A stretch of 63,112 bases of DNA, the filler included, from Dugesia japonica (lineage: Eukaryota), in the NCBI GenBank assembly GCA_001938525.1. It is 5 parts of 5 records of this genome, joined end to end, with 100 filler letters (N's around TTAATTAATTAA, not from the genome) between each part and the next. Parts side by side here need not be neighbours in the genome. Positions count along the whole stretch, not along the records: positions 10,806 to 23,820 come from MQRL01600624.1; 4 more parts are not named here. One strand, given 5' to 3'. The notes below the pieces were generated by a model. It searched no databases. It worked only from the letters and a program-made list of their open reading frames with translations, and was not told the DNA's origin. How positions within the stretch are numbered: the stretch's first letter is position 1; every line of letters begins with the position of its first letter. This document shows positions 1 through 63,112 of this stretch, in pieces. A program made the position numbers and the translations under genes.

Positions 1-257
1 AAAATATAAATTTAAAAATAGTTAAATTCATAATAAATATTTATTACACTCATTTTACGATTTCCAATTAACATTACATATAAAACAAATAATTACTATG
101 TGGTTTTTGACAATAATCAAAATGAGTTCTGCAACGTAGGTATAGTGGTGCAATAGCAGATCCGTGGCACTTCCAATAAGTCAGTGATCAAAATAGTTTG
201 TGAGCTTGAGGAGTTTTATTTGAGTGATTTCTAACACTTTCTTCTTCTTAGTGGTAG

Positions 258-1018
258 CTTGGTTGCAACAACGATAGTTGGGATTGAAAATACTATTCCT
301 GATTCCTCGAAAATCTAAATTATCAGAGCTTGCCACTTGGTAAAATAAGTCTTGGTGCAAGTGTTCTTTTCGCAACTGGTAGAANNNNNNNNNNNNNNNN
401 NNNNNNNTTTCACAACTTGACGAAATCAAAATCTTTTTTGTCGTGTTCACAACTTGATAAGTTTAAAAAATTCTTTGTAATGGTTCTCCACTTGATAAAA
501 TAAAAAATTTTGTAGCGTATCACACTTGATAAAATGAAGTTTTTTGCGAATAATCACTTGAAAATCGAAGGTCCTTATATATGGTTTTCTGGACACCCCA
601 ACTACGTTCAGATTTGCTGGTATTTTTAGGCCAGCTCTTTTCNNNNNNNNNNNNNNNNNNNNNNNNNNNNNNNNNNNNNNNNNNNNNNNNNNAATTATCA
701 GAGCTTGCCACTTGGTAAAATAAGTCTTGGTGCAAGTGTTCTTTTCGCAACTGGTAGAAATAATTTCTTTCTGAGTTATCCTTTTCACAACTTGACGAAA
801 TCAAAATCTTTTTTGTCGTGTTCACAACTTGATAAGTTTAAAAAATTCTTTGTAATGTTTCTCAACTTGATAAAATAAAAACTTTTGTAGCGTATCACAC
901 TTGATAAAATGAAATTTTTTTGCGAATAATCACTTGAAAATCGGAGGTCCTTATATATGGTTTTCTGGACACCCCAACTACGTTCAGATTTGCTGGTATT
1001 TTTAGGCCAGCTCTTTTC
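258..1018. repeat. Tandem duplication (~378-bp period) spanning N gaps
   Basis: 408-642 matches 786-1018 and 258-383 matches 693-756 with a few substitutions; could be a real tandem copy or co-assembled haplotypes. Confidence 0.75.
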
Positions 1019-1580
1019 CAATTTTATTGGTGCTAGCACCGATTTTCTGAATTTTTCTGTAAATTTTGGTGCCATGATTGGCAACTATTTTTAGAGCAGC
1101 ACCTGACTTCGGTATCTTTGTCTTATTTTTATTTTCTGGCTGCTCATTGGCTAGATTTTAGAATCCTTACCATACTCCTCTGGAAGGTGGTACGTTTTTC
1201 CTTTTTTGGATTCAAGTTGCACCCGCTTCTTTTCTTTTCAGTTTTTCTTATCCGAACTTTTTCTGGCGCCTTGGGCCGGAGTTATCGGTAAAAAACATAT
1301 TTTTATCTAATTTTTTGTTTATTTTTGTTTGAAAATTAATTAATTTTTTTTTGCGTTAATTAATTATTTTCTATATTAAGTTTTCTTGTTAATTCTTTTC
1401 ATTTATTAAATTTTTTTTTCTTAATTGCTAATCGTAACCGTTTCCATTTCTTCATAACCTTTTTTTGGATTTGATTTCATTTCTTATTATGGTTGCCTCT
1501 TGGCTTTAGTTTCCATCATGGTTGCTTCAAAAGTTCAATGAGGATTTATTTTCCGCCTTAGTGGGTGTTTCACCCCAACA
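258..1580 (-). mobile_element. Truncated 5' end of giant LTR-like family X (copy 1)
   Basis: Minus strand starts TGTTGGGGTGAAACACCCAC at 1580; ~950-1300 is homologous to 14325-14660 (PIMAPKFTEKFRKS vs PIVAPKFRENFRKS; shared aaaacgtaccaccttccaga). Inner boundary is approximate. Confidence 0.7.
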
Positions 1581-1959
1581 GTTATATAAATATAAACTAA
1601 AATTCAACAACCATCAATCATTAACACCAGAAAATAATAATTACTTTAGTGGTAAATGGGAGGAATACTGCAATGGTAGAGATTGACAATTATTGAATTC
1701 GTTTCCTGAATCGTGGGTAACCGTAGAACGCTTTTTCTTTGATTCGATGATTTTCGTGGCCGATGCGCGATAATCAATATGTTCACTTACGGATTCCGGG
1801 TACTAGTTAATGGATAAGAATTCTATAATAATTGTAGTTGTGTTGATAACAATTAATGATTACCAGTTCTTTTACTAAGTTTTCTTTTGATAAACACAGA
1901 TATTATTAACTTGAGATAACTGAAAATTTGCTGTTTTTTTGTTGTTGAAATTTTGCTAA

Positions 1960-2579
1960 AACTGGGGGTTCTTATATACGATTCCTGAAATACCCCAACT
2001 TGTCTGACATTGGCCATTTATTTTTAATTCTAATTAATGGAATTTGATTGGGTTTGGTGCCATGATTCCAAAATTTTTCAGAGTTTTAGAACTCTGATTG
2101 GCAACTATTTTTAGTGAACCATGTGATGGTTTTTTCTTTGTCTTATTTTTATTTTCAGGAATACGATTGGCCCGATCTTGTGGACCCTATATCAACCCTC
2201 TGGTNGATGGTAAGTTTTTCTTGCTGCCAAATCTTATTGCCCGTGGTTATTACCTTCTTGAATTTTCTTTATCGGACTCTCTCCGACTTCCCTGACCGAA
2301 GTTATCTGTAAAAAAAGATTTTTATCTAATTTTGTTTATTTTCCGTTTTAAAATTAATTAATTTTTTGGCAGTAATTAATTATTTTTCTTGTTATTTCTC
2401 TTCTGTTATTAATTTTTTCTTAATTTCTCCTCCTGACAGCTTCCATTTTTTCTTAACCTTTTCCAATTTAATTTCATTTTTTTTCAGTTGTTGTTTCTGA
2501 GCTTTAATTTCTATCATGATTGATCCGCAAAGGTCCAATGATGAGTTATTTCTCCTTTAGTGGGTGTTTCACCCCAACA
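1960..2579 (-). mobile_element. Truncated 5' end of giant LTR-like family X (copy 2)
   Basis: Same TGTTGGGGTGAAACACCCAC terminus at 2579; collinear similarity to 950-1580. Confidence 0.7.
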
Positions 2580-2619
2580 AAATTCTAAACTCACATCGTA
2601 AATTGGAGTTAGATAATAA

Positions 2620-3175
2620 TATTATTGGAATGAAAATAATAATAATAATGATGCAAGTGATTTATTTTATCCATTAAAAACGAATTCAGCACGATTGAGG
2701 TTGATAAATAATATGAAACAAAACGACAATTATTTGTGTGATGATAGAAATAACAAATATTATTTTAAATATGGAGATGATGATAATTCAACATTTGATT
2801 GAAGAAATAATTTGTCAAATATGAAAACATTTGACAATACAAATCAGATTGAGATGGCATCTTAATTTCGAGTAAAGAATTTAACCGATTTAGCTGGAGT
2901 CGATATGATGAGTATTGTTGAAAGACACTGAAATGAAAGATTAAATAAAAATATCGTAGAAGATTCTCATCATGATTATATGAAATTAGGGAAATATTCA
3001 ATCGATATCAGTGACAAGAATGAAAATAATTTCATCGATTTGATAAATATTTCTGATGAAAATTATTATTAAAATTATCAAACAGTTGGAGATAAAAAGA
3101 ATTTGAATGCTAATGAAAAATATTCAACCTCAAATTTGAATAATAATTATTCACAAATTGATATCCAATAATATT
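2620..3175 (+). pseudogene. Decayed copy of the Asn-rich coiled-coil gene family
   Basis: 2970-3070 matches 9650-9745 and 3106-3162 matches 5938-5993; contains in-frame stops. Confidence 0.6.
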
Positions 3176-3229
3176 TATGTAAAAGGATTAAGAGAGGCTA
3201 TTTTTTCAAGTGGTTTTAGTTGGGTAAAT

Positions 3230-4130
3230 TTTTAGGCTTTTTAAGCGGCAATATTTTCTAGACATTTTAGTAGGGAATTTACTCGGTGAGGTCATATGAG
3301 ATCGATTTTTGATTGGTTCCGGTGAGTTCGGTTGACAATTTGCTCGGTGAGGTTGAATGAGGTCAATTTTTGACTAGTTCAGGTGAATTTTGTCCAATAT
3401 TTCCTCGGGATTACTTGGTATGGGCAATTTTTTGGTGAATTGATCGAATTTTTCCTCAGGATTTAAAAGTTTGGGTAATTTTGAACGATTTGGTCAATTT
3501 TTGGTCAGTTCAAGTAATTTTTTGGCGTTTTGGTCAATTATTTCCTCGGGAATAGTCAATTTGAAGAAATTTTGGTTGATTTGGTCCAATATTTCCTCAA
3601 GATTGGTCTTTTTGGGTAAGTTTTGAACAATTTGGTCAATTATTTACTCGGTTTAGATAATATTGGTCAAATTTTTCATTGGTAAGGTCGAATCTGGGCA
3701 AATATGACCGGTTTTAGGTTAATTTGGTAAAATCTTTCCTCAGGATTTGTTAATTTTGGTAATTTTTGGGTGATTCAGTCGAATGTTTCGTTGATCTGGT
3801 TAAATTTGGTTCTTTTTTTGGCGATTTTAACAATTATTTACTCGATTTAGTAAATGTTGGTCAATTATTTACTCGGTATGGACCAACTTGTATAATTTTT
3901 TATCACAAGGGTAATTTTAATGTGAATTCGATCAATTATTTCCTTGAGAATGGTTAATTTGGGTCAGTTTTGGACAATTTGTTCAATTATTTACCCAATT
4001 TAGGTAATATTGGTAAATTATTTTCGTTCGGTCGTAAGGTTTGGATGGTTTTTGGCTGGTCATCAATTTTTTACTTACAAGGGACAGTTTTAGGTGAATT
4101 TGAGTAATCATTTTCTTGAGTTTGGTCAGC
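3230..4130. repeat. Degenerate G/T-skewed minisatellite array
   Basis: Recurring TTGGTCAATTATTT(C/A)CTCGG-like units at roughly 40-bp spacing. Confidence 0.7.
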
Positions 4131-5688
4131 TTGGGCTGAATTTTTAAAAAATTCATAATAAAAGTCGAATTTGTTTAAATTTTCAAGTTTTTTTAAAAAA
4201 CAATTTATGGGAATGTTTTATAGGAATCAGGGCAAACCTGATATGAAAATTTAGAATTTTTGAAATGAAATTTTTATGGGAGTCTGGTTGAACATTCTCA
4301 ATCTTTGAAAAAAAATTTTCTATATCTCAATTTTCAAAGATTTTTTGTACCAAACTACTGAGAATTTTACGGCGATCATTTTTCATAAATGAAAATTTTT
4401 TGAAAATATCTTCCTTCTCAGATAGGTCAACAAAGTGTTTATTCGATAGAATATTTCGCTAATTTCAAACATGTTAACGTAAAATCTCCAAAGTTAATAC
4501 TCGATGTAATAAATAGGGTTTTGTGGTAAAAAATCTCAAATTTTGTATTTTTGTACTCAATTTTCACTGTGTGTATAACTCGTATGATTTCAAATTTTGT
4601 ATTATTTTATTCAGGAGAAAATATGATCTTAGAAAAATTCTTCCTAACGAATATGTACAGCCGTCCTCCCGGATTTTGGTAATAATTTTCGAAAATATCG
4701 AAATTGATACTATACGATTGCTTATATAGTAAATAACAATTCGGTTGGTACTCTTAAAGTAAAACACCATTGTTTTAAAAAATACATAAAAAAAATTAAC
4801 AATAAAATTTAATATTTAAAACTTAATAGTACTAATATTTTCATGTATTAAAAACTATTTAAATTAATTTTGTTTACTATTTTTAGATTAATGTTAATAT
4901 ATTTCCAATATAAAATTTAACACGGCATTAATTGATTTCAATGTCTTTTATATGGAATAATTAAATCCAAATAATTTAATTTGAAAATTTCATTTCAAAT
5001 TTTATTAATTAAAATTTTTAGTTAGTGCAATATTATATCAAGACAATTTTTTATATTTTTAACTTTCATATACAAACTTTCTGGAAAATCGTAACAACTA
5101 TTTAAGAGAAATTCAAGATCAGAAAATATATACGATCTCAGCGAATGATAATAAAAAATCTCAAAACTGTTATTAAAAAAATTGTTTGAATATTTGTAAC
5201 TAAGATATTTAAATTATTACTGTAAAATTATCTTTTCATTTTTAAAATTATAACTAAGTAATAAAGTTTATAATATAAATGTTCTGATAATAATATTTTT
5301 TATTAATGAACTATGTATTTTCTAAATATTTATTGAATAATTAGTCAAGTTACTATTGACAACCAAGTTAATTTCCTTTAATTAATTATTTACTTATAAT
5401 TAAATTAGATTTTTTATGTTATAAAAATAAGCCACTAAATTAAATTTGAATTATTTTTAAATGCGATTCAATTTGTTCCTTTTACATTTCAGATAATTTG
5501 ACAACATCATTTCGTAAAACTATTTTACGTTTTAAGAAATATATGATATGCGATCATAATAATTTGAATAAGCATATTAAAATCTGTAAAAAATTTTTTT
5601 TTATAAATATAATTTACAAAAAGTTTTTTCAGAATTGATTTATCTACTTAGTTAATTATTGAAAAAGTAGAAACAGAAAAATAATCTA

Positions 5689-6606
5689 ATGTTTAGTAAT
5701 GAGCCTGGCAGTAATCTCACAAAAGGTAGTGAAACCAAGAAATGTCAATCAGAAAATGAAAACGTGAAACAGAATAATTATGATAATGAAGAACAAATTA
5801 ATAATTTAGAATCAGAAATATCAACTTTATCTCGAGGACAGAGTTCATCTTATACAGATGATTCTCGTATCACGAGTTTCCGTGATATACAAACAAATTA
5901 TACAAATTATCCAACAAGTTATGATAATAAGACTTCTAATGCTTATGAAAAATATTCTAGTTCTAATTTGAAGAATAATTATTCACAAATTGATAATCAA
6001 TTATATTCAAATAGAAATTATAATAACGATTTATCGAAATATAAAAATAATTATTCAATCAATAAATGTGAAAATTGTCAAAAGTTGATCTTACAAAATG
6101 ATAATGCTCAATCAGAAATTAGAAAATTGAAACTGGATATTGATAAATTGAATAAACAAAATGAATCAACAATGACAAAATTCAATAAAGAAATGAAAAA
6201 ATTTGAAACAGAAATGAACAAGTACAAATCAGAAATTAATGAAAATAAATCAGAAAAAATAGAATTGAAATCTAAAATCGATCAATTAACATCAAAAAAT
6301 AGTAATTTTCTGTCCCCATATGATCAATTATTTTACTCAAATAACAATTTGCACAGTGAATATGAAAATACTAAACTGAAAATGAACAAAGCTGAACAAG
6401 AAATTAAAAAATATATATCAGAAATTGAAAACGTGAAACAGAACAATAATGATAATGAAGAACTAGAAAAACAAATTAATAATTTAGAATCAGAAAATAA
6501 TTCGATATTTGATTCGTTTTATTCTGGAACATCAAGATTGCCAAATAATAAAAATAATTCAGGAATGAGCTACGGAAATTCTAAATCTAAATATAAGAAA
6601 AAGTAG
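5689..6606 (+). CDS. Asn/Lys/Glu-rich coiled-coil protein with CxxC (NKCENCQK); unknown function
   Basis: 305-aa open frame in very AT-rich DNA with heptad-like composition; paralogous segments at 9397-10705 and 2620-3175. Confidence 0.6.
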   Translation: MFSNEPGSNLTKGSETKKCQSENENVKQNNYDNEEQINNLESEISTLSRGQSSSYTDDSRITSFRDIQTNYTNYPTSYDNKTSNAYEKYSSSNLKNNYSQIDNQLYSNRNYNNDLSKYKNNYSINKCENCQKLILQNDNAQSEIRKLKLDIDKLNKQNESTMTKFNKEMKKFETEMNKYKSEINENKSEKIELKSKIDQLTSKNSNFLSPYDQLFYSNNNLHSEYENTKLKMNKAEQEIKKYISEIENVKQNNNDNEELEKQINNLESENNSIFDSFYSGTSRLPNNKNNSGMSYGNSKSKYKKK

Positions 6607-7610
6607 TGAAAAAATTTCAATCCAAATATGCCTTGTTGTATGGTGATCCTTATATGACTTAATATGTATTATAGATATATTAATATTATATAAATATATT
6701 ATAAAGTCGATATTATTCAATTAAACACAAATATTTCCTTTGAAAATTTATATTAGTATAACAAATTAAACTCAATTACAAATTCAATTTAACAAGGTAG
6801 TATTTTGACTCTCAGATGTTCAATAACAAAAATTGAAAACTATTTTACGAGTTTTTTTAAGGGCGAAAATACATAAATAAGCAATAGTATTTATACTCTA
6901 TTGCTACCAATTACATATGTACATATAAATTGATTCAGCAAAACAAATAAACTTTATAATTAATTTTTTTCGATATTCATTTTTTAAATAAAATATTCCG
7001 ATAAAATTAAATATTTAAATTTTTTATTATTACAGTTTTAGCTTTTATAATTATTAAATCTGATATGAAAATTTAATAATTTACCAAATTTTCAGTTTGT
7101 TTATCTGGGCTAATTAACTAATTAAATAATTCACAATAAGTTAAATTATATAATAAATTAACAAAATAAAATATTAATTAAAAGTTTTATGATAGTACAG
7201 ATTATGTACTAAATTTGAATAAAGTTATAATATTATAAAATTATATATTATTATAAATATGAATATTATTTTACAATGGAGATTAAAATTTTTCCAGTAA
7301 TTTATATACCAAAATTAATAAAATGATCATAAAAATAGCAATACAATTAGCATTAAAAAAATGTTATAATAAAGATGTTAATTTAGATTAGATCATAATA
7401 CAGAAAAACGTCATTTGAATTTTAATTGTATTTTGATCGAATTATTAAATTATCGTCTACAGAAACTTGTTTCCTGGACAAAATTGATTAATTGAAAATC
7501 AATGTTACTTCACAGGATTGTTGTCAAGTTTATATTGTTATTTTTGTCTTGTGAATGCTGTGTTTGGTTAATTAGTTACATTATTAGTTACAATGTTGCT
7601 ATAAACTATA

Positions 7611-7643
7611 GTTCCTGAAGAAGGCATAGTCGAAATATTGAAC
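7611..7643 (+). ncRNA. Minimal type I hammerhead ribozyme motif (Penelope-associated type)
   Basis: GTTC-CTGAAGA-A-GGC-ATA-GTC-GAAA-TATT-GAAC: helix I GTTC/GAAC, CUGAnGA core, stem II GGC/GUC, GAAA, palindromic ATAT in place of helix III, NUH site AUU. Confidence 0.7.
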
Positions 7644-7954
7644 CATCTATGAAAATAGAAAAATATCGATTTGATTTTTCTAATTGAAAATAAGTTTCAA
7701 TTATCGAAATTTGTTTTTCAAAATATTTGTTTAATATAATAATCAATAGAAAAGGTTATTTTTAGAAAATAAATTTTGAAATCAAAATTGAAAAATTTAA
7801 ATTTTTAAAAATATTTTATTTTGATTTAAACTAAGATATTCATTTCTAGTTTAAGTACAGTTAATAAATTTTATGTATTCCAATTCAAGTTTAACAAATA
7901 ACTTTAACGAACGTTTTATAAAACAAATAGAAAAATAAATTTCAAATACAAGTA

Positions 7955-9360
7955 GGTAAATAGTGGCTCATGAGACCACTCACCCTCCGTCGGCAAACTG
8001 GGCTTAACTGTGACCTGGAATCAAATATACTGGGCTGAAAATTGGCCTGGTTTAAATATATAATGCTTTGAGACGCCGGGATCTTAGTTGATCGATCGAA
8101 TTTACATCCGGTTGAATCAATTGTGGGTCGTATTAACGACTTCGGAGAGCGACAAAGATATCGGGCGTGAACCGGCCCAGATCGCACGCTAGTAATTTTT
8201 TTCTCCTATCAACCGACCACTCCTCCCCCCGCTCCTGTGATACAGGCGTTTATCGCTAATCTTCTCTGGGGAGTCCGGGATCCGGATGGGGTGACGGATA
8301 TCGAGAACACGGCCCTTAATACTGACACAACTAATAATCAGTCCTAGTTTTGGTTGTTTTACCTAGAAATAAAATAAGTGTTTTCATCTTCAGTTATTTG
8401 TTGACTCTGCCTGTGAAACTATGTATTAGGAAGTTAATTAAAATTTTTTTTAATTTATTTTCGTGTAAAATTATGATAATACTCGTAACCAGATGTTTCC
8501 TTGTCAACTTTCATTTAATAATATGAGTGACCATGCTAATTCTATGTTTCTTATCTTAGATAATATCGGGCACAATGCAATCTTTTAAATATACTTTTAT
8601 TTTAGTGCATTCCTCATTAAACTGGTCCCTTGCCCCGACTAAGAAAGTTTCGGAAGATAGTGACGAAAAGGAAATGACCTAGGATCTGTATAAACTAGCA
8701 AAGAGGCGATGGGAGGCGGAGATCTCGACGGCCGAAGCCAAAGTAAAACGCTATAAGCGAAAATGTCTAATGTTTAAAGCGGAGATGGATGCCACCAAGA
8801 ATCAGGAGAGGGTGTGGAAGGCCCAAGTTGACAGCTTCGCCACAATTATTAAAACTTACCAGGAACGTGAAAATCAACTCGCCGAGAATATATTGAAGTT
8901 ACGGGCCACGATGCCTCTACAACCCCTCTTGATTGATAAAGGTACTCAAACCAATCGCTCCTGAGTGATCTCTGTTGTTGTGTTGCTGTTAATAAATCTC
9001 TTTATTTGTATCTTTTCGCTTTTACTTCTCCACTTTTGAACTGGGTTATTGTCAATTTAACTTTACTTTTGATTTAGTGCCACGAATTATTTTTCCCACA
9101 AGCCTGCGACGATGCCACCGGATAATGCGGCGCCTACTGGTAGAGAGGCATTTGAAACGAAAAACAAACCAAGCCCTATTGCGACACCTGGAGCAACGAA
9201 AGAAACTAATAAAGAAACTGGACGCAATAGTCAAGAAGCAGAACGACCTTGCAGTCCAAGTGAAGGCCCTAGAAGTCGAAAATAAACAATTATTAACAAG
9301 AAAAATTGAGTTCTTAAAACAATACATTGCGGATTTGTCGCGACAAATAGGCAACCCAAA
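7955..9360 (+). mobile_element. Internal fragment of a diverged family-X element (three-exon cassette, decayed)
   Basis: GC-richer island; ERQRYRA*TGPDR aligns with ERQAFYQWFGPNR (ORF 16899-17207); 8606-8964 and 9078-9360 are homologous to 17625-17979 and 18113-18495. Confidence 0.8.
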
Positions 9361-9370
9361 TTTAATTTAG
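9078..9370 (+). CDS. Element-borne basic coiled-coil (bZIP-like) exon, family X ORF3
   Basis: Starts at a tttag|TG acceptor; about three-quarters amino-acid identity to 18113-18495 by eye, with many synonymous differences. Confidence 0.55.
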
Positions 9371-9396
9371 TTAATAATGTTGGTAGAAAGAACTCA

Positions 9397-10705
9397 ATGT
9401 ATCGTCTCGATAGACCAAAAGTAATAAGAAGTAATAATAACGATACAAAAGATTCGTTTTATTCTGGAACATCAAGATTGGGAAATAATATGAAACAACC
9501 TGATAATTATTATAGTAATAACAAAGATATCAAATATAATCGAAGCGACAAAATCTATGATAATTCCATATTTGATTCATCAAGAAATATTGTTGAAAAA
9601 CAAAGAAATGAAATATTAAATACAAATTTCGTAGATTATTCTCATTGTGATGATATGAAAATAGGGAATCATCCAATCAATATCAGTGATAAGAATAGAA
9701 ATACTTTTATTGATTTGATAAATATTTCGGATGAAAATCATTATAGATCTAATTTGAATAAAAATAATTCAAAAATTGATAATCAATCAAATTTATGCAA
9801 ATATAATAATAATAATAATAATAATTATCCAATCAATAAATGTGTAAATTGTCAAAAGTGGATTTTACAAAATATTAATGCTCAATCAGAAATTGATAAT
9901 TTGAATAATCAATACAAATCGGAAATTAATATTTGTATTTGAATATTATCCGATTAAATAAAGATTATGAACCACAAATTAGGGAATACAAAACAGTAGT
10001 TGACAATTACAAATCAGAAATTGATGGAAATAAATCAGAAAATAACAAATTGAAATCAAATAATAAATTTTTATCAAATGAACTAGACAAACTGAGTAAA
10101 AACATTTGAGATTTGAAATTAGAAAATAAATCTTTGCGTAATTTGAAAATTGAAAAAGAAACTCTAAAATTGCAAATCAAGAAATATGAATCAGAAATAA
10201 AGAATTTAAACACACAAATCAATAATTTAGAATCAGAAAATAATAAAATTTTGAATAATTTGAAAATTGAAAATGAAAATCTATTATCGCAAATTAGTAA
10301 AAATGAATCAGAAATAAAGAAATTAGAAACGAAAATCAAAAAGTGTGATCTTGATAAAGAAAATAAAAATAATAATTGTCAAATCAACAGATATAAATCA
10401 GTTATAAATAAATTCACACCAGAAAAAGAAGGAACAAGATGTAGAACTGCTGAATCGAATAAACACAGTAATAATTTGTTTAATCAATACGAAAATGAAG
10501 AAATTAATAATTTAGAAAATAATAAAATTTTGAATAATTTGAAAATTGAAAATGAAAATCTAAAATTACAAATTAGTAAAAATGAATCAGAAAAAGAAAA
10601 ACTGCAAAGCGAAATCGATCAATTAAAATCAAATAATGAAAATCTGCAGTCCAAACTTGATGATTTGTATAAATCAAAAAATCAATTATTTGGCAAATAT
10701 GAAAA
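9397..10705 (+). pseudogene. Second copy of the Asn-rich coiled-coil gene (interrupted, runs into contig end)
   Basis: ORFs 9397-9942 and 10113 onward share DSFYSGTSRL, NKCxNCQK and QINNLESENN with 5689-6606; in-frame TGA at 10107. Confidence 0.55.
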
Positions 10706-10805
10706 NNNNNNNNNNNNNNNNNNNNNNNNNNNNNNNNNNNNNNNNNNNNTTAATTAATTAANNNNNNNNNNNNNNNNNNNNNNNNNNNNNNNNNNNNNNN
10801 NNNNN
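10706..10805. other. Artificial contig-joining spacer (N44-TTAATTAATTAA-N44)
   Basis: Exactly 44 N + TTAATTAATTAA (stops in all six frames) + 44 N; an identical structure recurs three more times. Confidence 0.97.
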
Positions 10806-11487
10806 AAAAAATAGTTTTTTATTTGAAAGAAGCGAGCAATAAATAGAAATTTTATTTCTTTAAAAGAAAAAAACTAAAATGTTGGATCACTTTAAAAAAG
10901 GAGTTGTTGCACAGTCTGATTTTAAATTATTATTCTTAATTTTTATTATTACCGTATTTTCCGAATTAAAAGGCGCGGGTAAAAACTTCTTTAGAGATAT
11001 TGGAAACTGACTATTTTTTTTACCACTTTTTAAAGTATTATTAAGATAAAAGCTTCAAAGTAATCAAAGAATCAATTATAAATGTTTAAAAAGCTGTCAA
11101 ATGTGTAAAAAATTTTAATTTATGTAAGGAGCAATTAAGGAGCATTGATTATCTCAAAAAAATCGGGTAGAGAGGGTTTGAAAACTCTGAAAATTATTGA
11201 CAAAGACTTTTTAATATAAATTTATTTGTGGGGAGGGGTAAACTTTTGTTGGCACGGAGGTTAAAAATTACTTGAGAAGTATTGACATAATTAATGGAAA
11301 GTTAGAAACCTGTAACTAAGAAAAATTATAAATAACAATAACTACTTGAATTTGTAGATAATTTATTTTGGAGTACGTTTTAAAGCCAAGTCGAAAATTA
11401 AATTTACAGAATATAGTTAAAAAATATTTTGAATAAAAATTATTAATAAATTATAGAAAAATTTCTAATCAGTAATATATAAGCTTA

Positions 11488-11929
11488 CATATCATTGACA
11501 ACGATTTTCTTTTCATCGATTATATCTAATAAACCAGATTATCATAATTACCAAGTTACTTTATTTACTTATATTACCAACTTCCATTTTTATAGAATTA
11601 CTTATCTTCTGATTATTTGTACTAATGTATTTATTTTCCTTTTGCTCATAAATAGATGGTTTATTTAGATTATTTTTAATCTTTCCAAAATCATAACCAA
11701 GTGGTAATTTACATTTAGGAACAACACCGTGCATCTTATCAAAAGCGTCACCAGCTTTACATAAGTCTCTAAGTAAATCCGTCGACATTTCCATCATGCT
11801 ATTAACATACATACATTCCGGATCATCTTTTGGCAGCTATTGTTGAAAGGTAATCACAAACTGACTTTTAAAATCTTCAAATTAACTTACTTTATTTACA
11901 AGTTTCGATTTTTCAAAGTTTTTATTCAT
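11488..11929 (-). CDS. Small spliced gene, hypothetical protein (MNKNFEKSKLVNK|LPKDDPECMYVNSMMEMSTDLLRDLCKAGDAF...)
   Basis: ATG at 11929; canonical GTAAGT...AATAG 54-nt intron (11890-11837) joins in frame to ORF 11561-11812; further GT-AG introns at ~11577-11526 and from ~11487. The 3' end is uncertain. Confidence 0.55.
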
Positions 11930-14900
11930 CTAAATATTTAAATTAATTATAAGTTGACTAACTTAAAAATAATTTTTATTTAATAGCATTATTTTAATTA
12001 AAGGAACATAATTTTAAGAAAGCAAGTTTATTTTCAAATTTTAATTTAGCTAAAACAATTATTGAATATTATGAGAAATAAATTTAACAAGAAACAATAA
12101 AAAATATACAAGGCTGTAAAGTCGCAAAATTCTCTTTAAAATTACCTCATCTATAAATTTAGAAAAGAAATTAATACATTTTTTAAAACAAATAAAATTT
12201 TAAAGCATGTATAATTTTTATACTGAATTGATTAATCATTTTAAATTTATAAGTATTTATTTTTATATAAATATGAAAGTTTGATTAGATTAATCATAAT
12301 ACTCTGAATTTTGTTATTTGGTAGATTTTCATTGAAAATGTTTAAAAACTCAGTTTGTTTAAAAAAACGTTTTACACTATTGTAAAGTGATGTTTGTATG
12401 TAGAAAAAGAATGGTTTTATCATATTACAAACTTTGAAAACCTCAGATTTTTATAGCTTATTATAGCTTTAATTTTGAAATTATATTTTCTTAATTAAAA
12501 TTTTAAATTTCAGATGTTCTTCAAATTGGTTAATTTGTATAATTGNTATTTTGTATAAAAAACAAAAAGTTTTTTAAGAATAATTGGTATTTAGAGAAAA
12601 TATTTTTTTAAATGTAGCGTTAACTTACTAAATTATTTTCCTTTAAAAATATATTATGAATTTAATTACCACATTTGTACTGAGACTAAATCTCACATAA
12701 CGCGCAATTAACTCCCGCGTTTTCCCATTTATATTACACTTAATTCCTAATTAAGAATGAACTTTAAATTGCGGAATCAGTCTAACTTCGAAATTCTCTA
12801 ATAGTATTAAATACATTTTGTTGAATTTCCATGAATTTTGGTCTTTTTTTGAATTTCTTGGTTTTGTCACAACTCGAATGCTAAGAGTGTGATTCATGAG
12901 AACCACGGATATTTATGGATGTNTCACATTTGTCTTCAAAGATATCCTAGTGACTCTGCATCTCTTACAGAGTTGACGAAATTCTTTCTGTAGGGTTAGT
13001 GATTAAATCACTAGCTCGTCTTACTATTGCTTAGACATAATAATCCAAAAGTGCTTGGCTCAGTACTTCACTTATCTTTTAATGGGCGCAGAAGTTTAAA
13101 ACTTACGTTAAGCATAAACTAGCTACACATAATTTGAATAATGTTGGGATCCTGAGAGCTTTCACGATGCTTAAACGATCAAGTTATTTATTACATTAAT
13201 ATTTCAATGTACAGACTAAAAAATCAGTTAAAAAATGGCAAACATATGAAATATCCGTCAAAAAAAGATTTTGAATGAAGTCCATGTCTGGTGACTGAAA
13301 ATTCGTAGTAGCATCCGCCATTTCGAAAACAAACAAAATAAGAGTTGTCTTTAAATAGCACTAGAAAATAATCTGTCTTCAACTCAATATGTTTGAAAAT
13401 CTATCTTACTTCTTTCAACAGCTGCTGTTATCACATAAAATTCATGAACTCATATGTATTAATAACTCTATCTGAACTCAACGAAAGATGAATGGTTACT
13501 CAGTAACCCATATTCCTCTCTTAACTTTATACTGGTTAGAACTATATTGCTGATTGGAGATTCATTCATACCTGGAGAACAAACTCTCTGTTTGTAAATG
13601 ATCCTCTTAGCAAGAAAGAAGTTCGTAAATGTCGACTTAGCAAATTTTTATCAGAAGCTCAGATACATATAGTTATCTGGTGTCAATACTCAAATAATTA
13701 CTGCTATAAGAATTTGAATTCTCTGGCTTTCACCATGTTAAATTATTCACAGATAAAATTTATTTTTATTATTTTTAAAGGTAAATTGTGTAAATAAATA
13801 AAGAAAATAGAATAAATTATTGCAAGAAGTGTATACATTATTATAATTATTAGCCGCTGCTTTATTTTTCCTAGTTTTAATCTGTAAATATTTATTAATA
13901 AGTGATAAGTTATAAGTAAATTCAGTGAAAAATTTATTCTATAACAAAATAGTAACATTAAAGCATTTAATTGTCTTAATTATTTTCTTCCTTTTGTTGG
14001 GGTAAAAAACGCCCGCTAAACGGGAGTAAGCTGAAAAATTAAAGCAACGGATAATAAGCACGGGACCACAATAATCACCGNNNNNNNNNNNNNNNNNNNN
14101 NNNNNNNNNNNNNNNNNNNNNNNNNNNNNNNNNNNNNNNNNNNNNNNNNNNNNNNNNNNNNNNNNNNNNNNNNNNNNNNNNNNNNNNNNNNNNNNNNNNN
14201 NNNNNNNNNNNNNNNNNNNNNNNNNNNNNNNNNNNNNNNNNNNNNNNNNNNNNNNNNNNNNNNNNNNNNNNNNNNNNNNNNNNNNNNNNNNNNNNNNNNN
14301 NNNNTGAAATTCGCTGAAAAATCTATTTTATCCGGATAACTTTGCTCCAGGAAATCGGAAAGAATCGGGATAAAAAAATGAAAAGAGCACATTACGGTGC
14401 AACTGAAATTATAAAAAAGAAAAACGTACCACCTTCCAGAAGGGTACCACAAGACTTTTAAGATCCGGCCAATAGAAAACCTGAAATTAAAAATATAACA
14501 AAGACCCAAAAATCATGTGGTCTGATAAAAATAGCTGCCAATAGTAGCACCAAAATTCAGAGAAAATTTTAGAAAATCAGCACGAGAACCAATGGAAGTA
14601 GAAAAAAGCTGATCTAAAAATATCAGCAAATCGGGGCATAGTTGGGGTGTAAGTCAAACCCTATGAAAGGAACCTGCAAATTTAGAATAATATAACTTTT
14701 TGAGAGAATTCAGTAAAACATCTGACTCCTAAACTATAATTTGTGAGGATATTGAATCGAAGTAATCATACAACTTATACTATCCTCGGCCAATCTCAAA
14801 ATCAAACAGTTAGTCAAATCGGAGAAATTACTTTTCCATTTTTAAAAAAATTTCAATTCAGAAACTCCATTACTTTCACGGAAAGGAAAGAAGGAATCAT

Positions 14901-16898
14901 AGTGATCCCTAAACGTTCAGTTCCTCAACAGAATAAAAATAAAACAGAAGTAATTTGTCTCTCCAATAGACTACTCTACATTCGTGCTAATCTTCCGTTG
15001 CAGAAAACCCGTTAATTGAAGTAAAATTTTATTCTAATTCNNNNNNNNNNNNNNNNNNNNNNNNNNNNNNNNNNNNNNNNNNNNNNNNNNNNNNNNNNNN
15101 NNNNNNNNNNNNNNNNNNNNNNNNNNNNNNNNNNNNNNNNNNNNNNNNNNNNNNNNNNNNNNNNCTATTAAGTAAAAGGGATTAATTCCATTTTTAGAAA
15201 TTTTTGATTTCATAATCAATATTGTTTAACAGTTGTTGCAATTAGATTTATAGGTAACTTCCCGGCTATTTTTAGAAATAATTATGTTACCATAAATAGC
15301 CCAACCACAGTAATATTTTAAATGATCTGCCAATGTAGATTTAACATCGATCTATTTTTAGTAATTTTCCCCTCCTGGGCAGTCAACAAATTACCACAAG
15401 TGTAAATTTCTAAGCTATCTAAACAGCCATGTTATCTCAACAATGTATGAAACAGACTGATGTCAATTCCCAGATAAAATATATATAAATGATTCTTTCG
15501 ATTGAATTTAGAAAGAAAAATAACTGTCTATCACACACGGCGTTGCCGGAATTAACAATTAGCGACTTAGTTCCAACTCGGCATAAAATTCGTAAGCTGA
15601 TCAAATCACTCCATGGAAACAGAAACGTAAATCCAGCGGTGAACATCTAATATAATTTAGCTGTCACTCATCACACACGCATGCATGCACCCCGGACACA
15701 CCCACAGTGTGCATCACACATCTACTACCACAATAAAAATAAATCGAGTACAATGTTATGACCTTGAACAGTAACCAGGGGCAACCCAAACCCTCGCAAT
15801 TTAAATAGACATAATTTTGAAAAAATCCACTATGATTAAATTTTCACTCCTAATTCCGATAATCTAATATCATCACAAGTCGTTCAGGCCGGTATCCAGC
15901 AATCGATAATAAATTCATTTTGAATCGCTAAGTAAACAATTACAAGAATTTACCTATATTAGGTATGGGTGTTGCTTATCATTCATCTAACAAATTGAAT
16001 AAAAAAAATGTGGTTTTGGTGGTAGAATATTGCGCACGATAAATCATTTAAAATATGTTTGCTGATTAATATAGCGTAAAATGGTAACAACGTGGCATTC
16101 CATAAATTAGAGCCCAACACTCTAATTTTTCATCATTTTCTGGGATTTTTCGCATGGCTGATTTATAAATAAGATCGAAGCTATTGAATAAAACAATAGA
16201 GAAGTCAATACTGGCATCGGTAACTCTCCAGGAAATTATTGAGTTTAATATATGAGAAATCACCGTTTTGATTTACGCGTTTTTTGGAGGAACTCAATTT
16301 TTAATTATAATTCGTAACGGCTAGGATTTCCGAATTAACTTCTGGAGATAGTTAGGTGATGGGAAAAACATTACCATATTTATTAACTTCCGAATTTTTC
16401 TGCTTAATTTAAAGTAAAATAGGTTCATTTGTTTTGATAGATCATCCAGTCNNNNNNNNNNNNNNNNNNNNNNNNNNNNNNNNNNNNNNNNNNNNNNNNN
16501 NNNNNNNNNNNNNNNNNNNNNNNNNNNNNNNNNNNNNNNCTCTCGCACGGGGTAATCGAACATCCCGACGACACGGATTTAGCGTGTCTCGCAGAAATGT
16601 TTCCTCTACCTACTCCAGTGGATCTTGATGAGGAGTGAACTTACTAGACAAGGAAAACCATTGCTGACCCTAGTTCGCCTGAATAAAATATAATCGTCCT
16701 CGTGACTTATCTGTTGTTTTGAAAATCGGCTCGTAGAGTTGAATTACTATTATAACTATTCGTTGATTTTTTAAAATTTTTTTGTTGTTGTCAAAAAAGT
16801 ACTTGTTATTGTAGACACAGCTAAATGGATCACGTATGGGAACTGCTATGCGATCGCCGCACGGGGCGTACCATATTTAAAAGATATAAGAACCCAGC

Positions 16899-17207
16899 AT
16901 GACCGTAACGCAGGTATCTATAACAGATTATTCTAACATGCCCAGTGAAGATGCAGATAATGAAAGAGAGGTAGTCGCTGCAGAGCGTCAAGCTTTTTAC
17001 CAATGGTTTGGTCCAAATCGTATCCAAGAAGTACTAAATCGGACCACTGGCTTGGATCCAATAGTTAATCAGTCCATTAGTCAGTGGCGGGATGGGCCGT
17101 CATTGTCGCCGGTGTCACTCACCCACCTTCCCAGAGGTACTAGATTCTCTCTAGACATCGGTAACACTCTGTGGGATCTACGAAATCAAGCTAGTGGTGG
17201 CATCTAG
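16899..17207 (+). CDS. Family X ORF1 (hypothetical)
   Basis: Open frame homologous to the decayed 8060-8200 region; candidate acceptor tgtag| at 16814. Confidence 0.4.
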   Translation: MTVTQVSITDYSNMPSEDADNEREVVAAERQAFYQWFGPNRIQEVLNRTTGLDPIVNQSISQWRDGPSLSPVSLTHLPRGTRFSLDIGNTLWDLRNQASGGI

Positions 17208-17624
17208 AAAATGCAGAACCCACTTCCTGACCATCTATGTTACTAGTGTGTCAGTATCATGATTTTCATAATTCGAATACATGTTTGTGTGTCTATTAGA
17301 TATTTTCTTTTANNNNNNNNNNNNNNNNNNNNNNNNNNNNNNNNNNNNNNNNNNNNNNNNNNTGATTTTCATAATTCGAATACATGTTTGTGTGTCTATT
17401 AGATATTTTCTTTTATCGAGGGCTCTTCAGCCGTTACCTATGTACATTTCAATATTTTCATTGTTATGGGCTTTTCTGCCATTACCAAAAGCTTCCCCTT
17501 TTTTGTAGAAACCGACCAACTATGAATATTTAATAAACTATAACAAAAAGAATTAATTAATTATATCTTTTGTTTAGGTTACATAAATTTCTAAATCTTG
17601 CTCGCGTTAATGTGTATCTTTTAG

Positions 17625-17979
17625 TGCATTCTTCATTAAATCGCCTTGCGGCCCTTACCAAGAAAGTGCAAGATAACAGCAAGGAGCGCAAGATGACATG
17701 GGACCTGGATCGATTAGCCAAACGTAAATGGGAGGCGGATACAGCCAACGCCAATAGTAAGGTAAGCCGCTACCGAAGGAAATGTGTGGCTTTCAGAAAA
17801 GAAGTCGAAGGCTCCCATGCACAAGAGAATGAAAGGGGCAAGTGGAGTCACTGGTTGACATGATCCGGTCCTACCAAGACCGAGAAAATAAACTGATGAA
17901 TGACGTTTTGAAGTTGAAGGCTTCCATGCCACTCGAACCGTTAATGGTAGAGAAAAACACTCAGACCCATAAGAATTAA
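17625..17979 (+). pseudogene. Family X ORF2 coiled-coil exon ending in KxTQT (one frameshift near 17835)
   Basis: tttag|TGCATTC acceptor shared with 8606; the C-terminus MPLEPLMVEKNTQTHKN* aligns with MPLQPLLIDKGTQTNRS* (8770-8964). Confidence 0.6.
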
Positions 17980-18112
17980 ACTGAGGGCTCATCTTTGTTA
18001 ATAAATCTTGTAGTTTGAACTGTCTTATCGATTTACTTTTCATTGTTTTCTTTATGTGGGTAGTCATTTGCCAATGTGAAAATTCTATTAACATTAACAT
18101 TAATTTCTTTAG

Positions 18113-18495
18113 TGCCTCGTATCCATCTCCCGAACAGTCTTCGTCGGTGCCACCGCATTATGCAACGACTTCTTATCGAACGGCATTTAAAGCGTAAAGT
18201 AGACCGAACAATGCTTAATCAATTATCGCAGAAGAACAGACTGATAAAAAAGTTAGATCTCATCGTAAAAAAGCAGAACGACCTTGCGACTCAAACAAAG
18301 GCCTTGGAAGCCGAGAATAAGCAATTATTGTTAAGAAAAATCGAGTTCTTAAAACAATATATTGCTGATCTGTCCCGTCGAATAGGTCACCCATCTGTAA
18401 CACAATGGGATGAGGAGGACGACATCGCCGCTTTCAACTTCGCGGTAACGGAACCAGATCAGTGGTTAGATCCTGGGGCGCTAGATCTGCTTTAA
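18113..18495 (+). CDS. Family X ORF3, basic coiled-coil (bZIP-like) exon with acidic tail
   Basis: Intact frame from the tttag|TG acceptor; conserved with 9078-9360; followed by AATAAA. Confidence 0.6.
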
Positions 18496-18754
18496 ATTTT
18501 TTTTTATAAAATAAAATGTCTGTGTTCGAATTTAGAATTTCTTATTTTCAACAGTAACAATAAAGGAAAATCATTGAACCCGAATATAAAGGTTTACTGG
18601 TGCGTACATTCCGTTAAGAGTAAGGTCAACCGCCATAAACTGAAAACCTACCCCAAGGGCGGTAGGGTAAATTTTTGATAGGGTTCCCCTGAGGGCTGTT
18701 TTTTCCCCAGCCATCGTGTTGCGACACTCAACTCAGGTGGGACCCCAACACTTT

Positions 18755-19120
18755 TATTTTAAATTTCTTTCATGATTAATACATAAAACCTTAATGAAAC
18801 TCTTTAAGAAATTTTAACTTGTCCATATTTCTGTAAATAACTCTTTCTTACCTGTTGTATAACCTCTACCTTCTTTCATGGATATTTTCCTTTATCAATT
18901 ATGGGTCATTGTATCTTTCCTTGTTCTTTGACTGTACTTCGTTTTTCACAAATACTTTTTAACAAATTTTGAAGGCATAACGAGTTGAGTATCATTCTAC
19001 ACTGGTCAACCTCTCTTCAACCTCTTCGTGATCGATTCATCGTTCTCTTCAAATCTCTTTACCTTACACCAAGACTACTTAGATAGTTTTAATCGTCTTT
19101 TGATGTGTGGCGTTCATCAT
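18755..19120 (-). mobile_element. Gypsy integrase C-terminal remnant
   Basis: Minus strand MMNATHQKTIK and VKNEVQSKNKERYNDP*LIKENIHERR resemble IKIETRNKSQDKFA*PYQIIERIHERR at ~31700-31780. Confidence 0.55.
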
Positions 19121-20419
19121 GTACTATAATTATAAATTGATAATTAATAATTATTTTAATTTCTCTATTCAAATTACAAGATTTACATGAAATTGTTTTT
19201 CAAATTAAGTGAAATTAATAATTTTTTATAAGTTTTTTCAAGGGAAATCAATGAAAAAGCAATTTTTGTATAAATTAACCATAACTTTCAAATGTTTAGA
19301 TAGTTAAGCTAGGTCTCACTCGGGCTATAGTAACATTAATATTAGAAGCTCTCTGGGCAATATTGTCCCTTAAATTTGTATCTATGTCAATAAAATCCTC
19401 TTCTTTTAGTTTTTATTATCATTAGTTGCTTCACCAAACAATAAGCTCTTCTTCCGAGGAAATAGCTGTTTACTTGAATAATTAGCCACTATAAAATTCC
19501 CGTATAAAATATATTCTCAAGAAAAAAATCATTGTTGATTTTTATGTTTGAGTAAAATTATTAACAATAATATCATTAAAAAGTATTTTCATACATTGCT
19601 TCAATAACAGTTTTGTTTTCATTCAATGCCGTTACATTACCTCATTTGACATGTACAATCAAGCCGCAGGTATTCCATCCATTCACATCCGGTCTAAAAT
19701 TGTAAACGCAGATATTGTTAATATCCAACCGGGTACATTCATAATTGAACCTATCGATTAGATTGCGTAGTTTTCACTAGGCTAAACTCGATTAAAGAAT
19801 GTGCATATCCAATGGCAGAGCTTCCGGCTATTTTGATTTGGTCTCAATTGTACACCAAACAAAAACTAGAACTGTCTTTATCTAATCTATATGTGAGAAA
19901 TAATAAATCAGACACTCTATAAACCCGTTTAACTGTGTACAACATACACAACCCAATAGTCATTAAACACTATAAACGATAAAATTATGTATGTGTCAAC
20001 AAATCAATGAACCTTTTTTGAGAATTTATACACCGATACACACGTGTCTTACATAACCGTTGACATACTACATAATCAATTGCATTGTAATCAAAATAAT
20101 TGTAAAGTCTTATAGTGTTTTATAGGGATTCTATAGGGTATTACAAGATCTTTGCAAGAATGTTTTGAAAAGCGGGTTGAAATTTTTGTGTGTCGTTGGA
20201 AATCTTTTTNNNNNNNNNNNNNNNNNNNNNNNNNNNNNNNNNNNNNNNNNTAAATTTTTGCACAAAAATTAGGAATTAGTTTAATGATTAGTTAATGACT
20301 TTTTTTGTTAATGATAAAAATATTTTAATTAATAAATTAAATAATAAATGGCTATTTACTTAAAACGTCAAAAATATTTTTAATTGAAAATTTAATTATA
20401 TAATAAAAAATTTTATTTT

Positions 20420-21100
20420 AAACCTGAGTTGATGTTGAAAATTTATTAAGAATTTTAAGCCAAAATGTTAAAATTATAATCTATCATATAAAAGTCTAGG
20501 CTAAAGCATAAAACTTAATACTTAATATGCAAAAATTTAAAGCCAACATGTAAACATTTTAAACCAAAACGTAAAAATTATAACTCATAAAATTAAAATG
20601 ACATTCCATCACACAAAATTCTAAGCCAACACATAAAAATAAACAGTCAACTCATAAATATCCTTAGTCATAATGTTAAAATTATAATCCATCAAATTAA
20701 AACTATAATCCATAAGACTAAAATTACATTCCATCACACAAAAATTTTAAGCCTGCAAGTTAAACGTATAAGTAAGACAATCTCAGTGAAGTCAATCTGC
20801 AGAGCAAGAAACAGCACTTGTGGATAGAAAAACTTACCTAAAGAAGAAAATACCACCGTCACCATTTATTGATAAGGCCACATAGACTTGGCCACTTATA
20901 AAGAATTAACAAATTGAGTTGTATTTCGTATGATAAATCAATAAAATCTTTTTACTGATTCACTGTTATTGTTTATGACTATAAATTCTATCACACTAAA
21001 ATTACATTTCATCACACAAAATTATAACATTGAAGATGTGAAAATTGTATTTCATCACATAAAATTATAACACATTACACTAAAATTCATTATTGAAAAA
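20420..21100. repeat. Degenerate A-rich tandem repeats (AAAATTATAAT/CCATCACA-like units)
   Basis: Repeated aaaattataa.ccatca and aaaattacatt.catcacac motifs. Confidence 0.6.
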
Positions 21101-21489
21101 TAAACATTTCAACATGAAAAATACTGGATTCATCTCAGAAAATACAGTATTCATCACAGATTATAAAGCATTCATCTAAGACCTTATACAAACAACACTT
21201 AAAATGTGCAATAATTATGTTTCGCTACTAAAAATTTATTAAATTTGAAATTGTAATTTAATATAAGCTTCATCCTAAAGATGTTTTGAAAAGCGGGTTG
21301 AAATTTTTAAGTGTCGTTGGAAATCTTTTTAACTTACAACTTTTAGAATCCTCGATTTCAAATGACAATACTTCATCATTCTTATTCCATGTTTTTGTTT
21401 TTATGAAAAATGGAGGAGAATATTTTATTGATTAATTATGTTTCCTATTTTTGTAAATATATATTGTTGCAATATATTGCATTATATTT

Positions 21490-22920
21490 ATCTTCTTAAA
21501 AGCGATAGTATTTATGCATCAACCTAATAACTATAAATTTATTTAATAAAACAAGGTGAAAGAGAAACTAAAAATTAATTAAAATAATTTATTTTAATTC
21601 CTATTGGTTGAAATTTTTCCTAATTATTTCTTTAAAACCCTTTTCTTAAGAAACTTTCAAAGTTTTCACATTTCTCATCAATCACTTTCCATTTTCTCTT
21701 TGTACTGCACACGGTGTTTGTGAATTTTCTCAATTATTCAATTAAAACCTAAAAATTTGTCTTGGCTATTATTTCCTTTTTTCTACTTTGATAATCTTCT
21801 ACTTTGAATTCTCTATTAATAATCACTTCTGAAATAGTTTCTTCAGTTCTTTCTGAAACGTCTGACATGTATCATTTTCTCAGCTGATTTTCTTTTAAAA
21901 TACGATCTTAATCGAGCTCTTTCCAATCATCTTCTGCTTAGTTGGGTTTATCGTAAATTCTATTTCCAGTAAAATGTCTGCCAAATCTGTCTTCTTTCTC
22001 TTTTAAAATGTTGTATTAATTAAACCTCGAATTGTCCTGAACAATCACTCAATTTGTCCGTTTGCATTGTAATGATATGGACTTGAAAAGCAAAGTTTAA
22101 TATTCAGCTTCTGTACAAACTCTCTCATAACTTTGGATTCCAAGGCTTTCCCANNNNNNNNNNNNNNNNNNNNNNNNNNNNNNNNNNNNNNNNNCCGCTT
22201 CTCAAAAAAAGCTTTTCGTACTGTTTCTTAGTCTTGTCTACTCAACACTATACGAACCCGATATTTACTGATCTGGTCGATTATTTCAGGAATACATTTT
22301 TTCATCCACTTGTTTCCCGCATTAGCCCATATATTTCTGTGAACATGACTTCGGACAAATTGGTAAATTCTTAATTTAATTATATTCTTTTAATTATATT
22401 CATTGTCTTCTCTTTAATTGCTGTACTCATTACTTTGGTATTCAGACAAACTTCACAACTACGAAGTATTTCCTGTATTGGTCTCCATAGATTCTCTGCA
22501 ATATGTCTGTCTCTTATGTACCCTAACATCTTTTCAACTCCTGCATGACATAATAATGTCGTGTACTTTGTTATCCAGAAATTTTGTTTTCGTGATTAAG
22601 TTTTTTCTTCAGAAATGTTTAATTCTTCTTCTTTTTTCTTTTCTATTGTTTGCAGTACTTTTGTTTTAATTTTTTCTTTCTTAGCATCTTCATGTGACAT
22701 TTGACATTATACACATACCCTACATCTTGGTCTAGATAATATATATGCATTACCATGTAGAATTTCTTTTCCATATTCTAATACCATGTACAAACTACTA
22801 AGATAATTAATCCATTTCTGGAATTGTAATGTAATTGGTTTCTTCGTGGTCATCATGAAACATAAAGCTTTATGATCTGTCATAATAGCAAACTTTCAAC
22901 CGCACAAGTTATTAGATATT
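21490..22920 (-). mobile_element. Gypsy LTR retrotransposon 3' fragment (RNaseH-integrase-PPT-LTR), related to 27930-32045
   Basis: Minus strand encodes SSPYHYNANGQIE and a TEICGL-type integrase core; purine tract aagaaaaggg at ~21640 is followed by LTR-like aagaaataatta...ccaatag. Confidence 0.75.
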
Positions 22921-23820
22921 TTAAGATAACTAAGTGGCAGGAATTCAATCCAAATCTAATACAAAACTTAAGATAATCAAATTAATTAACTTTGATATAA
23001 GATCGTAGTAGGATTTTCTCCAAAATCTAATATCAAACTGATCAATACACGGTATATTTTTAGAAAGGTCTGAACACCCACTTGATTTTAAACTTATTTT
23101 AATACTTTTTATTAATTTGATTCCCAATTCGCGGCACCAAATTTGTTGAGTATTTCTACTCAACAAAGAGATGTTATGGTTNGTATTTGAAACTATTGTA
23201 AAAGATATAGGTAACTAATTTTACGGGTGTTTGATCTTAATTGATTTTCTTGTATGTCAATACGATATTTGATAAGCGATATTTTATTAAAGTATGAGTA
23301 TAGTTATATAGTGTATGAAATCCTATATAAATAATTAAATAACAACCTTTCAATAATATTTTATTTTTGANNNNNNNNNNNNNNNNNNNNNNNNNNNNNN
23401 NNNNNNNNNNNNNNNNNNNNTTTATTAATTTGATTCCCAATTCGCGGCACCAAATTTGTTGAGTATTTCTACTCAACAAAGAGATGTTATGGTTTGTATT
23501 TGAAACTATTGTAAAAGATATAGGTAACTAATTTTACGGGTGTTTGATCTTAATTGATTTTCTTGTATGTCAATACGATATTTGATAAGCGATATTTTAT
23601 TAAAGTATNAGTATAGTTATATAGTGTATGAAATCCTATATAAATAATTAAATAACAACCTTTCAATAATATTTTATTTTTGATGTATAAACAAATATCA
23701 AAGACGTATAATACAATCTTATAGGCAGAATTGAAATTAAATGAACTACTGCCGCTCTGAGAGATTGGAGTGTTCAATAATTTTGAAGTCTGTTTAACAC
23801 TAAAAAACGATCAGTATATA

Positions 23821-23920
23821 NNNNNNNNNNNNNNNNNNNNNNNNNNNNNNNNNNNNNNNNNNNNTTAATTAATTAANNNNNNNNNNNNNNNNNNNNNNNN
23901 NNNNNNNNNNNNNNNNNNNN
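23821..23920. other. Artificial contig-joining spacer
   Basis: N44-TTAATTAATTAA-N44. Confidence 0.97.
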
Positions 23921-24698
23921 TAAAACCTTTGCAATATAATAAAAATCTTGGTATACAAGCTCAAAAATATGCGGAAGTACTTGCTAAAAAAGATGTCATG
24001 GAACATAGTAAAAACGAAGATCGAGATAACGCTGGAGAAAATTTAGCATTGAGCATGATGGAAGTCACTGATTACAAATATTCTGGTAAATCATGTTTAC
24101 ATTTGATAATTTATTTCTTATTGTCTATAGGGTTGGGAGCAAGTGTAAGTTGGTATTCGGAAATNNNNNNNNNNNNNNNNNNNNNNNNNNNNNNNNNNNN
24201 NGGGAATCCGGCAACTGGTTAATAATTCTTATCAATTATAATTCTTAATTTATTCAGGTCATTTTACTCAGCTCATCTGGGAAGATTCAAAAGAAGCTGG
24301 TTTTGGAAGAGCAATGAATAAAGAATCTAAAATATGGTATATTGTCGGTCGTTATCAGCCACCAGGGAACTTTGTAGGAAGCTATAAAGAAAAAGTATTG
24401 CCTTTACCAAAAGGAAGTTAGCTCTTTTCATCAATTTATGCTTATATAAAATTACTAAATAGAAAAATGGGACACAATTCCAATTGTTGAAGAACGCTTA
24501 GAAGAGCTCCGAACTATTGAATATACTAAAGCTCGTAAACATATATTAGATAAATGGTCGGCCGAATGGGAAATGGGAACAGATAACGGTGTATATTTTT
24601 GCAATATTACTGAAACATTTACAACTCCAACTGGATCAAAATATACTGGAACAAAGAGTTTCTCAGAAGATCCCAGTGAATTAGTATGTATCAAATAA
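23921..24698 (+). CDS. CAP/SCP (GLIPR2/GAPR-1-like, venom-allergen-like) protein, 5' truncated
   Basis: Exons 23921-24085, 24131-24217, 24258-24416 and 24463-24683 with 45/40/46-nt GT-AG introns; motifs HS..., GENLA, WYSE, GHFTQLIW, VGRYQPPGN. It either ends at TAA 24698 or splices on from GTATGT at 24684. Confidence 0.9.
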
Positions 24699-24999
24699 AT
24701 ATCTTTCTAAATGATTTTTATTCCACCTTTACAAATTAAAAATGTTCAGTTTTAAAACGATGAAAAAAATCTATAAAAATTTAATTATATAAATTATTTT
24801 ATTTAAAAACAAACTTTCATTTATTAAAAAAGTAAATTTCGTTACAAATAAATATTTTTATCAGATTTCTTTATTGATACTCAAGTCTCTACATTTTTAG
24901 CCGAGACCATTATTTCGAATTCCTCTTGATGACAGTATTTATGAACCAGGATATAATAAATTACGATCAAATGAGACAGGTAACTCAAGTTTTTATACA

Positions 25000-25004
<5 letters not shown>

Positions 25005-25067
<63 letters not shown>

Positions 25068-25117
25068 NNNNNNNNNNNNNNNNNNNNNNNNNNNNNNNNN
25101 NNNNNNNNNNNNNNNNN

Positions 25118-25170
<53 letters not shown>
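25005..25170. repeat. (AAT)n microsatellite
   Basis: Direct reading; contains a gap. Confidence 0.95.
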
Positions 25171-25176
<6 letters not shown>

Positions 25177-27929
25177 TAATAAATAATAATACTAATATTT
25201 TATGTATAATCACGGAGGTGCAAATAATTCATACAATATTTGATTCAATTTGACAACCGAAGTATTTTTCAAATTGCCCACCAAATATGAAAAGAATTTG
25301 TATGTAGATAAATATCCAGTCAAATGTGACACACTCACACTACATTGAAACTCTACATATATACATAAAAAGCCATACACACATAAACCGAAGGAAAAAA
25401 GCAAATTTCCAGCATTCTGATTGGTGGATACGATACCACTTTTGAAAGATTTTCTTTTCAGTGGGATTAGGGAGGTGTGTGATGTTATGCGCTACTATCC
25501 ACATACTATTGTTATGTTTTATGCATTTATTTGAAAATGTTTGTAAAGTTTAATTGATTATTAATGTTATACTGTAATAATATTAATGCTGTTATGGAAG
25601 CTAAATTAACAACAAATAAAAGAGTTGAATTAGTTTTAATCAGTGACTGGCAAAGTTCTTCGAACTGATCAATAGTTGTTGATTGTAATTTAAAATACCA
25701 TCAGAAAAATCCATCGGAGAAAGTAATTTTTATATGTTACAGATATTCCTAATGCCTATTTTGAACATGTATCAATGGTAAATACGAGCAAATATATGGT
25801 TCATACACGATTGTGCACCACCACATTTTTCTTTAATTGTCCACAATTTTTGAATGTTTTAATACAGAACAAATGGATAAGGAAACGAGGTGCTGTAGAA
25901 TGACCACTTAAGACTCCAGACTTTACACATCTCGACTTCGTTCTGAAAAACCATCTATCTATTAATTCAATCAAAGTACATTTCTCAAGTAATCTATCAA
26001 GGAAAAATTTTAAATGATAAAGATAAAATGATAAATTTTTTCAGTTTATTTTTATTTTTTATCAAGGAAATTTAATATATATTCTAAAACAATAGTGGAA
26101 TTTTTAGAATATTGAAATTTCATTTACAAACAGTCAACTTTGACGGATAATGACTAGTAATAAAATAAAATGCTTATNAAATGCTTATTATTATTATTAT
26201 TATAATTATAATTATTAATTTTATTACATTAATATATGGTAAATATTCCCTTGTCGAAACTTCAAAATATTGAATTTCATAACTAAAATAATTAATAATT
26301 AATAAATAAGAAATAATTAAAATTGAAATAATTAAAAAATAAAGTAAAATTTTAATGACAGATTTTCAAGGTAAAAGACCAGTAAGTGAAAACATTTGAA
26401 ACAAGCTACAAATGTTAACAGCTTTTCGATTCTAGTAATGTTTTATATTCAATAATTTTTTATAAATAATGATAATAATAATGATAAAATCATCACCAAA
26501 TATTATTGTGATTATTATTTTACTTTAATTTTAATTTTATTTTACTTATAAATCGGGAATTCAATGAGATAACTAGTTAGATGAAAAGATAACACTATTT
26601 GTAAGTAGTCACTAAAAATAAATTAAAATACAATTAGTTGTTGCAATTAAATTAAACATATTTTTCTGAGTAATTCTTTTTAACTGATGCATATAATTAA
26701 AAAATACAAACTGAATATATCAATTGTATTATTCTACAATTGTAAAATTTCATTATCGATTGAATACATTTTCTATAAATTAATAAAATAAAAAATAGAC
26801 TAAGTATTTTATGAGCAGGAAGCCGCCCCATGATAAAAAAATATACATAGAAATTAAATCATTTGCAGAATATTTTTTGAATTAAACGTTTTTATGCATC
26901 ATATTTTTAAAAAAGAAAAGATCAAAAGATAAATACTTATCGTCGATGTGGCATGCAAATGAGGTCAACTAAAAGGGTTCCCATCAATCACTCGTCTTTT
27001 AGGCGCCTCAGTTTGTCTTTTTTGTTTGTTTGCTCAAGACATACTCAAGAGATCTTATTTTTATCGACACCGGTGTCTTCCACCAACTTTTTTTCTTCCT
27101 TTTTTCCAAAGAACCTCTTGTCTGCATTGATTTTTCCATCAACTTGTTTGGCAAAATTCGACGCAGAATTTTACGTTGACCAACAATATCGTTGTCAAAA
27201 ATTATTAAAACATGTACCCAACATATTTAAAGAAACATAACAATAGTTTTATTATAGACAGAAATGAATAAACGCACAGAGTGCATGCACTGGGAATAAA
27301 TTTTTCAGATTTACATTTTAGAACTCATTGGTGAACATCATTATTTGAATTTTCACCTCGTAAACTTTTAATTTGAATTCAAAAATCCGTTAATTATTAA
27401 GTTTTTAAAAGAAACACATTTAAATATAAAAAAAATTATTAAAATCATTAAACATTTTTTCATCATAGTGTTACACAATGTCTAAATTTGTAGCTGACAA
27501 AAGACATATTCGGTACTGTATTCAATACGAATATGATTGTGGTGGCCAAAATGATTTTTCTAACTTATGGAAATGTCATAAGCTGCAGATTTAAATGATT
27601 ACGAAAAGTAAATACATTCTTTGAAAGTCGTGAAATTTCTTCGGACAATGATGCTCTACAAAATTGGTTTAAAAATCCAAGCTGTTCAAAAGATCTTAAT
27701 TTGATTGGTCAAGTCGGAAGATCTGATTTTGGTTGATTCATGAATTGACGCTAATTCTCTCTGTTTTTAATTTATAAGTCATTAGTAATGATCTTGAGAT
27801 TTTTTGAAAGTAAATAGGGACTGAAATAAGAAATAAATGAGGTGTGAAAACCATTAAAGAAAAAAATCATTTTTCTAGATCAAGTACTAATACTCACCTT
27901 CAAACTCGGTTACACCCAAAGATTGCTCT

Positions 27930-28119
27930 TATAAGAAAATAATTATTATTTAATATTTTTAGCCAATAGAAATTGAGTTAATTCAGTACTAAGTTTCAAT
28001 CAGTTCTTTTCAATGATAATTATTTATAAATAGCAGAGTTGTAGTAGTAAAATAAATGATATCCCAAAACATTAGTTCTGGTTTGGAAAATGAATTACCA
28101 ATTGAAGATTTACCTAAAA
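27930..28119 (+). repeat. 5' LTR
   Basis: Direct repeat of 31856-32045 with scattered substitutions. Confidence 0.92.
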
Positions 28120-31100
28120 TGGTGGCAATGGTCAATACCGATTCCAATACAGAGAGGTTATTGCTGAAAGATTTTTGCAGAGGAGATGACATTGAAAAAT
28201 TCATCAAGCAGTGTGAATTGTATTTTGAAGAAGAGATTAGTCTCTTGTATGTTAGATGAAGATTTGTTGGAAGAATTTGCAAAAACTTTGAAAAAAGTTA
28301 AAGGATTTCAGGGTCATTAACGTATGGCATTTAAGAAAGAGAAAGATGCTATCAAAGATTTTCAAAATTTGATTAACTACAGGTGTGGAAATGAAAAGAT
28401 TCAAAATTATTTTAAAAATGTAAAAGATTTAGTTGAAAGATTATTTAAAAATAAAGATTTTACTTAAGAAAAAATGGTAGCAAAGATGCTAGTATATTGT
28501 TCAGATAAAAAAAAAGTTAAAAAAGAAGTAACTTTGAGGAAACGAGAGAATATAGAAGAAATTAAAGAAACAATAACTTTAGTAGATTGACTAGAGAAAA
28601 ACCGAGATCGAGTTGATGCAGTTAGAGTTACAAATCGAAATTATCAGAAACCTGTAAATCATACAGTGAATAGACATGTATAGCAAAGAAAAGAAAAATA
28701 AAATATCGAATGTTGGTCATGACATAAGATCGGTCATACTAAAGCGAGTTGTCCGACAAAAAAATTGGAAGTGTGCTAGAATTGTCATAAAACAGGACAT
28801 ATAAGCTGAGATTGTTCAAATAAAAAACCAACAAAATATTTTGGATGTGAAAAGATTGGTCATATTAGAAGGTTATGTCAAGAAGTAAGGTGTAAACGAT
28901 GTGGAAATGGTGGACATAGAGCAGAAGAGTGCTACACAAATTTGAAAGCGAAAAGAACAAGTGAGAAATTTATGACTGCAGTAAGATCAAGAAACCGATA
29001 TAATCGAGTACATGCGATTGCACATGAAGATGTCCGTATAAACGATGGATATGAGAAAGTATATGAAAGTGATTCTGAAAGGCATTAACCAAACGCCAGA
29101 GCTCCACCAGTAGAGTAGTTGGTTGGAGCCATCCATTTTTAAATGAAGTTAGTAACTATCATCAAGGGATCAAAAAGTGAGATGAGATAGGAAAATTTAT
29201 AGAAAAAGTATACAGGTTCTTACAGAGGGAAAATTTTGTGGATGGTAGAAAAGTAGAATGGTTTGGAACAGATGAAGCATATAAGAAAACAAATATTTCG
29301 TAACATAAATGGCAAGGCAGATCAAGTGCTACAGTATCAATTCAAGGAAATAAAGTCGAATGTCTATTAGATACATGGGCTAGAATTAACGTGATGAATT
29401 TGAGTTGTTTTAATAAATTACGAGAAGTAAATTTAAAAATGAGTAATGAAAAATTGCTTTGTGCACATTGTAGTACACTTGAAATTGTTGGGAAAGTTAG
29501 AACTGGAGTGATAATTGATGAAGTTTGCGAAGAGATTACTTTCTTAGTTGCTGAAAAAGTAACACCAGATATGAGAAATAGATATTCAAAAGATATTTGG
29601 ACAATTTAGTACACTTGAAATTGTTGGGAAAGTTAGAACTGGAGTGATAATTGATGAAGTTTGCGAAGAGATTACTTTCTTAGTTGCTGAAAAAGTAACA
29701 CCAGATATGAGAAATAGATATTCAAAAGATATTTGGACAATTTCGACAGACAATTGAATGCAGTAACGAAAGGACAAGCCTTTCCTAGGAATAATGTCGA
29801 TGAAATGCTGGACAAGTTAGATGGAGCCAAATATTTCAGTTCAATAGATTTAGGTAATGCATACTTTCAGGTAGAGCTCGAAAAAGAATTTCAAGAAAAA
29901 ACGGCGTTTTCAACAAAGCATGGACAATATTGTTTTAATAGAATGCCATTTGGCATAGCAAAGGCACCAGGGACATTTCAATAGATGATGACGAAAGTGG
30001 TAGGCTGAATCAATGGAGCCATGGTTTATCTTGTTGACATTTTGATATTTACGAACAATAAAGAACAACACTATGAAGTCATTGAAAGAGTATTGACGGA
30101 AATAATGAAGGCTCGACATAGAATTAATCCAGAGAAGTATCAGTTTCTTCAAAGCGACATCAAGTTTCTTGAACATATAATTAACAAAGATGGAGTCAGA
30201 ACTGATCCATCTAAAATAGAAGCACTGAGAACATTTGGCAAACCTAACTGTGTGAAGAAGTTTCTTAGGAAAATGTAATTATTATAGAAAGTTTATAGAA
30301 CACTACGCAAGAAAATCAAGGATCTTAGAGCAGTTGTGTAGCAAGCCAAGCAAAAAAAAATTAGAATGGACAGATGAAATAAACGATATTTTTGATGGTC
30401 TAAAAAAATTTCTAATGACTGCACCCATATTGTGTTTTTCAGACATAAACAGTATTGTCACAGAACGATAAGGAAGGAAGAGAAAGAGTTATTGCCTATG
30501 GATCACACTCAATGACGAGTCATGAAAAGGGATATTGCATCACACGAAAGGAGTTTATTGTTTCTACATGCACTTTAAACACTTTTTGTATGGTAGACGA
30601 TTTACTCTTAGAACAAATCATAAAGCGCTAACCTTCATGATGACAACGAATAACTTGCGTCACAATTTCAGACATGAATTAATTATCTGAGTAGTCTAGA
30701 CATGGTTTTGGAATAAAGAGAAGAAATTCAACATGGAATGCAGATATGTTATCTAGACCAAGATGTGAGGTATGTGTAAAATGTCAAATGTCACATGAAG
30801 ATGCAAAGAAAGGGAAGAATAAAACGAGAATAAACATGATAGAAACAGAAAAAGAAGAGCAATTATACATTTCTAAGGACACAGATTTAATCTAGAAAAT
30901 AAAAATTTCGGAGGACAAAATACTTAAGACAATAGAAGAAATACATAAATTAATATGTCATGCAGGAATTAAGAAGGTGTAAGAATACATGAGAAACAAA
31001 TAAATTGCGAAGAACTTGTGGTGCCGAATACAGAAAATAGTTCGTAGTTGTGAAATTTGTCAGAAGGTTAGTGACGACAGCAACTAAAGAGAAGACAAAG

Positions 31101-31855
31101 AAATTAGAAGCTACCAATCTGTTTGAAGTCATATTCATAGATATATGTGGGCCAATGCAAGAAGCAAGTGGACGAAAAAAATACATTCTTGGAATAATCG
31201 ACCATTTTAGTAAAGATCTGGTTCTTATACTATTGATTAGACAAGACGATAAAACAATACGAAAAGCTATTTTTGAAAAGTGGATATTAATATTTGGATG
31301 TCCAAGAGAAATAAAACTCGATTGTAAAAAAGCTTTTAAATCCAAAGTTATGAGATAGTTCGCTCTGAAGTTGGATATTAAACTTTGCTTTTTGAGTCCC
31401 TATCATCATAATGCAAACAAACAAATTGAATGACAGTTCAGGACGATTCGAGATTTGATAAATGCAACACTTCAGGAAAGAAAGACAACAGATTGGGCAG
31501 ATCTTTTATGGAAAGAAGATTAGCAGAGAAAAATGGTATGAGTCACTTCAGGAAAGAAAGACAACAGATTGGGCAGATCTTTTATGGAAAGAAGATTAGC
31601 AGAGAAAAATGGTATGAGTCAGACGTTTCAAGTCAAACTAAAGAAAACACTTTAAATGAGAATACAAATAGAGAATTTAAAGTGGGCGATTTTGTACTCA
31701 TTAAGATAGAAACAAGAAATAAAAGTCAAGACAAATTTGCTTGACCTTATCAAATAATTGAGAGAATTCACGAAAGACGGAATGCAGTACAAGGAGAAAA
31801 TGGACCGCCATTAGAATAAAATGTGGAAAAACTTAGAACATTTTTAAGAAGAGGA

Positions 31856-32045
31856 TATAAGAAAATAATTATTATTTAATATTTTTAGCCAATAGAAATT
31901 GAGTTAATTCAGTACTACGTTTCAATCAGTTCTTTTCAATGATAATTATTTTTAAATATCAGTGTTGTAGTAGTAAAATAAATGATGTCCCAAAATATTA
32001 GTTCTAATTTGGAAAATGAATTACCAATTGAAGATTTAACTAACA
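31856..32045 (+). repeat. 3' LTR
   Basis: Preceded by the polypurine tract; ends in ...TAACA. Confidence 0.92.
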
Positions 32046-32599
32046 ATAATTGGATTACAGGAGAATAATTCATTTAAAAATGTTAAACATAGGTGAGATC
32101 ATTATTGCAGACATATACTGCAAACAAATTAGTGGTTTGGTGGCTACTCTCAACGTAAAGCGGTATGCATTAGTCTTCAAAGAAAGAATGATATTTTACC
32201 AAAACAACACCAATCCACATGTAACAAAGAAGACTATGTAAAAATTACTCGAATGGAAACTGGTGCTAAATCCTCAATATTCTCCCAATTGTGCGTTATC
32301 TGACTATTATTTGTTTCGACCATTACCCACTCTTTAGGCAAGAATATTGTTCTAGAAAAAAACTGAGATGCACGTGAACAGTTTTTTGGAGTAAAACATT
32401 CTTCATTTTACAAAAAGAGTATTCAAAGTTTCGTGGAAAGATGGTGAATGGTTGTGCAATCAGATAGAAATTACATAATTTATTAAACTTTGTTTTCTGT
32501 AATAAAAATGTAGTTTCATTTTATAATTACAATTTTTGTGAGAATAATTGCCGGACATTGATAGCATTTGAGATTTCATTAAAATAAAGAAAAAACTTC

Positions 32600-33990
32600 G
32601 ATCAAAAAAAAAGTATTATTAAAGATTTCCATGTAATATGATAACTTTCTGGTAAAACATTATGTTTGTTTTGAAAGTGCTTGAAAACTTCACTTTCTCT
32701 TTTTTGAGATGTTCATTAATTCTTGTACGGATGGTTCTGAATGATTCTTTTATATATGTATCCTTACATAAGGTACATGTTAATTTGTAAGTGATATTTT
32801 TTATTACATATATTTCTATCATCACAAATGCATTTGGGACCATGAAAATTCTTTCTTAGTTTCTGTAATTGAATACCCAAATGTGCTTGCCTTTTAAAAA
32901 TAATTCTTGGATTGTGTTTGAGTTTTAACTTTTTTTATTATGTTTTGCATGATTTGGTTACATTTCTCAATAATAAAAAGCAATTTAATTATTGTGTTGG
33001 ATTTTATTAAATTTTGTATTCGAGGATAGATACAATTTCATTTGGATAACCATTGTGAGTAGGATACATTTCTGATAATTAAATATTATATTGACCCGTA
33101 TGTATGTTGCGATTGATGTGACCTGTATGAACATTGTTAATTATATAATATATTTCTCGAATCATTGCATCACTTATATTCCCAACATTTAAGAATTAGA
33201 CTTAGTTCTCGATTCTAATAACCATTATTCTAATTTTTTGTTTGATCGTAGTATAGCTACTACAAAGTAATATATGTCCCCTGTGAAATGGTTTCATATA
33301 TAACTGGGTAGTTAATAATTCACCAGGTTTCCTTTGAATTAAGGTGTCAAGAAAGAGAATTTGAAAGTTGACTTCTCTAAAAAGAATTTAATGTTAAATT
33401 CTCTAAAAGAGAATTAGTAACAAATAAAATAATATATATATATATCTGAACCATAGATATATCTTCTTATCAGCTTTGAGAATAATTTTAATTTCAATGA
33501 AGTTCATAAAACATATCGCTAAAATAGGAGGTCAATTGTTACCAATTATACGGCCACTTTTTTGTTTAAAAAGCTGTTCACCGATGAAAATGCTGTCAGA
33601 GAACAGACACAAATTGATAAGAGATTTGATATCATTTTTAGGGACTTCTGAAATAGCTGTACGTTTTTTATATCTTTCAAAGAAATTACTTACAATATCA
33701 ATAATATTTCCAGGACTTTCAATGTGAATGGATCCATATAGATTTGTTACATCCAATGAACCAAATCAATCATCGTGGTTCCAGCCTTAATTTTTAATTT
33801 GTCCAACAAACTCGTAACTATTTTTCATATGTGCAAGAATAAAACTTAATAGTGATCTCAAATAATCTGCCATAAGTTTGTATAATAAAGTAGATGGAAT
33901 ATCAGAAGCATTAGCAATAGGTCTTCCTTTCATTGTTGTTTTATGATCTTAAGGAATATAGTACATATATGATGGAACTGGTTCATGAAA
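32600..33990 (-). mobile_element. Penelope-like retroelement remnant (RT + GIY-YIG endonuclease)
   Basis: SLDVTNLYGSI and FKQKSG RT motifs (33532-33760); NITYKLTCTLCKDTYIKES...IRTRINEH GIY-YIG motif (32700-32800). Confidence 0.85.
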
Positions 33991-34165
33991 ATTTTTTCAT
34001 GAAAAATTAAAGAATAATTAATTAAAGAAGACAATCGTAAAATCAATGTAATTTATAATAATTAAATAAAAAAATTAAAATTAACCAATTAAAATCTGAT
34101 AAAAATAATTTAATTCAAAAAAATTACTATTGTAAAAATAAATATTTGAATGTATCAAAAAATTC

Positions 34166-34200
34166 GATTCCTGACGAAGACAAAGCCGAAGTATATATCT
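34166..34200 (+). ncRNA. Degenerate hammerhead motif next to the Penelope element
   Basis: GATTC-CTGACGA-A-GAC-AAA-GCC-GAAG-TATA; same layout as 7611-7643 but the core is mutated. Confidence 0.45.
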
Positions 34201-34283
34201 ACCTACTCTAAATAATGGGGATTATATAACAGATTAATGTATTTTGTTATTTGAATAAATTAAAATTATTTTATGATTTATCC

Positions 34284-34307
34284 TATTATTATTATTATTA
34301 TTATTAA

Positions 34308-34354
<47 letters not shown>

Positions 34355-34479
34355 NNNNNNNNNNNNNNNNNNNNNNNNNNNNNNNNNNNNNNNNNNNNNN
34401 NNNNNNNNNNNNNNNNNNNNNNNNNNNNNNNNNNNNNNNNNNNNNNNNNNNNNNNTTATTATTATTATTATTATTATTA
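34284..34479. repeat. (ATT)n microsatellite
   Basis: Direct reading; contains a gap. Confidence 0.95.
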
Positions 34480-34617
34480 TCATTAATCAGAAATTATTGA
34501 AATATAAAAGATACTCATGATTATAATATAATTATGATACTTTATAATTATTATCATTAGTATCCTGTAAATTTCAATAATTTCTGATAAAAATTAAACT
34601 GATATTTATATTTACAG

Positions 34618-34670
34618 AACAATCGAAAAAAATTCCGAAAGAAAAATCTAAAAGTTGCTGTTTACTCTAA
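34618..34670 (+). CDS. Candidate terminal exon encoding polybasic + CaaX tail (xQSKKIPKEKSKSCCLL*)
   Basis: Acceptor atttacag|, open to TAA, downstream AATAAA signals. Confidence 0.55.
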
Positions 34671-34849
34671 AAGTTTTTATATAAAATTAAAAATTATTTA
34701 AAAACTATTTTTCAAATAAATTATTTAAATCTTTATTTTTATTATTATTTTATTTATTATCTTTTTAACTAATAAAATACAAAATAAGGTTTTATACAAT
34801 TTGTTTTCCTTAAAAAATTGTAAAATAATTATTTATTATTTGTTCAGAT

Positions 34850-35425
34850 AAAAAAGCGAACAAAATGCTTTGGTTGTGGAAAGGTGGGCTATCTTAGAAG
34901 GTTATGTCAAGAAGTGATGTGTAAACAATGTGGAAATCAAGGATATAGAATTGAAGAGTGTTACTTAAAATTGAGAAGAAAAAGGACAATGGAGAAAAGT
35001 TTACTACTGTAGGGTCAGGAAACCGATATAATACATGCGATTGCAGATAAAAACGTCAATACAAATGATGGGCATGAAGAACTATATGAAAGTGATTTTA
35101 GAAGTTCTCAATGAACAGTGCTTTACTAGTAGAGACGTTGGTTGGAGGCATTAATTGATAAATTATTTGATTGAATTTCATCAAGTGATCAAAATGTGGT
35201 TGAAATGTGGAAATTCACAGAAAAAGTATACAGGTTCTTAAAGAGGATGAAATAAAGATATAATAGATTGGAACATTTAAAGCAGAACAGAAAAAATATT
35301 TTGTATCATAAATGGCAAGGCAGATCTAGTATTATGGTAACAATTTAGGGAAATAATGATGAGCGTGGCTCGAAATAACGTTATGAGTCTGAGTTTTTAA
35401 AAGAATTACATTTAGAAATGAGCAC
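34850..35425 (+). mobile_element. Gypsy gag-protease fragment, same family as 27930-32045
   Basis: CFGCGKVGYLRRLCQEVMCKQCGNQGYRIEEC; collinear with 28820-29450. Confidence 0.85.
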
Positions 35426-35449
35426 TAGTATATATATGCTAGCGCACCA

Positions 35450-36000
35450 GACCCCCTCTTCTCGTCGACTGTTTTACTAATTTTGAAGTTTTAACAGTTT
35501 TAGAGTTGTAGCAGTCTTATCGGTCGTTACGATTACGTAAATAATTTCTATCGAATTCAGGTCAAAATTGTCAAAAGGTTTCTTGAGAAGGTTGAATTTC
35601 AAATGTTTGACTTTAGATTTCTTTGATCAAAAATGGTCGTATGGTTTTGAATTTGGTACCAATCGTCTTAGAATTAAAAAGTAAATCTTTCCTGTATATA
35701 GTTTACTGTAAAAGTATACACGGTTCTCTAAAAAAGGGTGTTATGCACTGGAACACTCTGACTTGTTTTATATATTTCTCGGCCAGACCTCATCACTTCG
35801 TAATGATACCATTCAGTTCAGAATAAAATTCTGAACATATTTTATTTACGCTTTGCTGTAAAGATATGCTTTGTTCTCAAGATAGAAATTTTTATATGCA
35901 ATGTCCCAACTTGGATAACAGATTATTAACTCTAGAAAAACTTATGATAATCAAACAAATTTAGTATCATTTAACTCAAAATAAAAACTAAATATATTTT
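35450..36000. repeat. Dispersed non-coding repeat (probable non-autonomous DNA transposon)
   Basis: 35452-35620 resembles 36740-36920; 35811-36000 resembles 56593-56765. Confidence 0.6.
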
Positions 36001-37129
36001 ATATATGGTCATTTGTATGTCATGACGAATGATTACTTAATATGCTTATTTATCTTATGTCTTGCATAATTCCACATTAAAAGTCGTCATGTATCACTTT
36101 CAGCCAAATATGTATCCTTAATCACTATTTGGTTGCATTTCTGCTTGCTCCTCTGCCTGTAAATTGTCTGCTCCTTTTCTTGCACTTCTGCCATTTCTGT
36201 TCCATCTATACTCGGGATACCAAATAATTAGTTTTTTTGTTAGTAAAATCAATATACTCTTGAATGTTTTCATCTTTTAACTATAGCGTATAAATTATTA
36301 TATAATTTTTTGAGTATTCTATAGCTTTTGAATATTATGCAGTTTCCTAGAGTTTTTGAGAAATTTCTAAGTAGATACAAGGTTAAGATTAACGTGAAGA
36401 TCATGGACCACTTTCATAAATAAATATTTTAAATGACATGTATTGTGTTTTTATTTAATTGCCCTGGGTTTGATTACCTTTTTTATGTTTCATTGTTACG
36501 TATTTTTATTCTTATAACTAATATGCCAATAGGTTATACAGAAATCTCTTAAGTAAACAATATTTTCATTAAGTGTATTACTCGTTTTATTGCATTAAGC
36601 GTTAACTTTAATAGAATATATACTCATTTTATTCGAATCATATTAAGTTTACAAAAATACATTTACTAATATCGAAGTATACAGTAAATTCATACATATA
36701 TAACAGTAGATAAAAAGTGCAGCATGAGAGCAGTACCCCACACCCTCCTCCAGCCGTCGACTGTTTTTGACATTTTGACTGTTTTAGTGTTTTGGAAATG
36801 TAGCATTTTGATAGGACGTTACGAATACATGAAAACCTTTTTTGAATTTGAGTTGGATCTGCCGATTATTTTTTCTTGAAGGTCAAATATCAAAAATTTG
36901 TTTTTTAAATTTTTGGTTCAATTTTATTATATGAATTCAAATTTAAATTAAAAGACTTACTAATTACGCACACACAATGTTTCTTAATAATATAAATTTT
37001 TCTAAAGAAAAGTAGGTTACATTATATTAATAGTCTAAAATTAAATTAAATTATTGTAATAAATTAAAAAATTTGCTGATTCAATCAAGCACTGTGATAA
37101 AATACTTCATGTAATGTAATGTGTGGTGT

Positions 37130-37420
37130 TCATTTGCTTACTACTATTCATTGGTTTACTACAACTCATGATCTTTATTGAAGATGACGGGCTTACTCTA
37201 TCACATTGACTTACTGAACTAATTTGTTTACTTTATCCATTGATTAACTGAGACTCATGGGCTTTATTGTATCAAATCAGTTTTATGTACCTACTTGCTT
37301 ACTATATCACATAGGTTTTACTGTAGCACATAGGCTTACTGTGTCATACTAGTTTACTGAAATACAAGGGTTTTACTGTGTCATACTAGCTAACTCTATT
37401 CATTAATTTACTGAAACTAA
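37130..37420. repeat. Degenerate ~21-bp tandem repeats (TTTACTG...CAT units)
   Basis: Direct reading. Confidence 0.6.
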
Positions 37421-37423
37421 TGA

Positions 37424-37852
37424 GTGGTTACAAGTTTTATTCAAAATACTATAAAAAATGTATGGAAAGAAGCTTTCGACAGGAAAAATAATAAAGTGAT
37501 AAACAATTCATTGTATATTTATTTAAATAATAATGCATTTAGAAAGAAGTCGTCCGTTTTTTACAGGAATGATAAAATCCCTAGCTTTAATGAGAATGAG
37601 AATGTTACAGTCATTTCCAGCATTTGTGAGAAATGATTTACGTCAAACTATTGTGGATGTCGTTCATGGTAATGTAACTTTAAGCAAAAATAAATAAAAA
37701 ACATTGGAAAAACACGAAAAGTTGCTGTTAACACTTGTAAAAAAAATAATAAGAAATTAATGTAAAAGGTTTTGTATGAACAAGGTGGTGGCTTTATAGC
37801 AGAATTGCTACCAATCGCATTAGCAGTATTAGAACTCGAAAACTTCTTGTGA
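37424..37852 (+). mobile_element. Polinton/Maverick remnant (possible ATPase C-terminus plus small basic 'GGF' core-like protein)
   Basis: VHGNVTLSKNK*KTLEKHEKLLLTL...EQGGGFIAELLPIALAVL resembles the Polinton small protein pattern GNVPL...QxGGFLxxLL (recalled family knowledge). Confidence 0.55.
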
Positions 37853-39526
37853 ATAATGAGTCTATGAATGACAATTATAGGAATAAATTGAAAAGGGAGA
37901 ATGGTCATAAGTACAACAGGTAATTGGAAAAGGGATAGTTTATTTAAATTATATTAACTAATCAATTGTTATTATTTATACAAATTCTAAGAGAATACCT
38001 AGTTTAGGAGAATATTTAGTATTCTATGAATCAAAAATATATCTGTACCAGATTAAAGAAAAACCAGTAGTTGACAAAAATGTATATGCTTTAATAAATC
38101 TTGGATAATAAATTTTTGTTATTTAATTTTGCTTTAAAGTGTTTGATCTAAACATTTATTGACAAATTATATCAGTTGAATGTATTGGGGGTAATTAATG
38201 AATTGATTGAATAGCTCATTGTATATTCTAAATGAATTGAATAGATTTAAGTAAAGTAAGTAATGGTCTATATAAAAAAATAATGTAATTTGGTTCTACT
38301 AAATCACACTGGTTTAACTCTATCTATTGGTTTTACTGTATGATATTAAATGTTTAAGTTCAATATTTTTAATGAATGTACTAGGTTTATTGACTGTATT
38401 AGGTTAATGAATGTATTGAGTTTAATGATTTGTATTGGTTTAGATTAAAGATATACAAGTGTTGTCACATTTTCCTTTATAGGTTTAAGAAATTACTAAA
38501 GATTTGACTTATATTCACGAATAATAAATTTTTTGAAATTTGTAAAGAATACATTTATTGCAAACAATGAATTTAAACAAACTAATATTCGAACACTTCA
38601 TGTAAACTCTACCATTTTTCAACACTTCTAAAATAATATAATCATTTATCTTTCATCATCATCATCTGCATGCATTTCTGCGTGCTGCACTGGATACAAC
38701 TCGTCTGCCCCACTGCTTTCTCTATTACTTTTTTCCTCTAAAAATTAAAAACCCACACTTTAAGTAATTTGTAGAAATATCTCCTTCATTTCTATGTATT
38801 TATGACTAATATGAATAAAATCCAAATGCCCGGGACATACTTTACTTATAATTTTAAACAATTGGTTTATTGATTGTATCTAGTTTGATAGTGTTTAATG
38901 GACTTGGATAGAATAATAATTAACTAAATTAAATGTATGATGATTAATTTTATCAAAACTGTGTGAATTATATTTATGTGAAATTACCGTATACGTACGA
39001 TATGAGTACATAGATATAAAAACCACTAAAATTCTTTCAAGTTTTATTCAAGTATATGATTTATATCTTCAAGGTATTTTTCAATAAAATGTCTGAAAAT
39101 AGATTCTTTACACTGATTACATGAATAAGCACATCAAAAGGATATGAAAGATATATTTTGATTACGACATTAATTTCAAATACTTTACTCTCATATATCG
39201 TGTCCCAGTAAATTTTAGGAGTCCAGTATACAGATAAATCCTTTATGAATTGCTCCTCTAAAATGTTTCTTATTATTTTTTATAAAAACTTAACAACAAT
39301 GAAATTAAATAATATTAAATAATAATAATAATAATAATAGTAAGGGGATAGTGGCGCACGGTCACTCGGAAACACATTACACTTGAGTTGCATTTTTTTA
39401 ACTATGATTTTTGGGTTAGTTTTTTTTTCTAAGATTTTTGGGATCAAAATATTTTTGATCGGATCAAATTTTTCTTTGATCGGATCAGTTTTTTTTTGAT
39501 CCTGTTAGTTTGTGTGTGTGTATTTT

Positions 39527-39626
39527 NNNNNNNNNNNNNNNNNNNNNNNNNNNNNNNNNNNNNNNNNNNNTTAATTAATTAANNNNNNNNNNNNNNNNNN
39601 NNNNNNNNNNNNNNNNNNNNNNNNNN
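39527..39626. other. Artificial contig-joining spacer
   Basis: N44-TTAATTAATTAA-N44. Confidence 0.97.
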
Positions 39627-42600
39627 TGTTACTCTTTCTAGTTACACGATCCCCCTTTTCCCGGATCCAGCGGGACTACGCTGTATCCCGTCTTAGGTTC
39701 TAATTTCCTTTTTTATCTGGCTCTCGTTTTGAAGTTAACATCAAGAATTCATTTTAATTTATATTATGATCAGAAATATAAAATAAATGCTGTAAAAAAT
39801 TTAATCCATTAATGTCTTTCATTCGTCTAATTTGATGACTTCTTTTTGCTTTGTTTTGGTAACTTCCTATGCTGATTTAGGTGACTGAGTTAAGGTTCAA
39901 ACCTTCGTAATTAGCACGCTTTCCACGTTTGCGTATACCTTGTTGATATCCGCCATAGCGCGAAAAGTTTGAGATAACGCGAGATCACGTTCCTTCAACT
40001 TATTTATTTTCTCACGAAGCTGAGTGTTTTTATGTTGCAGCTCATAATTTCGGTCTTTAATCTCTTTTGGATCGAACACCATTTTGCTCGTATGTCTGCT
40101 ATTGAATTATCCGTCAATTTCCTGGCTTTATACACTGTAATTAGTAAGCATTTTAGTATCATAAGTTATAATTCGTTTCATTATAATTTGCAATAAAAAT
40201 ATCTTTAATATCTTTACTACTAATATATCATTTATTTATTTCAACAATGTGCTTTGCAATTCAATCATCCATTTAATACTAAAGTTGATGATAAAGGTTT
40301 TTACGTTAAAATTAGTTCTATAACATCACAATGATAAACACCTATGAAAGAAAAACAATTGTAAATCTAAAACTATATTGTTTTAACACAAACGATTATT
40401 TCACTGTTTCTTACAGATTCGAATCGTCCAGTGGCGCTAGTACCTGCAGTAGCACTGTCTGAACTTTACTAGCTAGCTTCTCGGAGAGTTTGGAGTACTC
40501 CTCAGCTTTAAGTTGCTTTGTCCTCATCGTTTGTATCACGTGTTGATCCTGTTTTTTTCTAATTCCGATGATCTTAACAGGGAGACCAGCTCCTCCCCGC
40601 GTTCATGTTGCCATCTGGTAATTTCCGTCACTTGTAATAAAAGTTGGCGTTTCTGCTGATCCACTTGTACCCGTAGTTCATTTATTCGCTGTATTTGTTT
40701 GGCGAATTATTGTCGCCGTCTGAGTATCTCTTCCCGCATCTCTTGGATTGTCTCGTCTTTTACTCTGAGTTGATCTCGAGTGATCCACGAAAGATCGTTA
40801 TCGGTTCATTCCGTATTCACGGAATTCCATGGTGGTGGCATGTCGTTTCACAACCTTGTGACAAATGTGCATCCAGCTAGGTCGAGGGATTACATGGCTT
40901 CCTGTTTAGTAATGCTTTAGTCATCTAGAGAAAATATACTAATACGACATGATCATGTTAGTAATAATATAACAATGTTGTATTCTAAATCACCNNNNNN
41001 NNNNNNNNNNNNNNNNNNNNNNNNNNNNNNNNNNNNNNNNNNNNTTCTAAATCACCATATAATAATATTTACTAAACTATCTTTTGGGTTTCACAGGCAT
41101 CGATCACCCGTCAATATGCATGGACGTGGACCATCTTGCTACTTGTGTTCACTCTTATACATTTCGTAGTAACTCAATCTTTCTCATAACTCATGCCAAG
41201 ACATCACCATTTTTGTTTCGATTAAACTTTCTAACTAATCACTTGAACAATATCTTGTTGATGATCNNNNNNNNNNNNNNNNNNNNNNNNNNNNNNNNNN
41301 NNNNNNNNNNNNNNNNNNNNNNNNNNNNNNNNNNNNNNNNNNNNNNNNNNNNNNNNNNNNNNNNNNNNAATTTAACAATATTAAAAATAAAATGCATTAA
41401 ATAATTAATCATAATAAACTAAAGTGCATTTATAATTAGGAATAAATTGATATTTTCACCACATTTACATCAATGTCATTTCAATATACATAAGTAACTC
41501 AAAACAGAAAGTAAAACTAACTCGAAGGAATTCAACTGGCACCACCAAATAAATATATTTCCTCACTTTCATATCTAAATTTATTCATTAAATGGTATTC
41601 ACTCTAATAACCACCAACAACTCTTTCGCATTAATACCTCGTTCATATTTATTAACAACTCTTTCATATGTATTAACAACTCTTTCATATGTATTAACAA
41701 CTCTTTCATTTACATTAACAACTCTTCTTTCATATATACATTAAATACTCGCATCTACTTCGATATCAACAATTCTTGTACTCAGTACTACTCATTTCAC
41801 AATCATCTGCCTCTCATATCGTTTCATGGCTATTAGTTCTCATCATCACTAACACTTGTAATTTCATGTCTTTCACCTCCTCACAACTTTTAACATCATC
41901 ATATAATATTCGTCTCACATTTATCATTGACAATTAAGATTCATCTCAAGTATTTATAAACATTGTTGATATTATTTCATATTATCACAAACATCTTTAA
42001 CACAACTCATGGTGAGTGATCTCGACAACATAGATCTCTGAGTTCCGATGATTATCATTGCTAGCTTTACTAGTCAATGACGACCACCGTATCAGTCTTC
42101 CGCTCATAATAAATCATGATATTAAAATAGCAATCAAATAAAATTACTTAGTAATATTTCCGTTTTAGCAATTTAAAACCTTGTATTTACTTAACACTTT
42201 TAACAATAAGTAGTGAAGCGAAAATAAAATGAGATTAAATGAGTTGTTTTTAAGTTTTTGTTGTTCTAATTTTTGAACTGCTTTTATAGTAATTTTTAGT
42301 AGGCACCCACTTCAAATATTTGCAGAATCGTGTGGTGCTCACTCGCAGATTTTACATAAATGACTAAATTTAGTAATGATTTTATTTTCATATTTTATTA
42401 CCATATTTCTCTATATCGTGTCTCACACATGAATCCCGGTTCTCAACGGCCTCATAGATTTCTATTATATTCATTCTCTGTACATAGAACGGTGCATACA
42501 ATTCTCATTTTCTGCATTGCTCACCCGACACAGATAAACTCTAATTTCAATACAATATGCGCTGCTCACCCGTCACATAGTAAATCGCATTTTAAATGTC

Positions 42601-44071
42601 ATCAAAATTTTCTAATGCTGTACTAGTTTGAATTTGCACTGCATCACTGACATTTGAAAATGTCAAATAATAATTTTTATCATTATAAATAATAAATTTG
42701 GATACTTTGTTTTCCATTTATAAATAAGGATATTTGCATGTATAAATATAAATAATTCCATATCATTCTTATAATTTAATTTAAAATTCTTTTCTCTTCC
42801 TTTACATTTAATTTTTATTATTAAATTCTATTTCCTTCATCAAATTTAATTATATTTATCAAATAATAATAAAATTAATAATATTTATTGCTTAAAATAA
42901 TAATTTTGNAAATTCTATTTTACAGATTTAAATTACTGAATTTTCCATCAATACATATAAATTATTTACTACAAATATTAAGTCTAATTTAATATTTTAT
43001 TCTTTTTTACAATATAAAACTTTCGTTTTTAAATTCCGATTTCTTTTCTATAAAGAATAATATTTCACTAATAATAATAAAATTAATAATTACAATATAA
43101 TAATATTTTACNNNNNNNNNNNNNNNNNNNNNNNNNNNNNNNNNNNNNNNNNNNNNNNNNNTATTTAATACTTTATTTTACGAATAAGGTCTTTTCCATT
43201 ATAATATAATGATAACACTAATTTATTACACATATGTTTTCTAACTTTCGTTGAATTTAATACATCTTTCGTTAACAATTATTTAGTTTTAAATCTATTT
43301 TCTATAATAATCTTTTCATTTTATTATAATAATTATTTCTTTATAATTCTACTTATATCACAATCATATAAATTATAAATAATGATATATGTTCACCATT
43401 TCTTTCGATCTTCAAGTTAATCACTTATTATTTATTCGAGTCTTTTTATTTCTGACTTTTATCGTTTNNNNNNNNNNNNNNNNNNNNNNNNNNNNNNNNN
43501 CTTGAGCATTAATATTTATTTATTTTTCTTTGATAAATTATCTTAGCAGTCTATTCATCTGTGATCTGATTTTCTTTTATTAGTTTAATTTAACAATTGG
43601 TTCGTCTTTAGTTCCTTTGATTCTTCTATTATCATTTTAACCCGACACTTTATTCACTTTTAATTCATTTGATTCTTCTAACATTAATCATTTCTTATTT
43701 TTGCCGAATTATCATTTAATACTATCATTTTATTTAATTATTTATTGTTTTCAATAAGTATTTCTGGGAGCATCATTGTTCTAATTATAATTTTATTCTT
43801 TAAAATGAGCATTTGATTTATTCGTAATTACTATATCTCTTCTCATCTTCTAATTTCGGTTTCAATTTGCAAGTTCGTTTAACAATATTTCTTTTTATTA
43901 TTTACTGATTAATTCATCAATTATATATCAAATGTTTTATTAGTATTTATTTCTTTTATATATTTCCTTCCATTTCGGATTTTAATAATTTTCTAACACC
44001 CTCAGTTTTTTATTTCTATTTCTCTTAGTTAACTCAATATTATTCTCTTACCGAGCTGTTTCAGCCCGACA
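39627..44071 (-). mobile_element. ~4.4-kb TG...CA element (family Y), probable giant LTR, with decayed spliced coiled-coil exons
   Basis: Minus strand starts TGTCGGGCTGAAACAGCTC at 44071 and ends ...GAGTAACA exactly at the contig edge; a second 5' end is at 56816; exons 40924-40415 and 40134-39897 have canonical splice signals. Confidence 0.6.
41630..41725. repeat. 21-bp tandem repeat ATTAACAACTCTTTCATATGT
   Basis: About 4-5 copies by direct reading. Confidence 0.85.
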
Positions 44072-44917
44072 ATTTCTACTTTGTTATAGTATTTTTTATA
44101 AATCAAAACATGTATAAAACAGTAAAGTTTATCTAATTCAATCCCATATTATTCGATGTTCCAGTGATTGTTCTGCATGAGATTTTGCAACTGAAATTAT
44201 AATATTAAAATAGATTATCAAAAAAACAAAGATTACTTAGAGTCTTTGGATCTCTTTCCATTTTGCATTCATCTTGTTGTCTTAATGCAATTGCTAAAGT
44301 TTTTAGTTTAATATTCATATGAACTTGATTTATCATTCGGGATTTGAATAAATTAAATCATAATTGTAGTCTTTGGTCAATTTTTCTTTTTCATTCTCAT
44401 AAAACTCATTAGCGACTGTTAAAAAATCAAGTTTATAAACTTTTACCAGATTATCCATTAGAAAACTAACATTTTCAAAACAATCTGGATTAAATTTTAG
44501 TTTATTTATCTCATATATATCTTCTGAGAATCACAAGACTATCAAGAAATTGAATCTGAATAAGAGCTTTGTAATGTTTCTTCTAATTTATNTCGATAAA
44601 GTATAATTTCATTATTTGATATTTCCTCCATTGCATTGATAAATGGTTCGAAATTGAATAAATTTGACAGATTATCAGCTACATTAACTATACATTTGTT
44701 GAGAAATATTTATATTTCAACGATAAATAACTTTTCGTCTCTGAAATAATTTTTAGAATAATTGTTCTTCCATGAATTTGTCATCGTCTTCAATAACAAC
44801 ATCTTGGTTACATAGTTATATTTCTTTCAACAATTCCGTATGTTTTTCTGACAAGTTTACGTCATCCATTTTTGAAAATTTAACAATTCCCACAAACAGT
44901 TAATTTAAACAAGATAC

Positions 44918-45365
44918 ATGTCTAAACTGGACATTATAGCCTTATATAGTACCGGACAACCACACTTTGTAGGAAAATCAGGGTGGTTGCAAACAATTGG
45001 TATATTTTCTTTACCTATTCTTGGACGTATTGGTGCAATTGGAAGGAAAACAGCACAGGATGAAATAAATAATAAAGCAAAAATTTTACCATCACTGAAA
45101 AAAATCCAATGAATGAATTAAAAAATCTTTACGTATTCAGTAGTCAAAACCAAAGGATGGATAAAATCTTACAAGAAGTGGAACAAAACGTAAGAAATCT
45201 ATCATGATGGATATAAACTAACAAATGAAAAGATGTAAAACCATATTTGACTAATGATTTACCAAAAAATTGAATTGTTTATTTTCGACAGTCCATCACT
45301 GGATGGATTATTTGAAGATGTGTTTCCAATGAATACTATTTCTAAAAGTTTAAATGATGTTGAGA
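44918..45365 (+). mobile_element. Possible Polinton remnant (core-like basic protein and capsid-like N-terminus)
   Basis: HFVGKSGWLQTIGIFSLPILGRIGAIGRKTAQD...SLKK and ELFIFDSPSLDGLFEDVFPMN resemble adjacent Polinton genes; resemblance is from memory only. Confidence 0.4.
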
Positions 45366-46644
45366 GTAAGTAGACGTGAGCGCATGACCACAGGTCTTCC
45401 CTGTATTTTATAGTATTATTATGGTCTTATGGTATTGATGTGAAGTGGTATGGTGTATGTTTATGTGTGGAAAGCTCACATGCACATTTATGTTTAATTT
45501 ATATGGCGATGTGATGTGTTTGTAAAGAAAACTGTAAAAATACGAAATTTGACTCAAATGTTTTATGTGTGTGTTCACTTTCTTTGAGGTTTTGATGATG
45601 GATTTAGGAAGACCGCCAAGTTGAGCTATACATTGTCTAAAAGACTTATAGTGTAAAATGTGCCTGAGAAAGTTGCGAGCGCTGTGACAATGAATTATCG
45701 CAAACTTGATTTAAAATCGCACTGGTGATGTGAGTAGTTGACGGATATGGATGAATTTAATGTTGATATTAAGAGGAGGTATCGACATAGGTGATGAAAT
45801 AAGTTTTGGGATGGTTTGATAAATTTTTGATTATTTTTCGATGAATAGACTTTTGGTTTGTATGTAGTATAGGTAAGCGAAAAAAACTTTNNNNNNNNNN
45901 NNNNNNNNNNNNNNNNNNNNNNNNNNNNNNNNNNNNNNNNNNNNNNNNNNNNNNNNNNNNNNNNNNNNNNNNNNNNNNNNNNNNNNNNNNNNNNNNNNNN
46001 NNNNNNNNNNNNCTAATAGATGAATGTTTGAGCAGTCCTTATACTTTTGTTCCGGCAGTTTTGAGATTTTGTCTTCGTTCGGGTAGTTTTTATATGTATG
46101 TGTGTTGCATGGTTGATACAATTACGTTGCAAAAGATAGTTATATGTGTAATTTAATGCTTTCGGTGGTCTAAAATCACCAGCCACGTGATTTTAGCGAG
46201 CTAGAATCGAAGTTATTAAAATTTTATTTGTTGTATTAACTTTTTTATAATACTTTTTTGAATGTTTCCACTAGCTAAAAATAACAGTGATTTTTTGTAA
46301 ATATAAATAAACGTTTGACACCTCCGATTTAATCTCTCATAAAAGCTAAAAAAATAACGAACCTATTAATTACCCTAAACAAGGAGCTACACATATTTAT
46401 ACGCAGCATTAAATATTCAAATCTGCATTAATTTAAACCGGAAGCACTCAAATGATTCAGTTGATCCGCACGAATTATTTGGTGGTCGCGACACAGATCG
46501 TTTTGATCCGGTTGTGGGCACTCAGCTCTAGTTTTCACTGGATAATTCCGGAAGTTACTTTAAATTAAAGTTTATTAAAGAATTACCAATTATCAACAAA
46601 TTTTATTAGTCGGATTAAAAATTATTATTTTAGTGATCCGTGAA

Positions 46645-46667
46645 GCCCCAAAGGTTGGCGACCACTG
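46645..46667. repeat. hAT-type terminal inverted repeat end (AAGGTTGGCGACCACTG)
   Basis: Reverse complement CAGTGGTCGCCAACC is a typical hAT/Charlie terminus; the partner end was not found. Confidence 0.55.
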
Positions 46668-47209
46668 GTCTAAGAGATATGAGATAATAAGAGTTTGGAT
46701 AATTATAATTAGCTGTCAGGATAAGCGTACTGTAATAATGAATCAGGAAATCAGTTGACAATCTAATGGTGAAAGCTCCAAACATTTAAAGACAGATGAC
46801 TTCAGAAGAGAATTTGAAGTACTTACATGACTCGCACTAGCACATAACAACACGAGATCGTGGTGATGGACTGGACAACCTCAGATGACAATTTTTCATT
46901 GATGCACAAGCCGCTTAACTTCCAAGATTGGATGTACCTAACCTAGTATTAGCTTATAGATATTTGATATCTAGGAAAGCAATACGGTAGAGTAATTAAT
47001 AGGCATTATCATTCCATTTATAAAAGATACTAACGTTGACATGAATATAATGTATTAGTTTTGTGAATTCGAATCACTATATTATATTATATCCATTTTT
47101 ATAATATAATAAAGTTTTGATAAAATATGAAAATAGTTACATAATATAAAATATATAGAAAATTGAACTAAATTATTTATTTAGAAGACTAATTGAATTC
47201 CCAATATTA

Positions 47210-47467
47210 CTATTTCTCTAAATTTAATAATAAGACGTTAAATAAAATCATAAATTATACTAATTTGTTTTCCATCTTTCCATAAATTTAATTTGGCAGT
47301 AACACCATCTCTCTTTATGGCTTCTACTTGAAATTCCGGTTTTAATGCTTGTCTAACAGCCTTTGCACATATCGAACTATATTTAATATAACTAAATAAT
47401 GTAATATAACTTATTTATATATTAAAATTTTGTACTTTATACCAGCTAATCGCCATAAATTTGACAT
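47210..47467 (-). CDS. ATP5F1E: Mitochondrial ATP synthase F1 subunit epsilon (56 aa)
   Basis: Exons 47467-47436, 47391-47261 and 47217-47210 with 44- and 43-nt GT-AG introns give [56 protein letters not shown], matching the WRxAGxxYIxYSxICAKAVRxALK family signature. Confidence 0.93.
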
Positions 47468-47761
47468 TTCAAAAGAAAACCCAAAATTAATGAATTTAAA
47501 TAAATAACATATATTAAAACAATATTGAAAGAATTTTCATTATCCAATTTATAATTAATTTTTTACTTAATAGAAATTATTAGTGCACAAATTAATTATA
47601 AATAGAAGAGATAAATAAAATTCAAATCAATACTGTGATTGTTATTTAAGAGAGGTTTGTTGAGTTAATAAACCTTGATTAGCCAAAATAAATCATTACA
47701 ACATTCGATCAAGATATCTTTATATTCGAATTTTAGACTTTTCTCTTCTCAAGAATGAACT

Positions 47762-47794
47762 TTTCCTGAAGAAGACAAAAGTCACAAATTTGAA
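47762..47794 (+). ncRNA. Degenerate hammerhead motif
   Basis: TTTC-CTGAAGA-A-GAC-AAAA-GTC-ACAA-ATTT-GAAA: helices I and II intact, GAAA core lost. Confidence 0.4.
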
Positions 47795-49589
47795 ATACTA
47801 AAAAATATTAAGAAAACAATATTTTAATCGAAGATTTTAATTCAATGAAATCTCAAACCGAATCAAGCAAAAATTGTAATCAGGGGTGTCACTAGAGGAT
47901 ACGAATATGTGGGCTACACTGAGTAATAGCAAAATACAAAAATAAAATTTTTTAGTTTCAAATTCAAAACAGACAGTGCTCTGTCTTGTCGCAGTAGTCG
48001 GTTTTCAAAACCGTCCATAGTTAAATTATTTAAATTAAATGTATAAGCAGAACAGCTACAGCCCACAATGTACAAATATTTACCGCGCACAGTGTCTGGT
48101 GCTTAACTGATTAATATTCCAGCTGCTCAGAAGGGAAACTTTTAAATAAAATAAAAATAAAGTTAGATGTTAAAAAACAATAACTGAACTTTGTCTATTT
48201 TCTTAATTTATATTTTACTAGTAGTAGTGGATTCGTTCGACTTGCTATTTTTCTTATGTCCTTATTAACTTCTTGAATTATTTAACAAAGATTACTACGG
48301 CGATTATACATTATGTATGTTCTAGTACAGGAACAGTGAAACACTCTAATGAGGCCCATGGTTAAAGTCTATAGAAATGGATAACATCAAGAGTTCACCA
48401 TACTTGGTGAAACCTATCTCAATGACGCTAATGATTGTAATTGTAAAAATAAATTTTAAAATTGAATAAAATGCAAAATTTTAAATAAATCATTGTTAAA
48501 TGAGTATTTTAAACTATTTTAAGATACGAAATACTGAAATTCTAAAGGAATCACGAAATAATCAGTGAATAAAATGTATATTTGAAAAATTACGAATATT
48601 TGCTTTTGATCGGAGTATTGCCTTGCCTGTAATCACATTAANTAATTAAGCTAAGTGCAACAATAAAAGCGCAAATAAATGTAATCTATTTAAGTAGTGC
48701 ATATTGTCTAAATACCCAACTGTTAAATGCGATATTTTGTAGCTTTCGGCGTGAATATTAAGACGTTGGTGCAAAACACTGTGCATAATCATGACAATCT
48801 ATTGAATGACCGTTGACTGGCATTTGGTATGATCAGTGCTTTATTCACTCTAAAAACTAATGACGTTTATAAGAAGGACAGCACAGAATGTCATGTGAAT
48901 TCATTAGACCTGAGATAGATGGAATTACGCTTTTTCCGTTTAATGTATCTACAATTGATTCATTAATCACATTCTGGGCAAAAAATGCAAAATTTATGCA
49001 AACGAAAAAGTAGTAGCTCATTTGTGCGCAGTGACTATTAGTAATCGTTCTGTTAATAGCAGTATCGATGAGTGAGATGTATAGGTTTTGAAATTCCTTT
49101 TAATTTTTGTTTCAGTAACCATAATTTCATTGTTAGATGATCAATCGGCAAGTCTTCCTTCATTTAGCCCCTTGTGACTTGTATGATTATAACTATCAAT
49201 TATTGTCGGTAATACGTTTATGTACACAGTGCGTTTACAATGCATTTCTCAATGTTCAATTAAACCTGTCAACATATGCTGCTGTGTACTGTGAAAATAC
49301 AGGATAATGGTTAATTTTTAGATGATTGACTTTATTATTATTGACTGATATTATTGTATTTAGAGTTGTAAANNNNNNNNNNNNNNNNNNNNNGTAAATT
49401 ATGTGGATTTTAACATTATCTTGATTGCAACTTCCATTTCATTAGACGACTTTGATTTTATAGGTACCGCTCTTGCGAATCTACTAAATACATCGATAAA
49501 TGTTCAAATATACTTGTAACCTTTATTAATTCTTGAAATCATCAATCCTATATGTTTTATACTAATATTATTAACGAAGAATTTCTATT

Positions 49590-50356
49590 ATTTTTTAACT
49601 GGAATGCCTTTTGGTATAACAGCATCACCAGGAGCACTTCAAGAATTAACGGCAAAAGTCTTAAGGAAGTTGGAAAGAATGGTGGTTTACATTGATGATA
49701 TATTGATATTTTCAGATTATTTGGAACGGTACTATGAAATATTGGACAAAACTTTGAAAGGGATTCAAGTATCCGGATAGAATATAAATCCGGAAAATGT
49801 TATTTATTACGAACAAAAGAATTTGTTTAAGATATGTCAAAGAAAGGAACTAACTACACAAAAATTGTAGCAATAAAAAAACTTCAAAAGACCTAAATGT
49901 GAAAAGAAGCATTTGGAATTACTATAGGCAATTTTTAAAAATTAACTCAAAAAAATCTAGAAGTCTGAAAGAATTAGGTTAGAGTAATAGTAAGAGAGTA
50001 ATATAAAAAGGCTCTTAATGAGATAGTAAAGGCATATACATTGAGTTTTCCTACATTAAAATGTTTACACTGAATAAAAATAGGAGTTTTAACGCGATAA
50101 AAGTGATTTTATCACAACTAGATGACAACAGACTAGAAAGAGTCGTCGCATATGGATTACATCCAAACTGAGTCCATGAAAAGAGGTACTCCATGAGAAA
50201 ATATTTACTGAATATTTACTACATTTGTAATCATTTTAAGCATTAGTTAAATTGTTAAATATTCTCGGTGATTACAAGGTAAAAGTATTTATGATAATAC
50301 GAAGTCAATTACCTCATAATTTCAAACTTGGATGGATATTCTTTGCAGCCTAAATA
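49590..50356 (+). mobile_element. Gypsy RT-RNaseH fragment (resumes briefly after 51621)
   Basis: MPFGITASPGALQELTAKVL...VVYIDDILIFS; ERVVAYG. Confidence 0.85.
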
Positions 50357-51621
50357 CAGCGATGGATCTAGGGAATTTTCATTGGGGGCGATATGAAAAT
50401 AATTACGTTATTTATTATGTAATCGACCGGAAATTAAATTTTTAGTTTAAAAAAAGTAAAACTAATGATTTTTTTACATTTACAAAAATAAAATTTTAAT
50501 TAATTTTCACGGAAATCCAGTAGAAAAGTCCATTGTTTAAATATTTTTTTTAAATAAAATTTAATATTTTCAAAATGAAGAAATTTAACTAAGGCTTAGG
50601 CCAAAATGTTTTTTTAAATTTTATTAGGGTTAAAAATTACAAAAAATTTAATTTTCTTAGACCCCAATTTTCGATTTTATCTTCTTCTGGAGTTGTGATT
50701 AAATAAATTGAATAAATCAATCACAACTCTAGAAGAAGATTAACTCGAATATTTGGCGAAGTAAGTTAAATGTTTGAAAGTTTTAACCTTAATAAAATTT
50801 TAAAAAACATATTTTGATCTAAGCTTTAGTTTATTTTCTAAATTTTGAAAATATTTAATTTTATGATTCAGAGATCAATGGTTAAAAATTTTAAACAAGT
50901 GAATAATTACCAAATAAGTAACTGTCACAATAAACAAAATTTTTTTACAAATAATTCAAATTTTCATGGGAATCCGGGTGAACAGTCCAGGTTTTTCAAA
51001 AATATTTTTTATGCTCAGATTTTAAATACTTTTATACAAATCTGTTAAGAATTTGATGGGGGTCATTTTTGGTTTTTTCAATATTTTACAGACTTTTCGA
51101 AAAATAAAAAGTATTTCAAATTTTATCATTAACCCATCTATTCAATAGAGAATTTTATGCTGAGTTAGAATAACACGAGTAAAAATCTCCAATACGTATT
51201 TTAGAGGATATTAAATGAAAATACCAATAAAAAACTAACAAGTACAATTTCTATATAAGGTTAATTTTTATTATAAAATTTATTTAATTCATCATTTTTA
51301 GTATTTAATTGTTTTTACAGTAGATAGATAGATGATCCTAAATTACTAAACCAACATTTCAAACTAAATTTCTAAACCACTTTGTAATATGGGGATGTGG
51401 TTTAGTGCGCCACAATTTATCTACTTTATTTTTAATCTACAATTATTTTTATCGTATTCATTTCAACTTTTTGATACAAAACTGTTTTTAATTATTCTTC
51501 TTTACATTTTCATTCTACTATACTAATATTCACGTGGATAGTCGCTCCTTATCATTATATAACCTTTTCGAAAACTGGTTATTGGGACTGATCGCCCCCC
51601 CTCACCGTGGATTCGTCGTTG
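50357..51621. mobile_element. Non-autonomous hAT-like DNA element inserted in the Gypsy fragment
   Basis: Imperfect TIRs CAGCGATGGATC / (rc) CAACGACGAATC with subterminal GGGGGCGAT; degraded 8-bp TSD CCTAAATA / ACTGAATA. Confidence 0.65.
50560..50850. repeat. ~280-bp imperfect palindrome (foldback)
   Basis: Arms 50679-50700 and 50719-50740 are near-perfect reverse complements, and the symmetry extends outward. Confidence 0.8.
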
Positions 51622-53235
51622 ACTGAATATGCAATTGGAATTTACTCAAGGATTAAATGTGTTGTCAATAATGAATTGTGCCATGTACCATTGTTGTGTA
51701 TTTATACTTATTATACATTTGTGAATGTGTATATATACAAAATTATGTGTATTATAATATTGTATAACATGTCAATAATAATATTGAAAAAGAAATTAAA
51801 AATCAGAATTTAAAAATATGAATATACTTGGAAACCGCCAAAAATAATTGCTTAGAAACTAGAACAAGAAAATATTACAGAATAAAAAGTTAAGGATTAT
51901 AAATAAATTTTAAAATTTTTTGAGAAACAAAATAATAAATATTGTCGAATTAAAAAATAAGAATTTGTTTGAAAATATAAACATGAAAATATTGCAGAAT
52001 TGTAAACAAAAAATCCAATTTTTAAAAAAACCTACCAAATCAAATCTAAACTGAAGAATCAAACCAAATTCTTAAGCCAAGTCAAGTCGGAAAAGGAGTA
52101 ATTTGTTTGAATTGGTAAAATTGGTTTGTTTACATTTTGTTCTTTTATTTTTTTTGAAAATTGTAAAATTTCTTAGTTAACAAAGCAATTAAAATTCTTT
52201 ATTGTAGAACATGTATAACTTCGATGAAACTTAAGTATATATAACACAACACACATCCCAATTGTCACCACATATTTTTAATAGACTCTTGGTGCCCAAA
52301 ATTTTCTTATAAAGCAAAATTAATTCTTTGCCAATAAAATTTAATATAAATTCAAAAATTCGTTTGCAGTTTTTCATAAACTTGAAGACTCAATTGATAA
52401 ATTTGACTGACAAGAGATTCTAAAAGTCAATTGACCCAAAAAAAATACTAGGATATTTGGAAACACTTTTAAGATAAAGCAAAGATCACCTACTAAAATC
52501 AGTAGTCAGACAATTGATCAAATATATGTAATGANNNNNNNNNNNNNNNNNNNNNNNNNNNNNNNNNNNNNNNNTCCACAAATAGACACAAATCAATAAT
52601 ATTTTCATATAAATTATAATATTGTTACCAATCAAATAGCAGAAACCGAAAGAATTTGAAATAGTATCACAATATATTCTATTTAATAACAAATAAACAA
52701 TGGAAATCATTACAACAAACAACGGGACTAATAAAACGTGATTGTGTACATATTAAGAAAACAAAAAATCGTTAAATACGCAATATTTTTGTGAAATTTT
52801 TACTAATCATTTTTTTTATCTCCTTCACACTTGATATTCAATTCTTCTGATGATTTAAGAGCAACTAAATTTAAAACAAATTTAAACAAAATTGAATTTT
52901 AATAAATTATTAATAATATTAATCACATTTCTCTCCATTTAATAAGTCTATAAAATAGTGTATTTTTAATATTCTTCAAATAGAAATTTAAATATCAATC
53001 AATATAAATTTTAAAATGCTCTTGACCAAACGAATTTAATTTNNNNNNNNNNNNNNNNNNNNNNNNNAACGCCATATTCCGTTGCCAATTTTCTTTGCGA
53101 TGCGCTTTTCTTTAAGAGTTTTGAAAGGATTTCTATTTTCTGTGTTTCATTCAATTTTCCCATAATTCACTTTTTAAAATTTTCACTAACTCTAATTTAT
53201 TTAAACGAAATTATTTTTTAGCAGTGGTCACTTTT

Positions 53236-53335
53236 NNNNNNNNNNNNNNNNNNNNNNNNNNNNNNNNNNNNNNNNNNNNTTAATTAATTAANNNNNNNNN
53301 NNNNNNNNNNNNNNNNNNNNNNNNNNNNNNNNNNN
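53236..53335. other. Artificial contig-joining spacer
   Basis: N44-TTAATTAATTAA-N44. Confidence 0.97.
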
Positions 53336-54187
53336 AAAATTTATTTATTATAAAATTTATTACAGATTTTATTTTGGAGTTAATGTTATTTACAAAAAAA
53401 TTAATATCTACTGTCGCGGAAAAATATCGATGATATATTGCGGTTATCAATGAATGAAGCTCTGGTCTAGTTTATGAATAAAATAAGTAAATAAATTTGT
53501 AGGTAACAATGGTCTAAAAAATAAACTATTAATCTTATAAAGTAATAAAGGTTTATTTAATCTTTGTTATACATAAATAATTTTACTTTCTGTACAAATT
53601 TTCTGAAGAAATTTGAATTTAAATGTATTTTATTAAACGATTTAATTACTGTCAATTTAAAAAACGATGCGTAAAAAATAATTTATCAAACACGTGAAAA
53701 TATTTTTGTATTTTTGATGTTGGTTAGCACAATACTGCTTCAGTATTACTTGATGAATACCCATAATTGATTGAGGTATGCAAATTAAACCCATTTTTAT
53801 CCATAAACGAAGTGTTTATTNNNNNNNNNNNNNNNNNNNNNNNNNNNNNNNNNNNNNNNNNNNNNNNNNNNNNNNNNNNNNNNNNNNNNNNNNNNNNNNN
53901 NNNNNNNNNNNNNNNNNNNNNNNNNNNNNNNNNNNNNNNNNNNNNNNNNNNNNNNNNNNNNNNNNNNNNNNNNNNNNNNNNNNNNNNNNNNNNNNNNNNN
54001 NNGAATTATTTTCACTTTTTTCTTTATAAATATAAATTTTACTAGATATTCGGATATTTTTTTTAATAATTTTAAAATAATAATACGCGTGGAAGATATT
54101 TTCTAACATTGTTAAAATTAGATTCAATTAAACATTGAATTAAACATAAGAATTTATTTTAATCTAAATTTAACTAAATTTATTTAG

Positions 54188-55848
54188 ATGAAATTAGAAA
54201 TGGATCTTTCAAAAAGCTATTTCATCCAGATCGATTGGTTACTGGTCCTGAAGATGCCGCAAGTAATTTTGCTAGGGGATTCTTTACCGTTGGAAAGCTC
54301 TTATTAGGAACAATTAATAATGAAACTAGGAGGCTTCTTGAAAATAGTGATTGTATTCAAGGTATATTTTTGTTCAGATCTTTAGGTGGAGGAACTGGAG
54401 CTGGATTAACCTCTGCAATTTTTGACGGTTTGGCTGAATATCCAAAAATTCCTAAAATTGAAGTTCCAATATACCCTTCTCCGACTCTTTCAACAGCAAT
54501 GGTTGAACCTTATAATTGCCTTTTGGGGGAGCATTTTTGTATGGAGGATGTTGATGTTGGACTTCTATTAGATAATGAAGCTTTATATGATATATGTTCC
54601 AAGTATTTAACAATAAATTATCCGACATTCAGTACAATAAACCGTCTTGTTGCTCAGCTTTGTAGTTCAATAACTGCATCTGTCAGATTTGAAAGTGTCA
54701 TGAATTGTGATATTACCGTACTTCAAACTAATTTAGTTCCTTATCCAAGAATACATTTTCCACTTGCTAATTTTGCTCCAATTTTATCTCCTGAAAAGGC
54801 TCAGCATGAAGAATTGTCTGTAATGGAATTAACACGTTATGTTTTTGAAAGAGAAAACCAAATGATGAAAGTTGATCATTCTTTTGGACGTTTTATGTCA
54901 TGTAGTTTACTTTATAGGGGTAATATTAGTCCTTATCATGTTTATCTAGCTTTGACTGAAATTAAAAGAGATAAAAGTATAGAATTTGTTGATTGGTGTC
55001 CTACAGGATTCAAAGTTGGGATAAATGTGTGCCCCCCTACAACAATACCAGCTAGTCAAATAGCACAAACAACTAAAAATGTAACGATGTTAACAAACAC
55101 TTCAGCTATTGGTCAAGCATGGCAAAGATTAACTCACAAATTCTATTTGCTTTATTCTAAAAGATCTTTTGTACATTGGTTTGTTGGTGAAGGTATGGAA
55201 GAATGTGAATTTACAGAATCACTTTATAACATAAGTGCTTTAGTAAAAGACTACGAAGAATCTGCAATGGATGCTAAATACGAAGAAGGAGAAGGGGTAG
55301 TTGATACATCTGCACCAAGTGCTCCAGCGACTAATGGTAGTCTTAATCATGACAATGCTGGTGCTCAAGGACAGGAATATGTTGAAGTAACATCTAGTCA
55401 AAGAGGTAGTTTTGAACAAAAAGATGTTCTATCTAAAAGTGGAATAACTAACGATAATGAAGAGAAGGAAGAAATACAAGAATCTAGAAGAGTGGATTCC
55501 GAAGTAGAAAGTGATAGTAAAAATCCTGTAAGTGAAACAAGAGCTGAAGAAATAGAAACTGAAAAAGTCGAAAATGAAGATATTGGTAAAAGTGAAAATG
55601 ATAATGTAAATGAAGAAAATGAAGGCGAAAATGTAGAAGTAGATAACAACGAAGACAATCAAAATGATATTGATCCAGAAGTTGAAGATGAAAATGAAGA
55701 ATTAGAAACTGAGGAAATCAATGATCTTGGAGGAGCTATTGATGAAACAAGTAATAGTAGTAATAAGATATTTTATCAAAGTGGCAGTGATTCATCTGAA
55801 AAGTCTAACAAATTACCAATAAGATTTTATCAATATAATAAACAATAA
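54188..55848 (+). CDS. Divergent alpha-tubulin with long acidic C-terminal extension (last exon; N-terminal ~75 aa not visible)
   Basis: Exon starts at the phase-1 acceptor in D76 (DEIRNGSFKKLFHPD); motifs GGGTGAG, DNEALYDIC, QTNLVPYPRIHFPL, FVDWCPTGFKVGIN, FVHWFVGEGMEE are alpha-type. Confidence 0.93.
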
Positions 55849-56815
55849 TCCCAGATAATTTACGAAAATGTTTTATTGGCATTATGAATCCTTATAATTG
55901 ATTTCAGTTGCCACTTTATGGCTAAAATTTTAATAAAATATGTTAGTAATTAATCAAATAATTATTTGATGACAAAATAGAAAAAATAATGTCTAATAAC
56001 TGGCTTAATTTTTCAATATTTATTTGTATTTGGTTAGTCATTAATAGTTAATGTGTACTGAATCCATGAAACTAATTGACCTCATATTATTTTATGTTGT
56101 GTCTCTATCTTTCATAAATTAATAAAGATAAAAATTTTTCGTTCAAAGAACTTTTAATTTAATTGCTTTTTAAGTGATTTGTATTATAAAATGAAATTGA
56201 AAATAAAAACTTCGCAATAAAAATTTTGGAAGGAAGTTTTAAAAGAAAACATTTTATATTCATTAGATAGTAACGTATTAGATCATCCCTTGTCAAAGGG
56301 ATATGAAAATTTTGATTGGCCAACACTTAATAGAAAATTCATTTCTTTCAAAATTTTATTTGTCGAAAATTTGCGCGGAGTTTAGAATTTCCTTAGTCAA
56401 TAGTGTATGGTTTCGAATTTTTTATCCGAATTAAAAACTATCCATACATTTTTTAAAGAACTTTNNNNNNNNNNNNNNNNNNNNNNNNNNNNNNNNNNNN
56501 NNNNNNNNNNNNNNNNNNNNNNNNNNNNNNNNNNNNNNTTGATCTACAAATTACTCGGTCAAAATTTATCTTATGGTTCTAGAAATGATAATATTTGATT
56601 CAGAATAAAATTCTGAACATACTTTGTATAGGGTTCGAAAAATAGAAAATTACCGAGTACCATGCCCACCTTGAATAAAAGAAATTATTTATTCTGGAAA
56701 TACTTATGATAAGCAAACAAATTNGATATTGGTGAACTGGGAATAAAAAACTGAACATATTTCGTATAGGATTTACAGTATAAAAATGCTTTGTACAAGA
56801 AATAATATATAATTA

Positions 56816-57345
56816 TGTTGGGCTGAAACAGCTCAGTTAAAAAATAATTTTGAGTAAACTGAGGAAATTGGAGATAAAGAACTCTGAATGCATTAGAAAA
56901 TGATTAAAATTAGAAATTAAAAGAAATAAATTCTATTAAATCATTAATGAATTAACTGATAATAAAATAAATGAATGTATTAAAAAAATCAACCTATCGG
57001 AAATGAAATTAGAAAATAAAGAAGCGAGTAAGATTAAAAGAATCAAAATGAAAAGCTATAATAAAGCATTAATAATAATAAATCTTTAATAAGAAATAAA
57101 ATAAAACAACGATTTCTATAAATCGATAAACTAAGGATCATGAGAATCAGAGACTTGAATAGAAAATCATGATTAGATTAAAAGAAACAGACAGACATTT
57201 ATCATCGAAATAAATTAAATGCTCGGAAAATACTACGAAAAGTTCAGATTTAATTATTGAGAAAAATTAAATAAACTTAGAAACAATTGGTCATTAAAAT
57301 AAATTATAATAAAAGCGGAAATTCATAACTGAAAGTGCTCAAGAA
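56816..57345 (+). mobile_element. Truncated 5' end of family Y element
   Basis: TGTTGGGCTGAAACAGCTC...; collinear with the reverse complement of 43500-44071. Confidence 0.7.
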
Positions 57346-57869
57346 GATGATAAATCGATTAAAGAAAGCGAATAATAAAGTCAGAAATACAAAGAGTAAT
57401 TTCGGTTGGTTCAAGAATTTGCAATTCTTTAACATTATCGGAACTGTCGAAATTCAAAGTTCCGTCTGAACCAGAACAATTTTCAGATGAAGTGTTTTGC
57501 CTATTCATCATATTATTAATAATACTAGTTAAGAATTGATTTCTGTGAATGAATTTTAACCTTTTATTATCTGTCAACGAAATTGAAGATAATTGGATCA
57601 ACACCACAAGCTGCTTCCAATAACTTCTTTCCTTTCTGTGGATTTTTTACATATTCTAAATAATTGATTGTGCGACGAAAAAATTTGTCTGCATATACGA
57701 TTGAAGTTGTTCAGTTTTAGTGCGGTTGTTGTCTTTAATCGCATTTTCAAAATGATGACATGAAGATGACCAATTCAGCCAAACTGCTGATACAGTTTTA
57801 AAGGAGCTGGCCACCCATAGGACGTTAAATATATATACATATATATTTCTACACCGATGGCGGTTGCAA

Positions 57870-58997
57870 ATTTTTCAATTTCCTTTTGATTTTTCAGAGA
57901 TTGACTATATAAAAAAGTAGAACTTGTTCATAAATATTTGAAAATGATTGACCCCATTAACCTCAGAAAAAGCATCTTCTATTGACAACTCATGCCGGTG
58001 GTTTAGATTCGGATATTTATGGGTTAATCTTGTTTCTACTCCGGATTTTCTTCCTAACATAATACTGGCCCGTCGCTTGAAAATAATATTAAATGGTGCT
58101 TTAAATAATTATCATCAAAAATATTTTTTCCAAACATTTTAAGAGACATTCTGTTATTGTTTTAGCTATTTAATCCTGCAATTCAATTAAATGAGGATCT
58201 TTTATTTTATCTGTTTTGCATTTATAATAAATAAAAAGTACAGATTTTTTACTTAAAGTGGTAGATTCATCTATTATAATAGATAAATTTCCTTGAATTT
58301 TTAATATTTGTTGACAAATTTTGGATTTCATTTGAATTCCTATATGATTGATTATTTCTGTAGATTTTAATCTAGATCGTAATCCATGAGCTATAATAGA
58401 TCCATTCATTTCTTGCAGTTTTAATAAATCAAAATGATCAGAATATGGGCGATCATGTTTACCAATATAATACTCAGTTCTAAAACCTTTACTGGTGCTA
58501 AAAATTTCAGAATCATTCATCTTATCTACAATAACTGCGAGCCTTTGCTTGTTTGCTTCTTTTAAGATTTTCTCAGCTGTTGTATAGGAAAAACGTTTAC
58601 AATGTTCATACCTTTTTTCCGCAAAGTTAGTTATGAAGCTTTATACTTTCGAAAAGCTGATACCATAGTGCCACTCCATTCTTTTGAGATGCTTACTCCC
58701 TGCGTTTTTAAAGGTCCTAGAGGATGGAAAGCCAAATAAGTCAGACATCCTAATTTTCCGGAATCGCATTTTAGCCAAGTATATTTTTTCTTTTCGAAGA
58801 TAATATCTGAAGTCCAAATACTCAGCCAATTTATTATTAGTGGTTCTTCTTCTTTTTGAAAATTTTCTGTTGATGCTGATAGAATGTTCATTTATTTTTT
58901 TCTTGTTTTCTAGAACTAGTACGTCTTCTTTTTGTTGCGTTTTAAGTTTTTTTTCGAAGATAATATCCAAAGTGGGTTGTTTACGTTTTTCTCTCAT
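57870..58997 (-). pseudogene. hAT transposase remnant (KIAA1586/ZNF862-like)
   Basis: WLKCDSGKLGC, YYIGKHDRPYSD, SIIIDESTTLSKKSVL and DGASIMLGRKSGV; frameshifted. Confidence 0.85.
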
Positions 58998-59179
58998 TTA
59001 TAATTTTAAATATAACAAATTAATTTTTATTTTAGATTTTATGAAATAATATTTCAATAATTAATTGTATATATGCTTTTATTTAAGNTCCTAAAATATA
59101 ATTAAACTAAATTAAATTTTGAAAAAGATTGACTTAAAAAATATTTAAACACTTATATCTATATTTTAACCTTTAATAT

Positions 59180-59258
59180 TATATATATATATATATTAGT
59201 CATTGACGGGATTCGAACGTACATCCACTGGTTCGGATTGGCGCTTTATTGCCATTGT
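59180..59258 (-). repeat. tRNA-derived SINE-like remnant with (TA)n tail
   Basis: Minus-strand B-box-like GTTCGAATCCCG followed by (TA)n; no intact cloverleaf. Confidence 0.4.
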
Positions 59259-59389
59259 CGAAGTTTGTAGTTTGATAGTATGATATGTAATATATCAAAC
59301 ACAAAATGCTTGCTGTTTATTTATTTTAGAAAAGACAAAATATATTTATATATTTATATTTTTTATATTTATATATTTATATATTTAAT

Positions 59390-59535
59390 AGCTAATATGT
59401 TTTTTATAGAAAAATGTTTTAGCTAATATGTTTTTATTTTGGAAAAATACCTAGCTAATATGTTTTTGTGGGAAAATGTCCTAGCTAATATGTTTTTGTG
59501 GAAAAATGTCCTAGCTAAAATGTATTTTAAGGAAA
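59390..59535. repeat. ~31-bp tandem repeat AGCTAATATGTTTTTGTGGGAAAATGTCCT
   Basis: About 5 copies. Confidence 0.85.
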
Positions 59536-59939
59536 AACGATATATGCTTCTTTCAGTCTACTAAGAAATTTCCTATGCTTTTTATATTTTATAAAAAAAT
59601 GTTATTGAAATTATTATTAAAATCATTAAGTTATTATTATTATTTTATTATTATGTTATTATTTTTTTATTAAATTTTAATTAAAATCACATAATTATTT
59701 TAGAGAATTGTCAATTATACAGAAATCATTGCGCAAGTTGTAGTCACAATGGTGACTGTCATAGTATCATGGAAGGATACTATTACCAACTATTTTATGG
59801 GAAAACCTATTTTGTATGCCCTTATTGAAAAATATTAGGTTTCGAAAAGTATTAAAATTTTTATAGAACACATAAGAACCACATATCATATTTTAGTACT
59901 AGTAAAAAACATATATTAAAATCAATATTAGATAGGCAG

Positions 59940-60730
59940 ATGGTCAGTATGCATTACAAAAAACCAGTAAATAAGAGAATTAAGTTGAAAGAAATAACAG
60001 TTAAGGGTGAGATTATTGAAATAATTATTATTGAAGATGACGTTGATGAAATAACAATCAAAGATGAACCTGTTGAAATGATTGTAATTGATTATGACGT
60101 TGAAGAAATCATCAATTTGGAACCGGAAGAAGAAGAGGAAATAAATATTGAATCAGATGATTAGAACAATTTCAAAATTATTGATGAACTCGATAAAGAA
60201 GATATTGTATTGCAAGAGTTCATTGCTGCAAAAAATAATCAAGTTGAAGAATAAACAAAAACTGGGGATGATGGAGTTATTATTGAATCTGATTTGTATC
60301 GCTGCCATAGGATACTTAAAATAAATGTTTCAAGATGGTATTGTCGTGAAATTATTTTACCAGAAGCAATAGTCACCAAATTATTTCAGACAATAATTCA
60401 GAAATTAAGCAATTTAAAATACAATTTGGGGTACATGTTGAGTTCAAAAGCATAACAACAACTGTTGATGGAGAAGAAGCGGAGTTTAAAACCTGTCAGA
60501 TATAAAATATAGACGTTGCATTAACTGATAACATTTTTGAAGACGACATCAACCAATTAAATGATTAAATAACAATAAGAAGCGAACTAGGCTCCAGTTG
60601 GATGTTAAACCAAATACTAGAAATTAATTTTAAGACCACAAAAGTTGCAGGTATTTGTAGAGTTTCAAATAAAAATTATATTCCAACGCCGGAAGATTTA
60701 AAAAAGAAACGATGATAATTACTGTTTTAT
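59940..60730 (+). pseudogene. Polinton protein-primed DNA polymerase B N-terminal remnant
   Basis: GSSWMLNQILEINF...NYIPTPEDLKKK followed by NDDNYCF resembles the pPolB GSGW...YIPLP...N.DN.CF region; multiple stops. Confidence 0.6.
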
Positions 60731-63112
60731 TTACAAATTACTGTTTTATTTAAAAATTATTTATTTACAGAATTTTTGCTGTCACCAAAAGTGATCAAGT
60801 TGGAGCAAGGAATTTTACTATCTATATCAGCAAAAATTGAAGCACAACAATTGAAGCACAAAAATTAAGAATCAGTAAACTAATAGTTCGAGCAAGTCTG
60901 TCAAGACGAATGTAATTGAAATTATTTGGAAAGATATCATTTGAAGTTAATTTTATTTGAAAATGGAATTGTGACATAAATGATTTGGCGAATATAGTAT
61001 TATTTGAAGTTTGCAGGAGATTATTTTTTTGAAAACTAGAAAATTAAAATAGTCTAATGATATTACTGAGAAATCAGAGAAACGGTGATTTGATGATTCT
61101 ATCGCCAAATTGGAAAGTAATTGGAACTTGAAAAAGAACTTAATTAAGCGAAGAAGAATTTTAATTTTTAAAATATGAATTTGAATATCAAGTAATCAAG
61201 AAATTTTGGAAAAAAATGCAGCTTTATCTATAAGTGAAATCAGAAGGCTGTAAACTGTAAATAAAATGGAAAAATATCATCGGTATTATTAAACTAAAGA
61301 ACAAAAGTTAGAATTTCAGCAAAAAAACTATATTGGAATCCCTGTAAAATATATTTAATTATTAGTAAAAACATTATTAATGTAAATAAATGAAGACTAT
61401 ATTATTAAATCATCCTTAATTTTAGAAATGTATGCCAAAAATGCATCAAATAAAAGACAAAATGTAGATCATAAAACAGAAATGGAATTCAATGGAAAAG
61501 AAGTAGAGAAATTAATAAGTCTATTGAAAAAAAAGGAAGCTACAATAACACGTATGAGTCATTGGATAGATTCACTAGAAGTCAAAAATAAAAAACAAAC
61601 TTCAAAAGTAGCTTCAATATTTATTCATTCAAATTTACATTACTGTGATCTGAAGTGATTATAATCGAATATTACCTTTTACATTATTCTAATCAACTTG
61701 ATTTATTGATTGCATAAAAATTTGTATATTATAGTAGAATTAAAACTTATGCAACAATGATTAGTTTTATTTATCTTCTTTTCTTTTCTTTGTTATATTT
61801 CTGACCAATCGGAAGTCTTGTCTGATAAGGAATCTTTTGACCTGGTGGTGACAAGTGAAGAGTTAATGAGAAGTAAAAATAGTAGTGAAAGCAAATGGGG
61901 GAAAATGGCCTGAAAAAGAAAGAAAAACAAAAAAATGACACAAAGTGAAGAAGAAATTGTGAGGTTGTTGCTATGAAGTAAAAGGAAATTAAAATGACGA
62001 ATAAAGTAGAAGTGAAAAACATGAGAACAATAAACTGTAGGTGGAAGAAAAATACAAAACAATCGTAGAAACCAAAAGGAGAAATAACAAAAATGTAATA
62101 GATCTGAAATGTTAGAGTGTAAATCAATATAAAAATATTAAAAACGATTGTTGGAATCAGAATTCCGGGACGGAATTTTTCTGAAGCCCCCCAGTAATTT
62201 ATTGGGCTAGAACACATATATTAATAAAATTAAAATTCAGCAGGTCAAGGAGATAAAGGTGTGAAAGGGTGTGATGATTGTGAGTTATGGTTGGTCAGAT
62301 TTATTAATTTTTGGAATGATCTTGGAAAACAAAAATTGTTTGATGAGTTATATTATTATATGTAGTAGTGGTATTATTTAATCATTATTATTATTGTTTA
62401 GTAGATTTAGATTTGTCGTTATATAAAATATTTTTGGCATGAATCTGGACTAATGAGATAATTTTTTCATAGTCCAAATTTTAATCATCCAGGAAAAAAA
62501 CCAGGATAAAAAAATTATAATAAAGAAATGATAGATTGTGTGTGCAAATGTGTCGCCAGTGTGTTGCATCGTTCGTTATAAAATCGAACGACGCATTCAC
62601 ATTAGTCAGTTGATTTAGTTTTTAAAAAAATGGAATTTATTTGAGGTTTAATTTGAAAGATATTATTATTGATTATTTCGATATAATTATTGATTATTGT
62701 CATTTTTATTTATTTATTTTAATTGGTTGATAGGTTAAAGATCAAGTTACATTAACGATTCATATTAGTTTTGTGTTATTTCATGAATTAGATTGTGCGG
62801 GTTATTTTTATCAGCTGCGTTTTTCACTGATAAATAGAATTCATAATAAAGACATTATTTCATTATGTTAAATGTTTAAATAATTTGAAAACTGTTGGTC
62901 ACTTTGATATTGATAATATTGTGTTGTTGTGAAAATTGTTTGCATTTCTGATGTTTTGTTTTCTTACCTCAAATATAAATTTATAAATTGCAAATGAAAT
63001 ATTTCAGAATATGTGGGAACTCATGAAAGGAAATAAAGTTCAATTAATAAATGAAGTTAATAATTAGTTGATTTGCAATATTTGTAATGAATTGATGATG
63101 AAGGCTTGTAAT

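Follow-up and report, generated by a model that had tools for sequence, protein, structure and literature searches.

Structure and boundaries of the insertion

The analysed stretch of Dugesia japonica DNA (hereafter, the window; 63,112 nucleotides, filler included, joined from five parts of assembly GCA_001938525.1) carries a polymorphic 4,756-bp insertion at positions 13,995–18,750, in the part derived from MQRL01600624.1; features are on the plus strand unless stated otherwise. The unit starts with TGTTGGGGT at 13,995 and closes with ACCCCAACA at 18,750, so that its ends are of the TG...CA type, and the two termini (13,995–14,003 and 18,742–18,750) form the arms of a 9-bp inverted repeat. 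Alignment shows the left terminus to be unchanged in both other 5′ ends of the family present in the window. The target site duplication (TSD) CTTT precedes the unit at 13,991–13,994 and follows it at 18,751–18,754, with no primer-binding site (PBS) after the right copy. Given the left end, the right end and TSD are expected by chance within 10 kb with a probability of about 5e-5. A contig representing the empty site was recovered from both whole-contig public runs (X1 and X4), with a joint passing from 13,990 to 18,751. The joint skips 4,760 bp, that is, the unit and one CTTT (4,756 + 4), leaving a single CTTT, and the depth of the empty-site contig (13.6 in X1, 7.7 in X4) is similar to that of the flanks. 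The exact ends and CTTT duplication proposed in the original prediction are confirmed by this empty site, and the unit, with its boundaries, TSD, empty site and repeat family, is a mobile insertion. Besides the clean empty site, three more joined forms are found near the insertion site and are unexplained.

Ends of the TGTNR pattern are described for Gypsy LTRs and also for Ginger elements in the available text of PMC2836005. The ends of the unit fit TGTNR and, together with the short inverted repeat and 4-bp TSD, are of the Gypsy-integrase type, as anticipated. The same ends and a 4-bp TSD are common to Ginger1 and Ginger2, and Ginger1 genes have introns, but it is very improbable that the unit is a non-autonomous Ginger DNA transposon, the alternative named at the outset, since both TIR length and target site disagree. 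Ginger1 has TIRs of 40–270 bp and CCGG/CCGT targets, and Ginger2/Tdd TIRs of 50–180 bp and RTATAY targets, versus the 9-bp repeat and CTTT of the unit; as described there, Ginger elements carry an integrase gene, long TIRs and specific targets, all three of which the unit lacks (PMC2836005).

No reverse transcriptase (RT), integrase or transposase was found in the reading frames of the unit or by Pfam, where no family reaches the cut-off, consistent with the original description. The longest unmasked plus-strand frame is 143 codons, and none of the four masked runs (together 486 nt, 10% of the unit) is long enough to conceal such a gene. One masked run is flanked on either side by a 53-bp direct repeat, a local duplication (17,260–17,415). 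Rfam and tRNA scans returned no matches, and the Gypsy pol remnants of the window have no homology to the unit.

Family fragments had been placed at 258–1,580, 1,960–2,579 and 7,955–9,360; nhmmer and alignment retain only parts of these intervals. A 5′ fragment of a related copy, including the terminus and a CCAAT/TATA block, lies at 932–1,580 on the minus strand, part of it being repeated at 558–644, and another related copy is represented by its 5′ fragment at 1,950–2,579, also on the minus strand. In both, nhmmer homology to the unit ends at about 14,690. The third piece, at 8,596–9,365, is a related copy of exons C and D described below (65–70% nucleotide identity). The remaining sequence was not upheld, including 7,955–8,595, where neither nhmmer nor frame comparison detects homology to the unit. 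All four family pieces in the window are devoid of internal retro-genes. Summed contig depth peaks at the 3′ end of the unit (154,550 in X1, versus 10–13 in the left flank) and is minimal in its middle (45–290, a sum that is not a copy number), as expected if R/U5 is shared and U3 diverges.

Small coding exons within the unit

Exons C and D are clearly protein-coding. Exon C (17,625–17,979) has a phase-1 acceptor and a coiled-coil-like product, and is followed by AATAAA at 18,000 within a 12-nt block kept in both copies. Exon D (18,113–18,495) has a phase-1 acceptor, an open frame and AATAAA at 18,510, which is 240 bp before the end of the unit and matches the poly(A) signal predicted there. 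In comparison with the second copy, synonymous sites are saturated (pS 0.82–0.84) versus pN of 0.16–0.32, in one frame only. Protein constraint extends from the AG acceptors onward, including the stretch upstream of the first ATG, where it is the third positions that diverge (Fisher p = 8e-5 for D and 1.4e-3 for C), and both acceptors are in phase 1 in both copies. The small coding frames originally reported are thus substantiated for C and D. Since the two exons keep their order, acceptors and AATAAA block in a synonymous-saturated copy, selection has acted within the family. The copy at 13,995–18,750 is itself decaying, because its exon C carries a frameshift near 17,830 when compared with the 8.6-kb copy; the latter has an early stop in exon C, and its exon D is truncated at about 9,370. 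AATAAA lies at most 43 nt from five of the six stops examined, versus a background of 3.6 per kb. Exons C and D look like alternative last exons, each having its own stop and AATAAA; a shared upstream start exon or conserved donor was not found in the unit.

The exon D product comprises a basic N-terminal part, one long helix (predicted residues 7–90) and an acidic tail, and AlphaFold models it as a single 84-residue helix (pTM 0.44). bZIP proteins have a basic region with invariant Asn and Arg ahead of the leucine zipper. A bZIP assignment for exon D was rejected, with no bZIP family matched at E 0.1 in Pfam and the Asn not kept in the second copy. Large protein searches gave no homolog of the exon D product among proteins of near or greater length, two representative hits arising from weak repeats added up across long, unrelated proteins. 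The exon B product has no homolog in Pfam or a large search, and the exon C product has no Pfam family at the cut-off (Pfam scan alone). The best Atlas scores (exon D, 0.78; exon B, 0.79) provide no more than leads. Scans of metagenome and viral contig collections gave no relative; a 19-mer match (L001, 56% GC) is due to chance, with no homology beyond it.

Two candidate exons are located upstream. Exon A (16,441–16,638) has a T-rich acceptor, an open frame of 61–65 codons that is partly masked, and AATAAA at 16,682. Exon B (16,815–17,207) is GC-rich and contains a 105-codon frame at 16,890–17,207; its acceptor was read by eye, the splice scan not having flagged 16,815, and its frame and start are uncertain, as single-base indels distinguish related contigs around 16,896–16,920. 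Selection was measured on exons C and D only, A and B being without a second copy. A proposed homology of exon B to 7,955–8,347 was not accepted (best of nine frame pairs z 2.3, 9/300 shuffles; no nhmmer match).

The exons could in principle have been captured. According to this explanation, which we consider unlikely, the unit is a chimeric or Pack-type element in which short terminal modules of an ordinary LTR family surround captured host or element exons, and the coding signal is inherited from the donor gene. Family depth is indeed very uneven, with a middle nearly private to a subfamily, both 5′ fragments lose homology at the same point, and the 8-kb copy has no detectable homology upstream of exon C. 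However, coverage of exon C is among the deepest in the unit, exon D has no cellular homolog, and the retention of exon order, acceptors and AATAAA block in the saturated copy argues for a history within the family rather than for capture.

Candidate regulatory regions and RNA reads

A conserved non-coding block at 14,307–14,690, a candidate promoter, was delineated by comparison of three copies and has high family depth. It contains three aligned CCAAT boxes (14,469, 14,538 and 14,589), and the terminal GTTGGGGT motif recurs inside it at 14,641. Its TATA-like site is canonical in the two other copies and degenerate in the 13,995–18,750 unit, and stops are present in six of six frames in all three copies. 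The 3′ terminal module (18,559–18,750), a candidate R/U5, has AATAAA at 18,559, TATAAA at 18,585 and the deepest family coverage. It is hairpin-rich (z −2.25, 2/200 shuffles; z −1.84 for 18,500–18,750). With respect to U3-R-U5 order, the unit thus offers two candidate promoters (14.3–14.7 kb and 18,585) and 13 AATAAA signals on the plus strand. The best conserved promoter-like block sits 4 kb from the 3′ end, unlike a normal U3 promoter, which counts against an LTR; its position near the 5′ end permits a giant-R or internal-promoter layout in place of the U3 cassette first proposed.

In two oligo-dT RNA runs, X17 and X20, 78 and 10 reads, respectively, fall on a 5.75-kb stretch comprising the unit and flanks. 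Partly aligned reads account for 77 of the 78 and all 10; neither run contains 99%-identical reads, splice joints, or pile-ups of RNA starts or ends along the unit. Splicing of the exons is therefore inferred from sequence: of the spliced cassette initially envisaged, the conserved phase-1 acceptors stand and the splice joints were not seen in these reads. The further proposal that solo LTRs spread working genes across the genome is weakened and unproven, given that no start exon was found, exon C is frameshifted, and the two runs have no spliced or 99%-identical read.

The promoter-like block and the 3′ poly(A) signal read together like one gene, raising the less likely alternative that the unit is a complete non-autonomous linear element rather than an LTR, namely, a self-contained multi-exon transcription unit with att ends of retroviral type, moved in one piece by an integrase-like enzyme in trans. 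A perfect TSD around a single unit and four family pieces without internal retro-genes are in line with this alternative, and the additional joined forms might represent scars of excision. By contrast, the inverted repeat is just 9 bp, the exons have no start exon, a single CTTT without a footprint remains at the clean empty site, and no such class was found in the literature searched. Furthermore, a solo LTR accounts for the same data by a known mechanism.

A probable solo LTR of a giant Gypsy-type element

Collectively, the data are best read as a probable solo LTR from a giant Gypsy element of the Burro/GLT-like kind, with putative alternative last exons. From the original solo-LTR proposal, the mobile insertion, Gypsy-type ends, coding exons and flatworm host, the last identified through tubulin, are retained; no paired copy, PBS or polypurine tract (PPT) was seen. 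At 13,995–18,750 there is no PPT before, PBS after or gag-pol beside the unit, as expected for a solo LTR; an LTR-end/PBS junction does occur in the window, in a different Gypsy family. Within the window and short contigs, no copies flanking gag-pol, a PBS or a PPT were seen, neither of the other 5′ ends in the window is preceded by a PPT (purine counts of 6 and 8 in 15 positions), and unit termini are absent from the 18 loose contig ends listed of about 1,118.

In the proposed scenario, a Gypsy integrase would have inserted a full giant element at the site, after which LTR-LTR recombination would have removed gag-pol and left one LTR. The LTR would bear up to four alternative last exons (A–D), each joined to one common upstream phase-1 donor exon, and each transcript would end at the stop and poly(A) signal of its own last exon, yielding a set of small accessory proteins, of which two are coiled-coil. 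The simplest location for the donor would be the leader or gag region of the full-length element, by analogy with the spliced regulators of complex retroviruses, in which case a solo LTR such as 13,995–18,750 would be headless and silent. Alternatively, the donor may lie behind the CCAAT/TATA block at 14.3–14.7 kb. A bolder version, to which we give a minor share of the probability, is a self-sufficient gene module: the 5′ CCAAT/TATA block would drive a first exon spliced to up to four last exons, each of the many solo copies would yield small coiled-coil regulators in the absence of gag-pol, and the unit, having retroviral-type ends, might even be mobilized in its entirety by a borrowed integrase.

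MMTV sag, to which the unit was first compared, and HIV nef have coding sequence in U3, as a single ORF in an LTR of 1.3 kb or shorter, and, unlike the putative solo LTR described here, lack an array of alternative last exons. The accessory ORFs of foamy viruses and Cer1 use one common poly(A) site. Foamy virus tas/bet and Cer1 CERV are comparable to the predicted exon products of the unit, as small accessory or regulatory proteins that LTR elements produce by splicing, and in foamy viruses one ORF extends as far as the 3′ LTR and the accessory genes are expressed from an internal promoter, according to the available parts of PMC3185757 and PMC10309623 (PMC3185757 for the latter two features). 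There, the ORFs are mostly outside the LTR, whereas here up to four exons, with separate stops and AATAAA signals, would be wholly inside a putative LTR; no sequence similarity between these systems and the unit is known.

As described in the accessible sections of PMC6431247, Burro elements of planarians exceed 30 kb, with an internal region of up to 25 kb and accessory ORFs; the difference between these lengths implies multi-kb LTRs. Burro1–4/GYPSM1 of Schmidtea mediterranea thus resemble the unit in flatworm host, Gypsy-type ends, multi-kb LTR size and small regulatory-type accessory ORFs. In those sections the accessory ORFs and domains are placed in the internal region or polyprotein, coding exons in the LTR being unmentioned, and none of the BIR, MATH, BCL2, ankyrin and env domains named there (PMC6431247) was found in the unit. 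On the reverse strand of the GLT2 probe in PMC8532177, the layout of exons C and D could be recognized by eye: an AT-rich intron is followed by a T-rich AG acceptor, which is in the same phase, and by a frame that is open and coiled-coil-like. The available text of PMC8532177 does not give the structure of GLT, and one GLT2 and one GLT primer (two of the four) have no matches in the window at three mismatches. GLT2 is silenced by piRNA (PMC8532177), and similar silencing would fit the missing reads for the unit. The available portions of PMC11410931, PMC13238120, PMC13309565, PMC10954484 and PMC10309623 contain nothing on LTR structure. No description of an accessory-exon array inside an LTR was found in the literature searched, Grohme 2018 and Repbase lying outside that scope.

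If the solo-LTR reading is correct, selected, alternatively spliced LTR exons would provide a Gypsy element with a layer of regulation resembling that of retroviruses, and the exon array would account for the great length of these LTRs. Giant retrotransposons of planarians are believed to interfere with the biology of host cells, and a protective effect of Burro1 on stem cells is reported in another study cited in the available text of PMC13465017. Each insertion or solo LTR is predicted to scatter poly(A) sites and strong splice acceptors that could cut transcripts of the host short, and the exon products are orphan proteins amenable to RNAi and long-read RNA sequencing.

Boundaries of the insertion and its empty site

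The unit, a 4,756-bp insertion at 13,995–18,750 (+), begins with TGTTGGGGT and finishes with ACCCCAACA, with one CTTT on either side, confirming the boundaries and perfect target site duplication (TSD) of the original prediction. The terminal inverted repeat is 9 bp long with no extension beyond, and, given the left end, the chance of finding the right end and TSD within 10 kb is ~5e-5. Four of the 24 listed public runs were compared with the locus. Both of those used as whole contigs, X1 (presumably DNA) and X4 (kind not given), contain a contig joining 13,990 to 18,751, which omits 4,760 bases, that is, the unit and one CTTT. The depth of this empty-site contig is 13.6 in X1 and 7.7 in X4, similar to the left flank at 13 and 10.2. 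Since the X1 contig continues for 500 bases of right flank with one difference, its origin at this locus is very likely. Near the site, three further joined forms (13,989 to 18,761 in X1 and X4; 13,989 to 18,803; 13,993 to 18,775) may be repair scars or come from other haplotypes or from paralogous flanks. Repetitive DNA also makes up the right flank (18,876–19,250; depth 564–2,925), with RNA reads there partly aligned, which makes it probable that the unit inserted next to or within an older element.

Within the unit, 486 nt (10%) are masked, in four runs. No plus-strand frame in the unmasked part exceeds 143 codons and the Pfam scan of the unit ORFs returned no family at the cut-off; thus, reverse transcriptase, integrase and transposase are absent, as first proposed. 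The poly(A) signal noted near the end was also found (AATAAA at 18,510).

Coding constraint in candidate last exons

Exons C (17,625–17,979, +) and D (18,113–18,495, +) have homologs in a related copy at 8,596–9,365 (+). Between the copies, exon D has pS of 0.82 and pN of 0.16 (93 codons), and exon C pS of 0.83–0.84 and pN of 0.30–0.32 (two parts, 65 and 47 codons); dN/dS in the remaining two frames is 0.8–2.3. From acceptor to ATG, codon positions 1/2/3 are identical in 12/12/3 of 14 codons in exon D (p 8e-5) and in 14/16/6 of 21 codons in exon C (p 1.4e-3), placing the onset of the coding signal at the AG acceptor, upstream of the first ATG. In each copy, both acceptors have phase 1. A stop closes exon C in the two copies alike, with AATAAA behind it in a short conserved block; because of this, C and D are not successive exons of one protein, and they resemble alternative last exons. 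Upstream, candidates A (16,441–16,638, +) and B (16,815–17,207, +) are GC-rich, have the same layout and are known from the unit copy alone. AATAAA lies within 43 nt of the stop in five of the six stops examined, the exception being exon B (324 nt). The exon D product is predicted to form a single 84-residue helix, and searches of two protein sets (5.8 and 1.8 billion) and of Atlas yielded no homologs. The unit copy itself is decaying: there is a frameshift in exon C near 17,830, and exon B differs by single-base indels from related contigs.

The cassette had been predicted to be spliced, with RNA mapping as the proposed check. About a quarter of each of two oligo-dT runs was mapped to a 5.75-kb stretch including the flanks, yielding 78 and 10 reads. 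None of the 88 matched at 99%, three matched at 95–99%, and 87 aligned in part only; these reads contain no splice joints or start pile-up. Splicing is thus suggested by sequence features rather than by transcripts, and a search within the unit (10% masked) turned up neither a start exon nor a conserved donor. The subfamily of the unit looks silent in those two samples, which would fit, but does not prove, the piRNA silencing described for planarian Gypsy-like elements in the part of PMC8532177 consulted.

A large family with a conserved 5′ block

Two other 5′ ends in the window, at 1,580 (−) and 2,579 (−), have the 9-bp terminus in common with the unit. They are ~70% identical to it across 14,307–14,690, where homology ends. 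Of the other family fragments proposed earlier, these and the copy of exons C and D stand as partial copies, whereas homology does not support the broader ranges starting at 258 and 7,955. The family is large and diverse and the middle of the unit is subfamily-private: in X1, summed contig depth at 85% likeness, which is not a copy number, is 12,000–14,000 in the 5′ block, 63,000 in exon C and 155,000 close to the 3′ end; across 14,844–16,379 it is just 45–290 (X1 and X4).

The 14,307–14,690 block is non-coding in all three copies, with 52% invariant columns and 12 invariant runs of at least 5 bases, including three aligned CCAAT boxes. Inside the block lies a near-copy of the terminal motif (14,640–14,648), invariant in the three 5′ ends and placed right before a TATA-like site; TATATAA directly follows the block in the two other copies and is degenerate in the unit. 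The 3′ end carries AATAAA (18,559) and TATAAA (18,585), with modest predicted structure (z −2.25 for the last 141 nt, −1.84 for the last 251 nt). The main promoter could be in either the 5′ block or the 3′ end, and the layout could consist of a giant U3 that has an additional promoter upstream, or of a giant R preceded by a U3 of 700 bp.

The 1,580 fragment has, downstream of its TATA box, a 326-bp tandem duplication (318–1,018; 91%) that is absent from the unit; read by eye, CAAGT(T)G recurs periodically within it. At 7,955–8,373 (+), in the position of exon B, a GC-rich broken ORF with a stop and then AATAAA is possibly a swapped exon; it has no detectable homology to exon B.

Origin of the unit and known systems

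The ends, TSD and empty site favour the predicted solo LTR. Boundaries, TSD, empty site and coding constraint are demonstrated, whereas the LTR nature, splicing and function of the unit are inferred. Probably, a giant Gypsy-type element inserted here, duplicating 4 bp of target, and its two LTRs recombined to leave one. In this LTR, small accessory proteins would be encoded by alternative last exons, each joined by splicing to a common phase-1 donor. As expected of a solo LTR, the unit lacks both a polypurine tract upstream (1 purine in 15) and a primer binding site (PBS) downstream, whereas another Gypsy family in the window has a normal LTR-end/PBS junction. Counting against an LTR, no paired copies of the unit were seen and no polypurine tract precedes the two other 5′ ends. 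Its layout is readable as one self-contained gene, and a linear non-autonomous element moved whole is a lesser possibility. It is similarly doubtful that solo copies act as expressed gene modules sufficient in themselves, or that they move on their own, and a chimeric Pack-type origin is less probable still. A Ginger transposon, raised earlier as the competing identity, is highly improbable: in the relevant parts of PMC2836005, Ginger1 has TIRs of 40–270 bp and CCGG/CCGT targets and Ginger2 has TIRs of 50–180 bp and an RTATAY target, whereas the unit has a 9-bp inverted repeat and CTTT.

By analogy, the putative solo LTR would work like a retroviral accessory-gene region, for which MMTV sag and HIV nef are comparison cases. 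In foamy viruses, accessory ORFs are expressed by splicing, one of them entering the 3′ LTR, and there is a promoter located internally (PMC3185757, in part); in Cer1, a spliced mRNA encodes the export factor CERV (PMC10309623, in part). Burro/GYPSM1 elements exceed 30 kb, with an internal region of up to 25 kb and accessory ORFs, and may be proviruses; the section of that account consulted names no coding exons within LTRs (PMC6431247). The GLT2 probe (Table S1 of PMC8532177, consulted in part), compared by eye over the first 400 of 485 letters, has an acceptor-then-coiled-coil layout as in the unit, which provides a lead; the two GLT/GLT2 primers tried have no match in the window. Membership in Burro or GLT, likened by description and layout, is a candidate assignment. 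Repbase or the Grohme library may well already contain the repeat itself. Alternative last exons that are under selection and arrayed entirely within a putative 4.8-kb LTR are not described in the literature searched.

Other features of the window

Asn/Lys-rich coiled-coil ORFs with a CxxC motif occur at 5,671–6,606, 9,310–10,757 and 2,765–3,175 (DNA 72–85% alike), one adjoining the truncated exon D copy at 9,370; their Pfam matches are weak and to coiled coils alone. A different Gypsy family has left remnants, among them a normal LTR-end/PBS junction (23,108–23,683, −; PBS-like TGG stretch near 23,140; 263-bp tandem duplication). Its pol pieces, at 21,596–22,892 (−) and 28,812–32,043 (+; rve match at 31,041, E 7.5e-7), resemble each other at 70% and point in opposite directions. 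A hAT-like transposase fragment (58,170–58,997, −) and a CAP/SCP-like exon (23,869–24,222, +) were noted by eye, with no Pfam match in the stretches scanned. MITE-like palindromes at 50,554–50,864 and 34,483–34,591 are 80–83% self-complementary. Finally, Pfam and homolog searches identified a divergent alpha-tubulin frame, 556 codons in length, whose tail is long and acidic (54,178–55,848, +). Its trematode, monogenean and cestode matches reach 63–67% over most of the query versus ~53% for most other animals, identifying the host as a flatworm, and its closest named relatives are parasitic flatworm tubulins.

Follow-up and report, generated by a model that had tools for sequence, protein, structure and literature searches.

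The DNA analysed here, hereafter the window, is a stretch of 63,112 nucleotides from Dugesia japonica (assembly GCA_001938525.1). It contains a 4.8-kb element, likely a solo giant LTR, in which four acceptor-led exons (E0 to E3) were found rather than the three originally predicted; E1, E2 and E3 correspond to ORF1, ORF2 and ORF3. A second, diverged version of part of this array (copy 1, ~7950-9365) is a fragment without element ends. The features needed below are as follows:

7960..8348, plus strand: copy 1, decayed GC-rich ORF before E2; in-frame stops; AATAAA at 8368
8606..8964, plus strand: copy 1 E2; TTTAG|TG; frame interrupted by a stop at 8680-8682; D-K-G-T-Q-T near 8935-8952; AATAAA at 8991
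9078..9370, plus strand: copy 1 E3, truncated; TTTAG|TG; similarity extends over 96 codons, up to 9365
13991..13994, no strand: left target-site duplication CTTT; chance of a 4-mer match ~0.006
13995..18750, plus strand: whole element (4,756 bp with its four N gaps), likely a solo giant LTR; 9-bp inverted ends
14307..14690, plus strand: promoter-like block of putative function; CCAAT at 14469, 14538 and 14589; TTGGGGT at 14642; degenerate TATA near 14662
16441..16638, plus strand: E0; AG at 16439-16440; N gap 16452-16539 in the middle; acidic C-terminus; AATAAA at 16682
16815..17207, plus strand: E1 (ORF1); AG|AC; ATG at 16825; frame broken near 16.9 kb; 3' part 16890-17207 open
17625..17979, plus strand: E2 (ORF2); TTTAG|TG; reading frame disrupted at about 17.83-17.86 kb; K-N-T-Q-T at 17953-17967; AATAAA at 18000
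18113..18495, plus strand: E3 (ORF3); TTTAG|TG; intact, 126 codons; AATAAA at 18510
18573..18750, plus strand: conserved terminus, likely core promoter-R-U5 (putative role); TATAAA at 18585; candidate donor A|GTAAGG at 18619|18620
18751..18754, no strand: right target-site duplication CTTT, matching the left one

Several other features share the window. At 27930-32043 lies a small gypsy-like element in decay, whose 188-bp direct repeats are 95% identical and which retains remnants of a zinc knuckle, a protease and an integrase; an inverted partial relative occupies 21596-22892. These appear unrelated to the giant element. The alpha-tubulin at 54178-55848, which is divergent and ends in a long acidic tail, is 96% identical to one database protein and, among the 120 matches listed, 65-67% identical to trematode and monogenean proteins (the best named full-length ones) and 46-57% to those of most other animals, which identifies the host as a flatworm. 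AT-richness, short introns and AAT repeats would suit a planarian in particular. Repeated AT-rich pieces of an Asn/Lys-rich coiled-coil ORF, with no Pfam family above cut-off, are present at 5671-6606, 9310-10705 and 2913-3183, and 117-bp repeats associated with these pieces flank copy 1 on both sides. At ~23920-24400 there is a multi-exon gene with short introns, which we take to resemble a CAP/SCP-domain gene, while 50554-50864 and 34483-34591 are short self-inverted, MITE-like elements (80% and 83%). Sequence is duplicated around the N gaps at 17260-17415, 23108-23683 and 318-1018; these are likely assembly artefacts, and spacer lengths are uncertain there.

The element and its termini

The element begins with TGTTGGGGT and ends with ACCCCAACA (TGTTGGGG…CCCCAACA in short). 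It has the TG..CA ends with short inverted termini of an LTR and a 4-bp target duplication, where 4-6 bp is expected, and it is repeated with varied flanks. Its 3' boundary is sharp, as 16 and 18 contigs from two public runs part ways behind 18750 (agreement 0.51 and 0.52). DNA contigs were present in all 30 bins of 15200-18700, the last bin being by far the deepest; the terminus is indeed very high-copy, with a summed contig depth of 286,445 in 18593-18700 vs 1,043-79,231 over E2-E3. Within the window we found five similar 5' ends, at 13995(+), 1580(-), 2579(-), 44071(-) and 56816(+), of which the latter four share the pattern TGT[TC]GGG[GC]TGAAA. The promoter-like block is 72% and 65% identical to the 5' ends at 1580(-) and 2579(-), with equal spacing of the CCAAT boxes and a clear TATA in both. 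The 5' end at 1580(-) begins 999 bp inside the one at 2579(-), and its TATA box is followed by 37-bp tandem repeats.

Given its short TG..CA ends, 4-bp duplication and promoter block, the element fits a solo LTR, and we regard 13995-18750 as probably such a giant LTR. The parent retrotransposon is likely of the Ty3/gypsy type and, by analogy, would be Burro-like in size. This setting supports the virus-like context that had been proposed for the ORFs. Within the window we saw neither a second LTR paired with this one nor a primer-binding site or gag-pol belonging to the element, and pattern searches for related loci gave no confirmed match (0/7 and 0/185). The terminus folds no better than shuffled sequences (z -1.44), and its motif was absent from viral contigs; a single match in metagenomes, of 56% GC, was dismissed as chance. 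No Rfam family was detected in 7500-19500, and a tRNA scan found none.

ORF2 and ORF3 are coding sequences under purifying selection

The original prediction held that the two copies differ mainly at synonymous positions, that the ORF3 protein is about 75% identical by eye and that its third positions are heavily changed. Counting bore out each of these statements: 70 of 96 ORF3 residues are identical (73%), the differences at codon positions 1, 2 and 3 number 23, 17 and 53, and pN/pS is 0.21 (bootstrap 0.13-0.31; pN 0.17, pS 0.83 and thus saturated), vs 1.19 and 1.39 in frame-shifted controls. For ORF2, which was analysed as two separate parts, pooling gave 58/113 identical residues and a pN/pS of 0.36 (0.28-0.46). 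We report pN/pS instead of dN/dS because synonymous sites are saturated and dS has no usable value. Across the two copies in the window both ratios are well under 1, the outcome expected under selection; ORF2 and ORF3 are genuine coding sequence under purifying selection, even though E2 is broken in both copies.

Similarity between the copies was said to start abruptly at TTTAG|TG (8606 against 17625, 9078 against 18113), and AG-anchored comparison confirmed this. All four sites read TTTAG|TGC, and TTTAGTGC occurs only six times on the window's two strands, four of these occurrences being the E2 and E3 acceptor sites. In ungapped translations, 0/16 (ORF2) and 1/16 (ORF3) residues are the same upstream of the AG, vs 10/15 and 12/15 downstream; at nucleotide level, identity over -45..-6 is 12/40 and 8/40, respectively. 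Alignment of the ORF2-ORF3 spacer is weak (z 2.3) and due mainly to a common AATAAA box; it falls to z 1.6 once this box and the acceptor are removed, and the region before ORF2 does not align between copies (z -0.4). Seven contigs of one run (X9) likewise start matching at 18108, where TTTAG begins, the sequence before it being unlike.

The absence of an ATG near the 5' end of ORF3 also stood: in both copies the first in-frame ATG is codon 16 of ORF3 and codon 23 of ORF2, and the ORF3 codons before it are constrained, 13/16 amino acids being the same although 10 of those 13 codons differ. Only in copy 1 does ORF2 have an in-frame ATG upstream of the acceptor (8575). T-rich tracts precede the AG at the E2 and E3 sites, with a branch-like TTAAC/TTAAT 13-25 nt before it at three of the four and TTAAA at the fourth. 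We consider it probable that the acceptors are used. The acceptors of E0, E2 and E3 pass our acceptor filter; 16815 was judged by eye. This third predicted site is an acceptor-like AG, but it reads AG|AC; an ATG follows 10 nt further in (16825), and no counterpart could be demonstrated in copy 1. By eye, the upstream ORF of copy 1 had looked like a relative of E1; tests for E0/E1 homology failed (z 1.1 and 0.4).

The exons form GC-rich blocks (44-51% GC) separated by AT-rich spacers (29-31%) on a background of 20-25%; E0, for instance, has 51% vs 31% in the spacer that follows. No paralogy was found among them, E2 and E3 being unrelated. Each exon had been described as having its own stop codon, which we could verify, and an AATAAA lies within 50 nt behind the stop at five of six ORF ends across both copies (p 4e-4; truncated copy-1 E3 left out), or at four of five when E2 is counted once (p 2e-3), more often than chance predicts. 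For E1, no AATAAA occurs before the N gap at 17313. The exons are likely to be used as alternative 3'-terminal exons. The broader claim that they are spliced to a common leader is supported in part, by the selected ORFs, the acceptors conserved between copies and the paired stop and AATAAA.

Instead of an LTR, the element could be a Ginger-like DNA transposon, non-autonomous and bounded by short TG..CA ends, that captured host exons together with their acceptors and poly(A) signals; the acceptors would then simply have come along. Ginger-like elements are compatible with a 4-bp duplication and TGT..ACA ends, and neither an internal region nor a second LTR was seen here. Against this, the inverted ends measure 9 bp only, the ORFs have 42-51% GC on a 20-25% background, no host or other homologue was found and selection has lasted through synonymous saturation, which makes such an origin quite improbable.

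Transcripts were sought in 8 of 24 listed public runs (four raw RNA, three contig sets guessed to be RNA and one DNA). The RNA (poly(A)/cDNA) runs yielded 1, 13, 3 and 77 matched reads from 6-26% of each run; none was 99% alike, and all but two fitted partly only. No splice joint of the GT..AG type or ending on an acceptor was present among 5/5 and 15/25 joints listed, in reads that were few and divergent and in which a 12-nt leader would not register; 8/311 and 24/909 loose read ends were inspected. The junction reads predicted at 17625, 18113 or the other acceptors therefore did not appear among the few divergent reads of the seven RNA or RNA-guessed runs. Reads over E2 were mostly first mates on the plus strand (4.66 vs 0.25 in run X21), which would be antisense if the library is stranded. 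This copy of the element appears decayed and little expressed.

The missing junction reads would also suit expression without any splicing, from a separate start site per ORF (a TTAGT initiator) or by a GTG start within TTTA-GTG. TTAGT is similar to the invertebrate initiator and GTG is in frame at all four sites. However, translation starts poorly at a GTG that lies one base from the cap; no TATAAA precedes E2 or E3, and T-rich tracts and branch-like motifs stand before the AG. We judge this very unlikely.

A candidate start codon made by splicing

Splicing in the same phase, as originally predicted, fits the data insofar as the phase is common to the sites; a coding leader ending in phase 1 fits less well than a start codon split as A|TG, given the TG opening and its kept G. 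Of the 390 acceptor-like sites in the window, no more than 25 are followed by TG, and yet the unrelated E2 and E3 both open with it. The G of this TG is kept in E2 and E3, vs 12 of 42 four-fold third bases kept overall and 2 of 15 among those with a G in one copy. TG is the sole dinucleotide that yields ATG after an A, and E1 has an internal ATG of its own; together these point to a non-coding leader. It is likely that this leader ends in A, so that splicing would create A|TG, and we lean, if only slightly, towards a start codon split in this way.

If instead an upstream coding exon, in the LTR or the internal region, ended in phase 1 and were joined to E0-E3, the products would share an N-terminus and G|TG would encode Val. 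Splice donors usually end in G, the phase-1 frames of E0 (AG|AT) and E1 (AG|AC) are also open for some length, and the N gap at 15041-15164 could conceal such an exon. None was found in the readable sequence, however; E1 has its own ATG (16825), and both the TG start of two unrelated exons and the kept synonymous G would be left unexplained. We thus hold a coding leader to be unlikely.

The same frames bear on trans-splicing to a flatworm spliced leader, which had been offered as another source of the leader. The host is a flatworm, and planarians do trans-splice according to the text available from PMC12582326, where the reported flatworm leaders end in ATG. The ATG of such a leader would read phase 0, which closes after 4 and 25 codons in copy 2 and after 4 and 15 in copy 1, whereas phase 1 is open for 78 and 126 codons in copy 2 and for 24 and 96 in copy 1. 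Trans-splicing would therefore give the wrong frame and is extremely unlikely.

For the A|TG reading, the candidate donor A|GTAAGG in the conserved terminus is one of seven GT[AG]AG sites in the element; the probability that such a donor turns up by chance in the 178 nt of the terminus is 4.5%. Its bases at -1 and -2 are non-consensus, and the leader it implies is only ~12 nt long. A donor in the same LTR is the competing choice, and 18619|18620 has a modest edge over it in our estimate. In that case the leader would come from the CCAAT/TATA promoter at 14.5-14.7 kb with the split start retained, and each solo LTR would be its own transcription unit. The block is conserved in three 5' ends with similarity stopping just behind the TATA, 14670-15040 has no ATG, there are several A|GTAA sites behind the block (14761|14762 is one), and an AATAAA per exon would suit such units. 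Conversely, the donors there are weak, none being GTAAG, the TATA is degenerate in this copy, and in the 2579(-) copy the best donor ends in C instead of A; like a coding leader, this promoter is an unlikely source.

Under the terminus-based reading, transcription of a full-length element would begin within the 5' LTR, in its conserved terminus (TATAAA at 18585), giving a short non-coding leader that ends in A at the donor 18619|18620. A splice would then span the internal region to an acceptor in the U3 of the 3' LTR, as with retroviral leaders, and A and TG would be joined into the initiator of E2 or E3, whereas E1 would use the ATG 10 nt behind its own acceptor. Each message would terminate at the AATAAA behind its stop, and unspliced genomic RNA would make none of these proteins. 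Also against this scheme are the second conserved CCAAT/TATA block at 14.5-14.7 kb and the need for genomic RNA to read through four AATAAA inside the LTR. Expression by way of splicing that completes a split start codon is our best reading, and we assign a probability of roughly 40% to the whole explanation, that is, a solo LTR of a giant Ty3/gypsy-type element with four ORF-like exons, two under shown selection, and start codons made by splicing.

Predicted proteins and known systems

E3 is predicted to form one helix (residues 7-90) followed by a low-confidence tail. Its charge is polarized, with 13 K/R in residues 1-45 and 9 D/E but zero K/R in 93-126, and the tail is acidic and aromatic. 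Canonical bZIP proteins follow the signature N-x7-R/K-x9-L-x6-L. This signature is absent from both copies, and bZIP_1 scored 14.3 bits vs a cut-off of 27.6, so E3 is not a canonical bZIP. Based on the model, a role as a coiled-coil transcription regulator is conceivable but tentative. E2 is predicted as a long helix (2-76) and then a low-confidence coil, and both copies carry a KxTQT (LC8-type) motif, accounting for two of the five such matches in 126,220 six-frame residues. In the parts of PMC3078936 consulted here, the LC8/DYNLL motif [K/R]-X-T-Q-T lies in disordered segments, often flanked by coiled coils, and E2 might bind this hub.

Database searches gave little. None of 11 candidate homologues of E3 was significant among 5.8 billion proteins of lengths near the query, and E2 had no candidate under the same length limit. 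Against 1.84 billion representatives of any length, E3 had one match, a 2,917-aa repeat protein reached via 11 summed stretches, which we consider spurious. No exon exceeded a Pfam cut-off. By sequence, the PDB returned one designed repeat protein for E3 (E 5e-4) and nothing useful for E2 and E1; the best ESM Atlas hit for E3 (0.76) was uninformative, and a fold search of its helix against viral models gave 0/16 matches under E 0.001.

LC8 has a role in PIWI/piRNA silencing in flies, and if E2 binds it, E2 would be a candidate modulator of PIWI-guided silencing. Planarian stem cells rely on PIWI control of transposons, as stated in the accessible part of PMC8532177. More speculatively, and on balance rather improbably, giant planarian LTRs could be accessory-gene cassettes, in which, much as in a complex retrovirus, a tiny A-ending leader switches on LTR exons by completing the start codon of each, the exons including a transactivator and an LC8-binding coiled coil countering PIWI silencing. 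If true, thousands of LTR copies would add a layer of unannotated protein-coding sequence to the planarian genome. Spliced exons inside the LTR would give a reason for the several-kb length of planarian LTRs and provide the most abundant planarian retroelements with unannotated regulatory proteins. They would also be a testable case of splicing-gated translation acting on several genes together.

The literature searched, which lay outside the primary Burro paper and Repbase where they may be described, contained no account of spliced accessory ORFs lying inside an LTR, whether in retrotransposons of planarians or in others. Among the closest known systems is Burro/GYPSM1, a giant Ty3/gypsy element of planarians with an internal region of up to 25 kb and a total of over 30 kb, implying a multi-kb LTR (PMC6431247, in part). 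It resembles our element, by description only, in its flatworm host, its many copies, its multi-kb terminal repeat and its virus-like extra coding; it differs in that the passages available describe extra polyprotein domains and an upstream accessory ORF, not LTR-resident or spliced ORFs (PMC6431247). Ogre elements of plants have comparably long LTRs (1.9-6.5 kb), but their extra ORFs are placed in the internal region, according to the same excerpts (PMC6431247).

GLT2 of Schmidtea mediterranea, a PIWI-silenced transposon in the portion of PMC8532177 at hand, may offer an independent case. Read by eye on the reverse strand, its probe (supplement of PMC8532177, as far as available) has a T-rich tract and TTTTGTTTAG|TG, behind which the same phase stays open for 78 codons, with the first ATG at codon 31. 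To the eye it shares with E2 and E3 the T-rich spacer, TTTAG|TG and a long open frame without an early ATG. The reverse strand of the GLT probe from that supplement shows, by eye, a CCAAT box and a TATA-like motif, then open frames with their own ATG (PMC8532177, in part).

Small accessory ORFs near the 3' end are familiar from viruses. In complex retroviruses, small spliced accessory genes overlap U3, as in HIV nef, MMTV sag and foamy virus bel. As is proposed for the exon array, these are small spliced regulatory ORFs in or beside the 3' LTR; unlike them, the exons described here have no sequence similarity to these genes, and four stand in tandem with poly(A) signals in an invertebrate retrotransposon. 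A precedent for completing a start codon by splicing comes from insect ERVs of the springer subclade in Drosophila, whose env is spliced from an AU dinucleotide, as reported in the part of PMC12992720 available to us. There, as proposed for E2 and E3, splicing completes the start codon of a subgenomic message; in the springer subclade the leader gives AU and env, which lies in the internal region, is the only target, whereas here the split would be A|TG and the targets several LTR exons, none of them env-like.

Follow-up and report, generated by a model that had tools for sequence, protein, structure and literature searches.

The stretch of DNA analysed here (the window, 63,112 nucleotides from the planarian Dugesia japonica) is AT-rich (~27% GC), eukaryotic and laden with repeats. 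It holds a unit with LTR-like ends and a promoter-like block, and inside this unit lie a short open frame, which we call W, and two coding exons, X and Y, of which X ends in a candidate LC8-binding motif (Table 1). Relatives of both exons are found elsewhere in the window; we refer to them as copy A and to the exons inside the unit as copy B.

Table 1. The LTR-like unit, its contents and its relatives; positions count along the window.
Feature	Position	Strand	Remarks
LTR-like unit, very probably a solo LTR	13995–18750	+	nominal 4,756 bp including 486 N; starts TGTTGGGGT, ends ACCCCAACA
Target-site duplication CTTT, left	13991–13994
Target-site duplication CTTT, right	18751–18754
Promoter-like block	14469–14668	+	CCAAT boxes at 14469, 14538 and 14589; TATA-like box at 14662
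Open frame W, short, inside the unit	16890–17207	+	candidate phase-1 splice donor after 17136 (copy B only)
Exon X, copy B	17625–17979	+	coiled-coil ORF; putative phase-1 acceptor, AG ends at 17624; frameshift at ~17828–17832; motif at the end
LC8-type motif E-K-N-T-Q-T, copy B	17950–17967	+	stop at 17977–17979
AATAAA after exon X, copy B	18000–18005	+	in a 13-nt block common to copy A (8991)
Exon Y, copy B	18113–18495	+	open ORF, basic region and long helix (bZIP-like); putative phase-1 acceptor, AG ends at 18112; AATAAA at 18510 and 18559
Exon X, copy A (fragment, diverged relative)	8606–8964	+	putative phase-1 acceptor, AG ends at 8605; in-frame stop at 8680–8682
LC8-type motif D-K-G-T-Q-T, copy A	8935–8952	+	stop at 8962–8964
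Exon Y, copy A	9078–9365	+	likeness to copy B stops at ~9365, where unrelated AT-rich coding repeats start
Left-end fragment (terminus and promoter), another family member	937–1580	-
Left-end fragment (terminus and promoter), third family member	1950–2579	-

The ends of the unit are of the TG...CA (TGTNR) type and form a perfect 9-bp inverted pair (TGTTGGGGT / ACCCCAACA), and together with the CTTT duplication they would be expected by chance at a joint rate of ~6e-5 per 10 kb; the duplication is seen at one insertion only. The left terminus is common to three copies, the alignments of the two minus-strand fragments starting exactly at 1580 and 2579, and all three (3/3) carry three CCAAT boxes and a TATA-like box 0.5–0.7 kb inside, after which the similarity stops; the TATA-like box reads TATATAA in the two other copies and TATGAAA in copy B. 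Since the unit combines TG...CA ends and 9-bp inverted termini with a 4-bp duplication and with a CCAAT/TATA promoter that recurs in two more copies, it is, judged on its sequence, very probably a solo LTR. Its family is multi-copy: one DNA run yielded 4148 contigs on the region 16540–19000 (2461 bp), and at the right end of the unit the summed contig depth (not to be read as a copy number) falls from 43,449 to 477. Most relatives have two patches in common, the final 170 bp and 17868–17950, where the exon X helix ends. The motif-bearing ORF thus sits inside a multi-copy unit with LTR-type ends and a promoter, which bears out the transposon origin ascribed to it in the first-pass annotation. 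The unit is interrupted by five N gaps, and 53 bp are repeated exactly on either side of one of them (17313–17362; the repeats lie within 17260–17415); this repeat is likely an assembly artefact, which would inflate the length of the unit. No PBS, PPT, gag or pol linked to the unit, gapped by N as it is, was seen within the window, and its conserved right end folds no better than shuffled sequences (z -1.56). Rfam gave 0 matches.

The same genes could also be carried by a non-autonomous DNA element, Ginger-like or other, which would leave the reading of the LC8 motif unaffected. TGTNR ends are described as typical of both Gypsy LTRs and Ginger transposons, 4-bp duplications are found in the latter as well (PMC2836005), and neither pol nor a paired LTR is seen in the window. 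However, as characterised in the part of that paper drawn on here, Ginger elements have TIRs of 40–270 bp, a CCGG/CCGT duplication or RTATAY target and an integrase-like transposase, whereas the unit has inverted termini of only 9 bp, a CTTT duplication and no transposase match inside it, so that a Ginger transposon was rejected. The promoter, ~0.5–0.7 kb from one end, and the poly(A) signals, ~0.2 kb from the other, likewise speak against a DNA element of this sort, which appears improbable.

Elsewhere in the window, and separate from the unit, decayed RT and integrase remnants at 29718–31355 (+) and 22383–22595 (-) belong to another LTR retrotransposon family (two copies, ~70% alike, in opposite orientation). 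Two adjoining open frames at 58170–58997 (-) look by eye like a decayed DNA-transposase remnant, with no Pfam match at threshold, and a 310-bp self-complementary stretch (80%) at 50554–50864 is MITE-like. At 54178–55848 (+) lies a divergent exon of a tubulin, judged by eye to be alpha-type, whose acidic C-terminal extension runs to ~190 residues, and the frame at 23869–24222 (-) resembles a CAP/GAPR-1 domain by eye. A family of N/K/E-rich low-complexity coiled-coil ORFs (5689–6606, 9397–9942 and 10110–10757, all +; related DNA at 2913–3175) gave generic Pfam matches only; one of its members adjoins copy A at ~9365.

In exons X and Y the coding signal reaches past the first methionine. Upstream of it, 12 of 22 residues are identical between copies A and B in exon X (pS 0.94) and 12 of 15 in exon Y (pS 0.91), and in all four cases (X and Y, A and B) the signal breaks off at a pyrimidine-rich ...TTTAG with TGC directly after it, suggesting phase-1 splice acceptors. 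Past the stop of exon X both copies have AATAAA, and copy B has it past the stop of exon Y as well. With putative acceptors on the 5' side of each and AATAAA on the 3' side of the stops, X and Y resemble terminal exons used as alternatives, where splicing is deduced from sequence, and since the promoter lies at the left of the unit, both would be downstream of the LTR promoter. Open frame W, which offers a candidate donor, has no homologue near copy A, and the regions upstream of exon X show no similarity between A and B (best tblastx E 0.95). Three RNA runs (13.6, 11.6 and 10.5 million records) gave 49, 6 and 2 aligned reads, respectively; none was at least 95% alike, none fell over the bin with the motif and none contained a splice joint.

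Substitutions between the two copies of exon X (pN 0.31 vs pS 0.84), with a coding signal of this extent, mark it as a real gene that was formerly under purifying selection. Neither copy is intact upstream of the motif: copy A has an in-frame stop, and a frameshift in copy B splits the motif-bearing frame from the first half of the ORF. Both copies in the window are probably relics that make no such protein. Conservation is higher in exon Y, with 70 of 93 residues identical and substitutions that again indicate purifying selection (pN 0.16 vs pS 0.82); it encodes a basic stretch followed by a long zipper-like helix, with a sub-threshold bZIP_1 match (E 0.045) in copy A and an acidic tail in copy B.

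Models of exons X and Y each consist of a single long helix. For exon X we ran AlphaFold2 on the copy A stretch 8683–8961 with a three-row alignment, which predicted a helix over residues 2–76 and a coil tail over residues 77–93, with pLDDT 47–54 for the last 13 residues of copy A. Hydrophobicity at the a/d heptad positions is 0.81, a value matched by none of 5000 shuffles, and two prolines, present in both copies, separate the helix from the motif. The motif had been expected to sit beside a coiled coil, and it does indeed lie in a predicted unstructured tail after a predicted coiled coil of ~75 residues.

Searches for relatives of these proteins were negative. Among longer proteins exon X gave 60 candidates, of which 0 passed, and near-length proteins contained no homologue; exon Y gave 6 candidates among near-length proteins, again with 0 passing. 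The sole HMMER profile match among 1.84 billion representatives, a tardigrade repetitive coiled coil, was rejected as generic (7 matched stretches, without the motif). Also rejected was the one metagenome locus, L001, whose match covers 29 residues and runs antisense to a bacterial gene of great length. Pfam returned only sub-threshold coiled-coil families and the ESM Atlas only low-recognition leads; nothing matched in PDB sequences, phage genomes or viral contigs, and an exact look-up of four window proteins in a protein collection found none (0/4). Similarity to Gag, capsid or pol was looked for in exon X and none was found. As a separate observation, eukaryote-type LC8 genes occur on contigs filed under prokaryotic genomes (L002, L003 and L005 on one 20.7-kb contig, and L004, L006 and L007), and are probably contamination of prokaryotic assemblies.

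The LC8-type motifs at the ends of copies A and B are at the sites first noted, in the same register of homologous frames, and in each copy three residues separate motif and stop. For the composition of these ORFs, K/R-x-TQT would occur by chance at 3.2e-5 per site and at 6.8e-3 anywhere in 210 residues. A six-frame count over the window found 5 matches against a shuffled mean of 0.9 (maximum 3, 30 shuffles); two of the five are the homologues in copies A and B, and since four of the five lie at most 6 residues from a stop, proximity to a stop means little alone. The K-x-T-Q-T residues had been described as kept while their neighbours change. This is true in both copies (2/2), but it does not rise above the protein background: 59 of 114 exon X codons specify an identical residue (52% identity), as do 9 of 17 in the 17-residue tail; of the 111 five-residue windows, 24 show four or more identities and so are as conserved as the motif; and at 52% identity four given positions would be identical by chance with p ~0.07 (two copies, both broken). 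Changes flanking the motif are conservative (I/V, D/E, R/K). With only two copies and an equally high background across the exon, special conservation of the motif is not upheld, and on the sequences compared its conservation does not exceed that of the remainder of exon X. A second TQT triplet, at 18289–18297 (+), falls within the helix of exon Y in copy B and is absent from copy A; such triplets therefore arise incidentally, and this one is probably of that kind.

For the fit to LC8 ligands we used the rules of PMC6607443 on anchor, flanking-residue preferences and disorder. As given in the sections drawn on here, a TQT anchor at -1/0/+1 is required and is insufficient by itself; position -3 should hold a large or positive residue, K/R there favouring binding, and -4 a polar or acidic one; an aromatic residue at -2 and proline anywhere in the site are disfavoured, and +2 should be non-hydrophobic, preferably P/D/E (PMC6607443). 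Both copies have the anchor, K at -3, D/E at -4, G/N at -2 and I/V at -5, with no proline or aromatic residue in the site; their +2 residues, N in copy A and H in copy B, are non-hydrophobic and outside the preferred set. In the pre-selected peptide sets of Tables 1–2 of that paper, which we counted by eye, all seven exact K/R-x-TQT peptides bound (6 distinct sites, EKGTQT among them) and K/R at -3 was absent from all 18 non-binders that contain TQT; against this, N or H at +2 was present only among non-binders (POU2F1, KLK7). The description of the tail as a canonical LC8 ligand type thus holds at the level of sequence, with the TQT anchor, K at -3, an acidic residue at -4 and a predicted unstructured tail, and by these rules both tails are likely to represent functional LC8 sites.

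It could nevertheless be that the tail was kept because it packs back on the helix, binds another partner or holds a nucleotide-level signal close to where translation stops and poly(A) is added, with the match to LC8 ligands a coincidence. In favour of this, conservation equals the protein background, three of the four motif codons are identical in DNA despite synonymous sites being near saturation, and many TQT peptides fail to bind (PMC6607443, in the tables used). Against this, the chance of K/R-x-TQT within the last 15 residues is only 4.8e-4, the LC8 rules allow every one of the changes at -5, -4 and -2, and the tail is predicted to be unstructured. We regard an incidental motif as rather unlikely.

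Our preferred reading, to which we assign a probability of roughly 0.6, is that of an LTR-borne accessory protein held as a dimer by host LC8. The unit would be the solo LTR of a large Gypsy-type retroelement, with the LTR promoter driving a transcript in which an upstream exon is spliced in phase 1 to either exon X or exon Y, each with its own poly(A) signal. Two chains of the exon X product would pair as a parallel coiled coil, each continuing through a linker with prolines into a free tail, and one LC8 dimer would take both C-terminal tails as beta-strands in a 2:2 clamp, which would stiffen or stabilise the pair, an effect LC8 has on other coiled-coil partners. This clamp appears the likeliest arrangement because LC8 is viewed as a hub for dimerisation and not as an adaptor for cargo (PMC6607443) and because rabies P, Ebola VP35 and HPIV3 P engage LC8 beside their oligomerising domains (PMC8615749). 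If binding holds, a retrotransposon would be using the very hub that Drosophila needs for piRNA-guided silencing.

Dimerisation or particle trafficking had both been suggested as the purpose of recruiting LC8, and it is the former that our preferred reading takes up. Coupling of element particles or RNPs to dynein for transport would have a parallel in foamy virus Gag, whose interaction with LC8 via a coiled coil is tied to capsid traffic to the centrosome (PMC3705263). However, exon X is without Gag, capsid or pol similarity and is located in an LTR-like unit, and the hub role of LC8 argues in the same direction; trafficking is therefore unsupported and seems very unlikely.

An even less probable alternative is that the many dispersed LTRs made the protein as a sink or decoy for LC8, competing with a host silencing or apoptosis complex. 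It draws on Drosophila, where LC8/Cut-up, on which piRNA-guided silencing of transposons depends, dimerises Panoramix via TQT motifs (PMC7861614), and on the multi-copy nature of the family, in which each LTR would bring its own promoter. But the evidence for such an LC8-dependent silencing complex comes from Drosophila, expression in the three RNA runs is very low, and with LC8 highly expressed (PMC6607443) one site per chain would make a weak sink. One may go further and imagine a giant animal retrotransposon with a self-contained, alternatively spliced cassette placed downstream of the promoter in its LTR, which would turn every solo LTR into a small gene, and whose LC8-clamped coiled coil and bZIP-like helix jointly act on LC8-dependent silencing or transcription complexes of the host as a counter-defence; we consider this speculative and distinctly unlikely.

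The closest functional parallels to an LC8-clamped dimer come from viruses, for which LC8 capture via TQT motifs is well known, so that its use by a retrotransposon would be virus-style. Rabies P, Ebola VP35 and HPIV3 P (PMC8615749) and HPV E4 with DKQTQT (PMC6607443 Table 2) likewise belong to genetic parasites and carry a K-x-TQT-type site, placed in a disordered stretch beside a coiled coil. In contrast to them, the candidate site here belongs to a retroelement accessory exon, stands at the extreme C-terminus after the helix and comes without sequence similarity. Foamy virus Gag is a retroelement protein too, reported to interact with LC8 through CC3 (PMC3705263); it is structural, and the contact maps to a coiled coil, whereas the predicted site here is a TQT tail at the terminus. 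A further parallel to the proposed accessory protein is CERV, which the Gypsy-type element Cer1 of C. elegans makes from a spliced mRNA; it is lineage-specific and contains a leucine zipper and coiled coils (PMC10309623).

Among planarian elements, the Burro giant Gypsy-like LTR retrotransposons of a dugesiid host, longer than 30 kb and with a polyprotein of ~5,000 aa, likewise combine an AT-rich animal genome with high copy number, unusual size and accessory ORFs; these ORFs, however, are in the internal region or polyprotein, and none is described inside the LTR in section 7 of PMC6431247. That the unit belongs to Burro, compared by description only, is a lead only, and Burro supplements or Repbase entries may already annotate these ORFs. 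Our literature searches, which did not cover most subscription papers, found only host silencing and transport papers for a retrotransposon-encoded TQT ligand and nothing matching for a comparable gene cassette inside an LTR. The ORFs of MMTV sag and HIV nef also lie in the LTR and are reached by splicing; they are in U3, upstream of the LTR promoter. Exons X and Y would share with them LTR coding via splicing and differ in being downstream of the promoter block, and therefore a solo LTR of this family would be a complete transcription unit. Coding exons under purifying selection 3' of an LTR promoter would mean that solo LTRs, usually regarded as non-coding scars, can be dispersed genes.

Follow-up and report, generated by a model that had tools for sequence, protein, structure and literature searches.

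A small, partly covarying hairpin predicted at the starts of two otherwise dissimilar long LTR-like repeat families in Dugesia japonica

The window analysed here comprises 63,112 nucleotides of Dugesia japonica DNA (assembly GCA_001938525.1), made of parts of five records joined end to end, of which positions 39,627 to 53,235 come from MQRL01610772.1. The spacers N44-TTAATTAATTAA-N44 at 10706-10805, 23821-23920, 39527-39626 and 53236-53335 mark the assembly joins. GC content is 27%, assembly gaps are numerous, and short duplications across gaps (318-642/693-1018 and 23108-23370/23421-23683) are likely artefacts. A decayed ordinary Gypsy at 27930-32043 (plus strand) retains ~190-bp LTRs that are 95% identical, together with zinc knuckle, reverse transcriptase and integrase fragments, and an inverted relative of it lies at 21596-22892. 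A divergent alpha-tubulin of the flatworm-type class, with a long acidic tail, occupies 54178-55848 (plus); one relative of it is 96% identical, and the named sequences most like it, from trematodes and monogeneans, share 65-67% identity. Taken with the base composition, these matches point to a flatworm, likely a planarian. Asn/Lys-rich, coiled-coil-like ORFs with internal repeats at 5671-6606 and 9310-10757 (plus) gave only weak coiled-coil matches in Pfam, below the cut-off, and a degenerate 51-nt tandem array is found at 3346-4135.

Our subject is a pair of repeat families, X and Y, represented by five copies that form the comparison set throughout: X1, X2 and X3, and Y1 and Y2. On the minus strand, X1 (1563-1580) and X2 (2562-2579) start with TGTTG-GGGTG-AAA-CACCC and are identical over the first 20 nt. 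Y1 (44051-44071, minus) and Y2 (56816-56836, plus) start with TGTYG-GGCTG-AAA-CAGCT, and the X3 terminus (13995-14014, plus) is degenerate. All five termini had been reported in a preliminary description of this DNA, at 1580, 2579 and 44071 on the minus strand and at 13995 and 56816 on the plus strand, and all are present. X1 starts ~1,000 nt inside X2 (1580-2579, minus), which makes a nested insertion likely; each of the two runs off the window start or into it.

The starts are sharply defined. In a self-BLAST the alignments break off at precisely 1580/2579 and 44071/56816, and public contigs matched to Y1 stop at 44071-44073 before running into other sequence, with unlike loose ends past the terminus in 6 of 17 contigs. 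Summed depth across these 17 contigs of one run is 370-410 at 44042-44071, 59 at 44072-74 and 0 further out; such depth is not copy number, but the step at 44071 is nonetheless sharp. In one run, the summed depth also doubles across the last 30 nt of Y1 (194 to 411), as would be expected if family Y is best conserved at its terminus, and among the matches listed at least one contig variant falls within the Y stem (44070, one contig). The flank at 44088-44240 is a very abundant short repeat unlike Y1 (summed contig depth up to ~105,000), and Y1 appears to have inserted in one copy of it; the other Y1 flank, on the empty-site side, has no match within the window.

No resemblance between X and Y extends past the first ~24 nt. 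The six X-Y pairs, scored over nt 25-570, reach 24-47, within the range of shuffles (means 27-39), whereas the four within-family pairs score 91-276, far above shuffles, which bears out the earlier view of the families as otherwise dissimilar. Within families, too, the start is the best-kept part: X1 and X2 agree at 20/20 of the first 20 nt vs 372/495 past nt 24, and Y1 and Y2 at 18/20 vs 147/197 (~75%), the part of Y2 homologous to Y1 (56816-57378, plus) being 61% identical over 602 columns. The motif is also rare in the window. Full 5/5 pairing occurs in 4 of the 21 TGTYG-N5-AAA-N5 sites (100 dinucleotide shuffles averaged 0.12, and none had more than 1), and a GC-rich stem of at least 5 bp, with at least three G-C pairs and starting at nt 3-8, occurs at 4 of the 200 TGTYG sites, namely X1, X2, Y1 and Y2, all of them termini defined independently through repeat boundaries. 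Since these four sites are two pairs of related copies, they represent only two independent families, and what the counts establish is that these repeats are marked by the motif, not that selection acts on it. A TGTTGGG at 16119 (minus), within the X3 unit, was set aside as an element terminus because it forms the 7-nt loop of a perfect 9-bp inverted repeat (16104-16128), found by eye. Beyond the window, a motif scan of metagenome contigs gave 119 loci (GC 0.33-0.71) with no match to the window past the motif, the two variable stem positions being paired in 55 and unpaired in 64, and we regard these as chance. A scan of viral contigs gave 13 loci (8 paired, 5 unpaired), and we took these as chance as well, including two with a 40-nt match that includes the motif (E ~6e-4). 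Raw RNA reads on target, at 0, 2 and 0 in three runs, were too few to use.

Both ends and a target duplication are known for one copy of the five, X3. It spans 13995-18750 (plus; 4,756 bp including 486 N), has 9-bp perfect inverted termini, and is flanked by the 4-bp target-site duplication CTTT at 13991-13994 and 18751-18754. The far-end sequence CCCCAACA occurs once within the next 31 kb, where CTTT follows 7 of 573 ACA; the 4-mer frequency is 0.007. Nested inserts may have enlarged the unit. A promoter-like block at 14469-14669 (plus) holds three CCAAT motifs, an invariant GTTGGGGT box and a degenerate TATA; its counterparts are at 950-1150 in X1 (minus; three CCAAT, a GT box and TATATAAG) and at 1971-2170 in X2 (minus; CCAAT boxes, a GT box and TATATAAG). 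When X1-X3 are aligned, the three CCAAT, the GTTGGGGT box and the TATA lie on the same strand, ~600-670 nt from the hairpin end, and the copies diverge soon past the TATA. An AATAAA with a GT-rich stretch is found at 18510, ~240 nt before the far end of X3, which terminates in ...CCCAACA and does so without the distal hairpin arm. The far end is predicted to form a branched hairpin of its own (18681-18745, plus; z -3.75) that closes 5 nt from the terminus and, in this one copy, takes up the inner half of the inverted repeat.

This layout corresponds to U3-R-U5 with TGTTRNR...YNYAACA ends, as set out in the accessible text of PMC3601003, and so places the hairpin end at the start of U3 in family X; the opposite assignment, to the end of U5, is rejected for X by the direction of the promoter and by both X3 ends. 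The same orientation is likely in Y, by analogy with X and from a single TATA-like site in one copy (42288, 1,784 nt into Y1). We followed Y1 for 4.4 kb to the contig end (possible extent 39627-44071, minus). Just before that end, at 39646-39662 (minus), a purine-rich tract precedes TGTAAC; the site is either the 3' LTR start of another element or the GC-rich far end of Y1, and no second copy of this LTR-like start was found.

Within the window, we could link no primer-binding site (PBS), polypurine tract (PPT) or pol gene to X or Y (the domain scan covered 69 of the 150 ORFs that reach 65 aa, and the loose contig ends are unlike flanks). Among the scanned ORFs, reverse transcriptase and integrase domains fall only in other elements, at 22.4, 29.7-31.4 and 49.5 kb. 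By their nature, solo LTRs lack a PBS, gag-pol and a PPT. Given that these domains lie only elsewhere and that no PBS or PPT adjoins the unit, a solo long LTR is the best reading of X3. The preliminary label of giant-LTR-like holds in that X is long and LTR-like, with the inverted termini and target duplication of X3 and the conserved promoter behind it. We consider it likely that X and Y are repeat families whose 5' ends are the U3 starts of long Gypsy-type LTRs. X3 also contains a small ORF, coiled-coil-like by inspection (18112-18495, plus), with a second copy at 9077-9358 (plus). Between the two copies, differences at the three codon positions number 21/15/52, and of the 94 codons compared 41 are synonymous vs 23 non-synonymous, indicating purifying selection. 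Sequence searches found no relatives beyond the second window copy. A second small ORF upstream is similar in both copies yet broken. It would be unusual for an LTR-like unit to hold a gene between its promoter and its poly(A) signal.

X and Y share an 18-nt start that is predicted to fold into a small hairpin with an AAA loop. In X the predicted stem has 5 bp (nt 6-18), and in Y it has 7-8 bp (nt 3-21; 8 bp in Y1) with G-U at pairs 6/18 and 3/21. The earlier description gave Y a 5-bp AAA-loop stem 5 nt from the terminus; the stem and loop are there, but its outer pair is G-T rather than Watson-Crick and the predicted stem starts 2-3 nt from the end. Across the five copies, pair 8/16 is G-C in three and C-G in two, which is the swap between X and Y noted before. 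Pair 4/20 is C-G in Y1, T-A in Y2 and unpaired in all three X, a second compensatory change, within Y. Pair 6/18 is G-C in three copies and G-T in both Y; pair 9/15 is T-A in four and T-G in X3; pair 10/14 is G-C in four and broken in X3; and pair 5/19 is paired in Y only, failing in all three X. In total, 28 of 35 cells of the alignment are paired, with two compensatory changes (8/16 between families, 4/20 within Y) and two changes that keep a wobble. The loop is 3 nt in 4 of 5 copies, and the loop and closing pairs are alike in X and Y. A canonical GNRA tetraloop was ruled out by inspection, as T9 and C14 do not pair. The hairpin is kept in 4 of the 5 copies; in X3 the loop has gained 2 nt, no terminal stem is predicted (z 0.4, stem pair probability ~0.01) and the stem is lost, possibly by decay after insertion.

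The statistical support for covariation is modest, resting on two events with p of ~0.03 and ~0.02, both post hoc: the tests were chosen after the data had been seen, and the rows are related to each other. All three X-Y differences at nt 6-18 keep pairing, and under an exact null that places the observed number of substitutions at random and requires a double change, the probability is 0.031-0.038. Within nt 3-21, Y1 and Y2 differ at two positions, which belong to a single pair (0.018-0.019 under the same null). If only surviving pairing is required, the values are 0.07-0.19. The covariation score of 0.343 was matched by 12 of 500 shuffles and was at most 0.114 when slid, and the count of two double-changed pairs, among five related rows, was matched by 65 of 500 shuffles. 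The fold is better than that of shuffles in Y (z -2.3 in Y1, -2.25 in Y2) and typical of its composition in X (z -0.7 and -1.1). Both wobbles, 6/18 G-T in Y and 9/15 T-G in X3, pair only on the sense strand; for 6/18, the probability of pairing on the antisense strand is 0 in Y1 and in Y2. No comparable 5' hairpin was found at the ordinary Gypsy LTR (27930/31856) or at the LTR-like start at 39646, and the window holds no Rfam match at the gathering score (e.g., hammerhead, histone stem-loop). A third LTR-like end, at 23457-23478 (minus) with a duplicate at 23144-23165 across a gap, consists of a perfect palindrome centred on a GAAA tetraloop. With its flanks it forms an 11-bp predicted stem, directly before a PBS-like sequence that starts with TGG and that we take to be tRNA-His-like. 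It is a predicted U5-end hairpin in a register unlike that of X and Y.

In both families, then, a conserved, partly covarying inverted repeat overlaps the 5' att site. The preliminary description went further and proposed selection on a terminal DNA or RNA structure, or a palindromic protein site, for integration or plus-strand priming. The compensatory changes are real, but selection on structure is not established by two events in five copies, with the stem lost in X3, composition-typical in X1 and X2, and missing from two other LTR starts in the window. Of the two forms proposed, the wobbles favour a single-stranded sense structure and disfavour a palindromic duplex site. Any role in integration or plus-strand priming is our inference, as X and Y could not be connected to a PPT, PBS or pol. 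The longer Y stem, the second covarying pair, the strand-specific wobbles, the solo-LTR ends of X3 and the X promoter are new here.

The inverted ends of LTRs are textbook knowledge, and LTR ends are usually seen as constrained by a short integrase site that is read as duplex DNA. A doubtful, though by no means negligible, alternative is that related integrases conserve an ordinary att site and that template switching (a quasi-palindrome) or chance produced the symmetry, the fold having no function. TGTYGGG fits the general consensus TGTTRNR given in PMC3601003, a single template switch can create or repair a stem according to the accessible part of PMC8794818, only two events are at hand, each with p 0.02-0.04 post hoc, and the stem is lost in X3 and lacking at the two other LTR starts. 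This account sits uneasily with the 6/18 G-T, which persists in both Y copies although they are 75% identical further in, when templated repair would be expected to remove it. Nor does it readily explain why X and Y have their loop and closing pairs in common, or why conservation reaches ~nt 20, past the 9-bp inverted repeat found at both X3 ends, when the far end of X3 lacks the distal arm. It is improbable, in our view, that the motif is instead a double-stranded site for a dimeric protein (a host factor, integrase or Gag) with two half-sites 3 bp apart and no fold. GGGTG/CACCC presumably resembles GT/CACCC boxes, and all three X carry GTTGGGGT at the terminus and again ~21 nt upstream of the TATA; the near-constant loop length also suits such a site. 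However, the central G-C/C-G swap alters the two half-sites together, a change that one would not expect a fixed host factor to tolerate, and the Y half-sites are asymmetric exactly as G-U wobble permits.

A further alternative removes X and Y from the LTR elements altogether: they could be small non-autonomous elements, moved by a Ginger-like transposase resembling a Gypsy integrase, with their own promoter, short ORFs and poly(A) signal, and the hairpin could be a subterminal transposase or end-processing signal. The X3 unit carries a promoter, a selected ORF and AATAAA between its termini, which would make for an unusually long R in an LTR, the sequence beside X and Y yielded no internal retroelement domain, PBS or PPT, and Ginger elements also start with TGTNR and make 4-bp duplications (PMC2836005). 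We nevertheless hold this to be very improbable indeed, since the inverted termini of X3 measure 9 bp vs ~40-270 bp in Ginger and the one known target is CTTT rather than the CCGG/CCGT of Ginger1 or the RTATAY of Ginger2, as far as the accessible text of PMC2836005 describes them, while the U3 promoter, the AATAAA with its GT-rich stretch and the YNYAACA end fit the LTR model of PMC3601003.

Our preferred explanation, which we hold tentatively and at slightly less than even confidence, is a sense-strand hairpin, kept by selection, that lies just inside the integrase site and acts in reverse transcription. More broadly, the shared hairpin likely marks a signal used in copying the elements, with five copies too few to be sure. 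In this scheme, nt 1-9 would be the short inverted repeat of the integrase (att) site, the ordinary cause of likeness between LTR ends, and nt 10-21 would fold back on that repeat's inner half within a single-stranded sense molecule, which could be genomic RNA just 3' of the PPT or displaced plus-strand strong-stop DNA. The hairpin might mark or protect the PPT/U3 junction, or alternatively stop the two LTR ends, which are complementary, from annealing to each other while strands are transferred; template switching may supply the double changes and selection would keep them. The predicted far-end fold of X3, with its use of the inner half of the inverted repeat, suggests from one copy a more elaborate version, which is a long shot: long planarian LTRs would be bracketed by paired hairpins, with the covarying AAA-loop stem where U3 begins and, closing 5 nt short of the U5 end, a strong stem, each hiding the inner half of att on the sense strand while leaving the outermost bases free. 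Such a switch would stop multi-kb strong-stop DNA from forming a panhandle and present the ends to reverse transcriptase and integrase, and the same LTR would encode a small selected protein.

Known systems offer partial parallels. In PMC3601003, as far as its text is accessible, LTR ends follow the 7-nt consensus TGTTRNR...YNYAACA, with att sites reaching 8-15 bp. X and Y resemble these in the TGTYGGG start and, in X3, in the ...CCCAACA end, the 9-bp complementarity, the 4-bp duplication and the layout of TATA and of AATAAA with a GT-rich stretch; they differ in a shared sequence that reaches nt 18 across families, a local stem and a constant AAA loop, no such hairpin being described in that part of the source. 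The same text reports PPT-containing 3' stem-loops in Sirevirus and HIV, in which U3 pairs with sequence upstream of the PPT, and Sirevirus U3 regions carry arrays of GC-rich palindromes (PMC4728375). Inverted repeats near the 5' end of U3 and a structure proposed at the PPT/U3 junction are common ground, whereas the X/Y stem is 5-8 bp, lies wholly inside U3 and overlaps the att site. In Ty3, U3 carries an RNA-level signal, the 3' part of a bipartite PBS, and plus-strand strong-stop DNA is displaced in single-stranded form more than once (PMC5371799). A hairpin of the X/Y type could fold on such released DNA, although the accessible portion of PMC5371799 describes no terminal hairpin. Template-switch mutations in RNA stems (PMC8794818) provide a route to instant compensatory changes in short stems and explain the origin of the swap, but not the retention of the wobble and the loop.

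A further parallel by description is with Burro/GYPSM1, giant Gypsy-like elements of planarians, in which, according to the accessible text of PMC6431247, a giant polyprotein (Gag, BIR, MATH, BCL2, env-like and RT) lies between LTRs and the full length is over 30 kb. The planarian host, TG...CA ends, multi-kb terminal units and small accessory ORFs are shared, but the likeness is one of general description, and neither X nor Y is linked to a Burro polyprotein domain, none of which was found in the 69 window ORFs scanned. The accessible parts of PMC11410931 and PMC8532177 hold no LTR-end detail. In the open-licence literature we found no small stem wholly inside U3 that is common to unalignable families; supplements or Repbase may contain Burro LTR ends.

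PMC3601003, in its accessible part, called a search for structures at the PPT/U3 junction warranted. If conserved att sites and template switching account for X and Y, these families would be a compact case of template switching mimicking covariation in repeats. If, on the other hand, the preferred reading of a selected sense-strand hairpin is true, a covarying structure lying over att would impose a further constraint, a structural one, on the PPT/U3 junction, and the shared start would provide a short probe with which to collect long planarian LTR families that are otherwise unalignable.

Follow-up and report, generated by a model that had tools for sequence, protein, structure and literature searches.

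Glu254 of alpha-tubulin completes the GTPase site on the beta subunit of the next dimer and is treated as an invariant catalytic residue, to the point that human E254 mutants, with their hyperstable GTP-state microtubules, serve as models of the 'GTP cap'. Among the engineered human proteins, E254A, E254N and E254Q have no catalytic carboxylate and are hydrolysis-deficient, and E254D is slow (PMC7018511, PMC8764682, PMC11893814). In E254A, hydrolysis is blocked, nucleation is strong and the resulting GTP microtubules are stable; the same mutation is lethal in yeast, and E254D slows hydrolysis (PMC7018511). Stable GTP microtubules are likewise obtained with E254Q and E254N (PMC11893814; PMC8764682). 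A natural alpha-tubulin without Glu254 was not found in the literature on E254 mutants, on flatworm tubulins, in a review of the tapeworm cytoskeleton or in a survey of the tubulin family.

Among flatworms, five alpha isotypes of Fasciola hepatica were described by Ryan et al. (2008), all of them with the signature loop GGGTGSG (PMC3820024). These isotypes 1–5 and the gene D915_001685 are, like the gene considered here, flatworm alpha paralogues, several of which are divergent and testis-enriched. Other non-canonical alpha paralogues, such as ciliate alpha-like tubulins and alpha-tubulins devoid of an E-hook, likewise have no tail motifs at which glutamylation or tyrosination could occur (PMC9294176, PMC4202323); these two sources give no state for position 254.

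The gene analysed here belongs to Dugesia japonica (assembly GCA_001938525.1) and lies in a window of 63,112 nucleotides, filler included, by which the whole stretch of DNA is meant. The part analysed, positions 53336–63112, comes from record MQRL01637213.1, and all coordinates count along the whole stretch. The encoded protein belongs by sequence to the same fold family as canonical alpha-tubulin (TUBA1B, TUBA4A; PDB 3j8x, 8ixf), with ~58% identity over residues 76–445, and shares with it the N-site GTP loops, Asp251, Lys352, the core of the M-loop and the H12 glutamates 411–417. In contrast to canonical alpha-tubulin, it has Val254, the loop GGGTGAG and an extension of ~180 residues in place of the EEY tail, and its relatives are without Lys40, begin with MREV and display 27 clade-fixed substitutions. 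The engineered mutants are changed at the same position, but they are point changes to Ala, Asn, Gln or Asp in a canonical protein, whereas the flatworm isotype is natural, spans several classes, has Val and is accompanied by many other changes.

Gene structure, transcription and the codon at position 254

The features of the locus are as follows.

53821–54002, no strand: run of N, upstream of the tubulin exon
54186–54187, plus strand: splice acceptor AG, preceded by a T-rich tract, of a phase 1 intron that falls inside the Asp76 codon, between G and AT
54188–55296, plus strand: tubulin body in the last coding exon, residues 76 to ~445 (phmmer against PDB, Pfam)
54262–54264, plus strand: AGT, Ser at Asn101, in AASNFARG (translation, PDB alignment)
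54385–54405, plus strand: signature loop GGGTGAG instead of GGGTGSG, with Ala147 (translation, alignment)
54718–54720, plus strand: GTA, Val at catalytic Glu254, where helix H8 begins, following loop T7 (translation, PDB alignment)
55297–55845, plus strand: C-terminal extension of ~180 residues, acidic and Asn/Ser-rich, in place of the EEY tail (translation)
55846–55848, plus strand: stop codon TAA (sequence)
55849–55970, plus strand: 3′ untranslated region with AATAAA at 55932–55937 (sequence and RNA coverage, which ends at ~55970–55994)

The part analysed has a G+C content of 27% and contains two runs of N. Its plus strand holds a single long open frame extending from the acceptor AG to the TAA, in which 54188–55845 form one exon encoding alpha-tubulin from Asp76 onward, followed by the extra residues. 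For 553 codons without a stop at 27% GC the chance expectation is ~4e-24; the GC3 of the gene is 0.18. With three full-length relatives as queries, tblastn found no match for residues 1–56/75 within 53336–63112. The Fasciola hepatica orthologue has its intron at the same point, with residues 2–75, a 5.3 kb intron and then residues 76–442. Neighbouring ORFs have no Pfam match.

Identity as an alpha-tubulin is supported by several methods. The best 60 matches in a phmmer search of all PDB chains are all alpha-tubulins (E ~1e-137, best 3e-137), aligned over chain residues 76–445 with one single-residue gap. Pfam recognizes PF00091 (Tubulin, E = 5.8e-29), partially because residues 1–75 are missing, and PF03953 (Tubulin_C, E = 2.1e-36). 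In the tree, the protein groups with alpha-tubulins at an alpha/beta split supported at 100%. Beta-tubulins, with Lys254 in all retrieved sequences, would resemble it in presenting a T7/H8 face that is non-catalytic toward the nucleotide it covers, but differ from it by this position in the tree and by having Lys instead of Val.

The initial annotation had reported a Glu-to-Val change at position 254, and the alignment to solved alpha-tubulins bears this out. On the plus strand, 54700–54740 contains ATG AAT TGT GAT ATT ACC GTA CTT CAA ACT AAT, that is MNCDITVLQTN, which phmmer aligns gap-free with ALNVDLTEFQTN of TUBA4A, TUBA1D and TUBA1B; MNCDITVLQTNLVPYPR in the window thus faces the canonical ALNVDLTEFQTNLVPYPR, and the GTA at 54718–54720 is at the position of Glu254. 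Asp251 is kept in the PDB alignment, as had been stated. The Ser reported at Asn101 (AASNFARG) is indeed encoded; as a trait of the family it does not stand, since 17 of 23 clade members have Asn and N101S is limited to this gene and its nearest relatives. The change from GGGTGSG to GGGTGAG goes beyond what had been noted, and Ala147 is found in 16 of 23 clade members. The N-site GTP residues D98, S140, G143–G146, E183, N206 and N228 are kept, with the variations N101S, S147A and Y224F, and full-length relatives also have G10, Q11, D69 and E71 of the same site. An AlphaFold2 model of the protein has a mean pLDDT of only 42.7, because of the N-terminal truncation and a shallow alignment.

Four public sequencing runs were compared with 54003–56464. 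In the DNA-like run X15, coverage is even over the exon and its two flanks; the only departures of its contig over 54003–55007 from the assembly are at 54089, 54092 and 54528, plus a 12-base deletion in the intron (54126). Coverage by the RNA-like run X1 is confined to 54185–55970, with a contig over 54514–54798 that spans the GTA codon without change, and raw RNA reads (X22) occur only within 54169–55994. No run compared has an alternative letter at 54718–54720. The caveat raised initially, that GAA and GTA are one base apart, is answered by the agreement of independent DNA-like and RNA-like runs on GTA. One X1 contig fits the exon from 54185 and continues upstream with sequence whose translation, ...LFVDLEPTV, corresponds to the end of the alpha-tubulin exon before it, and therefore the transcript is spliced; the gene, whose expression and upstream exons had been named as points to settle, is transcribed and joined to a tubulin-coding exon outside the part analysed. 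Because X1 contigs cover 55283–55970 without joints, the tail is present in the mRNA.

Differences between strains seen in the reads are synonymous at 9 of 9 sites in the tubulin body and non-synonymous at 3 of 6 in the tail. Run X22 shows ~1% fixed differences from the window; together with the 12-base deletion in X15, this implies that more than one strain or haplotype is represented in the public data. A depth spike was also observed at 54722–54762, with ~170-fold word depth in X1 and 29 partly fitting reads in X23. The flanks of the spike reads translate to GALNVDLNEF, with Glu254 and Asn253; these reads thus come from a canonical alpha-tubulin paralogue that the same organism expresses at a high level.

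A flatworm clade and its constraints

A word search returned one close relative (P0002, 94–96% identity) and a graded series of flatworm proteins with 58–74% identity to the D. japonica protein. Cluster mates included, the named members come from plagiorchiid trematodes (Fasciola, Fasciolopsis, Echinostoma, Paragonimus, Calicophoron, Clonorchis, Opisthorchis), from the monogenean Protopolystoma and from cestodes (Echinococcus, Taenia, Hydatigera, Hymenolepis, Rodentolepis, Schistocephalus, Spirometra, Sparganum). In public records, these genes are annotated simply as 'Tubulin alpha chain'. Position 254 is Val in 37 and Thr in 5 of 42 clade members and cluster mates, Thr being the residue of diphyllobothriidean cestodes, while the canonical alpha-tubulins of the same retrieval have Glu254 in 100 of 100 cases and the beta-tubulins have Lys. 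A further profile word search with the clade alignment gave no additional named members, and a look-up in the ESM Atlas gave generic tubulin clusters only.

In the maximum-likelihood tree, the D. japonica protein pairs with P0002 within a clade of 24 sequences (support 100/100) that a long branch sets apart from canonical alpha-tubulins. Glu254 occurs in 0 of these 24, with Val, Ile, Ala or Thr in its place. Since the gene is intact and expressed and Glu254 is absent from all 23 other members, the earlier proposal of a natural isotype is upheld. Shared features of the clade, all found in the D. japonica protein, are GFFT, RSLGGGTG, GEHF.MED and a non-acidic residue at 254. Judged from alignment and tree, the clade appears to be old and flatworm-wide, Glu254 having been replaced by a small hydrophobic residue, here Val.

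Cestodes, the monogenean and trematodes form a neodermatan subgroup (100/99). Outside it stand the D. japonica protein, P0002, P0057, P0082, three Logan transcripts, four sequences with Ile, Ala or Val at 254, and P0160 (Ala). The window gene is therefore not a fluke gene, and together with the GC3 of 0.18 its placement points to a free-living flatworm such as a planarian and away from a schistosome. Its membership of the trematode orthologue group was rejected: forcing the join costs 71 log-likelihood units (AU p = 1.7e-5, for a grouping named after the tree had been seen). No clade member labelled Schistosoma or Trichobilharzia was found by word search or profile word search, which is weak evidence of absence; blood flukes may have lost a gene that plagiorchiid flukes, the monogenean and tapeworms possess, so that the family would not be universal in flatworms.

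Two further observations concern individual records. Loci L002 and L005 of one sample (SRR33002330) yield P0062 and P0067, two members of the window's subgroup with 71% mutual identity, so that this organism seems to carry at least two Val254 paralogues. The 90% cluster of P0078 (Echinococcus) contains unrelated Taenia proteins and a fragment of 136 residues labelled Glycocaulis profundi that has the tapeworm Val254 motif, oddities that probably arose through clustering or contamination in the underlying records.

Purifying selection on the gene is clear. A dN/dS of 0.09 was obtained for two relatives (transcript contigs), with dS 1.3 near saturation; it is given for this one closer pair only because dS between the window and its relatives is saturated. 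Residues conserved in the clade include those that hold the protein's own GTP (G10, Q11, D69, E71, D98, G143–G146, E183, N206, N228), Asp251 (invariant) and Asn258 in T7/H8, Lys352, Arg402, Glu411–417 of helix H12, and P274, K280 and E284 in the M-loop core. Lost or changed are Glu254, Lys40, Cys316, E423, D424 and the acidic tyrosinated tail. At position 40, nearly all relatives have Pro or a gap (the corresponding exon of the D. japonica gene is outside the part analysed), and their N-terminus reads MREV, not MREC. Further fixed differences number 27, among them Y103F, H139R and F141L, and these could change assembly. Positions 253 and 255 are Thr/Asn and Leu/Ile/Met across the clade, with an acidic residue in none. 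The loss of Glu254 is specific to the clade and not general to divergent flatworm tubulins, given that P0326, another divergent alpha-tubulin of Fasciola, keeps Glu254 and GGGTGSG.

The tail follows other rules. In the last 191 residues of the D. japonica protein, Asp and Glu make up 28% and Lys and Arg 8%, and the extension has no Pfam match. Tails of relatives are either short and non-acidic or long and variable, unrelated to each other and of very different lengths; that of P0082 is long, acidic and rich in Asn, and that of P0057 is long and rich in Asn, Lys and Ser. With half of its strain differences non-synonymous and no related tail among relatives, the acidic tail is fast-evolving.

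To place position 254 in a wider frame, representatives of 50%-identity protein clusters were searched exhaustively and the residue was scored in the best 147. Glu was found in 97 of these, Asp in 13, Lys in 12 (beta-tubulins), Gln in 11, Ile in 4, Ala in 3, Val and Ser in 2 each, and His, Gly and Leu in 1 each. Those representatives with neither Glu nor Lys that were placed in the tree are all on the alpha side of the alpha/beta split. By these counts, loss of the catalytic glutamate recurs among divergent alpha-like tubulins. The Gln, Asp and His cases may mark further undescribed alpha-like families.

Divergent alpha-like clusters without Glu254 include P0156, P0157, P0159, P0160, P0181, P0186, P0188, P0192, P0193 and P0197. 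Three of them (P0157, P0181 and P0193) carry UniParc numbers assigned in one batch with those of the window gene's nearest relatives, a hint that a single genome holds a more extensive set of such paralogues. The clade lacking Glu254 may have undergone expansion in free-living flatworms, with several paralogues having Val, Ile or Ala at 254.

Predicted behaviour in the microtubule lattice

The reading somewhat favoured here is that the gene is an expressed paralogue of an old clade lacking Glu254, the product of which would enter the lattice without activating hydrolysis and so give stable GTP-like microtubules in the male germ line. The N-site GTP residues, Asp251, Lys352 and most of H12 are kept, and on these grounds pairing with beta-tubulin and entry into the microtubule lattice are probable. 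The minus-end face of a Val254 subunit would then fail to activate GTP hydrolysis on the beta subunit below. We infer this loss of hydrolysis from the published E254A/N/Q/D mutants, and by the same analogy microtubules built from the isotype would probably be unusually stable: a lattice rich in it should stay GTP-like and resist catastrophe, as with engineered E254A/N/Q, and stabilization would be expected in proportion to its share. Since Lys40 and the tyrosinated acidic tail are absent, the clade would also escape the usual acetylation and tyrosination marks.

The likeliest use of the isotype is in the male germ line, in long-lived microtubule arrays, because the liver-fluke orthologue is a testis marker; the sperm role suggested initially has indirect support from this. 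This F. hepatica member of the clade (THD23391.1 = UniProt A0A4E0RB94 = D915_006002) is listed as a testis-cluster marker in the supplementary marker table of a spatial transcriptome, with an AUC of 0.916 and a log2FC of 1.52, and is detected in 98.9% of testis spots versus 54.2% of other spots (PMC11484910). As it has GGGTGAG and Val254, it is a sixth, previously undescribed gene beside isotypes 1–5. The testis alpha-tubulin D915_001685 (A0A4E0S3J4) was ruled out as the orthologue.

More tentatively, a GTPase-dead alpha-tubulin family may have been kept for hundreds of millions of years to build permanently GTP-state microtubules, for instance in the cortical or axonemal arrays of sperm. If true, flatworms would have in this clade a natural equivalent of the engineered E254 changes, which are lethal elsewhere, and animals would deploy hydrolysis-incompetent tubulin on purpose. 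It would also offer a physiological GTP lattice in which lattice spacing, EB and motor binding, and severing could be studied, and could help to account for the high stability of microtubule arrays in flatworm sperm. The orthologue in parasitic flatworms, where tubulin is a drug target, is a lineage-specific tubulin of the reproductive system.

Other readings were weighed against this one. Instead of forming the bulk of a lattice, the protein could be a specialized subunit that nucleates microtubules or binds their ends, with small amounts of dimer unable to hydrolyse GTP seeding or capping them, or it could be a non-polymerizing buffer for beta-tubulin. Such a role, suggested by the strong nucleation of E254A at low concentration (PMC7018511), would agree with the low RNA depth in X1 (few-fold, versus the ~170-fold word depth of the canonical paralogue), and a change of partners is suggested by the long, variable tail and by an H12 surface in which E423 and D424 are replaced. 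It is nevertheless unlikely: lateral and longitudinal contacts are largely kept (P274, K280, E284, K352, R402), and with contact elements so conserved a lattice subunit fits better than a free one.

It would be rather improbable that hydrolysis is retained, or merely slowed, through another residue or a co-evolved beta-tubulin, the point of the isotype being instead its tail, the missing Lys40 and its surface for motors and MAPs. All tested non-acidic replacements of E254 (Ala, Asn, Gln) abolish hydrolysis, and no clade member has gained an acidic residue at 253 or 255 that might substitute, even though Asp251 is invariant across the clade, flatworm testes express several divergent and possibly co-adapted alpha- and beta-tubulins, and many divergent alpha-like clusters have Asp or Gln at 254, E254D being a mutant that only slows hydrolysis. 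That Val254 reflects a mistake in sequencing or assembly, or that the gene is a decaying and unexpressed copy, might be argued from the single-base change and from the upstream exons missing in the part analysed, but has a negligible probability and is refuted by independent runs that agree on GTA, by a spliced transcript with a polyadenylation signal, by the 553-codon open frame at 27% GC, by strain variants that are all synonymous in the tubulin body, and by the occurrence of the substitution in >40 sequences from three parasitic classes.

Repeats and broken frames downstream of the gene

On the minus strand, 57359–58997 contains several short broken ORFs of 82–118 residues without Pfam match, which resemble remnants of a hAT-type transposase. 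Further on, an AT-rich microsatellite (59340–59390) precedes a tandem array at 59389–59537, with a 30-base unit (consensus TAGCTAATATGTTTTTATGGAAAAATGTCC) present in 4.8 copies with 82% matches. ARAGORN called no tRNA in 53336–63112. The stretch 59200–59270 contains GGGATTCGAAC, resembling the reverse complement of a tRNA T-arm, and may be a tRNA-derived repeat.
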